From contig NW_026782136.1 of the NCBI RefSeq assembly GCF_031769215.1, positions 310,001 through 374,000 on the forward strand: DNA of 64,000 nt, in the 5' to 3' direction. The notes beneath the pieces were generated by a model. That model was given only the letters and a program-made list of their open reading frames with translations, was not told where the DNA came from and made no database searches. The DNA comes from Ylistrum balloti (lineage: Eukaryota). A program made the translations under genes and the position numbers. Of the stretch, positions 1-64,000 are shown in pieces. Every line of letters starts with the position of its first letter. Position 1 is the stretch's first letter.

Positions 1-245
1 TTCCGATGTAATTGGAATAGACTACGTCACAAGCTGCTTTCAGGTCCTCAAAAATCACCAAAACACTGTTCAGACTGAGTTTCCGTATCTCTCTGATCGT
101 TCCAAATTTCGAAAATATGGCACGGAGCAGTTCGTGATTGAAATCGATCTGATAACGTTTCTGTTGCCATCTTACGACGACGGAAGCCAGTGGGAACTGA
201 AGACGTTCATTCTGTCGGAAATGCTTCATTGTCGATTTCATCCAA
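1..245 (-). CDS. TEX56-like exon (RRM-like region)
   Basis: Acceptor cttttcttgtcatcag; open frame WMKSTMKHFRQNERLQFPLASVVVRWQQKRYQIDFNHELLRAIFSKFGTIREIRKLSLNSVLVIFEDLKAACDVVYSNYIG. Confidence 0.8.
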
Positions 246-3200
246 CTGATGACAAGAAAAGACAGTTGATAAATTAACACTAATCAGAGAAAGCTGGATA
301 TAACAAAATAAATCACAAGCGTTGCTATCCGGACGATGGCAATACAGATTAAAATGATAAAGATGACAAATTAAGTCTGAGAATTTAACTTTATATGAAT
401 GTTATACTTCCTTATAAAGTCATTCAGATATATGTATAGTCATGATTCATTAAGTATTTCACAGGATCGACAATGATATCAGCAGTAAATAATCCTCATA
501 TCAAATTGTAACAGTTACGTGTAAACTACTGTACTTCTGATAGCCAATATAGAATTGTAACAGTTACACATTAACTACTGTACTTCTGATAGTCAATATC
601 AAATTGTAACAGTTACACATAAACTACTGTACTTCTGATAGTCAATATCAAATTGTAACAGTTACACATAAACTACTGTACTTCTGATAGCCAATATAGA
701 ATTGTAACAGTTACACATAAACTACTGTACTTCTGATAGCCAATATAAAATTGTAACAGTTACACATAAACTACTGTACTTCTGATAGTCAATATCAAAT
801 TGTAACAGTTACACATAAACTACTGTACTTCTGATAGCCAATATAGAATTGTAACAGTTACACATAAACTACTGTACTTCTGATAGCCAATATAAAATTG
901 TAACAGTTACACATAAACTACTGTACTTCTGATAGTCAATATAGAATTGTAACAGTTACACATTAACTACTGTACTTCTGATAGTCAATATAAAATTGTA
1001 ACAGTTACACATTAACTACTGTACTTCTGATAGTCAATATCAAATTGTAACAGTTACACACAAACTACTGTACTTCTGATAGCCAATATAGAATTGTAAC
1101 AGTTACACACAAACTACTGTACTTCTGATAGTCAATATAGAATTGTAACAGTTACACACAAACTACTGTACTTCTGATAGTCAATATAGAATTGTAACAG
1201 TTACACAAACTACTGTACTTCTGACAGTCAATATAAAATTGTAACAGTTACACATAAACTACTGTACTTCTGACAGTCAATATAAAATTGTAACAGTTAC
1301 ACACAAACTACTGTACTTCTGACAGTCAATATAAAATTGTAACAGTTATACACAAACTACTGTACTTCTGACAGTCAATATAGAATTGTAACAGTTACAC
1401 ACAAACTACTGTACTTCTGATAGTCAATATAGAATTGTAACAGTTACACACAAACTACTGTACTTCTGATAGCCAATATAAACCTCTACAAAGAAAAGCA
1501 TCGTCATTAAAATAAAAAAAAGCATACGCATGGTATCTCATTGATCGCTATGTGTTAAAATTATTGAGATAGAATGAGACGAACATCAACTGTCTGGGTT
1601 GACACTATTATAAGCTAAAGAAACTGTTGTTATCGTAGCATGCAATTCAGAAAGAAGGCAGATTGAAATCATTTTAAAGGCATGTCTATTTCCAAATTTA
1701 TGATATTTTCAGAAGTCAAAATTTGCTAAACAGTCGAGGCCGTTACTTTAAGCTCAAGCTAGATCATTGTGTGTGTATTACAAAATTGATTGGCATATGT
1801 GTTTTATAAGCGAAATTAGTGTGTCTCCTACGTTTGATTAGTGTATGTGTGTATTAATTGTTGTATGTGTGTATTGCACGGTTGCTTTGTGTTTGTGTAT
1901 CATACGGTTAATTATTGTATGTGAGTCTGTGTTATACCGTATGGAGTCTACATCACGTCGACTGTCTGTGTTATACCGTACGAAGTCTACATCACGTCGG
2001 CTGTCTGTGTTATACCGTATGGAGTCTACATCACGTCGGCTGTCTGTGTTATACCGTATGGAGTCTACATCACGTCGACTGTCTGTGTTATACCGTACGA
2101 AGTCTACATCACGTCGGCTGTCTGTGTTATACCGTATGGAGTCTACATCACGTCGGCTGTCTGTGTTATACCGTATGGAGTCTACATCACGTCGACTGTC
2201 TGTGTTATACCGTACGAAGTCTACATCACGTCGGCTGTCTGTGTTATACCGTATGGAGTCTACATCACGTCGGCTGTCTGTGTTATACCGTATGGAGTCT
2301 ACATCACGTCGGCTATGTGTTATACCGTACGGAGTCTACATCACGTCGGCTGTCTGTGTTATACCGTATGGAGTCTACATCACGTCGGCTGTCTGTGTTA
2401 TACCGTATGGAGTCTACATCACGTCGACTGTCTGTGTTATACCGTACGAAGTCTACATCACGTCGACTGTCTGTGTTATACCGTACGGAGTCTACATCAC
2501 GTCGACTGTGTGTTATACCGTACGGAGTCTACAACACGTCGACTGTCTGTGTTATACCGTACGGAGTCTACATCACGTCGACTGTGTGTTATACCGTACG
2601 GAGTCTACATCACGTCGACTGTCTGTGTTGTACCGTATGGAGTCTACATCACGTCGACTGTCTGTGTTATACCGTACGGAGTCTACATCACGTCGACTGT
2701 CCGTGTTATACCGTACGGAGTCTACATCACGTCGACTGTCCGTGTTGTACCGTACGGAGTCTACATCACGTCGACTGTCTGTACTATACCGTACGGAGTC
2801 TACATCACGTCGACTGTCCGTGTTATACCGTACGGAGTCTACATCACGTCGACTGTCTGTGTTGTACCGTACGGAGTCTACATCACGTCGACTGTTGTGT
2901 TATACCGTACGGAGTCTACATCACGTCGACTGTCTGTGTTATACCGTACGGAGTCTACATCACGTCGACTGTCCGTGTTATACCGTACGGAGTCTACATC
3001 ACGTGTTATACCGTACGGAGTCTACAACACGTCGACTGTCTGTGTTATACCGTACGGAGTCTACATCACGTCGACTGTCTGTGTTATACCGTACGGAGTC
3101 TACAACACGTCGACTGTGTGCGTTATACCGTACAGTGTCTATATCACGTCGACTGTCTACGTTTAACACTGAGTATCTTTTCCATGAATCATTTGTAAAA

Positions 3201-6200
3201 ACGCTGCGAGTTACAACAACTTTCCTTTCTATAACGTTTAAAACAGAGACAAGGCACCAGAATTCCGAATATCAAATTTCTACATTTAAAACTTCTGCCA
3301 TAATTCTTCAAACACATTAAGAGATTGTTTATCATCGTCGTCGATATTCAATCATTTCATAATCGTAAATACGTGTAGTGGAAATGTCATATATGGAAAT
3401 CTGGGATAATAATTACTTTGCCTTTTATGTCTGCGCTCACACTTCAATATATTGATGAATATCCTAGCTGTTTACTGGCGCTGTTAGTGTGGGCGATCCG
3501 ACACTTTCAAGTATTAGCAGAACAGTGTACACAGCGTTGCTCACTTACTGACATTGCTATAGTCTGGCGTGAACGATAACTGATCTCAGTAGATTGTCTT
3601 TAACAATCCACTATTTCCGCGGTAATTGATTCCAATGATATAATTCAGAATATGAACAAATAACATAGCTTATTTCGTGTTATTAAACACCGATTTAATA
3701 TTCTGTATCCTAATTCACATCAAACTCAATCGAATTTAGAATTCTAAAATACAATTAACCGATGCAAGAATTCCAACACAAGTTTGGTTATCTCATAACA
3801 TGTACGTTTGTCTGATAGGATCTGGTGTTTAGCTTGTTTCTGTTAATTGATCATCTCACTCTCTCATTAAAACGTTCCTGTTGCTGCGAACTGATGTCGT
3901 GACAACGACTAGGGTGTTAAAATACCTTGCTAATCAGCCATGTCATATCTTCATCACTTCTGTTGGAATTTACCGCCAGCCTTTTGTCGATGTTTTCTGA
4001 CAGTCGATATTTCATCTGTACAGTATTTGTCACGACTCTGATCAAATAATTCAGTGTTTTGATGGGGTTTTTTTGACGTTCGTCAAGGAGCTCAACAGTT
4101 CCACACTAAAGATGATATATGTATTTCTTTTGACTTATTTCAAATTTGTTCTGGAGAGAAACACGCATTGACAGTAATAAAACAGTGTGAATATACTTAC
4201 CTGTTGGTAAAAAAATTGATAACTGTACGTGGCTACTCTCGGTGACTTACCTGTATGTAACTATTGGTGACTTACCTGTATGTAACTTTTGATGACTTAC
4301 CTGTATGTAACTATTAATGACTTACCTGTATGTAACTTTTTATGACTTACCTGCATGTAACTTTTGATGACTTACCTGTGTGTGATTATTGATGAATTAC
4401 CTGTGTGTGATTATTGATAAATTACCTGTGTGTGATTATAGATGAATTACCTGTGTGTGACTATTGATGAATTACCTGTGTGTGATTGTTGATGAATTAC
4501 CTGTACGTGACAACTGATTACTTATCAGTAAACAACTACAACTGTACTCTAGTTGCTTTGAATGGGATCAGATGGACCTCCTGTATGGTGTTCAGCGAGG
4601 TAGCCACTAGCAAGTACAAGGAGGCCCCGCCTCAAAATGACACTGACTATTTATAGGTTGATAAACATCACAAAAACAAACGAACACAGTATCGGTAATT
4701 TACTCGGAATGTTAGTGACCTTCAGGTGACAAGAAGTGACCTATCTTCAGGTGACCAGAAGTGACCTACCTAAAGGTGACTACTACTTACCTGGCCGGTA
4801 ATTGTTTCTTGTCCTTCGGTGCAAACGAATTGGTGGCACTTTTACAACACACCTGTCTCACAAAGTGGATGACGTTCTCGTAGCACATGCAACGTGCCGC
4901 GGATTTTTTAGTTAATTGAGATATCGGAGGATCTGTGCCAATGAAAACGGAAGCAGTGGAGAATGTATGCCCATGAAACAGAAATGTTCACGCTTACCTC
5001 GCTGACATTGTTATTGTGACAAAGGACCGTCCCTGAATGTGGATAAATATGTTCTGCAGAAGATTTATAATTTGATAGATATAATCCAGTACTGTACTGA
5101 AAGCAGAGACCAAACACGACTTAAACATCATATAACAATTAAAGAGATGGAAACTACAGAGAATTGTAAATGTGTTTCTTAATGTTTCATATAACAGAGT
5201 AATAACATAGAGATATCCTAGATCAAAATAGAAACAATAAAAGTAAATTAATTAAACATTCCAAAATAGATATAAATCTCAACTTGCTCGCAGTTTTGCA
5301 AAACACAAGGACGACGATTTACATAAGCTTAGAGGCATATCTCATATGAATACTAAAACACTATTAAACAGACATCACCATGGTGATTAGGGGTGGTTTG
5401 GACGGAACATCTCGTCTGAATACTAAAACACCATTAAACAGACATCACCATGGTGATTAGGGGTGGTTTGGACGGAACATCTCGTCTGAATACTAAAACA
5501 CCATTAAACAGACATCACCATGGTGATTAGGGGTGGTTTGGACGGAACATCTCGTCTGAATACTAAAACACCATTAAACAGACATCACCATGGTGATGAG
5601 GTATGTTTGGACGGAACATCTCGTCTGAATACTAAAACACCATTAAACAGACATCACCATGGTGATTAGGTATGTCTGGACGGAACATCTTGTCTGAATT
5701 CTAATACACCATTAAACAGACATCACCATGGTGATTAGGGGTGGTTTGGACGGAACATCTCGTCTGAATACTAAAACACCATTAAACAGACATCACCATG
5801 GTGATTAGGTATGTTTGAACGGAACATCTCGTCTGAATACTAAAACACCATTAAACAGACATCACCATGGTGATTAGGGGAGGTTTGGACAGAATATCTC
5901 ATAATACTAAAACACCATTAAACAGACATCACCATGGTGATTAGGGGTGGTTAAGACAGAATATCTCATATGAATACTAAAACACCATTAAACAGACATC
6001 ACCATGGTGATTAGGGGAAGTTTGGACGGAACATCTCGTCTGAATACTAAAACACCATTAAACAGACATCACCATGGTGATTAGGGGAGGTTTGGACAGA
6101 ATATCTCATAATACTTAAACACCATTAAACAGACATCACCATGGTGATTAGGGGTGGTTAAGACAGAATATCTCATATGAATACTAAAACACCATTAAAC

Positions 6201-9200
6201 AGACATCACCATGGTGATTAGGGGAAGTTTGGACGGAACATCTCGTCTGGATACTAAAACACAATTAAACAGACATCACCATGGTGATGAAGGGTGGTTT
6301 GGATGGAATATCTCATCTGAATACTAAAACATCCTTAAACAGACATCACCATGGTGATTAGGGGAGGTTTGGACAGAATATCTCATATTAATACTAAAAC
6401 ACCATTAAACAGACATCACCATGGTGATTAGGGGAACTTTGGATGGAACATCTCGTCTGAATACTAAAACACCATTAAACAGACATCACCATGGTGATTA
6501 GGGGAGGTTTGGATGGAACATTTCGTCTGGATACTAAAACACCATTAAACAGACATCACCATGGTGATGAAGGGTGGTTTGGATGGAATATCTCGTCTGA
6601 ATACTAAAACACCATTAAACAGACATCACCATGGTGATTAGGGGAAATTTGGACGGAACATCTCGTCTGGATACTAAAACACCATTAAACAGACATCACC
6701 ATGGTGATGAAGGGTGGTTTGGATGGAATATCTCATCTGAATACTAAAACACCATTAAACAGACATCACCATGGTGATTAGGGGAGGTTTGGATGGAACA
6801 TCTCGTCTGAATACTAAAACACCATTAAACAGACATCACCATGGTGATGAGGTATGTTTGGACGGAACATCTCGTCTGAATACTAAAACACCATTAAACA
6901 GCCATCACCATGGTGATGAAGGGTGGTTTGGATAGAATATCTCATCTGAATACTAAAACACTATTAAACAGACATCACCATGGTGATTAGGGGTGGTTTG
7001 GACGGAACATCTCGTCTGAATACTAAAACACCATTAAACAGACACCACCATGGTGATTAGGGGTGGTTAAGACAGAATATCTCATATGAATACTAAAACA
7101 CCATTAAACAGACATCACCATGGTGATTAGGGGTGGTTAAGACAGAATATCTCATATGAATACTAAAACACCATTAAACAGACATCACAATGGTGATAAG
7201 GGGAGGTTTGGACGGAACATCTCGTCTGAATACTAAAACACCATTAAACAGACATCACCATGGTGATTAGGGGAGGTTTGGACAGAACATCTCGTCTGAA
7301 TACTAAAACACCATTTAACAGACATCACCATAGTGATGAGGTATGTCTGGACGGAACATCTTGTCTGAATTCTAATACACCATTAAACAGACATCACCAT
7401 GGTGATTAAGGGAAGATTTGGACGGAATATCTTGTCTGATTACTAAAACACCATTAAACAGACATCACCATGGTGATTAGGGGTGGTTAAGACAGAATAT
7501 CTCATCTGATTACTAAACCACCATTAAACAGACATTACCATGGTGATTAGAGACGGTGATTAGGGGTGGTTTGGACGGAGCATCTCGTCTGCCATCAACT
7601 CAACTCCGATCATATCATGGCTTTTACCTGCGATCGTGCACGTGTAGGAAGGACCCGTTCTGTCTAGGTAGTGTTGTCTAATGAGGGACACGGGCTGTTT
7701 GGGGTCTGCAAGCCGACAGAATACCTGCCATACGTCTGTTCCGCCATGTGGTGATTGAGGAAGTGGTGGCTAAAAAAACGACGAAATGAACAAAAGCTCT
7801 GTACAAAATATAATTCACCAAACTATCTATTTACCGAACAGGACAATTTTCTCTTACAGACAATTCATTTATCATTTAATTCATACCAGTGTTTATCACA
7901 ACTCACAATTCGATCAATTCTCTTATATTTCAGACAATACGTATGTTCTAAGATTCACATTTTTACTGTCGGACAATAGATCATTGTATTGCTTTCCTAC
8001 CGACCAACGCATTCTTGGAATTTCGAATATTCCAATTCACGCATTTCCTTATCTATAGATAAAAAAGGTTGTGTGCTTTTCATAAAAAGTTCACAAAAAA
8101 AAAGGAAAAAGTTTGGGATTTTATCATTAGTATTCTACAGTAAGGAATTGTTGACAATGGGATTTTAGCATTAGCATTTTACAGTTAGAACATGTTGACA
8201 ATGGGATTTTATCATCAAGTATTCTACAGTAAGAATGTTGACAATGGGATTTTATCATTAGTATTCTACAGTAAGAAATTGTTGACAATGGGATTTTATC
8301 ATTAGCATTTTACAGTTAGAACATGTTGACAATGGGATTTTATCATTAGTATTCTACAGTAAGAAATTGTTGACAATGGGATTTTATCATTAGTATTCTA
8401 CAGTAAGAAATGTTGACAATGGGATTTTAGCATTAGCATTCTACAGTAAGAATGTTGACAATGGGATTTTATCATTAGTATTCTACAGTAAGAAATTGTT
8501 GACAATGGGATTTTATCATTAGTATTCTACAGTAAGAAATTGTTGACAATGGGATTTTATCATTAGCATTTTACAGTTAGAACATGTTGACAATGGGATT
8601 TTATCATTAGCATTTTACAGTTAGAACATGTTGACAATGGGATTTTATCATTAGCATTTTACAGTTAGAACATGTTGACAATGGGATTTTATCATTAGTA
8701 TTCTACAGTAAGAATGTTGACAATGGGATTTTATCATTAGTATTTTACAGTAAGAATGTTGACAATGGGATTTTATCATTAGTATTCTACAGTAAGAATG
8801 TTGACAATGGGATTTTATCATTAGTATTTAACAGTAAGAAAATGTTGACAATGGGATTTTATCATTAGTATTTAACAGTAAGAAATTGTTGACAATGGGA
8901 TTCTACCATTAGTATTTTACAGTAAGAAAATGTTGACAATGGGATTTTATCATTAGTATTTAACAGTAAGAAAATGTTGACAATGGGATTTTATCATTAG
9001 TATTTAACAGTAAGAAATTGTTGACAATGGGATTTTATCATTAGTATTCGACAGTAAGAAATTGTTGACAATGGGATTTTATCATTAGTATTTAACAATA
9101 AGAAATGTTGACAATGGGATTTTATCATTAGTATTTTACAGTAAGAAAATGTTGACAATAGGATTTTATCATTAGTATTCGACAGTAAGAATGTTGACAA

Positions 9201-9948
9201 TGGGATTTTATCATTAGTATTTAACAGTAAGAATGTTGACAATGGGATTTTATCATTAGTATTTTACAGTAAGAATGTTGACAATGGGATTCTATTAGCA
9301 TTAGTATTTTACAGTAAGAAAATGTGGACAATGGGATTTTATCATTAGTATTTTACAGTAAGAAATGTTGACAATGGGATTTTATCATTAGTATTTAACA
9401 GTAAGAAATTGTTGACAATGGGATTTTATCATTAGTATTTTACAGTAAGAAAATGTTGACAATGGGATTTTATTATTAGTATTTTACAGTAAGAAAATGT
9501 TGACAATGGGATTTTATCATTAGTATTTTACAGTAAGAAATTGTTGACAATGGGATTTTATCATTAGTATTTTACAGTAAGAAAATGTTGACAATGGGAT
9601 TTTATTATTAGTATTTTACAGTAAGAAAATGTTGACAATGGGATTTTATCATTAGTATTTTACAGTAAGAAATTGTTGACAATGGGATTTTATCATTAGT
9701 ATTTTACAGTAAGAAAATGTTGACAATGGGATTTTATCATTAGTATTTTACAGTAAGAAATTGTTGACAATGGGATTTTATCATTAGTGACAATGGGATT
9801 TTATCATTAGCATTTTACAGTTAGAACATGTTGACAATGGGATTTTATCATTGTTGACAATGGGATTTTATCATTAGTATTCTACAGTCTGTAATTGCTG
9901 ACCAGAGTTTTGTAATATTTTCTCCCGTTGCTTTCCCATCATTTTCAT
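1..9948 (-). CDS. Gene model: TEX56/C6orf201 (DUF4523)-like protein with RRM-like C-terminal region, truncated at window start
   Basis: Phase-consistent exon chain 7628-7769, 4791-4932, 3926-4037, 3549-3579, 3129-3228, 1-245. Translation ...KLSFTPDYSNVKRKVVV...FPLASVVVRW...FSKFGTIREIRKLSLNSVLVIFEDLKAACDVV resembles DUF4523 as recalled (PPMSTIVVRW...FGPIQSV...SAIVAFKD..SAC.AV). The 5' exons at 8005-8052 and 9886-9948 are tentative. Confidence 0.6.
498..1480. repeat. 49-bp minisatellite, about 20 copies, intronic
   Basis: Unit aattgtaacagttacacataaactactgtacttctgatagYcaatatMR; copies start at 553 and 602. Confidence 0.95.
1915..3160. repeat. 39-bp CpG-rich minisatellite, about 31 copies, derived from an exon end plus donor
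   Basis: Unit ctgtctgtgttataccgtacggagtctacatcacgtcga; merges into exon 3129-3228. Confidence 0.95.
3129..3228 (-). CDS. TEX56-like exon
   Basis: gttatag|AA AGG AAA GTT...ACT GTA CG|gtataa; 100 nt, phase 1 to 2; RKVVVTRSVFTNDSWKRYSVLNVDSRRDIDTVR; phase matches exon 1-245. Confidence 0.7.
3549..3579 (-). CDS. TEX56-like micro-exon (31 nt)
   Basis: gatcag|TTA TCG TTC ACG CCA GAC TAT AGC AAT GTC A|gtaagt; supplies the phase 0 to 1 bridge needed between its neighbours. Confidence 0.6.
3926..4037 (-). CDS. TEX56-like exon
   Basis: ttgatcag|A GTC GTG...AGC AAG|gtattt; 112 nt; VVTNTVQMKYRLSENIDKRLAVNSNRSDEDMTWLISK. Confidence 0.6.
4243..4510. repeat. 25-bp minisatellite, about 11 copies, each reading CAG|GTAAGT or CAG|GTAATT on the minus strand
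   Basis: Unit tgacttacctgtatgtaactattgg drifting to tgaattacctgtgtgtgattattga. Confidence 0.9.
4791..4932 (-). CDS. TEX56-like exon
   Basis: ttggcacag|AT CCT CCG...GCC AG|gtaagt; 142 nt, only one open frame, PPISQLTKKSAARCMCYENVIHFVRQVCCKSATNSFAPKDKKQLPA. Confidence 0.6.
5338..7590. repeat. 70-bp minisatellite, about 32 copies, with a palindromic core
   Basis: Unit atctcgtctgaatactaaaacaccattaaacagacatcaccatggtgattaggggtggtttggacggaac; copies at 5401 and 5471. Confidence 0.95.
7628..7769 (-). CDS. TEX56-like exon
   Basis: gtttttttag|CCA CCA CTT...ATC GCA G|gtaaaa; 142 nt, phase 0 to 1; PPLPQSPHGGTDVWQVFCRLADPKQPVSLIRQHYLDRTGPSYTCTIA; joins 4932 in frame. Confidence 0.55.
8005..8052 (-). 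CDS. Tentative TEX56-like exon
   Basis: Strong acceptor ttttttatctatag; donor uncertain (TTG|gtcggt gives IRKCVNWNIRNSKNAL in phase 0). Confidence 0.3.
8115..9885. repeat. 42-44-bp AT-rich minisatellite, about 40 copies
   Basis: Unit tgttgacaatgggattttatcattagtattttacagtaagaaaa. Confidence 0.95.
9886..9948 (-). CDS. Tentative first coding exon of the TEX56-like gene
   Basis: ATG AAA ATG ATG GGA...CAG ACT|gtagaa; MKMMGKQREKILQNSGQQLQT; weak donor that coincides with the array edge. Confidence 0.25.
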
Positions 9949-10574
9949 TCGGAAATAGCAATTACGTTCTTTTGTGACGTCATGGCGTTTCTTCTTTACT
10001 CGAATGTTATATATAGGAAAATAACAGTGATTAACCACAAAATACGATCACAGTTTTCGCCTGTATGTCTTAGTTTGTGAAATATCTTCTGAATCGATGG
10101 AAATCCGACACTAGTGTTCTTGGCGAGGTGTTGTTATTGCACCCTTTACAAATGTCTCCTGTACAGGAGATGACGTCATGACTAAACATTTGTATATGAA
10201 TGTTCCAGCCGTAGTTTCGTAAATAACACCTCCTTATTTGTTTCCAGTTTCTCATTTCCTTTCCATTCTCTATGCTTCGTGTACTTTGGTGATGAAAATT
10301 TTTAAATGTCGTTATGTTATACTTAAGGATAAAGAATGGTGACTGAGTTCGTCCTTTGGCATCAAGATTGATTGGAGTGAAGCGTGGTTTTGATTTTCTT
10401 TTGTTGAGTTATTATGTAATAATGGCAAGTGTTTCATAAACCTCCACCATTTTCCCAGGGATCCCATTACGTTCATTTTGTAGTAAACAATATTCTTTAA
10501 CATATCTGTCAAAATAACGGTGATGGATCGTATTCTCCAGGCTCAACGTCTATTGGTATGATTCAGCGTCAACA

Positions 10575-11620
10575 AACTTTCCTTATAAAGAACAATCTAC
10601 TCCTATCTGTCTACATCAGATACCCTGCTTCAGAACGGCGTGATATTACCTACCTCCCTATAAAGAACAGTCTGCTCCTGTATGTCTACATAGGATATCC
10701 TGCTTCAGAACGGCGTGATATTACCTACCTCCCTATAAAGAACAGTCTGCTCCTGTATGTCTACATCAGATACCCTGCTTCAGAACGGCGTGATATTACC
10801 TACCTCCCTATAAAGAACAGTCTGCTCCTGTATGTCTACATCAGATACCCTGCTTCAGAACGGCGTGATATTACCTACCTCCCTATAAAGAACAGTCTTC
10901 TATATGGCTACATATGTGGTTCAGAACAGTGTGATATTACTTACCTCCCTATAAAGAACAGCCTGCCCCTATATGTATACATAAGATATCCTGCTTCAGA
11001 ACAGCGTGATATTACCTACCTCTCTATAAAGAACAGTCTGCCCCTCTATGTATACATAGGACACCCTGCTTCAGAACGGCGTGATATTACCTACCTCCCT
11101 ATAAAGAACAGCCTGCTCCTGTATGTCTAAATAAGATATCCTGCTTCATCACGGCGTGATATCACCTACCTCCCTATAAAGAACAACCTGCTCCTGTATG
11201 TCGACATAGGATATCCTGCTTCAGAACAGCGTGATATTACCTACCTCCCTATAAAAAACAGTCTGCTCCTGTATGTCTAGATAGGATATCCTGCTTCAGA
11301 ACAGCGTGATATTACCTACCTCCCTATAAAGAACAGTCTGCTCCTGTATGTCTACATAGGATGTCCTGCTTCAGAACAGCGTGATATTACCTACCTCCCT
11401 ATAAAGAAACTTCTGCTCCTATATGTATAAATAGGACACCCTGCTTCAGAACGGCGTGATATTGCCTACCTCCCTATAAAGAACAGTCTGCTCCTATATG
11501 TCTACATAGGATATCCTGCTTCATCACGGCGTGATATTACCTATCTCCCTATAATGAATAGTATTCTATATGTCTACATATGTGCTTCAGAACAGCGTGA
11601 TATTGCCTACCTCCCTATGA
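10575..11620. repeat. 75-bp minisatellite, about 14 copies
   Basis: Unit tatcctgcttcagaacggcgtgatattacctacctccctataaagaacagtctgctcctgtatgtctacatagga; copies at 10621 and 10696. Confidence 0.95.
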
Positions 11621-11984
11621 ATCAAATACGTACGAAATTTGCGAAAAGGATTCATCCATTTCTCTCAAGAAATAGCGGCAGAAAGCCTTTTCTCTCAATA
11701 TCAAAAAAACGATTTTATCTTAACTATGACGCAGTTTTAGAATTGAACTTGCATACCTGCGGACATGGAAAATCTATATATGAATAGAATAACATCTAGA
11801 CCTCTTCGCAAGAAATAGCAATTGAAGTTATTTTGTTTTGAAGTATATCATTGGCGGACGACTGGTTTCCAGGCGCGTAATCATTTTTACGCAAATACGC
11901 TGGTCCATACATATCATTTCAGAAAACAAGTTCTTACAATCATCCTGATTTTTACCAGCTTTTCGTGGGGTTGAGTGTGGTTTC

Positions 11985-12005
11985 ACTCCCCCCTCCTCCC
12001 CCTCC

Positions 12006-12052
<47 letters not shown>

Positions 12053-12070
12053 CCCCCCCCTCTCTCTCCC
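11985..12070. repeat. (CT)n microsatellite with poly-C in a polypyrimidine tract
   Basis: About 22 CT units followed by a C run of about 11. Confidence 0.95.
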
Positions 12071-12805
12071 CTAATTCCCTGCCGGGGCTTCGACCCTGCA
12101 GTTCCGATGCAGTTTCGGCCGATATGGTGTAACTGACTTGTAACCTGCATTCATTCGAATAGCGGCATGGATCAGAATATAAGCATGTACTTTGAAAATC
12201 GAGTAATATTGAAACTTAAGAACTCCGATGATTTTTCGGTTTATCGCACCTGTTAATGATATTGTTCACACCCTAAATATATCACTGTACATCTCTCCCT
12301 ATTGGTTTGACAATTGTTTCGACCCCAATCCCCTACTTGATTTCAGCAATTTTAGATCCATGTCATCAATGACGAGTCCTAGAGGGACGAAACAGCTATA
12401 TGACGCAGTTTAAAATCATTATTGTGCTCCAATACACCTATAATTCTAAATTTGTTTTTGAAAGGCTCGATCCTATCGTGTGGGTTTTGTAGAATCTACA
12501 ATATATATCATAGACAAAGATGTATAATATATTTCAATATCGTCTTTAGGGACGCACTCGCATTTGTCTTAATGACACAACTGACATTGGAATGGCAGTT
12601 GATATGAATTGTTTAACACCACAAATGCCTTTAACAGACATTCTATTCCACTTCAGTTAACTAGAATCGATACATTTATGCAAAATGGAGATGACTTTGT
12701 CTGAGTGGTCATGTAGTTGATGCTAGTTTTCTTAATTCGTTCATTATTTTTTGTCCCATCATCGAAAATAGCACTAATCAGAGCGCCTACAATAAACAGA
12801 AGTTT

Positions 12806-13312
12806 AGTAGGGTCACTTTGTCGTATCCTTTATAGTAAGTAGGCTGGTGTTTAATGTCTAGTAGGGTCACTTTGTCGTATCCTTTATAGTAAATAGGCTG
12901 GTGGTTAATGTCCAGTAGGGTCACTTTGTCGTATCCTTTATAGTAAGTAGGCTGGTGATTAATGTCTAGTAGGGTCACGTTGTCGTATCCTTTATAGTAA
13001 GTTGGCTGGTAATTAATGTCTAGTAAGGTCACTTTGTCGTATCCTTTATAGTAAGTAGGCTGGTGATTAATGTCTAGTAGGGTCACTTTGTCGAATCCTT
13101 TATAGTAAGTAGGTTGGTAATTAATGTCTAGTAAGGTCACTTTGTCGTATCCTTTATAGTAAGTAGGCTGGTAATTAATGTCTAGTAAAGTCACTTTGTC
13201 GTATCCTTTATAGTAAATAGGCTGGTGATTAATGTCTAGTAGGGTCACGTTGTCGTATCCTTTATAGTAAGTTGGCTGGTAATTAATGTCTAGTAGGGTC
13301 ACTTTGTCATAT
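12806..13312. repeat. 54-bp minisatellite, about 9.5 copies
   Basis: Unit agtagggtcactttgtcgtatcctttatagtaagtaggctggtgattaatgtct; copies at 12811 and 12865. Confidence 0.95.
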
Positions 13313-16216
13313 TCCTTCAGTGATGTCAAATAAGATATATCCTATTTGTAGATTTCCACGACACAATACAGTTCCATAGTGCATTTGTTTTCGTTACGTT
13401 TTAAATGTAAGTCTTAAAAATTGCCCGTGCTTTTCACTATATTAATAACTGGTTTGTACTATGAACGTGCTATTCTAAATGGCTCCAGTATTAGAAAGTT
13501 TCGATAACAAGATAAATTTAAAACATTTTGAATGATTAAGAACAGTGGTAGTTGACGCAGGTGTTGTGAGATGGTGTAGGGTTAAACCTAGCTGTGCGGA
13601 TTACTACAAATTGTACAGATATACCATGTAGTAATTAAAGACTAGAAAAAAGGGACGTCACCGTTAGTTATCGACATGGTTCCGGGCTAATTCTATTAAA
13701 TGTAGAGGCAGAGTTTCTGTACCTTTACATAAGATAACTCTTTCTGAAACATCAGAACAGAACGTTAGAAAGTAGAAAATGTCAATTTCAGACTGTCTCA
13801 TTATCAGCTGGAAATGTACCATAGGCAGTTCGCGTAGCTTAATTAGGAGCAAAGATGAAAGGCGTAAAGTGGGGGAATCTCACTGAAGTCATTAGTCCAC
13901 AGAGCCATATGTGCTTTGTAACACAATAAAAATCATGCATCATGTTATACGCTCACATATCGGCGGTAGGTAGTCAGTGTACACCAGACACAGCTGGAAA
14001 TTGGAAGGTTCATCTTTGATATAAAGTTGTTGAATTTCCTACTTGGCCTAGCATTTTGTCGCCTTGGTGTGCTGTGTCTAAATCTCCAGTATTCGTAAAT
14101 ATATTCTATGTTTCAATCGAATATGTTTAAATGTGCTTCAAACAGCTTTTAGTAAGCTGTCAATATATTGCTGGTAAGACTTGAACCCATCCCCGGGGTT
14201 ATGGAACCTTAATCTAAAGTCACCCGTGTTCTACCCTTTGTTGTCAGGTCACATGACATGTGACATTTTTCTTGTCAACATTTTTTTTTCTAATTAGCAA
14301 AACGTACTTTTTTCTCCAATGAGCAATACTACAATGGGTTCTCAATGCAAGTATTTCTCCAAATTATTTCATAGACATAAGCTAATTCGTTTTATTGCCT
14401 GGCTGTTCATTACTCGTGTATTCATTGGTCGGATACTTGGGCACTCCTTCACCCTTAATACAGTGTAGGTAGTATCTAGAATTACACTTAACATGGTGAT
14501 TGGTCTGTAAGCAGTAGTTTAAGTCCACCATCATTTTTTTATTATTGTAACGCATACAATCAGTTGAACGATAATGACAGAACTTTTTATATTGCACATA
14601 AAATTATCCGTACAACTGCATCTTTGTCACATACCGTCAAAACCTGCTCTTCTTGTGAGTTGCACTTCAAACTTGACGATACCTGTGGATGTCAGTTTTC
14701 ACCAACACAACAATTTTTCGTGATATTTCTCTGGTACGTGAACCAAAATATTCCCTATAACACAGTAAAGACTATCAAACTAAGAATTATTTGACCTGAA
14801 CATTAACAGTCCCCCATCCTACTACCTAGTAAAGACAATACAGTAGGTACTGCTTTTAGTTTTAAAATACCATATATTTTGAATCTAGCAATTGAATTGA
14901 CCAATCAGATGCGACTTCACCTAATTGGATCCCAGGAAAACACTATTATTGGCAATGCCTCTCGTTTAATCCTTTCGTGCAATTTTGTGCAATAAAAATT
15001 GCTGAAATGAAATCCCATTTGTGTTAACACTGTCATATTTCACGTGTACATAAGTATGAAAAAATCGGTAGATATCGGATAGCGACTTTCACAGACAGCT
15101 GCTGTTTATTCAGACCAACATATCGCATGGCAAGTGTCTTAAAATATGTGTAGTATTTTGGTCAGAATATAGTTCAAGTTTTAAGACACGGATCATACAT
15201 TCTACTTATCCTGCAACACTGATTGAAAATTGAGACTGTCAAAGCTGCAACAGTTCTGTTTTTCTGTCTCGCTTTACCTGAATTCTCCGAGTGGAACATA
15301 ACACTACTCTTCATTGATATATATAATATGAATTTTCGTAAATACGTCTTTGTCACGACAAATAAAATCGTTCATTTAAATAGTTATACTTTTAAATGAA
15401 ATATTTAAGTAAATCAGTCTACAGAATTAATGCACGTGCTAAATACAGGTGTTTTCCAACACTTACGAATAAAAAGATATATGTAGCAAAAAATATATTT
15501 GACAGGTGTATTCTAACAATGGTGGGGCCAGTTGCAAGATGAAACTGCATATCAAATTTTATCACCATACATCTTATTGTTCAATCATTAAACGACAGTC
15601 CTATTTGACAGCGTCATTAGCAATGAAGTAGTTACCTTGTAAGGCAGTATCCGGTCTTGGGTAAGGTTTGAAGAATAGTTGTTCAAATAGAATGAATTAT
15701 ATGGTGCAACAGGCAAGGACGACACCAAGTCCTCGGCCATCTCAGACTGCTGTCGCCATGGCAGTCTTCCTGGTGACTTCATACAGTAGATCGCAACGTA
15801 TTTGTACCACGTGGTATGATTGTTAACGTCACGTGGTGTAATTGTTAACGTCACGTGATATTAATAACACCGTTCGTACTATTTGCTGAAGTCTATACAG
15901 TTTTTTTCTTGTTTCTTGTTTTTTATTGTTGTTTATTTCTTGTTTACGTTAAGTGCACTTGAAAACATTCATTTTTGTGTCACAGCATTGTCCATATCAC
16001 TGTGTAGTTCGTATACTTAAAACATTTCAGTATACCAAACCCTATTGGTCCTCCGGAATTTGTGTTAAAGGGAAAGATATACAATGCCTAAAAGTTGATC
16101 GTGAAGATACACAAAGTGAACTGCCTGATTTATGGTTTAACTGCTGAAGTGTGTTTTCAATATATACATTAAGCAAGACACACAATCATATACACCCATA
16201 AGTACTTGTGTGTTAT

Positions 16217-16235
16217 ATCATCACCATCATCATTG

Positions 16236-16268
<33 letters not shown>

Positions 16269-16269
16269 C
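16217..16269. repeat. (CAT)n microsatellite
   Basis: Direct reading of the sequence. Confidence 0.95.
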
Positions 16270-16533
16270 TGGGAAGTGGCCGGGTGGTAACGGTCTTGTC
16301 ATTCTGGGTTCCTTGTATAAAAATATATCATTAAATAGATTATATTGATTTGTTTACATTTGACATAGCATCAATTTGGTTTCTTTTTTCAACATAATCT
16401 TGATTAACAATATAATCAGAGAGAAAATGTTAAACCATCAGTTAATTAATGTTTTAAATGTCATATACTGCAACCGCAACACAGGAAGCATATTGTACAT
16501 AGCAAATGCATTCCCCACAATGGGACAACAGTG

Positions 16534-16577
16534 TGACGTCATGATGTACAAAATACGTTAACCCATCTGTGACGTCA
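16534..16577. promoter_or_regulatory. Paired palindromic CRE sites (TGACGTCA x2)
   Basis: Perfect TGACGTCA at 16534-16541 and 16570-16577, about 90 bp upstream of a candidate signal-peptide exon. Confidence 0.4.
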
Positions 16578-16667
16578 CATGTTGCTATGTTGCCAAGCAG
16601 TCGGCCAGGGCGGAGGTGATTGGTATCTCCACTAAAAATAGTTATTTTTAGATACTGGATTACCACG

Positions 16668-17216
16668 ATGGATATCAGACTGTTCTTGATAATCGTGGTA
16701 ATACTGATTATCGGGACCTTACGTGGTAATGTATGTGGTCATTTGGCCATTTTTTATTCAATATGTATCAAAAACGATTCTAAGTTTGTAAATACATGTA
16801 TACTGCTCTTGAAAGGATAGAAGTATTTCGTTTTAACTTCCTACGTTCTTTATCTATTTAGTGTGGAGTCCGAACAGGATGTACCGAATGAATTATTTAT
16901 TTCTTCATCGTAAGAGAAATGGTGACATTATGCCAAGCGCGAACCGATTTGATATGGATAAGTATTGTATGCTAATGTCTTAAAACAATAATTTATTTTA
17001 GCGAATATGTCTGTCTATATGTCTGTACATGTCCTTTCCCCTGTCGCCACTGCAGAACAGTCCCGCGTCAGGTCAAACGAAGATCCTTATGGAAGCCTCC
17101 TGGTTCTAGTAAGAAGAATGTTGGCGATCCAATGCGATAAGGAAGTTCTGCAATCATTTCGAAGAGAAACGGAAACACGTGGCACTTTTTCCATTGTGCA
17201 TTCAACGCCAGATTAA
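16668..17216 (+). CDS. Candidate small secreted protein; exon 16668-16725 plus a second exon near 17056-17216, acceptor uncertain
   Basis: ttatttttag acceptor, then ATG MDIRLFLIIVVILIIGTLR (signal-peptide-like), donor G|gtaatg; pyrimidine-rich acceptor ...cgccactgcag at 17055. Confidence 0.35.
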
Positions 17217-17805
17217 CTGCTGGTATCCTGTTCCTCCTATAGGTACGTATGTACAAATGTCCTGCTCCTGCCTCCTGCAAACCTCGAAAAAAATGTAGGC
17301 ACCCCGTCCCACGGGTAGGTATACACAAGTATCCCGTCTCCCATTACCTGAATATAATTTGTTAGCGTGATATGGGGATGTATTTTAAATTGGTATCACC
17401 TTACTTGTATCTAATCCAGGGCTAGGATAATCGACATGGAAGTTGTAGAAGTGACGTCATCAGTTTGTGTGATAAACGACTCGTTGATGACATGCTGAAT
17501 TTGGTGTACCGTATCCATCATTATATTTCACGATAAGTTCATATTTTTTCAAGTCTGTGATATCATCTGCATGTTTGAATTGTTTTCTTGATTTGGACGT
17601 TGTTGGTCAAATTAAGAGACGTATTGCCTATTCATATAGCGCTTTGTTAGTGACAAATTGTTGTCAACTTTATGAACTTTCACCTCTCATGGATGGAGAT
17701 CTCTCTGTTATTTGTTTTATTTGAAGATAATTGTAACAATTTCACTGACTCCCTTATCGTGTATTCCCATTACCGGGTACTGTATCAGGTTCTTTTGACT
17801 CGCTT

Positions 17806-17966
17806 TTGACTCCCTCACCATCATCAGGTACCGAAACAAGTTCGTGCCACCAACCAACCTAAGCCACCCGCCCTGTGTATCGCCTCTTTGACTCTCTCAC
17901 CATCATCAGGTACCGAAACAAGTTCGTGCCATCAACCAACCTAAGCCACCCGCCCTGTGTATCGCC
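17806..17966. repeat. Two-copy tandem duplication, period 82 bp
   Basis: tcatcaggtaccgaaacaagttcgtgcc...ctgtgtatcgcc at 17821 and 17903. Confidence 0.9.
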
Positions 17967-20224
17967 AGCACAGGACACCGTAACAGGTTCAATTACACCA
18001 CCGTGAAACATAGGTAGATCACACGCATTGAAAGAAGAAGAAAAGAGGACCTACAGCATAAGGCCTATCACTAAGATTATTTCCTGAACACGGAAGTACT
18101 GAGAATATATCAGAATTATATGCTTTGATTGCTTAAAGGGCGATTTTCACGGAAATAATTCACTACAAGATGACGGACCGTTTGATAAAGATGACACTAC
18201 TGTATGGCTGACCATTATAACATAAATTGCTATTTTCTTTGAAAAAAAAAAAAAAAAAACTTCTTTCGACCAAAATTTATTCTATTTTTGTGTCATATAG
18301 GTATTTTCTGGGCAATTCCTAAACATTCAGTTAGTTCAAGTATAATTAGATTAAAACAAATATCCAAATAACGCAGTTGTAATAGATTTAAGAAGCGGGC
18401 AGGTTTAACACCAAATCGGCACTTTCCGCTGCTTCCGTTTAAGAGACGATGTATTTCTCGTTCACGGAAAGTGTCGAAAATTCCCGAGCTTTTATTTGAA
18501 TCTTTCTTCAACTTCTATATTTTGGCAACATGCGTTTCAAACCATATAACGTATATGTTTGTTCAATGTATTTTAATATTTTAAGACTTAGTCTGATTTT
18601 ATTTCCACATGAAAGCTTGAAAAGATGTCTTTAATTCATTCGACCTGCCGACAGTTCCAATTGCGTGCTGCGAGAATTGAAGTTCCAGTGGTAATTCCGT
18701 AAGGCGGATCATAATGTGCACAATGTTCACAAGAATTCCCGGAAATTTACCCTGTCGTTTGAATCCGTGAAAATAACTAACTACGAGATTGGCAAATCAT
18801 GAACTAAACGCGTCCTTTTCATAACTCTACAAATCTGAATGATTCCTCATTACAATTCTATAACAGGTCGTTTTCGGAGAGAAAAAAAACCGTATCGTCT
18901 GCTGTGACTAAAAAGCAATTGTAACTAATTCCGATAAATCCAGTCAATGACCTGCATCGAATCGTCTCTAACAAGCTGTTGAAATATCTTTAATGTCTGA
19001 AATTCCCCAAAATTAATTTCAACGTTCGGTGGACCGATTTTAAATCAATACGGTTCGGCAACCAATATGATGTTGACGGATAAACCGTTTTTACTCCTTT
19101 CCTATACCCGTCACCGGCAAATCTTCCAAATAAAAGTATTTAAAATGGACAAACTGAACTTAATTTTGAAAGATCGCTTAGATTACTATCACAAAGTATA
19201 TTTTGCAGTTTTTGGACATATATTGCCAAGCATTGCCTATGGAAGTACACGTTGTTGTCAAGGCGGTTGCTACGATCGGTCCAAAAACTATGATACATAC
19301 CCGTGCAAAAATACTGATTATTCTCCGACGTCACTTTTACGTAAGCCGCCATAATGCGAGTTTTCTGATATAACAGTTTTTTAGAGATGAAATAAAAATG
19401 ATTTACGATGTAAATATAGGAGTTTTTACCAAAACAACAGAAACAACAAGTGCAGACGAGTCTTTGGTTCTACTGTCTCTCGTTTAAGGGAACAGAGTGG
19501 GTGACACCAGCAAATTCGCAATGGCACACCAATCTTATCTTATAAACTAAGACATTGTATGGAAATACTCTTAAATTAAATCATTTTTGAAACAAATTAA
19601 AAAAATATTTTATGCTGCAGTTTTGTTTAAATTTCATTTTAAGTCATAATAAATGTTCGTGTTTATTCAAAGAAAAAAATATCTGAAATTTAAGAACACA
19701 CTTGCTAAGTAAGGAAAACCTGTTTGTGAAAGCCCAGCGGCAGAGATCAATTTTCTTGTTGTCGAGGAAAAGTTAGGCTCCCCTGAGATTGTAGGCAGAA
19801 GTTATTCTAATCGCATTAATTGGCCTTGCATAAGACTTTTTATCTACTATAAAACGGTCCAGAGACTGCTTATAGGCACCAGTTTCCACAATTTAAACTT
19901 GGTAGCATTCGCTGGTGTTGATTCTACTCAGTCTTTAAATTTCCTCTTTCATGGGCCCCAATAGGATTTAGGAATGGATCCGATCATATTGGCTTATTAC
20001 TTGCCTTACCTGTAACACCGTTTTTGAAAAAAAAGTAAAAACTGCAGATATTTCTTCGCTGCTATATGGTTGCCATGCACAATAAATCAAGTATAACTTC
20101 TCTCCTGATGTTTGTCGTTCTCCATAAATCAGTACAAGCTTTTCTGTCATCAATGTTTCTCGTCTAAATCACCACTTTATTGTCATGAACCCAACAGTAG
20201 CACTCTAATGTCACCGGACTATTA

Positions 20225-23200
20225 CAACATCTGTCGGCGTCTGTCTCTATACTGCCATCCATGTCCGCCTGAACCTGTCACTATACAGCCATCAATATCT
20301 GTCTGAACCTGTCACTATACAACCATCAATGTCCATCTGAACCTTTCACTATACTGCCATCAATGTCCGTTTGAACCTGTCACTATACTGCAATCCATGT
20401 CTGTCTGAACCTGTCGCTATACTGCCATCAATGTCCGACTGATCCTGTCACTATACTGTCATCAATGTCCGTCTGAACCTGTCTCTATACTGTCATTATT
20501 TTCCATCTGAACCTATCACTATACTGGCATCAATGTCCGTCTGAACCTGTCACTATACTGCAATCCATGTCTGTCTGAACCTGTCGCTATATTGCCATCA
20601 ATGTCAGCCTGAACCTGTCTCTATAATGTCATCAATGTCCATCTGAACCTGTCTCTATACTGCCAACTATGTCCGTCTGAACCTGTCACCATAATGCCAT
20701 CAATATCTATCGGAACCCGTCTCTATACTGCCATCTATGTCCGTCTGAACCTGTCACTATACTGCCATCAATGTCCGTCTGAACCTGTCACTATACTGCC
20801 ATCAATGTCCGTCTGAACCTGTCACTATACTGTCATCAATGTCCGTCTGAAGCTGCCACTATACTGTCATCTTTGTCCATCTGAACCTGTCACCATACTG
20901 TCATCAATGTCCATCTGAACCTGTCACTATACTGTCATCAATGTCCGACTGAACCTGTCACTATACTGTCATCATTGTCCATCTGAACCTGTCACTAAAC
21001 TGCCATTTATAACCGTCTGAATCTGTCGCTATACTGCCATCAATGTCCGCCTTAACCTGTCTAAATACTGTCATCAATGTCTGTCTGAACCTGACTCCAT
21101 ACTGCCATCAATGTCCATCTGAACCTGTCTGTTTACTGCCATCTATGTTCGCCTGAACCTGTCACTATACTGCCATCAATATCCGTCTGAACCTGTCACT
21201 ATACTGTCATCAGTGTCCGCCTGAGCCTGTCACTATACTGTCATCAATGTCCGCATGAGTTTGTCACTATACTGCCATCTATAACCGTCTGAACCTGTCC
21301 CTATACTGCCATCAATATCTGTCTTCATCTGTCCCTATACTGCCATCAATATCCATCTGAACCTTTCACTATACTGTCACCAATGTCTGTCTGAACCTGT
21401 CTCCATACTGCCATCAATGTCCGTCTGAACTTGTCACTATTCTGCCATCAATGTCCTTCCGAACCCGTCTCTATACTGCCATCTATGTCCGACTGAACCT
21501 GTCTCTATACTGTAATCAATGTCCGTCTGAACCTGTCACTATACTACCATTAACATCCGACTGAACCTGTCTCTATACTGCCATCAATGTCCGCCTGAAC
21601 CTGTCTCTATACTGTCATCAATGTCCGTCTGAACCTGTCTCTATACTGTCATCTTTGTCCATCTGAACCTGTCACCATACTGTCATCAATGTCCATCTGA
21701 ACCTGTCACTATACTGTCATCAATGTCCGACTGAACCTGTCACTATACTGTCATCATTGTCCATCTGAACCTGTCACTAAACTGCCATTTATAACCGTCT
21801 GAATCTGTCGCTATACTGCCATCAATGTCCGCCTTAACCTGTCTAAATACTGTCATCAATGTCTGTCTGAACCTGACTCCATACTGCCATCAATGTCCAT
21901 CTGAACCTGTCTGTTTACTGCCATCTATGTTCGCCTGAACCTGTCACTATACTGCCATCAATATCCGTCTGAACCTGTCACTATACTGTCATCAGTGTCC
22001 GCCTGAGCCTGTCACTATACTGTCATCAATGTCCGCATGAGTTTGTCACTATACTGCCATCTATAACCGTCTGAACCTGTCCCTATACTGCCATCAATAT
22101 CTGTCTTCATCTGTCCCTATACTGCCATCAATATCCATCTGAACCTTTCACTATACTGTCACCAATGTCTGTCTGAACCTGTCTCCATACTGCCATCAAT
22201 ATGTCTGAATCACTATTCTGCCATCAATGTCCTTCTGAATCTATGTCCGACTGAACCTGTCTCATACTGTAATATCCGTCTGAACCTGTCACTATACTAC
22301 CCTGAACCTGTCCCTATACTGCCATCAATGTCCGTCTGAACCTGTCACTATACTGTCATCAATGTCCGTCTGAACCTGTCACTATATTGTCATCAATATC
22401 AGTCTGAACCTGTCACTATACTGCCATCAATGTCCGTTTGAATCCGTCACTATACTGCCATCAATATCAGTCTGAACCTGTCACTATACTGTCATCAATA
22501 TCATTGTCCATCTGAACCTGTCACTATACTGTCATCAATGTCCGTCTGAACCTGTCACTATACTGTCATCAATGTCCGTCTGAACCTGTCTCTATACTGC
22601 CATAAATGTCCGTCTGAACCTGTCTCTATACTGCCATAAATGTCCGTCTGAACCTGTCACTATACTGTCATCAATATCAGTCTGAACCTGTCACTATACT
22701 GCCATCAATGTCAGTCTGAACCTGTCACTATACTGTCATCAATGTCCATCTGAACCTGTCACTATACTGCCATCAATGTCCGTCTGAACCTGTCACTATA
22801 CTGCCATCAATGTCCGTCTGAACCTGTCACTATACTGCCATCAATGTCCGTCTGAACCTGTCACTATACTGTCATCAATGTCCGTCTGAAGCTGCCACTA
22901 TACTGTCATCTTTGTCCATCTGAACCTGTCACCATACTGTCATCAATGTCCATCTGAACCTGTCACTATACTGTCATCAATGTCCGACTGAACCTGTCAC
23001 TATACTGTCATCATTGTCCATCTGAACCTGTCACTAAACTGCCATTTATAACCGTCTGAATCTGTCGCTATACTGCCATCAATGTCCGCCTTAACCTGTC
23101 TAAATACTGTCATCAATGTCTGTCTGAACCTGTCTCCATACTGCCATCAATGTCCATCTGAACCTGTCTCTTTACTGCCATCTATGTTCGCCTGAACCTG

Positions 23201-24430
23201 TCACTATACTGCCATCAATATCCGTCTGAACCTGTCACTATACTGTCATCAGTGTCCGCCTGAGCCTGTCACTATACTGTCATCAATGTCCGCATGAGTT
23301 TGTCACTATACTGCCATCTATAACCGTCTGAACCTGTCCCTATACTGCCATCAATATCTGTCTTCATCTGTCCCTATACTGCCATCAATATCCATCTGAA
23401 CCTTTCACTATACTGTCACCAATGTCTGTCTGAACCTGTCTCCATACTGCCATCAATGTCCGTCTGAACTTGTCACTATTCTGCCATCAATGTCCTTGTC
23501 TCTATACTGCCATCTATGTCCGATCTGAACCTGTCTCTATACTGTAATCAATGTCCGTCTGAACCTGTCACTATACTACCATTAACATCCGACTGAACCT
23601 GTCTCTATACTGCCATCAATGTCCGCCTGAACCTGTCTCTATACTGTCATCAATGTCCGTCTGAACCTGTCTCTATACTGCCATCTATGTCTGTCTGAAC
23701 CTGTCACTATACTGCCATCTACGTCTGTGTGAACCTGTCACTATACTGTCATCTGTGTCTGTCTGAACCTGTCACTATACTGCCATCTATGTCTGTCTGA
23801 ACCTGTCTCTATACTGTCATCAATGTCCGTCTGAACCTGTCGCTATACTGTCATCAATGTTCGTCTGAACCTGGCTCTATACTGTCATCAATGTCCTTCT
23901 GAACCTGTCTCTATACTGCCATCTATGTCTGTCTGAACCTGTCTCTATACTGCCATCTATATCTGTCTGAACCTGTCACTATACTGTCATCAATATCTGT
24001 CTGAATCCTTTATACAGCCATTAATGTCCGTCTGAACCTGTCTCTATACTGCCATCAATATCTGTCTGAATCCTTAACTATACAGCCTTCAATGTCCGTC
24101 TGAACCTGTCTCTATACTGTCACCAGTTTCCACATGAACCTGTCTCTATACTGCCATCAATGTCCGTCTGAACCTGTCACCATACTGTCATCAATGTCCG
24201 TCTGAACTTGTCACTATTCTGCCATCGATGTCCGTTTGAACCTGTCTCTATACTGCCATATATGTTCGTCTGAACCTGTCACTATACTGCCATCAATGTC
24301 CGACTGAACCTGTCACTGTACTGCCATCAATATCTGTCTGTTCCTGTCACTATACTGTCATCTATGTCCATCTGAACCTGTCACTTTAATGCTATCAGTT
24401 TTCATCTGGTCCTGTCTCTTAACTGCCATC
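20225..24430. repeat. 34-bp satellite array, about 120 copies, with a 782-bp higher-order block
   Basis: Unit gtccgtctgaacctgtcactatactgccatcaat; diagnostic variant ctttgtccatctgaacctgtcacc at 20871, 21653 and 22910. Confidence 0.95.
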
Positions 24431-25269
24431 TAAGAAGGTCTAAACATGTCACTTTAATGCAATCAGTTTTCATCAGGGCCTCTCACTTTTCTATCTTTAT
24501 CACTGCATGGAAAGAGAAGACGCTGCCCACAAAAGAAAGTCACCTAGCCACTTAAATACCCTGTTCTTTTCAGTGTTGTCACCAGCATGTCAGTTTTGTG
24601 GTCTTTGTACAAAATTTTGTCCTTGTTTTTAGGCTGGTTTAAGGGCTCTGTGATTTTTAGGTGACAAATGGTTGATGATTTAAGGGATCTTTGACTGCTA
24701 GAAACCATTGTCCTAACTTAACCCTGAAATCATTTCATCAGATCTATATTTAGAATAAAAATATCATGTAAGCATCATACCCATATTTGCCTGTAGCCTT
24801 GTACAGCAGTACATTATGTGTTTCCCAACATGCGGTGACTGTGAACTGCTCTATAGAGATTTAGTAATGTTCTAGTGAATAAGTAGCAGAGGTATGAGTC
24901 AAACTTTACTGAAACCTGATACTTCTCTAACTAACTACGATGAGGAAAGAACAGTGGCAACAAAGTGTAATTTTATATTTTATTTAATTATCATTTCCCA
25001 ATAAAATAATTAAGACATAGTACATCATATATAATGTGTAACATCTAGATGCTTACATAGCTGAACAGAACAGAGGTCAGAATAAAACTCAGGAAAGCCA
25101 TTTCATTTTGTTGGCATTTAAGCACATACTGTAAATATGAAAATAATGATGAATTAGTGTTTCAGTACCAAAAACCCAAAATTAAAACTTCAGTTATATG
25201 GACTTAATGTGTATCACAATTACATCATGTATCCATCTGACTTTACATTAGCTGTGAAAATTTCTTGAC

Positions 25270-25447
25270 CGTAAAATGTGAAAACTTCACAAAAATAACA
25301 TGTGAAACTTCACAAAAGTAAAATGTGAAAACTTCCTGAAAGTAAAATGTGAAACTTCACAATAGTAAAATGTGAAAACTTCCTGAAAGTAAAATGTAAA
25401 AACTTCACAAAAGTAAGATGTGAAACTTCATAAAGGTAAGATGTGAA
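25270..25447. repeat. About 24-bp degenerate minisatellite, about 7 copies, probably in the CCDC178 3' UTR
   Basis: Unit aaaatgtgaaaacttcacaaaagt. Confidence 0.85.
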
Positions 25448-26692
25448 AAATATCTATGCAATACTTATTGCTAACTTTTCTACAATTCCAAAAAAATATC
25501 ATTATTTATTTTATATATACTTCAACACTAATTTACTGTGAAAAATTATAATTTTAGAAAAAGATGTCCCATATTCGCCACTTCTAATTTAAATATGTGA
25601 TTTAAATCTACCAACATTAAAAGGTTGTATGTGCCATCATAACCTTTCATCAATGACAAACAAGTTAAAGCAAGGAGTGATTGGCGTCAACATTTTAAAT
25701 ACACCTTAAATTTGACCTTTCAATTCTGTGATGTTTAACGTCAACGAGACAAGAACTGCATAATTTTTCTGTATATTTCAGGAATAGCTTACAAAAATAA
25801 TTACAAAATGCTCAGCTGCAATTTAAAATTGCAATCACAAAAATATTGATAAACATTACCAACATCATTCAGAATCAATAAAGATATTTTCTTGCCATTT
25901 ATTTCACTTCAAAATGATTTCTATCTTTTCCTTTACAATAATGCGTTTCTTATCTCCTGAATCAATGCTGAAAATTATAAATGCTGAAGTTCTGTACGTT
26001 TAAAAAAAAAAGAAACCAGCAATAATAGAAAGATGGGTTATCAGAAAGGCACATATTATTCTCAAGTTCATTTTTAAAAAATAAATTATCATTAAAACAC
26101 AGTAGATCCTTACAGGAAGAATAGATTTTGACTAATGCTTTGATGTAATACTGGAGTATATGGACGGATATTTATTATCTTTATCACTTGTTATAACTTG
26201 GCTAGTTCTCCTAGTACAACATATAGTCACTTTGACAGGGCACAGTGTGGGCGTATCTAGAAAAGCACTAAACTGGAATGTGTTCATACAAATATAAATT
26301 CTGCTTTCTACTTCTGATACCTGCTGGAAGTGTTCTAGACACACAGTACTAGCATACAACATCATATTTAACAGTAATAATCTTGACGTCCTCTTGTCCT
26401 TGACATGGGGCGATGATCAAAATGTGCAAACCGATTCCATTACCTGACATTCACACTGACACCTAACACTGTGTAGGAACATCAATTTTTTTTTAACAAT
26501 AAGTCTCGTGCACCTCACACTCTGTAACGATTTCCAGAAAAGTTCAGATCCAAACTCAAGCATTTTTAACTTTAAAAGATAAAGTTAATTACATATTTTG
26601 GAAATAAATATGTTGACAGCAGTTTAAGCTGAGATTCAAAACAACGGCATCCATTGATTAAGGACTTTATGATCTGATATCACACAGCAGAG

Positions 26693-27028
26693 TTAGACCT
26701 GTACAGGCTGTTGGCGGATAGGTGGTATAACAGGGGAGGCTCCTCGTAGATTGAGCCCTAACCTTCTCTCTTTCTCCTCCTCCCTGTCCTGGTGTGCCTT
26801 GATCATCTCCCATGCAACACGTCGTGCTGATTTTCCATCCATCTCGGTCTGCATAAAGGTCGTGATGTTCTTCAGTGCAACTTCCATCTGAGTCTGAAGA
26901 TCAGCCACACAGATACCATTTATTTTAGACTCACTCTGCATGCGACGCAGCTCGGACTTGTTGTACAGTTCCCTGTACTTGAAGTACTCCAGCATAGCAC
27001 CATGCATCCTCTGCTGCAAGGCTTGCAG
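26693..27028 (-). CDS. CCDC178: CCDC178 last coding exon
   Basis: tgattgcag|CTG CAA GCC...GTC TAA; LQALQQRMHGAMLEYFKY... Confidence 0.9.
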   Translation of the reverse strand: MQALQQRMHGAMLEYFKYRELYNKSELRRMQSESKINGICVADLQTQMEVALKNITTFMQTEMDGKSARRVAWEMIKAHQDREEEKERRLGLNLRGASPVIPPIRQQPVQV

Positions 27029-30000
27029 CTGCAATCAGGACAAAAAATGGATATCAGACAAGTGACCAACCTGTTGGTGAGGTATCAGAAAAGTGACCTA
27101 CCTGTTGGTGAGGTATCCGACAAGTGACCTACCTGTTGGTGAGGTATCAGACAAGTGACCTACCTGTTTACAGTCTTTAATTGCTTCTTCCAGCTTGACT
27201 CTCTCCTCATAGGTGTTAAGTATCTTGTCCTTCATCACAATGAAATCATTCTGCATCTGCCTATACTTTGATGCTAACTTCTTATTCAGCTCAAGTCGGC
27301 GTGATTGATCACCCTTTATAAAAAACATAAGAATATACAACTTTATATTACATGAAAAAAACTTTATTGCCTACACATTGTTTTGTTTCATTTTTCTGGA
27401 TTTATCAATCTGTGAACAGCTAGGATCATTTCATGTCTCCTACAAGTAGCTGGTGGTTACCTCACTGAACAACATACAGGAGGCCCACTGCATGCCATCC
27501 ACAGCAATAACAGTAAAGTGTTTTGCCCTAGGACATAACTTAGATAGTCCAAACTGGTTGAGAAACACTAACCACCAGATCTTCACCTGAAGTTTCATCG
27601 TCCAAAGCTCTACTGATTGAGATGCTGCAGCCCCAAATGTCTATGACTTGACATTTAAATCTTTAATAAAGATTTGTTTTTGACGAACAAGAGTTGTTGC
27701 AGAACAGCTTCCCTCACAAACGTTTGTCAAGAGCATATGAAAAATATATAGTTTGACATCTGTTAATGGTCTGTTGATAAGTACCACTATACAAAGTTTA
27801 TAAATTGAAGTTGTTTGTCAAGCTACCTGTCTATATTGTATTTCGATGATAGTTTAATTAACACTAGTTGAGAGCTTACAGATCAATCTCTTACAAAGCA
27901 AATCATGTACAAACCTAGACCTATAGACTATGAGATGTTATAATAATCCTAACACTGAAACTCCGATTCCAAATATTTGTGCTTGTTGTATAGTTATAAA
28001 ATTATGCGTCCCAACACATGCAAATTTCAACAGACACAAATAATGAAAAGTAAAAGATATCAAAACGCAGGTTTTTCCCCCAAAAATATCTTTTATTTCG
28101 ACTCCTGATAATTAAACCCACAGGGACCTGATACAAAATTTATCAGTACCCTAATATAATAATAAAATGATTTCCTAATGGTTTCCAACACTTGAACCAT
28201 ATACTTAACACTTAAAAACCAATACTGACAACAGAGAAACAAAATTAGTTCTCCCTCTCATTCTAAGAGGTGATCTTAAATGGATGTCAATGGAATATTG
28301 TCTATCAAATCAGGAGTTGTATTATCCAAAGTGTATCAAATGCTACAGACCTGAGAGTCTTCCAAAAATCTTTTTCTGTCCTCCAGGAAGTCTCTATGGT
28401 TTTTATCATTATCATGAATCCGAGCTAAAATGAAGAGTATAGAATACAGGTATTATTCACATGTAACTATACCAAGTATTCCTTCAGTCTTTCTTTACAA
28501 AAATTCTCAAATCTACTTCTTTTCAACTACCTACATATCCCTACCACACTATATACACCTCCCTACCACACTATATACACTATATACATACCACATACAC
28601 CTCCCTACCACACTATATACCTCCCTACCACACTATATACCTCACTACCACACTATATACATCTCCCTACCACACTATATACACCTCCCTACCACACTCT
28701 ATACATCTCCCTACCACACTATATACACCTCCCTACCACACTATATACATCTCCCTACCACACTATATACACCTCCCTACCACACTATATACATCTCCCT
28801 ACCACACTATATACATCTCCCTACCACACTATATACACCTCCCTACCACACTATATACATCTCCCTACCACACTATATACACCTCCCTACCTCACTATAT
28901 ACACCTCCCTACCACACTATATACACCTCCCTACCACACTATATACACCTCCCTACCACACTATATACACCTCCCTACCACACTATATACACCTCCCTAA
29001 CACACTATATACATCTCCCTATCACACTATATATACCTCCCTACCTCACTATATACACCTCCCTACCACACTATATACACCTCCCTACCACACTATATAC
29101 ACCTCCCTACCACACTATATACACCTCCTTACCACACTATATAAACCTCCCTACCACACTATATACATCTCCCTACCACACTATATACACCTCCTTATCA
29201 CACTATATACATCTCCCTACCACACTATATACACCTCCCTACCACACTATATACATCTCCCTACCACACTATATACACCTCCCTACCACACTATACATCT
29301 CCCTACCACACTATATACACCTCCCTACCACACTATATACATCTCCCTACCACACTATATACACCTCCCTACCACACTATATACATCTCCCTACCACACT
29401 ATATACATCTCCCTACCACACTATATACACCTCCCTACCACACTATATACATCTCCCTACCACACTATATACATCTCCCTACCACACTATATACACCTCC
29501 CTACCACACTATATACACCTCCCTACCACACTATATACACCTCCCTACCACACTATATACACCTCCCTACCACACTATATACACCTCCCTACCACACTAT
29601 ATACATCTCCCTACCACACTATATACATCTCCCTACCACACTGTATACACCTCCCTACCACACTATATACATCTCCCTATCACACTATATACATCTCCCT
29701 ACCACACTATATACACCTCCCTACCACACTATATACACCTCCCTACCACACTATATACATCTCCCTACCACACTATATACACCTCCCTACCACACTATAT
29801 ACATCTCCCTACCACACTATATACATCTCCCTACCACACTATATACACCTCCCTACCACACTATATACATCTCCCTATCACACTATATACATCTCCCTAC
29901 CACACTATATACATCTCCCTATCACACTATATATACCTCCCTACCTCACTATATACACCTCCCTACCACACTATATACACCTCCCTACCACACTATATAC

Positions 30001-33000
30001 ATCTCCCTACCACAATATATACATCTCCCTATCACACTATATATACCTCCCTACCACACTATATACACCTCCTTACCACACTATATAAACCTCCCTACCA
30101 CACTATATACATCTGCCAATATACATCTCCCTACCACACTATATACACCTCCCTACCACACTATATACATCTCCCTACCACACTATATACATCTCCCTAC
30201 CATACTATATACACCTCCCTACCATACATATATAACATATGTATGTATTTGATGAAATTTTCATCTTTTGATAGTGATGTTTACTTAAACATTGCAATTA
30301 TTTTGTTTTACCTAACAGATTTTCATAATCCAGTTTGAGATCTTCATCTAACTTCGTGTTCGTTTTCAGTTGGATATTGACCTCTTCCAAGCGCTCACTA
30401 CAACAGAAACATGTCATGTGTATTCACCCTGTGATATTCCAGCACCAGAGTCAAGTGTTTTTGATAGCTTGAAACTATATGTGACAGCTGTATAACTAAA
30501 TATGACTGCTGTAAAGCTTAATGTGGCAGTTGTAAAATTTTGTGACCTCTGTAAAACCATATGTGACAGTTGTAAAACTTTCTGACTTCTGTAAAACTGT
30601 TAAACTTTATAAACACTGTAAAACTTAGAGTGTCCTCTGTAAAACATTATATGTCCTCTGTAAAACTTATAAAATGACATTCTACTAATGTTTCCATCAA
30701 AGACAAACTTACTCACCATTCATGCTGTCCTTTTGAGTATCATGGGGTCTGGACTACTAAGGATATTACTTAAGCTAGTTATGGCCTTTTGTGTGTTGTA
30801 CACCAACATAAAACTTACGTGAAGTCTGTGATGGCCTTTTGTGTGTTGTACACAAACATAAAACTTACCTTTGTGTACTGTACACGAACATAAAACTTAC
30901 ATGAAGTCTGTGATGGCCTTTTGTGTACTGTACACCAACATAAAACTTACGTGAAGTCTGTGATGGCCTTTTGTGTACTGTACACCAACATAAAACTTAC
31001 GTGAAGTCTGTGATGGCCTTTTGTGTACTGTACACCAACATAAAACTTACGTGAAGTCTGTGATGGCCTTTTGTGTATTGTACACAAACATAAAACTTAC
31101 CTTTGTGTACTGTACACGAACATAAAACTTACATGAAGTCTGTGATGGCCTTTTGTGTACTGTACACCAACATAAAACTTACGTGAAGTCTGTGATGACC
31201 TTTTGTGTACTGTACACCAACATAAAACTTACGTGAAGTCTACGATGGCCTTTTGTGTGTTGCTGACAAGTCTATCCATTGTTGTTTGCTCCCTGTCCCA
31301 ATCATCCATCTGCTTGTTCATCAAGTCTGTTTTCCAGGACATATGATCTAACCTTTTATCCAACCCAAGCACTTCATTCTATAAGTAAAACAAGAGTATT
31401 AGTGAACCTGATGAATGCACTCCAAAAATGACTTTATTGGACACAAAATTAAACCAAAGGGCAATAATTCTGTTATTTAGAAGTTGTAGGCGCTGAGTTT
31501 GGTACACTGCACATTCCGTTAGTATGACCAATGTATACACCAAGTTTCAATAACTCCTAAATTATGCAAGAGTTATGGTTCTTGGACAATGTACTTCTCC
31601 TTATCGAGATCTATCTACGTATGAAGTTTCTTACAGCTTTAGTGATATGCTCCAGACAAAATTATGATAGATGGACAGGTGGACAGACGGATGGACAAAT
31701 GAACAAAGCAGTGACTATATGCTCTCTCTAGTGATATGCTCCAGACAAAATTATGATAGATGGTGATGGATGGACAAATGAACAAAGCAGTGACTATATG
31801 CTCTCTCTAGTGATATGCTCCAGACAAAATTATGATAGATGGACAGGCTTTTTGGACAGATGGATGGACAAATGAACAAAGCAGTGACTTTTGTATATGC
31901 TCTCTCTAGTGATATGCTCCAGACAAAATTATGATAGATGGACAGGTGGACAGATGGATGGACAAATGAACAAAGCAGTGACTATATGCTCTCTCTAGTG
32001 ATATGCTCCAGACAAAATTATGATAGATGGACAGGTGGACAGATGGATGGACAAATGAACAAAGCAGTGACTATATGCTCTCTCTAGTGATATGCTCCAG
32101 ACAAAATTATGATAGATGGACAGGTGGACAGACGGATGGACAAATGAACAAAGCAGTGACTATATGCTCTCTCTAGTGATATGCTCCAGACAAAATTATG
32201 ATAGATGGACAGGTGGACAGATGGATGGACAAATGAACAAAGCAGTGACTATATGCTCTCTCTAGTGATATGCTCCAGACAAAATTATGATAGATGGACA
32301 GGTGGACAGACGGATGGATAAATGAACAAAGCAGTGACTATATGCTCTCTCTAGTGATATGCTCCAGACAAAATTATGATAGATGGACAGGTGGACAGAA
32401 AGATGGACAAATGAACAAAGCAGTGACTATATGCTCTCTCTATGGGGAGCATAAAATATTCTTTTCAAAATTCAGAGCATTTGAAGATTCTCTGTTTCTT
32501 ATAATTATCAACTCTTACTCTCCAAACCCTACTATACACTAATGGAACCGATACAAAAGTAAGATTTTGGTTAGCTGAAGTATTATCGTCTTACCTTGAG
32601 GTGGTCATGGTGCGGCTCTATTCCATTGATCTTGGATTTGAAAGTTTTATGCGACTCCTCGTGTTGTTTCTTTGTGTTTTGCAGCTGTGCAGTCAAGTGG
32701 TCCTTTTTCTGAAACATCACAATCAACACAGAAATATATTACTAAGTATCCTGACTAAAATGAGGCTGGAATTTTTTTAGGGGCCTAAGGGGCCTACTTT
32801 AACTTATTGCCAAATTTGGTAAAACATTTTCGTTCTTGATTCCGTCCTGAGCTCAAAACAATAGTATTAGATCACGACGAACAACCAATAGTCTTAATGT
32901 GATTTACTATACATTATTGATAAAAAAAAAAAAAAAAAATTCAAAAATTTGGATTTAAACACGGGATTGTCATTTACACTGCAATGTGTCTTAGTTTCTA

Positions 33001-35982
33001 TTGTTGGTGAAAACTTATTTATATTATATAACAACAGATTGTTTTGCTGTGTTGAATAACATCATTTCAAACAACAAAACTTGAGATCATTTGATAAATT
33101 TACTATTTTATAACAGGGTTTACTTGTTATAAAATTCCACTAAAAACAAAAACACACACACAAATTATACTATTTACGAAACTAAAGACATTTTTCCATC
33201 ACACAGTCTTTGAATTTTCTTATAACTAAAATCCAGTGATTTTAACGGTACCAGCTTTGTGTTATTGTGGCAAGCAGGGATTAATGATAAACTATTTGTA
33301 GTATAACACACATGTATATCCTTATAATAGACAATCAATTCACACAGTACACAATCTTTTTATCACAAATGATAATCAAAACCCACAAAAACAACAATTT
33401 ACGATGTTTTGTCTTAAGACATACGAGATTGTATTAGATACAACAAACAGTCAGCACATCAGATGATGCTTGTTAAACTAGTAGACGTCCTACAAACTTA
33501 TTTATTATATGCAGGTTTGAGACTTTAAGACCCCCGTCATTTTCTCATATCACCTGAATTATGTCCCCTTACTTCCTGTCTAATATACATTGTCTAGACA
33601 CCAGGTACATATAATCAACACCGGCAGTAAAGGGCCATCAGATAATGTTTAGTAAGTATATAATCATGATCAATTTATTTACTCAGCACAAATAAGCTTT
33701 CATAACAACATATTCAGTATAGCCAGCCTGGTTGTTTGAAAGCTACATTGTACACCTATTATTAAGTCAATATCTGTTGGTACATCTATCTAAAATGAAA
33801 GACGATACTCGTATTGTCATTTATCTTAATTTTTGGTAGGTTTTAAAACTGGTAAAGAGGCATACAGAAAATGAATGTATACAGAAATGAAATTAGCATT
33901 CCCTAAACAGTATTTATAGTAACTTCAGAATACTAATTGGTGGGAAAGAGTTGGGTTTTTTCTCTTATCCTAACAGTAATCTTGCCCCAAGTGTTATGAA
34001 ATAGACAGAAAATATTAACAAAAAAAAAAACCCCAAAAACAATGAGAGCTGTTTTGTCAGTCTTTGAATTGTTCCTTCTGTCCTCTTCTATAATATTTCA
34101 ACAAAATCTTTAACTAGTAATAAAGATACTAACTTTGACCTTGACCTTTGAACTACCTACTGACTTTAAACATTTGTCAGTCAAGTATTGGTTTGATTAG
34201 GATCAACAGAAGTCATGTGATAGGGGACCATCATGTTTTGTTGATGGGGCCCTAACTATTCAATATTTACAGCTTACTAAGGTCTGAAATATCATTATCT
34301 CTGCTTGTTTTTAGAAAAAAAGCTGATTATACAAAAAGAAATATGTCTGGTACAATGACCCAGGTCAACACTGCAAATATACCCAGCAAACATGTCACCA
34401 TATACTCTACCTCTGTGTTCTCTCTCCTCAGGGTATACATTCCTGTTAAGTCCTCCTTAACAGGCTGGCAGAAAACATTATTATATATATAACTGGCTGA
34501 CAAACAAAATCGTATCTTTACATTTGCACTTCACACCGTCACGATGAATCTTCTTAATCCAAAGTACCTTATTTTCCAATATAACATCACTGATCTGGTT
34601 GGTATAGTACTATACTAATAATTGCTGATATAAATCAGTGTGTACAATATTGTCCTTGTAATTTTAACTGACTGCAGTAACTGTATCACAATTGTGTGAA
34701 ATCATATGTAAATCATTGTCTTGTATCTATCAATTTTTTTCATAATTCATCATGAAAACAGACAAATATTTACAAAGCAAATAATATTATGAAATATTAC
34801 CTGTTTGAATACATATCATCTAAAACTACATAACTATTACATGATTGTTGATTTAAGCAAATTCGAAAAAATTAGTCATAATAAACACAGTCAAAGGGAG
34901 ATAACTCCTAAACAATAAATAAATCTATTTTAATGAAAAGATTATTAATACCATACCTGGTAAATAAAACAGAAAATGCAGTCAAAAGGACAAAGCCAGG
35001 GTTTTTCTCGATTAAGTTAAAAAAAATCAAATCTAACAAACATGAAAGTTTACCCTGAAAGCCGGAGTAATATCAACAGTAGTGCATAGAAATCTATTTA
35101 AGCATTGAACTGCCTTCATATGGCATTTATTTCCACTATAAATGACAGAGCTTTGCAGGCAAACATCATATTGTGTACTAGTTTAAAAAAAACTTTGTTT
35201 CAGAATATGCATTGGCTTACTAAAACTTATGTACAAATCTAGGGAATACAGCATGTTCCCATATGATTCCACAATTCTGCTTAGCTAATCCAAGTCAAGG
35301 GTCAAATGACCATAACACTACAGATAAGAAATAGATTTCTGCTAAAAAAGGTAATCTCTAGAATTGTAAGTAAATATTTTGACGAATTTCAAATAAGATG
35401 AAAAACTTTCATATTGAAAATGAATATTTTAAATTTATTTAAATCATAATATGGGTTTATTTTACAGCATTAAGGGATTAAACTATGCTTACATTTTATT
35501 CTTTATTTTTTCAATAATAAACTTTAAACTGATGAAATGATTACCTCATTATTTTCTTTTTTGGCCGTGCGGAGTTTCTTAACCTTGACCAGCACCTCGT
35601 CCACTAACCCGTCCACTTCAGTGGCTACCTTTTTAGCCTGTCAAAAGAAAAATAAAATGAATTCACAGTAAGAAGGCAGCTGACAGATTTCTAAACAGGA
35701 AAGAGACATTCTTTCATCACATCTGTTTTTGTAGTGTTCTGAATGTCAAAGATTACAATAAATTAAAAAACAAAAATATATATATATAAACAATGTATAT
35801 GTAAAACATCATGAAAATACCAACATGTCAACATGATTATAATTCAAACTGAAATTCCGTAAAACTAGGGGAAAATATGAACAATAGAAAGATTTACACA
35901 GAGACTCCTGAAAAAGTAAAAGAATAAGACCAGGTGTTCCAAAAGAGTAAGCATCTTCTGCTTCATCGACGACTTCTGACAT

Positions 35983-36018
<36 letters not shown>

Positions 36019-39000
36019 GGGGGTGTGTGTATAGAGGAAACAGGAATAATATGCAGCTGCCACACAAAAGTTTCTTTTTACATATTTCTGAATAAACAAA
36101 AACTGGACACCAGGAACAGAGGTCAAGATATAGGTAGCCGGTTGTTGTTCCTACTCAGCTTGCCTCCGATATCGCAGACCAATCAGTTTAACTTCTGTTG
36201 CAAACTTAAATGTCAATTCCATGCATGTCAGTAATGATAAGGTATTTGTAATTCATAGTTGTTGGTTTCAAATCCAAATTAGGTAAGTTACAGGGTTTTA
36301 AATCATAGCATGTTTGTTTCATACATTTATCAGGTTTAGACTAAAAATAAAACATTGTAATATTTCCCTTTATCAAAATCAAAAATTAAAATAAAATTTC
36401 ATTGGATTGTTTGAATTAAATGAAGAACACCACACAAGGAAGTCATCTCTCTGTTATAGGTCACACTTTCTCAGATAAAACAAAACCTTCATTGAGTGAA
36501 TCAGAACTCTGCTAAATCACACACACAAACAACTCTCTATTAAACAGTTAAACTGAAGAAATCGCAAAAAAAAAAAAAATTTGTTAAAATGAAATTTACC
36601 ACCTTTCTTTAATTTCTACAAATTAATGGACAACACAAACTTGAATGTTACTTATATTTATTTCTCTTGTCTTCAGTTTCACATTATCACAGTATTGTGT
36701 CCTACAACCATCACGTTTACTTTATTCTACACCTCTGCTGCCATTATCAGAGTACACCTATCATAAATATTTTTGCTGTATTGCGCAGTAAAGGAAAACA
36801 GCTGTATTGCAGCACATGCATTAATTCTACAGAATTACTTTTCTGAATTACCCCTTGCGCCTGGATATTTTATTTAAAATATGAATAATTGTCTAAATAA
36901 CCTTTTATTTGGTGTAATAAAAAAATTTATTTACAATATTAAAAACATTGCCTTTTATATCCTTTGAAGTGATGAAGAGTGGAACTGTTTTTCCGGATGA
37001 AGTAATTATTCTAACATGCGTTATCAGGCACAGTTCTGCATAGTGTCAACGTCAGGTAAATAAACATCAAAAAGACCTGACAAATTATCAAAATTTTGAA
37101 AGTTTGAATTTTTAATAAATTTGCAGGATAAATAGAATACCTGATAAGTGTCTTAAAACATAGCTACAATTTGGCTCATGACAGAAAGACAAGAGTGGCT
37201 GTCAGAGACTCCCCACCTTCGTCTCTCTTCACCATTGCCAAAATACAGCTCATTTTTTAAGACACTAACCATGTATTCTCTATGTAACCTAATCATGCCT
37301 TCAATTTCATATCGTAATTGTAGTGTTTCTTAATCAACTCTTTAAAGTTACATGTGAAAACTAGCGAAGAAATCCAGTCAGAGCTGATAATTTTGGAAAA
37401 GGGGCATAACTCCTGTAGATATAGTTAGGTCACAATACATTAAGATGAAGCCTGCATGAGTGACTCTGCTCTGATTCAGGATAGACAACACCTGTCCAGC
37501 TGTATATGTTTTAAGACAGACACTATCATCCCTGTATATATATCTTGTAACTTTATTAAACAAAAGTCACAAATGTCCTTGTGACATGAAATATTGAATG
37601 TAAAGACCAGGCGTAAGATTAGCAGTAACTGTTTCAGAATAATTCCTTTTGGGAAAAAGACATCTTGAGAAGAACACTGGTAAGAAATGTCAGATATCTT
37701 AGTCATGCTTCAATATTAAAAATTGAGAAACAAAGTAGACACTATGGTGTAGTAGGTCATGCAAAAAATATGTTACGGTTCTGTTGGTTCTCTCTAAAGA
37801 GTCTGACCAAAAACAAACATGTCAGTCCTGATGTTAATGTTACACTGGTCAGTCCTAATGCCTACAGTGTAACACTGGTCAGTCCTAATGCCAACAGTGT
37901 AACACTGGTCAGTCCTAATGCCTACAGTGTAACACATGTAAGTCCTGATAGTAATGTAACACTGGTCAGTCCTAATGCCTACAGTGTAACACTGGTCAGT
38001 TCTGATGCCAACAGTGTAACACTGGTCAGTCCTAATGCCAACAGTGTAACACTGGTCAGTCCTAATGCCAACAGTGTAACACTGGTCAGTCCTAATGCCT
38101 ACAGTGTAACACTGGTCAGTCCTAATGCCTACAGTGTAACACTGGTCAGTTCTAATGCCAACAGTGTAACACTGGTCAATCCTAATGCCAACAGTGTAAC
38201 ACTGGTCAGTCCTAATGCCAACAGTGTAACACTGGTCAGTCCTAATGCCTACAGTGTAACACTGGTCAGTCCTAATGCCTACAGTGTAACACTGGTCAGT
38301 TCTAATGCCAACAGTGTAACACTGGTCAGTCCTAATGCCAACAGTGTAACACTGGTCAGTCCTAATGCCAACAGTGTAACACTGGTCAGTCCTAATGCCT
38401 ACAGTGTAACACTGGTCAGTCCTAATGCCTACAGTGTAACACTGGTCAGTTCTAATGCCAACAGTGTAACACTGGTCAGTCCTAATGCCAACAGTGTAAC
38501 ACTGGTCAGTCCTAATGCCAACAGTGTAACACTGGTCAGTCCTAATGCCTACAGTGTAACACTGGTCAGTCCTAATGCCTACAGTGTAACACTGGTCAGT
38601 TCTAATGCCAAGTGTAACACACTTAAGTCCTGATAGTAATGTAACACTGGTCAGTCCTAATGCCTACAGTGTAACACTGGTCAGTCCTAATGCCAAGTGT
38701 AACACACGTAAGTCCTGATAGTAATGTAACACTGGTCAGTCCTAATGCCAAGTGTAACACATGTAAGTCCTGATAGTAAGCTTGTATCTTAAAAGAAATT
38801 TGAAATAATCAATGATTAATAACTATCAATCATGTTAACACATTATGTTAGGCCACAGCAATCCAGTTGTCATATTTAGTGCCCTACAGATTCTCACCAG
38901 CTGAGTGCCTCTGTAATACCACTAAGTATGTCACAGACTTACCTGATACTGAGCGGAGTTTGACAGATCTTCATCATCACTGTCATCCTCCTCATCTACT

Positions 39001-42000
39001 ATGACATGTGCCTGGGGAAGTTTAATGTCCACACATATGTGAAATGGAGGAATTAAGGGTATCACAAAGTGAATGGGTGGAGACACATACTGTAACATTG
39101 TCTATTGGGAGACAGACACACAATATAACATTGTCTAATGGAGACACACTTTAACATTGTCTAATGGAGAGACACACTGTAACATTGTCTAATGGAGACA
39201 CACACTGTAACATTGTCTATTGGGAGACAGACACACAATATAACATTTTCTAATGGAGAGAGACACATACTGTAACATTGTCTAATGGAGAGACACACTT
39301 TAACATTGTCTAATGGAGAGACACACTGTAACATTGTCTAATGGAGACACACACTGTAACATTGTCTATTGGGAGACAGACACACAATATAACATTGTCT
39401 AATGGAGAGAGACACATACTGTAACATTGTCTAATGGAGACACACTGTAACATTGTCTAATGGAGACACACACTGTAACATTGTCTAATGAAGAGAGACA
39501 CACACTGTAACATTGTCTAATGGAGAGAGACACACACTGTAACATTGTCTAATGGAAAGAGACGCACACTGTAACACTGTCTAATGGAGAAAGACACAGA
39601 CTGTAACATTTGTCTAATGGAGAGAGACACACATTTTAACACTGTCTAATGGAGAGAGACATGCACTGTAACATTTGTCTAATGGAGAGAGACACACACT
39701 GTAACATTGTCTAATGGAAAGAGACGCACACTGTAACACTGTCTAATGGAGAAAGACACAGACTGTAACATTTGTCTAATGGAGAGAGACACACATTTTA
39801 ACACTGTCTAATGGAGAGAGACATGCACTGTAACATTTGTCTAATGGAGACAGACACACTGTAACATTGTCTAATGGAGAGAGACACTGTAACACAAATC
39901 TGCTGGCCGCTGTCCTTTCACATCAGTACTAGACATCCAATGTAATTATGATACTATAATTGCATTCAGGATCACTGTATTGTGACATCAAAATTAACGC
40001 TCTTACCAGACATTCCATGTCTTGGCTGTTCTCATTACTTTACTTACTCCATCGTATGAAATGAAGTTTTATGTTCAGAATAACACAAATCCTGATTTAT
40101 AATATACTGTTGATAATGTAATTGTGAGTAATGATAACTTCACTAATTATAATTGACAATCAACAGGTGACATTTTGGTAAATCCCATGAGACTTTTTAG
40201 TGATGGTGTGTGTAGTGGACAAGTGATGGTGTGAGTAGTGGACAAGTGATGGTGTGAGTAGTGGACCAAAGACGGTGTGTGTAGTGTACAAATGATGGTG
40301 TGTGTAGTGTACAAGTGATGGTTTGTGTAGTGTACAAGTGATGGTGTGTGTAGTGGACAATTGATGGTGTGTGTAGTGGACAAGTGATGGTGTGTGTAGT
40401 GTACAAGTGATGGTGTGTGTAGTGTACAAGTGATGGTGTGTGTAGTGTACAAGTGATGGTGTGTGTAGTGGACAAGTGATGGTGTGTGTAGTGTACAAGT
40501 GATGGTGTGTGTAGTGTACAAGTGATGGTGTGTGTAGTGGACAAGTGATGGTGTGTGTAGTAGACAGAGATGGTGTGTGTAGTGGACAAGTGATGGTGTG
40601 CGTAGTGGACAAGTGATGGAGTGTGTAGTGGACAAGTGATGGTGTGTGTAGTGGACCAGTGATGGTGTGTGTAGTGTACAAATGATGACGTGTGTAGTGT
40701 ACAAGTGATGGTGTGTGTAGTGGACAAGTGATGGTGTGTGTAGTGTACAAGTGATGGTGTGTGTAGTGGACAATTGATGGTGTGTGTAGTAGACAGAGAT
40801 GGTGTGTGTAGTGGACAAGTGATGGTGTGTGTAGTGGACAAGTGATGGTGTGTGTAGTGGACAAGTGATGGTGTGTGTAGTGGACAAGTGATGGTGTGTG
40901 TAGTGGACCAGTGATAGTGTGTGTAGTGGACAAGTGATGGTGTGTGTAGTGGACAAGTGATGGTGTGTGTAGTGGTGTGTGTAGTGGACAAGTGATGGTG
41001 TGTGTAGTGAACAAGTGATGGTGTGTGTAGTGGACAAGTGATGGTGTTTCATTAGTGGCTGATATCCAGATACCCTACCTTCTCTCTCCTTTGACTAGTT
41101 TCTCCTTTGGCTCTGGTTAGTTCTGTGGAGTCAGAAGTGATACGTGCAGTAAGAACGGTTCTAGTGTGTACTTCATCCTTCACCTGTCGCCGGAGTGTTT
41201 CTACAGTCACCTGTCAATCACATCACATAGTGTTATAATGAAAAAAACATTTTGAGATAAAAAACAGAAATTTCTTTAAAATTTTATATCCAGAATTATT
41301 GTTATCAATATACATACACATGTAGGCAGAGACAATACTACTAATATATATGGATCTAGTGACCTAGGACACTGATTGTGACCTGTTGATCATGACCTTC
41401 AATATTTCTACCACTGATTTCATAAAACCTTGAGACATACTGGCCTGCTTTATATACTGACTTAGAAGTATTGACCTCCTGACCCTTGATGACCTACTGA
41501 CCCCTAATGACCTCCTGACCCCTGGTGACCTCCTGACCCCTGATGAACTCCTGACCCCTGATGACCTCCATGTCACTTACTAACCTTAAGGCTCTCCTCC
41601 GACTTGAATGCCTTTTCCTGTTCATTCTGAAGCTGGTCCCGGATACTGGTGTTGATATGCTGAACTTTGTGGTACTCCTCCATAGTAACAGTCATCTGTT
41701 GCTGAAGTTTCATTCTCTCCTTGTGGATACGAGCCACGTTCTTCTCATCGGCCACCTTCTGTCGCTCACTGTTAAACAAATGTTAGATAATCTTCATGTA
41801 GCATCAAAGCTGTACTGTTTCTTACCTTAAAACATCTGGAATCTTAATATGAAATCTTATTTCTACAAACATCACACAGACAATAACAGTAATTTATAAT
41901 CTGCAAGAAAAATACTACAAATGTTTGAAATAACAACACAAGATACCCAAAGGATTTCCTGGCCAATCAGTATTTTATTTATCATTAGGGTCTTGTTTTA

Positions 42001-45000
42001 AAATCTCTACCTTAATATTTTAAAATTAGGCCCTACCCTCCAGTGGCACCATCCTTTGTTTATACCATGTTATCCCCTACATGCACAACCCCAGCCTCTG
42101 CCTCCAGTCAAAGACCTATTCTTCATCTATATATAATTGACAGTATCCTTAATCGTCGTATGACTTACAACAAAATAACTTAGAATTCCTTAAGAAGATG
42201 AAGAAAATGGCTGATGCTGTTCCAGCTGAGCTAACCATCAAGTATCATAACATCAGACCCTAACAGTCTTTCTTACCAATCTTTAATCTTGTCTTGGTAG
42301 TCGTGTACTTCCATTTCAGCTTCTTGGTTCTTTAGAAGGATAGTCCGCAATTTGGAGTCATGTTGCTTCACTTTGGTCTCAAGTTCTGCTATTTTGTGGT
42401 CATTGGAACTTTTCTGAATTCACAGTATACTTAAAATCACAACAGGGCATTACTTTCAATATCACCAATACTCTGACAATCAATTATGTTAATAATAAAA
42501 AGATAACAGTATTTTTTTCTAAATGACCCTCGTTAACAAGAAGTGGATCTATACAGTTTTTTGACAATCAATTACATTTGATATAAATAAAAATAAAACA
42601 GAATTTTTTCTAAAAGACCATTATAACTAGGCAATATACTTATAAATTACCTTTGAATTCATCTCCTGTAAAAGCGATGCATTCTCATTTTCCAGTCGCT
42701 CACGCTCAAACTCTGCTTCGGCTATCTTGGACTGCAACTCAGTGACCTGTAAACGATGATAACTGAATCATGTATACAAAGTACAGTAACTCTAACATGT
42801 ACACACACTAGCATCGCTATAGAAACGACAGAGACAGTTGATGCTCCAGGAGGGTTAAATTAATTTGTATCACCTCCGCAACTATCTCACCACACAAATC
42901 ATTTCTATGAAGAATTTAGCACATTTTATCTTCTCCACAATATAAACTTACACAACTTAGATCTATTGACATTTATGAAGCCTGAATTCCCTCCCCAATA
43001 TGTAGTATTTCCACTTTTGAAGGCCTCCATTTCATCAATGATACAAACACTAGTGTCTTTTACTCACTTTTCTAGACTGCATCTCCTCAGCGACCTTGGC
43101 ATTCTCATATCTGACCTCTAACACAGTCAGTTCCTGTTCATTGTCCCTGAGTTGTTGGTTGGTGTCGTTGATTTGATGGGTATAAGCATTATGGGTCATT
43201 TTAGCCTCTGAGAGCTCCTCACTGTCAAAAACATAAGCACACATAAAGAAATATTGCTCTTCTACTGTCAAATCCTTAACCTTTACATGACCCCACTTAA
43301 TTGATTTGAAAACTGTTTTTAGTGAAAGCAGAGGTTAAAAGTCTGTGTAGGAAACAGATTCATATCCTGTAACCTCATGGTCAGATGATACTATTCATAA
43401 TTTGGTTGTAATGAAGCTGTTTTGTCTTAATGAAAATATCAGTCAATTGGACAAGCCCTGGTCCTGAGAAATTGGACGTAAATGTTGCTCTATACCATGT
43501 ACAACTGGACAAGCCCAGGTGAAGCTGGTGAAGCCATCTATTCCAAAGTGTTCAGGTGTGACCTTTGAGCCTTTCACCTTGATTGATTACCGCTAAAGAC
43601 TTAATAAGGTGTAGAATTTGATGTTGTAATATTATGATATGATTATGAACTTAATCAGTTCAGGGGTCACGAGATATCATAAGCTTGAGCTTTAGACTCA
43701 AGGACAGATGAACATACAGGCAAACAACTTACTACACTTGCATATTTTCATATATCTCCCATTACCTAGTAGAGGGGTGTAATAGGTTCTTCTAAACAGT
43801 TATTTTTAATATTTAATTAAGAGTAAAGAACTGGACAGATATTTACTCACCTTATAGTGGTCAATTCATCTTTGACCGTGTCCAGTTCTCGTTTGATATG
43901 TGATCGCTCAGTGTCAGCTTTCTGCATTGCCTCGCTGGACTTGGATGCTGTTTTCTCCTGTCGCTGTGTAGTGGTGTCAAGTTCAGTGACAGTCTAATAC
44001 AAAATACAAAAATGGATAAAGAGTCTTCTCAGAAACAGTTGATAAATTTTCTGATGTGTATATAGAATATCAATTCCAAGGAGCCAGACAGTCAGGAGTA
44101 TGTTGTAAGTGTAGACTTCGGTAACAAAATGTTCTGAAGTTTATAAAGAATATCAACTCCAGACAGCCAGACTTTGTGAAGTATATAATAAGTGTAGGCT
44201 ACAATAAGATATTCTGAAGTGTGTAGAGAATATCAATGTCAGACAGTCAGACATTGTGAAGTATATATTAAGTGTAGGCTACAATAAGATATTCTGAAGT
44301 GTGTAGAGAATATCAATGTCAGCCAGACATTGTGAAGTATATGTTAAGTGTAGGCTACAATAAGATATTCTGAAGTGTGTAGAGAATATCAATGTCAGCC
44401 AGACATTGTGAAGTATATATTAAGTGTAGGCTACAATAAGATATTCTGAAGTGTGTAGAGAATATCAATGTCAGACAGACAGACATTGTGAAGTATATAT
44501 TAAGTGTAGGCTACAATAAGATATTCTGAAGTGTGTAGAGAATATCAATGTCAGAAAGACAGACATTGTGAAGTATATATTAAGTGTAGGCTACAATAAG
44601 ATGTTCTGAAGTGAAGAATTTAACTTGAAGACTTACCTCAGTTTGTGCATTTTTTATTCTGGCCATAGCCTCCAATTCCAATTCTAATTTTTCTTCAACC
44701 AAAGGTCTAAAAAGAAAAAAAAAATGTTTACAACGAGAATAAATTGATTGTACATTATCATATATACATTATACAAACCATATTTATTCTGCCATATGCA
44801 GATTTTGCTGTTTTGGAGTTAAAATTGTCAAAGAACAGGAAATATGATTACATGATGTCACTCTTTTCCATGAAATTTTCAAGTTCAGTATTTGCTATGC
44901 AATCTTATGGCAAAAACAGAAAAAATAAGACAAGAAAATGCTGATACTAGTATACATTATACACATTGAAAATAACACGTTACAGGTTGCAATGTTTTAA

Positions 45001-48000
45001 AACTCTACAGAAAGTTTTGTTTAGTATTCATTTCATTGGTCATTTATGCATTAATCAGTCTTATTTTTCCTTTTTATTTAAGGAGCAAAACATCATACTA
45101 ATACAATAGAATGATAAGGCAGAATGGTACAAAAACTAAACAAAATTAGCGTGTCTTATTTGGATCATGAATCAGAAATTTAGAAGAATGGGTTCCTTTT
45201 AAAACAATGATTTTACAACAAAAAAATTGTAGTGACAAAGAAACACAAAATTTAACTTCATGCCAAATATCTGCAAACAGTTTTCTAATCCTAAACAGCT
45301 TCAACAAAATCTCTAAGGACCAATATCAAAGCTTGGCATTTTATTTGATCTTTAAACTCTAAATTAATTGACTAAACAAAATGGACTTTAAAAAATGTGA
45401 ACTGAAATCAAACATCAGATTCAAGAAAGTCCTGAATCATCAGCTTTTCCAACAGGAAAACAAATTTACATGTGTTTCTTGACGAAGGCTATGTCCTCAA
45501 TAAGTCTGGAGTTTAGAACCTCTGCTATGTTACATCGATCCTGCATGCGCTTGTCATTCCTAGTGGCGTAGGCAACATGCCATTGTAACTCATTCAGGTC
45601 CATGATACATGCCTCGTGTTCTGTTAAACAATGCAGGTATTAGACTTTAACATAGTGTTCTTACTTTGAACATATGTCACAATTCTATGGACATATGTCA
45701 CAATTCTATGGACATATGTCACAATTCTATGGACATATGTCACAATTCTATGGACATATGTCACTCTTCTATGGACATATGTCACTCTACTATGGACATA
45801 TGTCACTCTTCTATGGACATATGTCGCACTACTATGAACATATGTCACTCTACTATGGACATATCACACTACTATGGACATATGTCACTCTACTATGGAC
45901 ATATGTCACTCTACTATGGACATATGTCACTCTTCTATGGACATATGTCGCACTACTATGGACATATGTCACTCTACTACAGACATATCACACTACTATG
46001 GACATATGTCACTCTACTATGGACATATGTCACTCTTCTATGGACATATGTCACACTACTATGGACATATGTCACTCTACTATGGACATATGTCACTCTT
46101 CTATGGACATATGTCGCACTACTATGGACATATGTCACTCTACTATGGACATATCACTCTACTATGGACATATCACTCTACTATGGACATATGTCACACT
46201 ACTATGGACATATGTCACACTACTATGGACATATGTCACTCTACTATGGACATATGTCACACTACCATGGACATTTGTCACTCTACTATGGACATTTTTA
46301 CAAATCATAAGTTCATATGCCAATACATATATTGAAAGTAGGCTTGTCTCATTTTTTAGTGTATTAAAACAGAAATAGTGTGGAATGAGTTTTTTTTTCT
46401 GAAGAGTCAACACTGCCGTGTTTAATTTTCATTGAAATGTACAATTATTGTAGACCTGATAGGTGTAATTAGCTTTAAAGTATCAAATCAAAGGCCTATT
46501 CTGATAATATGTCATTACAATCCAGTAAATCATAAATTTGTCACCTTTCTGGACAACAGCTGGCATTTCCACCAAGCGTTTGAGACAGAGACGATCTATT
46601 TTCCCATTTAGTCGGATGACTTTTTCTTTTTCTTGCTCCAGTCTGTTGATCACTTCTTGACGATCATTTTCTAGTCGGGCCAGCAAGGTGATGACTTCAT
46701 CCACAACTTCCTCAGCACCAAGAAACGGTACATCCAGGCCTTCGTAGTCATCATCTGTAATCGTTCGCTTTGTGTTATACTTGGAAAATATTATGGACGA
46801 GTTCCTGACAGGGATAGTCATCAGAATAAGTGGACTGTGTGATTAAGTCTTTGTAAACTTCTTTTTAAAAGACACAGTTAATTGCATTTTATGTACCCAG
46901 GTGCATATATTTCCCAACTAGGTACATATCTACAAGATACAGTTTTTAAAATTCATTTTTGTTTTCATCAACATTTGTACACAGTGGCTATCTGTTTTGG
47001 CAGCCCTTGTAAAAGTGTAACCCAATGACATACACATTTTTCCCTACCTTTGTTAACCCCTGTACCCCTGATGGCAAGAGACCCTGCAGATGATGGCACT
47101 GATGTCATAGAGCTGCGAGTTTTCGCACTGGAAAGAAATTTTGAACCATCCTCACTGGACCTTGCAAATCTCAGCTGTTTTCTGCTTCCGGCTGAAAATT
47201 AGAAACATTTATGTGAGAAACATGGTGTATAATAAAGTTGCACTAAAAAAAATCAATCTTAAACTTAGGACATTCTAAGTAAAAGTAAGGTTGTTTTCCG
47301 GGAACTTATTCTACTCTGTCCAATACTTTTTTTAAGAACTATGTTTGTTATAACAGAGAGTTAATCAGTGAAGAAATAAATGATCTTATGCAATGACTGT
47401 AGATCTTGCCAATGATAAAGGTAAGCAGCCACACCAACTTGAAGACATCTTTATATTCAGATCTATTGATACAGAATTCTCCAGCAAGCATTTTAGTTTT
47501 GTCATCAGACAATAAAGTTGTCTGCTCAAACATCTTAATTTTGTAAACAGAATTTACAAATGACAAATTTGTTCCCAGAAAACTTTTGAATTTTGTCTAC
47601 AAGTGTCAAATTTGTCAACAGCAAACATTTTTACCTTCATGCATAGATGCACGACTCCTATTCTCTTCCTCACGTTCTCTAAACCATTCCTCTATAATGT
47701 TCTGAATAAGTTCCAGATGAGACACTGCCTTCTTCACACATGGGGAGGTTGTTTGTACAAGTTCACAACTCTTTCTACGCAGCAGCTTTCGTATTTTGGG
47801 CCAATTTTCTGGCAGTGGAAACACTTTGTCTGTAAGATTACACATCAGTTTGAATTAGGAACATGTTATGGTGATACACATATGAAAAAGCAGGAGAGAT
47901 TTTATCTTTTTTTTTTTTAATTCAACGAAAACAAATAAGTCAATAAATCCATAATAATTTTACACTATCTCTGTAACTAAAGATAAAACATAACTCATTT

Positions 48001-48663
48001 CATATACATATTAAAATAATATCAGGTTATTATATTTATGTTGCAAATTTTATTGATACCGGTAGTTCCTGGCTACCCTTGGCAGCGGAAATGTGATGTC
48101 CATTTATAAGTATCATATTGAAATGTCTTTTCGTCTACTCTGTTTTTCATTATACAGTCTACTTAGAAAAGAAAAAGACAGAAATACCTTCAGCTTCAAT
48201 TAACTCTAGATCATTTGCATCTTGATCTGAGCCGCTTGTACTGGCCACTGAAAGATAACAAATTAGAAACAGATGTAAACACTGTCTACTGGCCATGGAC
48301 AATTCTACCAGCTACCTAAATCTATGGTATAAAATCATAGTTTATAACACACACTGTATTTCCACTGAAATGTTTGTGACCTTTCTTCAAGGATAGTTCA
48401 TAAATGAATTAAAATTGATTTTACTGACCAGAATCATTGAACCCATAGAAAAACAGTTCTATCATATGAATTTACTGACCAGAATCATTGAACCCATAGA
48501 AAAACAGTTCTATCATTTGAATTATACAAAACATGTGTAGGAATACGTTACCTTGTAATGACTGGGAGCTGGCAACAAGAGCACTTTTGCTCTGTGTAAA
48601 CTGTGAACTGAAGGTTTCCCTGGGCTCCACATCTTCCAGCCTCACCACTTTTGTCATAGACAT
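26693..48663 (-). CDS. CCDC178: Gene model: coiled-coil domain-containing protein 178 orthologue, 22 coding exons, about 969 aa
   Basis: All junctions phase-consistent from ATG 48663 to TAA 26693, with one acceptor uncertain (46754). Motifs RRKSCELVQTTSPCVKKAVSHL, RLENDRQ...MPAVVQKEHEA...ELQWH and the C-terminal FKY...FMQTEMDG match vertebrate CCDC178 as recalled. Confidence 0.85.
27052..27168. repeat. 31-bp repeat, 3-4 copies, each carrying CAG|GTAGGT on the minus strand
   Basis: gacaagtgacctacctgttggtgaggtatca repeats abut the donor of exon 27164-27313. Confidence 0.9.
27164..27313 (-). CDS. CCDC178: CCDC178 exon
   Basis: ttttttataaag|GGT GAT...AAA CAG|gtaggt; 150 nt. Confidence 0.9.
27440..27590 (+). 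mobile_element. Degenerate SINE-like fragment
   Basis: gtaaagtgttttgccctaggacataac...ctaacca resembles a conserved SINE body motif (gtaaagtgtcttgcccaaggacacaac); recalled, not searched. Confidence 0.35.
27688..28282 (+). mobile_element. Putative non-autonomous Helentron-associated (HINE-like) element
   Basis: Starts aacaagag like the element at 31388 and ends in a short hairpin followed by an A run (ctccctctc...agaggtgatcttaaa). Confidence 0.3.
28351..28424 (-). CDS. CCDC178: CCDC178 exon
   Basis: cttcattttag|CT CGG ATT...TCT CAG|gtctgt; 74 nt; supplies the required phase 1 to 0 bridge. Confidence 0.8.
28530..30227. repeat. 22-bp minisatellite, about 75 copies
   Basis: Unit cacactatatacaYctccctac. 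Confidence 0.95.
30312..30397 (-). CDS. CCDC178: CCDC178 exon
   Basis: ttctgttgtag|T GAG CGC...TTA G|gtaaaa; 86 nt. Confidence 0.85.
30780..31260. repeat. 50-bp minisatellite, about 10 copies, made of exon end plus GTAAGT donor
   Basis: Unit acttacgtgaagtctgtgatggccttttgtgtactgtacaccaacataaa; copies at 30901 and 30951. Confidence 0.95.
31233..31378 (-). CDS. CCDC178: CCDC178 exon
   Basis: ttttacttatag|AAT GAA GTG...TTC AC|gtaagt; 146 nt. Confidence 0.9.
31388..32456 (+). mobile_element. Non-autonomous Helentron-associated (HINE/Pearl-like) element with an internal 89-bp tandem array of about 9 copies
   Basis: 5' aaacaagag; internal gggcaataattc and caagtttc; (ggac/agat) microsatellite cores; 3' hairpin tatgctctc...ggggagcata followed by aaa. 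Confidence 0.6.
32595..32708 (-). CDS. CCDC178: CCDC178 exon
   Basis: gatgtttcag|AAA AAG GAC...CTC AAG|gtaaga; 114 nt. Confidence 0.9.
34411..34464 (-). CDS. CCDC178: CCDC178 short exon (tentative)
   Basis: tgttttctgccag|CCT GTT AAG...ACA GAG|gtagag; 54 nt, symmetric; PVKEDLTGMYTLRRENTE. Confidence 0.55.
35545..35637 (-). CDS. CCDC178: CCDC178 exon
   Basis: ttcttttgacag|GCT AAA AAG...AAT GAG|gtaatc; 93 nt. Confidence 0.85.
35990..36017. repeat. (AT)n microsatellite preceded by (AC)n
   Basis: Direct reading of the sequence. Confidence 0.9.
37820..38778. repeat. 30-bp minisatellite, about 32 copies, with a 150-bp higher-order repeat
   Basis: Unit acagtgtaacactggtcagtcctaatgccW; tct variant at 38001, 38151, 38301, 38451 and 38601. 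Confidence 0.95.
38943..39011 (-). CDS. CCDC178: CCDC178 acidic exon (possible cassette)
   Basis: acttccccag|GCA CAT GTC...TAT CAG|gtaagt; 69 nt; AHVIVDEEDDSDDEDLSNSAQYQ. Confidence 0.7.
39080..39893. repeat. About 30-bp variable minisatellite, about 27 copies
   Basis: Unit gagacacacactgtaacattgtctaatgga with variable GA/CA lengths. Confidence 0.9.
40198..41047. repeat. 23-bp minisatellite, about 37 copies
   Basis: Unit gtggacaagtgatggtgtgtgta. Confidence 0.95.
41079..41210 (-). CDS. CCDC178: CCDC178 exon
   Basis: gtgattgacag|GTG ACT GTA...GAG AAG|gtaggg; 132 nt. Confidence 0.9.
41471..41570. repeat. 18-bp repeat, about 5 copies
   Basis: Unit gacctcctgacccctgat, just after the donor of exon 41585. 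Confidence 0.85.
41585..41768 (-). CDS. CCDC178: CCDC178 exon
   Basis: tttgtttaacag|T GAG CGA...CTT AAG|gttagt; 184 nt. Confidence 0.9.
42277..42413 (-). CDS. CCDC178: CCDC178 exon
   Basis: gtgaattcag|AAA AGT TCC...GAT TG|gtaaga; 137 nt. Confidence 0.9.
42651..42746 (-). CDS. CCDC178: CCDC178 exon
   Basis: atcgtttacag|GTC ACT GAG...TCA AAG|gtaatt; 96 nt. Confidence 0.9.
43068..43221 (-). CDS. CCDC178: CCDC178 exon
   Basis: gtttttgacag|T GAG GAG...AGA AAA|gtgagt; 154 nt. Confidence 0.9.
43851..43993 (-). CDS. CCDC178: CCDC178 exon
   Basis: ttttgtattag|ACT GTC ACT...ATA AG|gtgagt; 143 nt. Confidence 0.9.
44040..44612. repeat. About 80-bp minisatellite, about 6-7 copies
   Basis: Unit tgtaggctacaataagatattctgaagtgtgtagagaatatcaatgtcag(acag)Ncagacattgtgaagtatatattaag. 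Confidence 0.9.
44637..44706 (-). CDS. CCDC178: CCDC178 exon
   Basis: tttctttttag|A CCT TTG...ACT GAG|gtaagt; 70 nt. Confidence 0.9.
45470..45620 (-). CDS. CCDC178: CCDC178 exon (EHEA...ELQWH motif)
   Basis: ttgtttaacag|AA CAC GAG...CAC AT|gtaaat; 151 nt. Confidence 0.9.
45668..46305. repeat. 21-bp minisatellite, about 30 copies, with palindromic core GACATATGTC
   Basis: Unit atggacatatgtcactctact. Confidence 0.95.
46545..46754 (-). CDS. CCDC178: CCDC178 exon (acceptor uncertain)
   Basis: Donor AAA G|gtgaca is clear. The only phase-1-compatible acceptor I found is gattacag at 46755, although the frame stays open to 46834. DDYEGLDVPFLGAEEVVDEVITLLARLENDRQ... Confidence 0.75.
47048..47191 (-). 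CDS. CCDC178: CCDC178 exon
   Basis: ctaattttcag|CC GGA AGC...AAA G|gtaggg; 144 nt. Confidence 0.8.
47635..47829 (-). CDS. CCDC178: CCDC178 exon (RRKSCELV...PCVKK motif)
   Basis: aatcttacag|AC AAA GTG...GAA G|gtaaaa; 195 nt. Confidence 0.9.
48188..48247 (-). CDS. CCDC178: CCDC178 exon
   Basis: ttatctttcag|TG GCC AGT...GAA G|gtattt; 60 nt. Confidence 0.75.
48420..48530. repeat. Two-copy duplication of about 52 bp
   Basis: ttactgaccagaatcattgaacccatagaaaaacagttctatcat x2, just downstream of the donor at 48551. Confidence 0.85.
48552..48663 (-). CDS. CCDC178: CCDC178 first coding exon (exon extends to acceptor at 48704)
   Basis: ATG TCT ATG ACA...CAA G|gtaacg; MSMTKVVRLEDVEPRETFSSQFTQSKSALVASSQSLQ. 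Confidence 0.75.
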
Positions 48664-49700
48664 CTTGATAGTATGTCAGTTATTTTCTTCCATTTTAAAG
48701 TGACCTGAATATTTGACAAAACATTATATGAATATGTATTTATTAAAGCTAAAATAAGATATCATGTATAATCATCAATGTGAACATTAAGTGCCAGTCA
48801 ACTAAGTAGCTAAACAATTCCTCCAAACATTTCTGAAATATGTTTAGGAATTAAAATGCCTGTATGTGTGTGTAAACAGAACATCATTTATGGGCTAATG
48901 ATGAATATTATAGTTACTGATCTATAATTCCAGCAATTGCTTAAATTCAAACTGAGACTACATGAATTAAAAATCCATTCTCATTATGAGAGTGTTATAT
49001 ATTAAAATCATCAAAATAGTGATTTCCTCCGATTTCCAATTGAAGGCTTAGAAAACTTTATTTCAACATAATGTATAAATATCTTTAGTATAGCTGTGAA
49101 CCAGTTCAAAATGATAAAGCAGTAATGATATATGTAAAAATGTTCATCTTTTTGGATCCAAATGCATTTGCTTTTAGCCAGTTCCTATTTATTTACTTAG
49201 TCTTACTTATTCGCTACTGATCTCAAGCCTTTAGGCCTCTATATTCAGATCCAAATCCTTCATCTTAAGTGTAAGTTTATATTGGTCGTTTCTGTTCGGT
49301 ATGTATGATTTATTTAAACTGATATTATGAACCATATCTCTCCAGTGTTTATCCAGCCTGCTCTCAAAGGTGTTGAGTGTTGGTATTTATGTTATTTTTA
49401 TTTTTTTAAATTACATAATTCAGATATTTATAATGATTTGATTGAAATACCTCCTTGTTAAACCAAACAATTCTTTGTGTCGTAAAAGCAGTAAATCTGA
49501 GATCAATATTTATGGATTTTGATTCAAGGGACCTAACTTTGTTAGTAGCAAAGGTAGGTAGGCCTTTTAGACACGATATACATTAAGCTACAATCATTTC
49601 CGTTTCTCAATGTAATTATTTCGTTGGTTACGATCTATGAACAAGGGTTTTATCACTCAATGGTGTGTCTTGTACAAGGTTAATGTAGAATCAACATTAC

Positions 49701-49750
49701 CTATTGTTTCACGGTTTGTTTATCACTGTCCTCCATTTTGACGCCATTGC
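49701..49750 (-). other. CCDC178: Probable non-coding first exon of CCDC178 (5' end approximate)
   Basis: Donor caatag|gtaatg at 49700, immediately after a YY1-like caaaatgg. Confidence 0.5.
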
Positions 49751-49830
49751 AGTTTCCATGCAGGATTTTGTGTCGAGCTCGTTGATTGGATGTTCATATT
49801 ATCACGTGATTCTAACAAAAATGGCGCAGG
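49730..49830. promoter_or_regulatory. Compact bidirectional promoter between CCDC178 and ASXL
   Basis: Oppositely oriented YY1-like motifs (ccattttgacgccatt 49733-49748; aaaatggcg 49818-49826), palindromic E-box atcacgtgat 49801-49810, reverse CCAAT 49785-49789, RFX-like half site gtttccatg 49752-49760. Confidence 0.6.
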
Positions 49831-49910
49831 ATAGTTGGAGTCAGCTCTTTGTAAAGATATGACGACTGAATATTTACACTATTTTATTCAATTTTGCATT
49901 TGGATGCACA

Positions 49911-49985
49911 ATGCAAATCGATAACTCGAAAGATAAACAACCGAAAAGAAGGAAAAACCGAACATGGGCCGAGGCTGCGAAGATA
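49911..49985 (+). CDS. ASXL: ASXL exon 1
   Basis: [25 protein letters not shown]|gtaagt. Confidence 0.95.
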
Positions 49986-52900
49986 GTAAGTCTCAAGATA
50001 CATCCTAAAGTCGACCGTCAACAACAGTTGTCCGATTTTGATATTGCATGGGCAGCTGTCTTAAGGCATTTTCGGTCTGAAAATTTAACGGATCTAGCTT
50101 ATTTTCCCTTACAGAACAACAAAGCCATTGTATTACTGATGGTGATCATGTATGAACAAATCTATCTGAGAAAAGAATACAGTTTTCCATACTGTTGGCT
50201 TACATTTATTTACAAATATCCACGACCACAGCCGATCAGTATTTGCTTCTGGTGAAATCCTTATATGCTTATCGATATCTTGATATATATGTCATCTCTC
50301 CCAAGTTATAGTCAAGCCCTTCTTCATTTAAGATTTATATGTTGATCACGTAAGAAATAGCAATTGTTTTCATCGTTTAGCATAAAAAAACTGCAGCTTT
50401 CTTTCTTCATTTTGTTTGACGATTTATTCCAAGCTGCATGTGGATTCTTGTCATTTGATTATGAACGCCATATCACTGATTTTGATTTGCTTTGGACATA
50501 TTCCCAGCTGTTAGAGAATAAAGAACAGATTCTTTTAAGATTCCCATGTGTAACTGACAGAAATGAAAGTTAGCTTGCTGTCAAAATATGTCAGAATAAA
50601 TATTTACTTAGTAGATAAATAAATTACTGAAAAAGAAAAGAAATAGCTCAGTCCATATCAGGTGACATATCATATGTATTAAGGTTGATATATATATATT
50701 ATAACTATCTGACCGACTGATTTTAGATAATTGCTGCATAGTTAAGGAAGTGACTTATTTCTTTCCAATTTTCTGCTTCACTGATTACACATTTTCCCTG
50801 ATCATGATTTTAAGGTTCATCCCTTTTAAGAAATAAATATGTCTAACAACAATTAGGAAGAAAATGCAAATAGTTGTACATGGAAGCTTCTCCAAAAGAA
50901 AAATTGAAAGTCAGTGTCTATTTAATGTATTTAAAATATCAAACACATTGGATGCAAGCTGTAAAATTGATGATGGATGATTTCTATGCTAAAATAAGTA
51001 TATTGGTTTTCTCTTGCCAAGTGTTGAGCTGAGATTTTTATCAGATCTCACTTAAAGGTATTTAAGGTCAGGAAATACCTCCATAAGTAAGTTTGCTTCC
51101 TATATCACTGCTATTTGGCATATATGTATTCATTCAATTTCTGTTTTACATCTTGGAATAATTTGTGGTCCCCCATCCCACCCCAGTTGAAGACAAAAGC
51201 CTTCTTGCATCAGAAGAGCTGACTGAATTATTGAAAAGTCTATACTTCTATAAGTTACAACTCATCACATCTCTGTACCATTGTCTAATTTAATGCTGAA
51301 GGTCTATATTTTTTTTATTTTAACACATTTCAGATTTTCCAGTCTTTCCATCAAAACTCACATCATATTTTTATTTTTATGTAAATTCAGTTTCTGTAAA
51401 TTGTAAGTTTAAAATTAATTGGTCAATGAAAAATTAGCCAATCAAACATTGACTTGGTATATGCTAAAACATAACCAGTTGAAACAATAGGGATAACAGA
51501 CCATTCTTTGCAAGCAACCAGCTTTTGGTGACTGTGAGAACACCAAATTTTAGAAATTTACAGAAAATGAGACCTGCTTTATTGATAAAACAGATGTACA
51601 ACCTTGTCATTTTACTGATCAATAACTCAATGTAGACGGTAAACTGTAAGAGATAGTTTTCCATTTGATTTTGTCTTTTACATTTGTTTGAATGTTACAA
51701 AAGAAATCTGAAAAAAATTGAATGATTTAGATTGAAGTTTTACATAGATACTAACAGAACATTATGATAAAAGTCACTACTATGTTGAACATTTGAATAA
51801 TTGTCATTTATTCCAAATTTCATTGTATTTTATTTTAGGTATTGGAGAGAAATGCACAGATTCCTATGAGCTACAAAGCTATTCTACAAGCAATCCAAGA
51901 TGATAACTTAAAGGATATCAGGTAATTATAAATCATATTGTTAAATAGAATCGTTAATGGTTGCTATATTCAGTACCAATTCTATAAATCTTATTTGGAC
52001 ATGACATCTGATAGTGATTCATGCTGTCAATTTCTGCATTTATTACTGTTTTGATTCATACACAGCAAATTTTTAGCAGTTTCAAAACCAAGAGTATTAA
52101 GTTGTTGTTTCTTTTGATTATTTTCTTTTCGTTTTTGAGATTTAACGTCCTTGTTACGGTTATAACCGAGTCTAGGACACATATATATATATAAGTTGTT
52201 GTTCATTTTGTTTTTGTTTTTTATCTTAATATTTTAGTACTTATATTTTGTTAGCAATAGACCATTTAGAATGTAGGAAGTGAGTAGATGAGATATCCGA
52301 GATTAACAATTTTTAAGATTGTAGCACATTATGATATATGAACATTGCTTGCCTTTTTCCAGTGGGTCTGTGCCCTTGGCATGCCTAAATTCCTGTCTCC
52401 ATGCGTACTCCAGAGGAAAAGATTCTGTCTTCTACAAGGTGGCCGGAAGATCAGGGGTGTATGGACTAATGGTATGTACAGTTAACAAATGAAGGTTTCT
52501 GTCTGATATAAGGAGGTTGGTAAATGTATAGACTATATATGTATAGTGATGCATATACTAATGGTACATACAATTATAATGTAACAAATGTTTTATTGTA
52601 GTGAGAGGGAAAGTTTTCATCTTCTACAAGGTAGCCAGTAGATCAGGGATGTATAGCAAAACTAATGATACTTAAAGTTATAATGTTACAGAAGTCTTAT
52701 TTTAATAAGAGGGAAAGTTTCGTCTTATAGAAGGTGACTGATAGAACAAGGGTTTATAGACTTATGGTACATACAGTTATAAGGTAACAAATGTCTTATT
52801 GTAACGTGAAGGAAGGTTTTTGTCTTCTACAAAGTGACTGGTTGATCAGAGGTGTACGGACTAATGGCACTCACAGTTATGAAATGTCCTTATATAACCA

Positions 52901-55900
52901 TTTGGTTTTGAGTGTAATATTGTTATTCTAGTTTAATGTTTGATTGCTGGTTTTTGATACCTGCTATACATATTAAAACATTGCCTGAATTACGCCTTGA
53001 TATATAAATCTAAGTTATGGCTGTTGAAGAGCACAACAACGATTAAACATGTATATGTGGATGATAGTAAAGATTTCTTTTATATGAGTGTGATAGAAAA
53101 CTGAGGTTCTGTCATTTCAATAAAATGTGCATGACATTTAAGAGAAAACTATTGAATAAAATCCATTTTTTATGCAACAAAGATGTAATATTCTAACTTT
53201 ACCTGTGTCTCAATAGAAAAGTTTACAGACTTCAACGGAGAAATAGAAAGCATGGTTCTGATTGGTCAATACTGAAAGAAAGCATTGATCTGATTGGTCA
53301 ATACTGAAAAGATATCATTAATTTATCTTATTCTTGTTGTATGTAGGGTGATCGACCCAGTGGTTCTACACTTCATGAAGTACCAGAAGAGAATGAAGAC
53401 GATGATGGCAGGGACCGACCCTTCAAGGAACGCAGGAAGGAAAATGGTATTATTTCATGTTTCAAAACTTGAATTATGACCTGTACTTCCCAAATGATTA
53501 TTGTAGGTTTCTGGATTAATGGGATTGAATGGAATGCTTTGCCCCTTTCAAGTCCATGCATTCATATTTCATTCTTGAAAAACCAGATAAAATTCAAGGT
53601 CCACTCCTGCTAAGATTGTGGTAATCTTTGGTCAGTAGTGTAGAAGATCATCCTTGACCACTTTTGAAATTAATGCTTGTACAACATAACTTGTTCAAAC
53701 CCTTTACATATTGACACCAGTCCATCACAACCTCAAGTTCTACACCTTATTAGATTGTGGTAATCTTTGGTCAAGGTGTAAAAGATCACCCTTGACTTCT
53801 TTTGAAATTAAAGCTTGTGTACACGATAACTTGTTTAAACTCTTTACATATTAACAGCATTTTATCACAACCTCAAGTTCTACACCTGATTAGGTCTTTG
53901 TTAACATCTGTCAAGGTTAAAGGTCACACTTGGTTATTGTTGAAATAAAAACATCATGAGGTGGGAATATATTTAGAGAGGCTCTCCTCTTTTTGTTTTA
54001 GAATATAAAAGTATTGCTGTATTTACATTTACTGTCATTATATTCCAAACTATATTATCATTCATGTTATTTTTTAGTGACAGGTGAGGAAATCAAATAC
54101 GTTGTGTATAATATGAGTGAAAATCTAAAAACTTAGCTCTTTGATGGAACAAGTTACAAATACTAAAGGTTTTAGAAAGAGAAGTTTAGTGTCATAAATT
54201 GTTATTTGCAGTGATGTTTGTAAGTTTACCTTCCTGGGTAAAAACAATTCCTCCATCAGAAGACGATGATGAACAATCTAATGGTGATGCAGATGATGTA
54301 GTAGAGCCAGCAGACACTAAGGAAAGCCACCACACATCCTCATCTGTGTCGTCAGGGACAAGCATATCCTCGCATGTCAACCACACCCTGAGACGAAGTA
54401 TGCGACAGTCTTTACGCCAAAAACAGAAGAAGAAACAAAACGACTATCCCAGAATCATTATAAAACCTATTCCACCTCCTGACAAGGAGAAAGAAGTAAA
54501 GACTGTCAAAGGTGAATTGTCCATCATGTTACTAGAATAGATGTAAGGCGCGAAACTATCAAATACCTGCTTGTTAAGTTATAACATTATTGCTGACTTA
54601 GTACAATCTCCATTTAGTTACCCCCCTGATTTGAGATCATATGGGAAATATTTTAATTGCCCACATCCATTCCTCCTACTTCTATCCCCACATAAAACTG
54701 TGTTCTGTTGGGTTGGTTCTGCTCAAATTTATCCATGAAATTTGCTACTTCAGAGGAAGTACTTGCTTTCGGACAACCTCATATCAGGAGGTCAAGGTCA
54801 CTGTTAAGATAAATAGAAAATTCTGTTTTTGCATAATATCATGAGTAATCTATTCAATCTTTGTTTTTAAATACTATGTTATATATATAATATATATATG
54901 ATGCATTTATAATCTAACTTGTTCAGATGGAAATACAGAAATGGAATCAGAAAACGATGGCAGTCTGCAAAATGGTGATAGCAAATCTGACAGCTCTGAC
55001 AGTGGTAAATCACCAGCACCGTCTTCAAAGCGTCCTCAGACTATGAGAGAAATACTGGCTGGGATTCCTGGATTTAGTATGAAGGTACAGTCCAGTGTTA
55101 ATGTTCTACAAAGAAATTTCAACTGCTTATTGTAATAACCATCCACTCACCACAATCATTTTATATTAGACTACATGTATCTTTGATTAGGTACCAAGAC
55201 CATTACTGTAGTCACTTTATATATGTACCTGTCCATTTTATTTTTCTAAATTCCTCAAATTTTGGGTCAAATATACAGATTATTAGTGACAGAAAGGTAG
55301 ACCCCCAACTAATGGGTAAGAGTGTTGGGTCATTGGCAAATTTTTTAAAACAATTTTCTGGTATAGGCGGATCACTTCAGAACAAATTTTAATGCATGAG
55401 GTATTTGAGACAGATAAGCGTGACTTAATAGGAGATGTTGGATATTCTGAAAGATATAAAGTCCAGAATTGCTTGCTATAGTTTTACTAAAGTTGCTGAA
55501 GGACTTTTTGGTGAAGATACATGCATTTTTCCAAAATTATTTGATGACTGGTAATCATTACTGATTCTATAACTTTGATGTTTTTTTTTGTTATTTTTAG
55601 CCCCGAAGGAGGCCTCATAAAAAGTTAAGCCATGCTGCACAAATTGCCCAAACAAAAGAAGGCTGTATTGATTTGGAAACTCCAGACTCCATTCTTTGTA
55701 ATACAAACCTAAGAGTAAGTGTTGGAGATTTTAAATCCAGAAAGTGCGTGTTTGTAATGCATTGTTTCTATACAAAAGGTAAAATTAATTAAATGGAATA
55801 TTGTATGATTATAAACAGTAAAATTATGTACTGTCGTTTCTGTAGTAAATGAGAATTCTCCAGTGATTGTCAAAGTAAATTTTGTGCTCACCGTTGATAA

Positions 55901-58900
55901 CAACCCTTTTCAGATTTTCAACAATGACTGTTACATTTCAGAATTTGATAGACAAGAGAATGTTCTCCAAACTGCCAAGCCAGTACCAATACAAACTATT
56001 ACATTTTTTACCTGAATGTGACAGATATGTGGGACAGGACAACACTCTTCGGTATGTTAACACATGTTTAGTGGTCAATACCCTTTGGTATTATAATGCA
56101 TGTTTCACAGGACAGCATCCTCCAGTATGTTTAGACACATGTTTTACAGAACAATGCCCTCCAGTATGTTTAGATACATGTTTTACAGAACAATGCCCTC
56201 CAGTATGTTTAGACACATGTTTTACAGAATAATGCCCCCCAGTATGTTTAGATACATGTTTTATAGAACAATGACCTCCTGTATGTTTAGATACATGTTT
56301 TACAGAACAATGCCCTCCAGTATGTTTAGATACATGTTTTACAGAACAATGCCCTCCAGTATGTTTAGATACATGTTTTACAGAACAATGCCCTCCAGTA
56401 TGTTATGATACATGTTTTACAGAAAAATTCCCTCCAATATGTTTCGATACATGTTTTACACAAAAATACCCTCCAGTATGTTTAGATACATGTTTTACAG
56501 AACAAGTCTCTCCAGTATGTTTTGATACATGTTTTACAGAACAATGCCCTCCAGTATGTTTAGATACATGTTTTACAGAACAATGCCCTCCAGTGTGTTT
56601 AGATACATGTTTTACAGAACAATGCCCTCCAGTATGTTTAGATACATGTTTTACAGAACAATGCCCTCCTGTATGTTTAGATACATGTTTTACAGAACAA
56701 TGCCCTCCAGTATGTTTAGATACATGTTTTACAGAACAATGCCCTCCAGTGTGTGATACATGTTTAGATACATGTTTTACAGAACCCCCCCAGTATGTTT
56801 AGATACATGTTTTACAGAACAATGCCCTCCAGTGTGTTTAGATACATGTTTTACAGAACAATGCCCTCCAGTATGTTTAGATACATGTTTTACAGAAAAA
56901 TGCCCTCCAGTATGTTTAGATACATGTTTTACAGAACAATGCCCTCCAGTATGTTTAGATACATGTTTTACAGAACAAGGCTCTCCAGTATGTTTTGATA
57001 CATGTTTTACAGAACAATGCCCTCCAGTATGTTTAGATACATGTTTTACAGAACAATGCCCTCCAGTGTGTTTAGATACATGTTTTACAGAACAATGCCC
57101 TCCAGTATGTTTAGATACATGTTTTACAGAACAATGCCCTCCAGTATGTTTAGATACATGTTTTACAGAACAATGCCCTCCAGTATGTTTAGATACATGT
57201 TTTACAGAACAATGTCCTCCAGTGTGTTTAGATACATGTTTTACAGAACAATGCCCTCCAGTATGTTTAGATACATGTTTTACAGAACAATGCCCTACAG
57301 TATGTTTAGATACATGTTTTACAGAACAATGCCCTCCAGTATGTATAGATACATGTTTTACAGAACAATGCTCTCCAGTATGTTTATATACATGTTTTAC
57401 AGAACAATGCCCTCCAGTATGTTTAGATACATGTTTTACAGAACAATGCCCTCCTGTATGTTTAGATACATGTTTTACAGAACAATGCCCTCCAGTATGT
57501 TTAGATACATGTTTTACAGAACAATGCCCTCCAGTATGTTTAGATACATGTTTTACAGAACAATGCCCTCCAGTATGTTTAGATACATGTTTTACAGAAC
57601 AATGCCCTCCAGTATGTTTAGATACATGTTTTACAGAACAATGCCCTCCAGTATGTTTAGATACATGTTTTACAGAACAATGCCCTCCAGTATGTTTAGA
57701 TACATGTTTTACAGAACAATGCCCTCCAGTATGTTTAGATACATGTTTTACAGAACAATGCCCTCCAGTATGTTTAGATACATGTTTTACAGAACAATGC
57801 CCTCCAGTATGTTTAGATACATGTTTTACAGAACAATGCCCCCCAGTATGTTTAGATACATGTTTTACAGAACAAGGCTCTCCAGTATGTTATGATACAT
57901 GTTTTACAGAACAATGCCCTCCAGTATGTTATGATACATGTTTTACAGAAAAATTCCCTCCAATATGTTTAGATACATGTTTTACAGAACAAGTCTCTCC
58001 AGTATGTTTTGATACATGTTTTACAGAACAAGGCTCTCCAGTATGTTTTGATACATGTTTTACAGAACAATGCCCTCCTGTATGTTTAGATACATGTTTT
58101 ACAGAACAATGCCCTCCAGTGTGTTTAGATACATGTTTTACAGAACAATGCCCTCCAGTGTGTTTAGATACATGTTTTACAGAACAATGCCCTACAGTAT
58201 GTTTAGATACATGTTTTACAGAACAATGCCCTCCTGTATGTTTAGATACATGTTTTACAGAACAATGCCCTCCAGTGTGTTTAGATACATGTTTTACAGA
58301 ACAATGCCCTCCAGTATGTTTAGATACATGTTTTACAGAACAATGCCCTCCAGTATGTTTATATACATGTTTTACAGAACAATGCCCTCCAGTATGTTTA
58401 GATACATGTTTTACAGAACAATGCCCTCCAGTATGTTTATATATGGTTTTATTGGACAACGCCCTCCATTATTTTTACACAAAATGTTTTACTTGACAAC
58501 ATTTGCCTATATACGTAGGAGGGCTTTGAATTTGTAGATTTGTGAAAAGTATCTTACTAAAGCTCATCGATGTACTGCCAATTATCTGATGAGAATTGGA
58601 ATATTTTTGGATACTACATGTTTTATATGTACTTTGTCAACATTAAAAGAAAGAATAAAAGCAGTATTATACAAGAAGTCTCACCTAATCATCTTAATGT
58701 TGTCTTTACTAGAAACTTTCTCATTAATTATTATGTTCCAGGTTAAGTAGCACAGCATTGAACAATGAATTTTTCAATAAATCCTGCCAGGAATGGATTG
58801 AAAGGCTCTCGCAGGGTAAGTATAATTCAATTTGTCATTGTAAACTTTATATGTACCTCAAACTAACAACTTTGTGAGGATTTATTTCTGTCCTCTATAA

Positions 58901-61900
58901 ACTATTCATGAAAACAATGTGAAATCTGAGAAAAGCCTATGGTTATTGGTGTTATTCCAACATGTGATAATATTAACAGAACTAGCGATTGATCTGTAGA
59001 CTGTGAACATATGGTAGGAAAAACATTGTATGCAATCATGACAGGAATAAAAATGTATGCAAACATGGTAGGAAAAACATTGTATTCAAAATATCTACTT
59101 TCTAGACACTATTCAGTGGAAAAAATTGTAAGTGCGAAAATACAAATCTTCAGTATGTTAAATGATTCCTGAAACAAAACAGATCCAAATTACACATGTG
59201 TTGACATTATAGGAGAGTTCACACCAGAAAACCAGATGCGTATAAAGCAGGAAGAAGAGAGGGAGCTAAGTAAACTGGATCCTTGGAAGGTAGAGTTATA
59301 GTGATTCCTACAGTATTGTTCTGTAAAGAAATTTTATAACAAAGGTTTATAGGAGAATTTTAGGACCAAAGAGAATAAAATGTGATAGGATTTTGTCAGT
59401 ATCTGAAATTATCATTATTATGAAATGCTCCTTGTCCACCTGCTTCACTTCTTGTCGAAAAAAAAAATTTCTGTTTCTATTTCTCTGAAAATGTACTACA
59501 GCAACCGAAGAAGGTTTTCTAATTTGATCATAGAATGTACACAAGTTTTAACCATGACAGAAATTTGAAAAAAATATCTCAATTTTACAGTTAATAAAAA
59601 ATTCAAATTTTAGCATTAATCATTCCATCTCATAAGCATTTAACTCTTTTCTGTTTTACAGGCAAAACATTTTGAGGAAATGTGGGGGAAAAGGTAAGAC
59701 ATTTTGCTATATGGCTGGAGGGGTTACGTCCTCTGTTAAGATATTTACATTGTTCTATAAGGATCAGGAGGTACATTCATCGTTAAGATATTTACATTGT
59801 TCTATAAGGCTTCAGGGGGTACATTCACCATTTAGATAGTACATTCTCTGTTATGATATTTATACGTGCTGTATGTCTTAAGAGAGTACATTCTCTGTTC
59901 AGATATTTACATGGAGCTGTGTGTCTGTAGAGGGTACATTCTCTGTTAAGATATTTATACTGTGCCTTATCTCTTTAGGGGGTACATTCTCTGTTAAGAT
60001 ATTTATACTGTGTGGTATCTCTTTAGGGGGTACATTCTCTGTTAAGATATTTATACTGTGCCTTATCTCTTTAGGGGGTACATTCTCTGTTAAGATATTT
60101 ATACTGTGTGGTATCTCTTTAGGGGGTACATTCTCTGTTAAGATATTTATACTGTGTGGTATCTCTTTAGGGGGTACATTCTCTGTTAAGATATTTACAT
60201 TGTGCTGTATGTCTTAAGAGAGTACATTCTCTGTTCAGATATTTACATGGAGCTGTGTGTCTGTAGAGGGTACATTCTCTGTTAAGATATTTATACTGTG
60301 TGGTATCTCTCTAGAGAGTACATTCTCTGTTAAGATATTTATACTGTGCTGTATACCTCTAGAGGGTACATTCTGTGTTAAGATACTTGTGTGATGCTGT
60401 ATACCTCTAGAGGGTACATTCTGTGTTAAGATACTTGTGTGATGCTGTATACCTCTAGAGAGTACATTCTGTGTTAATTCTTGTGTTATGCTGTATATCT
60501 CTCTAGAGGGTACATTCTCTGTTAAGATATTTATACTGTGCCTTATCTCTTTAGGGGGTACATTCTCTGTTAAGGTATTTGTGTGTGCTGTATACTCTCT
60601 AGAGAGTACATTCTGTGTTAAGATATTTGTGTGATGCTGTATCTCTCTAGAGTGTACATTCTCTGTTAAGATATTTATTGTGTGATGCTGTATACATTCT
60701 CTAAGAGTGTACATTCTCTGTTAAGATATTTATACTGTGCCGTATCTATTTATGTGGTTGATTGTATGTTATTATATTTATACTGTGCCTTATCTCTTCA
60801 GGGGGTACATTCTCTGTTAAGGTATTTACATTGATGCTGTATACCTCTAGAGTGTACATTCTCTGTTAAGATACTTACGTGATGCTGTATACCTCTAGAG
60901 TGTACATTCTCTGTTAAGATACTTACGTGATGCTGTATACCTCTAGAGTGTACATTCTCTGTTCAGATACTTATGTGATGCTGTATACCTCTAGAGTGTA
61001 CATTCTCTGTTAAGATACTTGTGTGATGCTGTATACCTCTAGAGTGTACATTCTCTGTTAAGATACTTACGTGATGCTGTATACCTCTAGAGAGTACATT
61101 CTCTGTTAAGATACTTACGTGATGCTGTATACCTCTAGAGTGTACATTCTCTGTTAAGATACTTATGTGATGCTGTATACCTCTAGAGAGTACATTCTGT
61201 GTTAAGATACTTGTGTGATGCTGTATACCTCTAGAGGGTACATTCTCTGTTAAGATATTTACATGATGCTGTATACCTCTAGAGAGTACATTCTCTGTTA
61301 AGATACTTACGTGATGCTGTATACCTCTAGAGTGTACATTCTCTGTTAAGATACTTACGTGATGCTGTATACCTCTAGAGAGTACATTCTCTGTTAAGAT
61401 ATTTACATGATGCTGTATGGCTTAAGAGTATGTATTTACTTTGTTGGGAATCTGTGCCTCTCTCTCTTAACAGAGAGTTGTAGTAATCATTTGAACACAG
61501 CTGCGAACAAATCAATAATGCTACCTAACGTAACATACTTGTCAGACAAGATACTTGTGCAAAATGGGTCATTGGTTGCCATTAGATAGGATATTGTATA
61601 ACATCAAATATAAGTTGGTACTCTCTTTGGTAGTTTAAACCTAAGACACCTGTCTTGGATACTACACCAATACCTGTGCACATACAGAATTCTTTTAATT
61701 GGATTTTTGTAGTTTGTGAAAATTACAAAATCATGGAAAGTTTGAATGCATCAAACATCTTTATGTTATGCCTATTTGTAGTTGATGTTTTTGAGTTGAG
61801 GTATATGAATGCCTTACTTGTTTTTCATTATATTAAAGTCATTTGTCTTGATTTCCAGAAATGTTGGGTATGAAGTTCCAAAAGCAGACCTTCCATCACC

Positions 61901-64000
61901 AGTCACTCCTGCCTCTCCTGTGAAGACAAAACTGAAGAAAGCCACACTTGTCTCCACTATGTTGAAACAGCGATCAATATTTCAGACTGTGGGAAGCTCT
62001 TCAGATGGTGCTGGTCAAGGTGGCCTACTGATGAAAGTGACCACTGTTAAACATGCAATCAGTAACAATGACCCACATAAAACTCTCAAAAGGTCGCTGT
62101 CAATGCCTGTTGACCCTGAAGGTCACAGGGTTCTCAACAGTGTGAGCCCAGCAAAACGTCAGAAAAACCCATCCTTGTCTGAGGATGTGATTGTAGATGT
62201 TGTGTCATCACCAGAAAAGAATGTTCCCCAAGTGTACAGTCCTACACGTGTTGTAGGGACTAAGCCTGTCAAATCGGTGACAATTGTTGAGCCTGCTGTG
62301 ACACAGACAAAACATGTTTCGCTACTGAATGCCATCTCTACCTCACCACCTTCAGTACCTTCTCACACTCTGCATGTGACAACTCCAACCAAAGCCAACA
62401 CCACCCCACAGGCCACACTGGCACATACTTCCAGGTCTCCTGGTCTGGTAGGAGGGCCAACACCAGGTGTGGCAGTCAGATCTCCACCACAGACTCGTAC
62501 TTTGGCACAAATCCGTGCCCAGAACACTCGTGGGCAGACAAGAACACTTGCACAGATTAAAGCACAGACAAAAGCTAAGCAACAATTACGAGAGCATTTA
62601 CATCAACAGCAGCCAGAAACCCAAGCCAAACTGCAAGCTCACCTCATTGCTAGGGGTCGTATACCTGCTAGTGCCATCAGTTCTACAGGAAGTTCTACAG
62701 GAAGCAGACATGTGCCAAACATTATAATGCCAGCCCCTGGTCGACCTAAACAGCTGCAGTCTGTTAAGGCAGTTAGTTCTGAAAATATCTCCAAGGGTAC
62801 AACATCTACTTCGGATGTAGGGTCAGACGGAGTTAATATGAAGCGTTCTTTAGAAATAATGCAGAAAGCTGCCCAAGAAGGAGGAAAAGATAATGTGAAT
62901 ATAAAGAGGTCGTTAGAGATCTGTCAGAAGGTCATGGAGAGAACACAGGCAACAGGAGTATCTCAATCTAATATTGGAATCTCAACCACAGTGACAGGTA
63001 CAGCAGACAGTTCTACTACTCTCCCCAAAATACTGGGACATGCGCAAAGTGGTACTAAAGGGATAAGTGTGACGGGACAAGGTCAGTTAAGTGCCTCAAA
63101 GCTTCTGTTTTCCAATGTGTCAACTAGTGGCACTTCATCTAGTGAGCAAACATTGCAAGGCCAGACAGTAAGCTCTCCTGTGATGGTCAACATAGCTAAG
63201 GTTAGAACTGTAGGAACTGGCGTGCAGGGTTTATCCAGCGTCAACAATGATACATCGTTGGTTTTGACATTGCCCCAAAACACAGCTCTCCGATCAACAG
63301 TTTCACAAACTGCCACTGTGCTGACATTGCCAGGGTCCAATACAAAAGTGTTGCTGCCTGCTGGTATTCCAACCTCAGCAGTAACTCCATCTAGCCTAGC
63401 ACAGATTCTCAATGCCCATCAGGCAGGAAATAACACAATTAGTATCCAGCCCTCTCGTGCTGCAAGTGCTCCCCCACAGAATCTTCTTGTCAACTCCAAT
63501 GTTCAAACTCTGGTGAGGTCTGCTAGTGCTGGAGGTCAAGTATCCACAGAAGCAGATGGGACAGTAATTACCCCAAACCCTCTAGAACCTGTCAATCAGG
63601 AAGTGCGTGTAATTTCTCCAGATCAGGTGAATTTTTTATCCAAGACTGGCACTGCTACTGCTCCAGGTCGTAAAACGCCTCATACCACTGTGTTACCTCT
63701 GACTATGTTAACACAATCACGACCTGAGGCCACCGCTCCGTCCCCAAACAGTGGTGGCTCTGCAGGCCCGGGCAAGGTTTCCCCGGCCGAGCGAGTGAAA
63801 AAAATAGTGGTTTGCAGTGCCAAGCAAATTGTGAATAATCCTTACATCATTAAGAGTATTGAGGCCCATGTGCAGAACAAGGCTAACAGTCAAGCGGCTG
63901 CTGCTGCAGCAGCTGCCAACAATCAGGCTAAAAAGGTCCACTGTAACATAGTACCATATGTTTCTGCACAGACAAGTAAATCGGTGGTTTTGCCCACAGG
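49911..64000 (+). CDS. ASXL: Gene model: Polycomb protein Asx/ASXL (HARE-HTH + DEUBAD), 12 exons in window, truncated at window end
   Basis: RTWAEAAKI|VLE...[10 protein letters not shown]...[13 protein letters not shown] (HARE-HTH/ASXN); [19 protein letters not shown]...[16 protein letters not shown]...LNNEFF...W.ERL..GEFTPE.Q.RIKQE (ASXH/DEUBAD); RTLAQIKA motif; all phases consistent. Confidence 0.95.
51839..51921 (+). CDS. ASXL: ASXL exon 2
   Basis: tattttag|GTA TTG GAG...ATC AG|gtaatt; 83 nt. Confidence 0.95.
52363..52471 (+). CDS. ASXL: ASXL exon 3
   Basis: ctttttccag|T GGG TCT GTG CCC TTG GCA TGC...CTA ATG|gtatgt; 109 nt. Confidence 0.95.
52472..52890 (+). repeat. About 4 decayed tandem copies (about 100 bp) of the ASXL exon 3 3' half plus donor
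   Basis: gagggaaagttttcatcttctacaaggtagccagtagatcaggg... versus exon gaggaaaagattctgtcttctacaaggtggccggaagatcaggg... Confidence 0.85.
53347..53446 (+). CDS. ASXL: ASXL exon 4
   Basis: tgtatgtag|GGT GAT CGA...AAT G|gtatta; 100 nt. Confidence 0.8.
53560..54000 (-). mobile_element. Degenerate HINE-like element with an internal duplication of about 135 bp, reverse orientation
   Basis: Repeated ggtaatctttggtca...atcacaacctcaagttctacacct blocks, tcaaggttaaaggtca motif, terminus ctcttttgtttt. Confidence 0.4.
54212..54511 (+). CDS. ASXL: ASXL exon 5
   Basis: ttatttgcag|TG ATG TTT...AAA G|gtgaat; 300 nt. Confidence 0.85.
54927..55084 (+). CDS. ASXL: ASXL exon 6
   Basis: cttgttcag|AT GGA AAT...ATG AAG|gtacag; 158 nt; ends [18 protein letters not shown]. 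Confidence 0.9.
55601..55714 (+). CDS. ASXL: ASXL exon 7 (DEUBAD start)
   Basis: ttatttttag|CCC CGA AGG...CTA AGA|gtaagt; 114 nt. Confidence 0.95.
55942..56051 (+). CDS. ASXL: ASXL exon 8 (DEUBAD)
   Basis: acatttcag|AAT TTG ATA...CTT CG|gtatgt; 110 nt; [36 protein letters not shown]. Confidence 0.95.
56030..58480. repeat. 39-bp minisatellite, about 60 copies, derived from the ASXL exon 8 end plus donor
   Basis: Unit acagaacaatgccctcca-gtatgtttagatacatgtttt versus junction acaggacaacactcttcg-gtatgttaacacatgttta. Confidence 0.95.
58742..58815 (+). CDS. ASXL: ASXL exon 9 (DEUBAD)
   Basis: tgttccag|G TTA AGT...CAG G|gtaagt; 74 nt; [24 protein letters not shown]. Confidence 0.95.
59213..59289 (+). 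CDS. ASXL: ASXL exon 10 (DEUBAD)
   Basis: acattatag|GA GAG TTC...TGG AAG|gtagag; 77 nt; [25 protein letters not shown]. Confidence 0.95.
59662..59693 (+). CDS. ASXL: ASXL exon 11 (32-nt micro-exon, DEUBAD end)
   Basis: tgttttacag|GCA AAA CAT TTT GAG GAA ATG TGG GGG AAA AG|gtaaga. Confidence 0.9.
59694..61425. repeat. 48-bp minisatellite, about 36 copies, starting at the exon 11 donor
   Basis: Unit gtacattctctgttaagatatttatactgtgtggtatctctttagggg; copies at 59941 and 59989. Confidence 0.95.
61859..64000 (+). CDS. ASXL: ASXL large exon 12, low-complexity central region, open to window end
   Basis: gatttccag|A AAT GTT GGG...; frame checked at several points and open at 64000; contains [10 protein letters not shown] and VN.KRSLEI motifs; missed by the ORF track because it has no stop in the window. 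Confidence 0.95.

Follow-up and report, generated by a model that had tools for sequence, protein, structure and literature searches.

The orthologues of ASXL and CCDC178 in the scallop Ylistrum balloti probably share a compact bidirectional promoter that, most likely, the last common ancestor of bilaterians already had. In the window, by which we mean the whole stretch of 64,000 nucleotides analyzed here, ASXL (plus strand) and CCDC178 (minus strand) are divergent, with 1247 bp from ATG to ATG, mostly occupied by a predicted intron in the CCDC178 5'UTR. The pair, its orientation and a three-part motif arrangement between the genes occur in at least seven animal lineages of at least five phyla, where loci L001 to L003 may not represent independent phyla.

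The two genes and the sequence between them

The plus-strand gene is identified by its predicted product as ASXL (Asx), a cofactor of PR-DUB. Its first coding exon (49911..49985, plus strand) has 25 codons with the motif RTWAEAA, starts at the ATG at 49911 and is followed by a GTAAGT donor. The coding region (49911..64000) continues past the end of the window and includes a large exon from 61809. The C-terminal part of the HARE-HTH domain (profile positions 37-70) is encoded on the plus strand at 52325-52489; this Pfam match (E = 4.4e-4) stays below the whole-protein cut-off because the query was one exon only. Four consecutive plus-strand exons (55601-55789, 55882-56100, 58728-58874 and 59173-59298) tile the Pfam ASXH profile at positions 3-30, 29-77, 69-97 and 94-122, respectively, and PDB matches were to ASXL1 (E = 1.8e-6) and Drosophila Asx. 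PHD_3 yielded no match in the 730 ASXL residues inside the window, the gene extending beyond position 64000; the domain is present in the ASXL orthologues neighboring CCDC178 in Branchiostoma, Lingula, Tubulanus and Ptychodera.

The minus-strand gene, which spans about 26.7-49.7 kb including a predicted non-coding exon 1, is by the similarity of its predicted protein an orthologue of CCDC178. Its coding region (26693..48663) comprises about 19 coding exons, as judged from exon ORFs, and ends with a stop codon at 26693-26695; the first coding exon (48552..48663) begins with the ATG at 48663 (MSMTKVVRLEDV...) and has the donor GTAACG after 48552. Pfam gave no family above noise for any exon, nor any model able to represent CCDC178. 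A profile of exon E6 (motif PYLGAEEVVDEV..LARLENDR), searched against 1.84 billion proteins, matched 229 proteins at E <= 1e-3. Of 20 long matches that we looked up, 16 bear a name, and each of these is linked to CCDC178. Most are called CCDC178 or CCDC178-like, the exceptions in naming being a Bulinus entry ('hypothetical protein') and a gar entry with a zebrafish clone name; no other family name occurred among these 16. The matches reach from coral to salamander, with Lingula, Antedon, Branchiostoma, Gigantopelta, Tubulanus, Mercenaria, Saccoglossus, Ptychodera, Strongylocentrotus and Desmophyllum among the invertebrates, and Ambystoma (867 aa), Mobula, Amia and Acipenser among the vertebrates.

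For reverse searches, we compared 13 CCDC178-family proteins, the named CCDC178s coming from 12 species, with the window by tblastn. All matched colinearly, in 2-12 segments each that together span 47836 down to 26711; examples are Gigantopelta (12 segments, 664 bits) and Ambystoma (4 segments, down to E = 1.6e-11). The N-terminal KVVRLED is matched by KVVRIDE in Lingula and KIVRLED in Tubulanus. The nearest CCDC178, at 65% identity, comes from the clam Mercenaria; this points to a protostome host. The initial annotation had named both genes and considered a protostome host from the letters of the sequence, and the domain matches, the reverse searches and the clam similarity bear it out on each of these.

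The predicted non-coding exon 1 of CCDC178 (49701..49765, minus strand, with the 5' end at 49765 a guess) ends in CAATAG, directly followed by the donor GTAATG, so that its final base is 49701 and the GT occupies 49700-49699. From this donor to the ASXL ATG at 49911 it is 210 bp; on re-reading the sequence, we found this distance and all elements where the initial annotation had placed them. On the CCDC178 side lies a double YY1-type box (49731..49750, minus strand), reading CAATGGCGTCAAAATGGAG. It contains AAAATGGAG with one mismatch at 49731-49739 and a second core, CAATGGCG, at 49743-49750, and it holds the 12-mer CCATTTTGACGC (plus strand, 49733-49744). It is followed towards ASXL by a palindromic E-box, TCACGTGA, at 49802..49809 (CACGTG core at 49803-49808), and by the ASXL-side YY1-type box, AAAATGGCG, at 49818..49826 on the plus strand, recognized by motif search and cross-species conservation.

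The promoter boxes carry the core AANATGGCG or GCCAT, which we score as YY1/Pho-type. Measured between their outer edges, the two opposed boxes span 94 bp, and each is in the sense orientation for the gene that it faces. The mirrored YY1-like motifs and the palindrome are present as first described, but the E-box is off center, with 9 bp separating it from the ASXL-side box and 58 bp from the one on the CCDC178 side. That YY1/Pho or an E-box factor binds here is assumed from motif resemblance, and both are putative. The promoter core has a GC content of 0.43 and a CpG o/e of 0.84, against a background GC of 0.33. Individually, none of the motifs is rare within the window (CACGTG, 10 observed and 7.9 expected; AAAATGGMG, 3 observed and 1.05 expected), and the case for their reality therefore rests on cross-species conservation.

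Gene pair and promoter motifs in other animals

Divergent ASXL-CCDC178 pairs are found in the brachiopod Lingula (482 bp from ATG to ATG), the nemertean Tubulanus (annotated gap 1238 bp), the hemichordate Ptychodera (gap 1644 bp) and the cephalochordate Branchiostoma (gap 530 bp). The neighboring ASXL was recognized by Pfam HARE-HTH, ASXH and PHD_3, in Tubulanus by ASXH and PHD_3 only. Three ENA contigs, which come from two samples, likewise have ASXL exon 1 upstream of CCDC178 exons and divergent from them, and tblastn located the ASXL first coding exon, divergent from CCDC178, in loci L001-L004, L006 and L009. Adjacent orthologues are known from a bivalve (the window), Brachiopoda, Nemertea, Hemichordata and Cephalochordata, in addition to the two ENA samples. 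The linkage occurs in protostomes as well as deuterostomes; as the initial annotation had supposed, it is most likely older than their split and goes back to the common bilaterian ancestor. The synteny survey that it had suggested was positive for the four named lineages but detected no pair within 10 kb in four other species, namely the crinoid Antedon, whose CCDC178 has a different neighbor, the sea urchin Strongylocentrotus, the deep-sea snail Gigantopelta and the coral Desmophyllum. This shows that the pair was lost or stretched in some lineages and that the constraint is breakable. With Desmophyllum lacking the pair at this distance, we trace the pairing to Bilateria and no deeper.

Conservation extends to the motifs. 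Each of the eight pair-bearing loci, among them the window and the two contigs of a single sample, has exactly one composite of the form CAC[GA]TG-N5-25-AANATGGCG, at the orthologous site and always oriented alike; by chance, 0.06 such composites of E-box and YY1 box would be expected in the whole 466 kb. The ASXL-side box reads AA(A/G/T)ATGGCGG in every pair-bearing locus and, in ASXL orientation, the E-box always lies 9-25 nt upstream of it, its sequence being (T/C/G)CACGTGA in six lineages and TCACATGA in Branchiostoma. The distance from the ASXL-side box to the ASXL ATG is 83-84 nt in the scallop and the two ENA samples, and about 90-115 nt in Lingula, Ptychodera and Branchiostoma.

All pair-bearing animals likewise have, on the CCDC178 side, a YY1-type box in the opposed orientation. 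The scallop box contains the 12-mer CCATTTTGACGC, which occurs just once in the window and once in each of five other loci (L001, L002, L003, Lingula L006 and Tubulanus L008), an identity common to five lineages, with the variants CGCCATATTG in Ptychodera and GCCGCCATATTG in Branchiostoma. A donor-like site follows 12-85 nt downstream of this box in the scallop, the two ENA samples, Lingula and Ptychodera. The box is part of a contiguous 5'UTR, with no intron, in Tubulanus and Branchiostoma, where it is located 68 and 134 nt, respectively, upstream of the CCDC178 ATG. The ATG within each CCDC178-side box opens only 5-15 codons and is therefore not a protein start. The spacing of the opposed boxes varies, from 94-125 bp in five lineages to about 260-285 bp in Tubulanus and Branchiostoma. 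This arrangement of an E-box and opposed YY1-type boxes, conserved across the pair-bearing loci, argues for the shared promoter proposed in the initial annotation.

A proposed shared promoter and its alternatives

We propose that both start sites lie within or just outside a core of about 100 bp, each YY1-type box falling in the first tens of bases of its own transcript, where sense-oriented YY1 boxes are usually situated in vertebrate promoters. One nucleosome-free region, opened by a YY1/Pho orthologue together with a bHLH-ZIP factor of the USF/Max/Myc/TFE type, would then fire both ways. As the elements of the two genes would interlock within about 100-300 bp, any rearrangement separating them would damage one promoter; the linkage may have persisted because no separation was harmless. 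In vertebrates, the pair would have stayed neighbors, as CCDC178-ASXL3, while the promoters moved far apart.

Ancient linkage may also arise from a genomic regulatory block, with enhancers for ASXL or another regulator in the introns of CCDC178. CCDC178 would then be a bystander, the two promoters would merely abut and the motifs would belong to ASXL only. We take the mammalian genes to lie more than 100 kb apart, in which case a shared core promoter is not the reason for their linkage. That they are neighbors nevertheless speaks for a block: CCDC178 has been called the neighboring gene of ASXL3 (PMC11910941), and NOL4, ASXL3 and CCDC178 are listed together on cattle chromosome 24 (PMC12852251). 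Human CCDC178 also appears on a list of the 100 non-transcription-factor genes with the most ultraconserved elements (PMC13513235), as is typical of bystanders, and both mechanisms have been described for ancient gene pairs (Irimia et al. 2012, PMC3514665). Yet a bystander requires neither the 5'-5' orientation nor the short spacing (482-1644 bp) that invertebrates conserve, and on the CCDC178 side a YY1-type box in the sense of that gene is conserved, either with a splice donor after it or within the 5'UTR. We consider this explanation unlikely.

The same box bears on whether the non-coding exon of CCDC178 is real. If it were not, CCDC178 would start near the ATG at 48.66 kb, and 49.73-49.83 kb would be a promoter of ASXL only, its opposed YY1-type box giving rise to no more than short, unstable antisense transcripts. 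The acceptor before the ATG at 48663 does appear weak by eye, and the donor GTAATG agrees only moderately with the consensus. Against this, five lineages have a donor-like site after the box, and in Tubulanus and Branchiostoma nothing intervenes between the box and the CCDC178 ATG, so that there it is CCDC178 promoter or 5'UTR. This makes an unreal exon a very unlikely explanation. Extremely improbable, finally, is a neutral adjacency kept by chance with coincidental motif matches: no single motif is enriched in the window, but the pair keeps its orientation in at least five phyla, the composite far exceeds its chance expectation, and the 12-mer is identical between lineages.

On a bolder reading, the YY1/Pho box, CACGTG and the second YY1/Pho box would form one promoter module in which every motif has been preserved from the bilaterian ancestor onwards, and which would be among very few promoters traceable at the sequence level across phyla. 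ASXL would be directly controlled by Pho/YY1, the DNA-binding recruiter of Polycomb complexes, which would amount to a Polycomb feedback loop of ancient origin, CCDC178 being a passenger locked into it. The module would then have been pulled apart in vertebrates, CCDC178 becoming a bystander with long-range elements beside ASXL3. The joint reading, of one promoter since the bilaterian ancestor, a Pho/YY1-ASXL feedback loop with CCDC178 as its passenger, and a split in vertebrates, is offered tentatively and is, taken as a whole, unlikely.

CCDC178 is a coiled-coil gene of the sperm/cilia type. Mammalian CCDC178 is reported mainly as a testis gene (PMC12123824), a pattern with no obvious fit to a shared housekeeping-type promoter.

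Comparison with known gene pairs and promoters

Ancient bidirectional gene pairs are already known as a class. Conserved ancestral microsyntenic pairs (CAMPs), such as HSPE1-HSPD1, are kept by bidirectional promoters (Irimia et al. 2012, PMC3514665); ASXL-CCDC178 is not named in the main text of that study. Our literature search found no paper describing ASXL-CCDC178 as a bidirectional pair. The pair resembles CAMPs in consisting of two unrelated genes arranged 5'-5' across a very short intergenic gap and linked in both protostomes and deuterostomes. It differs in that the motif arrangement of the promoter, and not only gene order, was followed across phyla, and in that the vertebrate pair presumably gave up the short spacing and kept the neighborhood.

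The mammalian pair, which we take to be divergent at human 18q12.1, consists of adjacent members of the same two gene families; unlike the scallop genes, its members presumably lie too far apart to share a core promoter. There are three ASXL paralogues in vertebrates but, among the matches seen, one CCDC178 per species; ASXL3 is, we assume, the only paralogue that kept CCDC178 as its neighbor.

Vertebrate bidirectional promoters are enriched in YY1, E-box (Myc/USF) and ETS/GABPA motifs. Like these, the scallop core is without a TATA box, is raised in GC and CpG relative to its surroundings, and combines a CACGTG box with opposed, sense-oriented YY1-type boxes near the presumed start sites. In contrast to them, the scallop core has no ETS-like box, whereas an ETS-like CGGAAGTAG is found in the core of Lingula and of L003.

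Identity of the two divergent genes

The window consists of animal DNA rich in A and T and contains no N. On its plus strand, a first coding exon of 25 codons could be read from an ATG at 49911 to a GTAAGT donor after 49985. Pfam matched the C-terminal part of a HARE-HTH domain on the same strand (52325-52489, E = 4.4e-4), and four further exons cover the ASXH profile stepwise (positions 3-30, 29-77, 69-97 and 94-122), one of them also matching PDB entries for human ASXL1 (E = 1.8e-6) and for Asx of Drosophila. Judged by the HARE-HTH part, the four ASXH exons and the matches to the ASXL1 and Asx structures, the plus-strand gene is therefore ASXL. It continues beyond the end of the window.

The coding region of the minus-strand gene begins with an ATG at 48663 (MSMTKVVRLEDV...), closes with a stop at 26693-26695 and comprises about 19 open frames of exon size. 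All protein searches were done exon by exon. No Pfam family fits these exons, which gave only sub-threshold coiled-coil noise, and a word search with the exon at 46546-46782 (minus strand) returned five exon-sized fragments without names and nothing else. We used these fragments as handles to retrieve related loci; their alignment with the scallop exon contains a strongly conserved stretch, PYLGAEEVVDEV..LLARLENDR.

A profile of this exon alignment yielded 229 matches at E <= 1e-3 among 1.84 billion proteins. Sixteen of the 20 long matches examined carried a source name, and all 16 were tied to CCDC178, none to other families; the majority were labelled CCDC178 or CCDC178-like, the Bulinus match was a 'hypothetical protein' and the gar match bore a zebrafish clone name. 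Matches to CCDC178 came from invertebrates (Lingula, Antedon, Branchiostoma, Gigantopelta, Tubulanus, Mercenaria, Saccoglossus, Ptychodera, Strongylocentrotus, Desmophyllum) and vertebrates (Ambystoma, 867 aa; Mobula; Amia; Acipenser). Conversely, 13 of the proteins, searched against the window, aligned colinearly with its exons from 47836 down to 26711. Both results bear out the grouping with CCDC178 made in the initial annotation and, on this homology, the gene is a CCDC178 orthologue. Among CCDC178 proteins, the nearest comes from the clam Mercenaria, at 65% identity across the exons in common; gastropods and Lingula are next. This places the window among the protostomes, the condition on which the initial annotation had argued for a linkage older than the bilaterian split.

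At the left edge of the window, an open frame on the minus strand (2-283) matches Pfam DUF4523 (E = 8.9e-9) and belongs to a separate gene downstream of CCDC178. ASXL and CCDC178 both have introns filled with long minisatellite arrays, with periods of 22-102 bp and as many as 125 copies (1925-3158, 20241-24465, 28538-30234, 56119-58492 and others). Intron 2 of CCDC178 holds a 51-bp tandem repeat of 2.1 copies (48416-48523), whose copy number is variable: exactly 51 bp are skipped in a contig from another individual. This contig belongs to the one run that covers the stretch, a DNA run in which SNPs were also seen.

The head-to-head pair in other animals

The exon fragments led us to three ENA contigs, two from one sample (L001, L002) and one from another (L003), with 50-58% identity to many phyla. 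Each of the three has colinear CCDC178 exons and, upstream of them on the other strand, ASXL exon 1. Annotated genomes were reached through the named CCDC178 proteins, and ASXL was recognised in them by its Pfam domains. An ASXL with HARE-HTH, ASXH and PHD_3 domains stands head-to-head with CCDC178 in Branchiostoma lanceolatum, Lingula anatina and Ptychodera flava, at ATG-to-ATG distances of 530, 482 and 1644 bp, respectively; in Tubulanus polymorphus, the ASXL of the head-to-head pair has ASXH and PHD_3 domains and a distance of 1238 bp to the annotated start. With Lingula and Tubulanus on one side and Ptychodera and Branchiostoma on the other, the linkage is found on both sides of the protostome/deuterostome split.

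In Antedon, Strongylocentrotus, Gigantopelta and Desmophyllum, ASXL exon 1 was not found upstream of CCDC178 within 10 kb. The place of ASXL is taken in Antedon by a gene carrying LDL-receptor class A (Ldl_recept_a) repeats. In Strongylocentrotus and Gigantopelta, that place has no annotated gene and a search for ASXL exon 1 found none; their promoter could be hidden beyond a long 5'UTR intron. In the coral Desmophyllum, an unannotated first exon encoding MGGQHSQFTEEELKDYQ, which we take to be CIB-like, lies head-to-head with CCDC178 (L007, about 9746-9900, minus strand); the intergenic region of about 200 bp contains GCCGCCATCTTG and a TGACGTGACGTCA palindrome.

Directly downstream of CCDC178, a cathepsin-like gene (Inhibitor_I29 and Peptidase_C1) follows tail-to-tail in Lingula (L006, 19791-25244) and Tubulanus (L008, 16763-20553), giving a three-gene block ASXL-CCDC178-cathepsin. 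This gene is absent from positions 1-26700 of the window.

Arrangement of motifs between the two genes

The predicted donor of CCDC178 exon 1 (CAATAG/GTAATG, minus strand, last exon base 49701) is 210 bp from the ASXL ATG, the distance originally reported. Three motif matches lie between them: a minus-strand YY1-type box on the CCDC178 side (AAAATGGAG, 49731-49739, with CAATGGCG adjoining), a palindromic E-box (TCACGTGA, 49802-49809) and a plus-strand YY1-type box on the ASXL side (AAAATGGCG, 49818-49826). The YY1-like motifs are indeed mirrored, each box being sense-oriented for the gene it faces, but the E-box, initially described as central, is off-centre: 9 bp separate it from the box on the ASXL side, against 58 bp on the CCDC178 side. 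Counted individually, single motifs are not enriched within the window, which alone therefore cannot decide their importance.

At each locus carrying the pair, the DNA between the two genes showed the same three parts when read directly. Aligned with MAFFT, the intergenic regions gave a wrong placement of the scallop sequence; the comparison works at the level of motifs only. We defined a composite of the E-box and AAGATGGCGG in ASXL orientation, as CAC[GA]TG, 5-25 nt and AANATGGCG. It occurs exactly once in eight of eight sequences (the window, L001-L003 and the Branchiostoma, Ptychodera, Lingula and Tubulanus loci), always between ASXL and CCDC178 and always in ASXL orientation, against 0.06 expected from resampled sequence in all 466 kb. 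Of three matches elsewhere, two fell in the coral locus and the third is a cathepsin gene's start codon. In Tubulanus (L008, 8762-9700), the annotated ASXL-like gene begins about 900 bp downstream of the composite and has no HARE-HTH match; its true first exon may be unannotated or diverged.

The scallop, L001/L002, L003, Lingula and Tubulanus share an identical 12-mer on the side of CCDC178, CCATTTTGACGC, which is unique in each of them; CGCCATATTG-type boxes take its place in Ptychodera and Branchiostoma. A search of 48500-50100 against Rfam gave zero matches, and the conserved 12-mer therefore lies outside any known RNA gene. Measured between their outer edges, the opposed boxes span 94-125 bp in five lineages; for Tubulanus and Branchiostoma, arithmetic on positions gives about 260-285 bp. 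The box facing ASXL precedes the ASXL ATG by 83-84 nt in three lineages and, by similar arithmetic, by about 90-115 nt in Lingula, Ptychodera and Branchiostoma. A splice-donor-like site follows the CCDC178-side box after 12-85 nt in five lineages, and in Tubulanus and Branchiostoma the box precedes the CCDC178 ATG by 68 and 134 nt, respectively, without an intron. Because of this donor-like site or intronless 5' position, the box appears to be part of the CCDC178 5' end in all pair-bearing lineages, which supports the predicted non-coding exon 1. The ATG within each CCDC178-side box opens only 5-15 codons and, if transcribed, would form small upstream reading frames, not protein starts.

An ETS-like 14-mer, CGGAAGTAGYCGAA, is located between the opposed boxes in L003 (6019-6032) and Lingula (L006, 9659-9672); it has no other occurrence among the 11 loci, and the scallop core is without it. 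Within the predicted 5'UTR intron of CCDC178, depth in the DNA run is doubled at 49218-49318, and contigs end abruptly around 49228-49257 and at 49396. A minus-strand frame at 49234-49386 (…LNTFESRLDKHW…) resembles the tail of a retrotransposon ORF2. The stretch 49218-49400 is probably a repeat fragment that has lengthened the intron.

A proposed shared promoter and the vertebrate neighbourhood

The gene pair, its orientation, its short spacing and its conserved motif arrangement are established. We propose that a YY1/Pho-type factor, together with a bHLH-ZIP factor binding CACGTG, would open a single nucleosome-free stretch of about 100-300 bp from which transcription would start in both directions, each YY1-type box lying just downstream of its putative start site. 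With the elements interlocking in this way, any break in the DNA between ASXL and CCDC178 would impair a promoter, which would preserve the linkage. A Polycomb link is a further possibility, in that ASXL genes may be controlled via YY1/Pho sites.

Such an ancient pairing would account for human ASXL3, a neurodevelopmental disease gene, adjoining CCDC178. The two human genes are divergent and more than 100 kb apart, and ASXL1 and ASXL2 are not known to have a neighbour of this kind. In mammals, CCDC178 has been described as the gene neighbouring ASXL3 (PMC11910941), and a listing for cattle chromosome 24 groups NOL4, ASXL3 and CCDC178 (PMC12852251). A second, long-range constraint acting after the promoters separated is the chief rival, or complement, of the shared-promoter reading; it fits the richness of human CCDC178 in ultraconserved elements, by which it ranks in the top 100 non-transcription-factor genes (PMC13513235). 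In the mouse, CCDC178 is reported to be mainly a testis protein required for sperm formation (review, PMC12123824). A promoter of the proposed kind, split in vertebrates and shared in invertebrates, would offer a natural experiment.

Most gene order has been lost between animal phyla, and it is very rare for non-coding sequence to be recognisable from one phylum to another. In this case both the pair and a promoter arrangement of about 100 bp are traceable from bivalve to amphioxus, providing a small, concrete object for asking how bidirectional promoters limit genome rearrangement and how a promoter motif arrangement lasts more than half a billion years. Our literature search, which covered the main text of PMC3514665, found no paper that connects microsynteny with either ASXL or CCDC178. 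As a class, ancient head-to-head pairs are known, and preservation of linkage by interlocking promoters was proposed for many ancient 5'-5' pairs by Irimia et al. (PMC3514665); beyond a catalogue entry, the promoter's own motif arrangement can be traced in this pair across at least five phyla.
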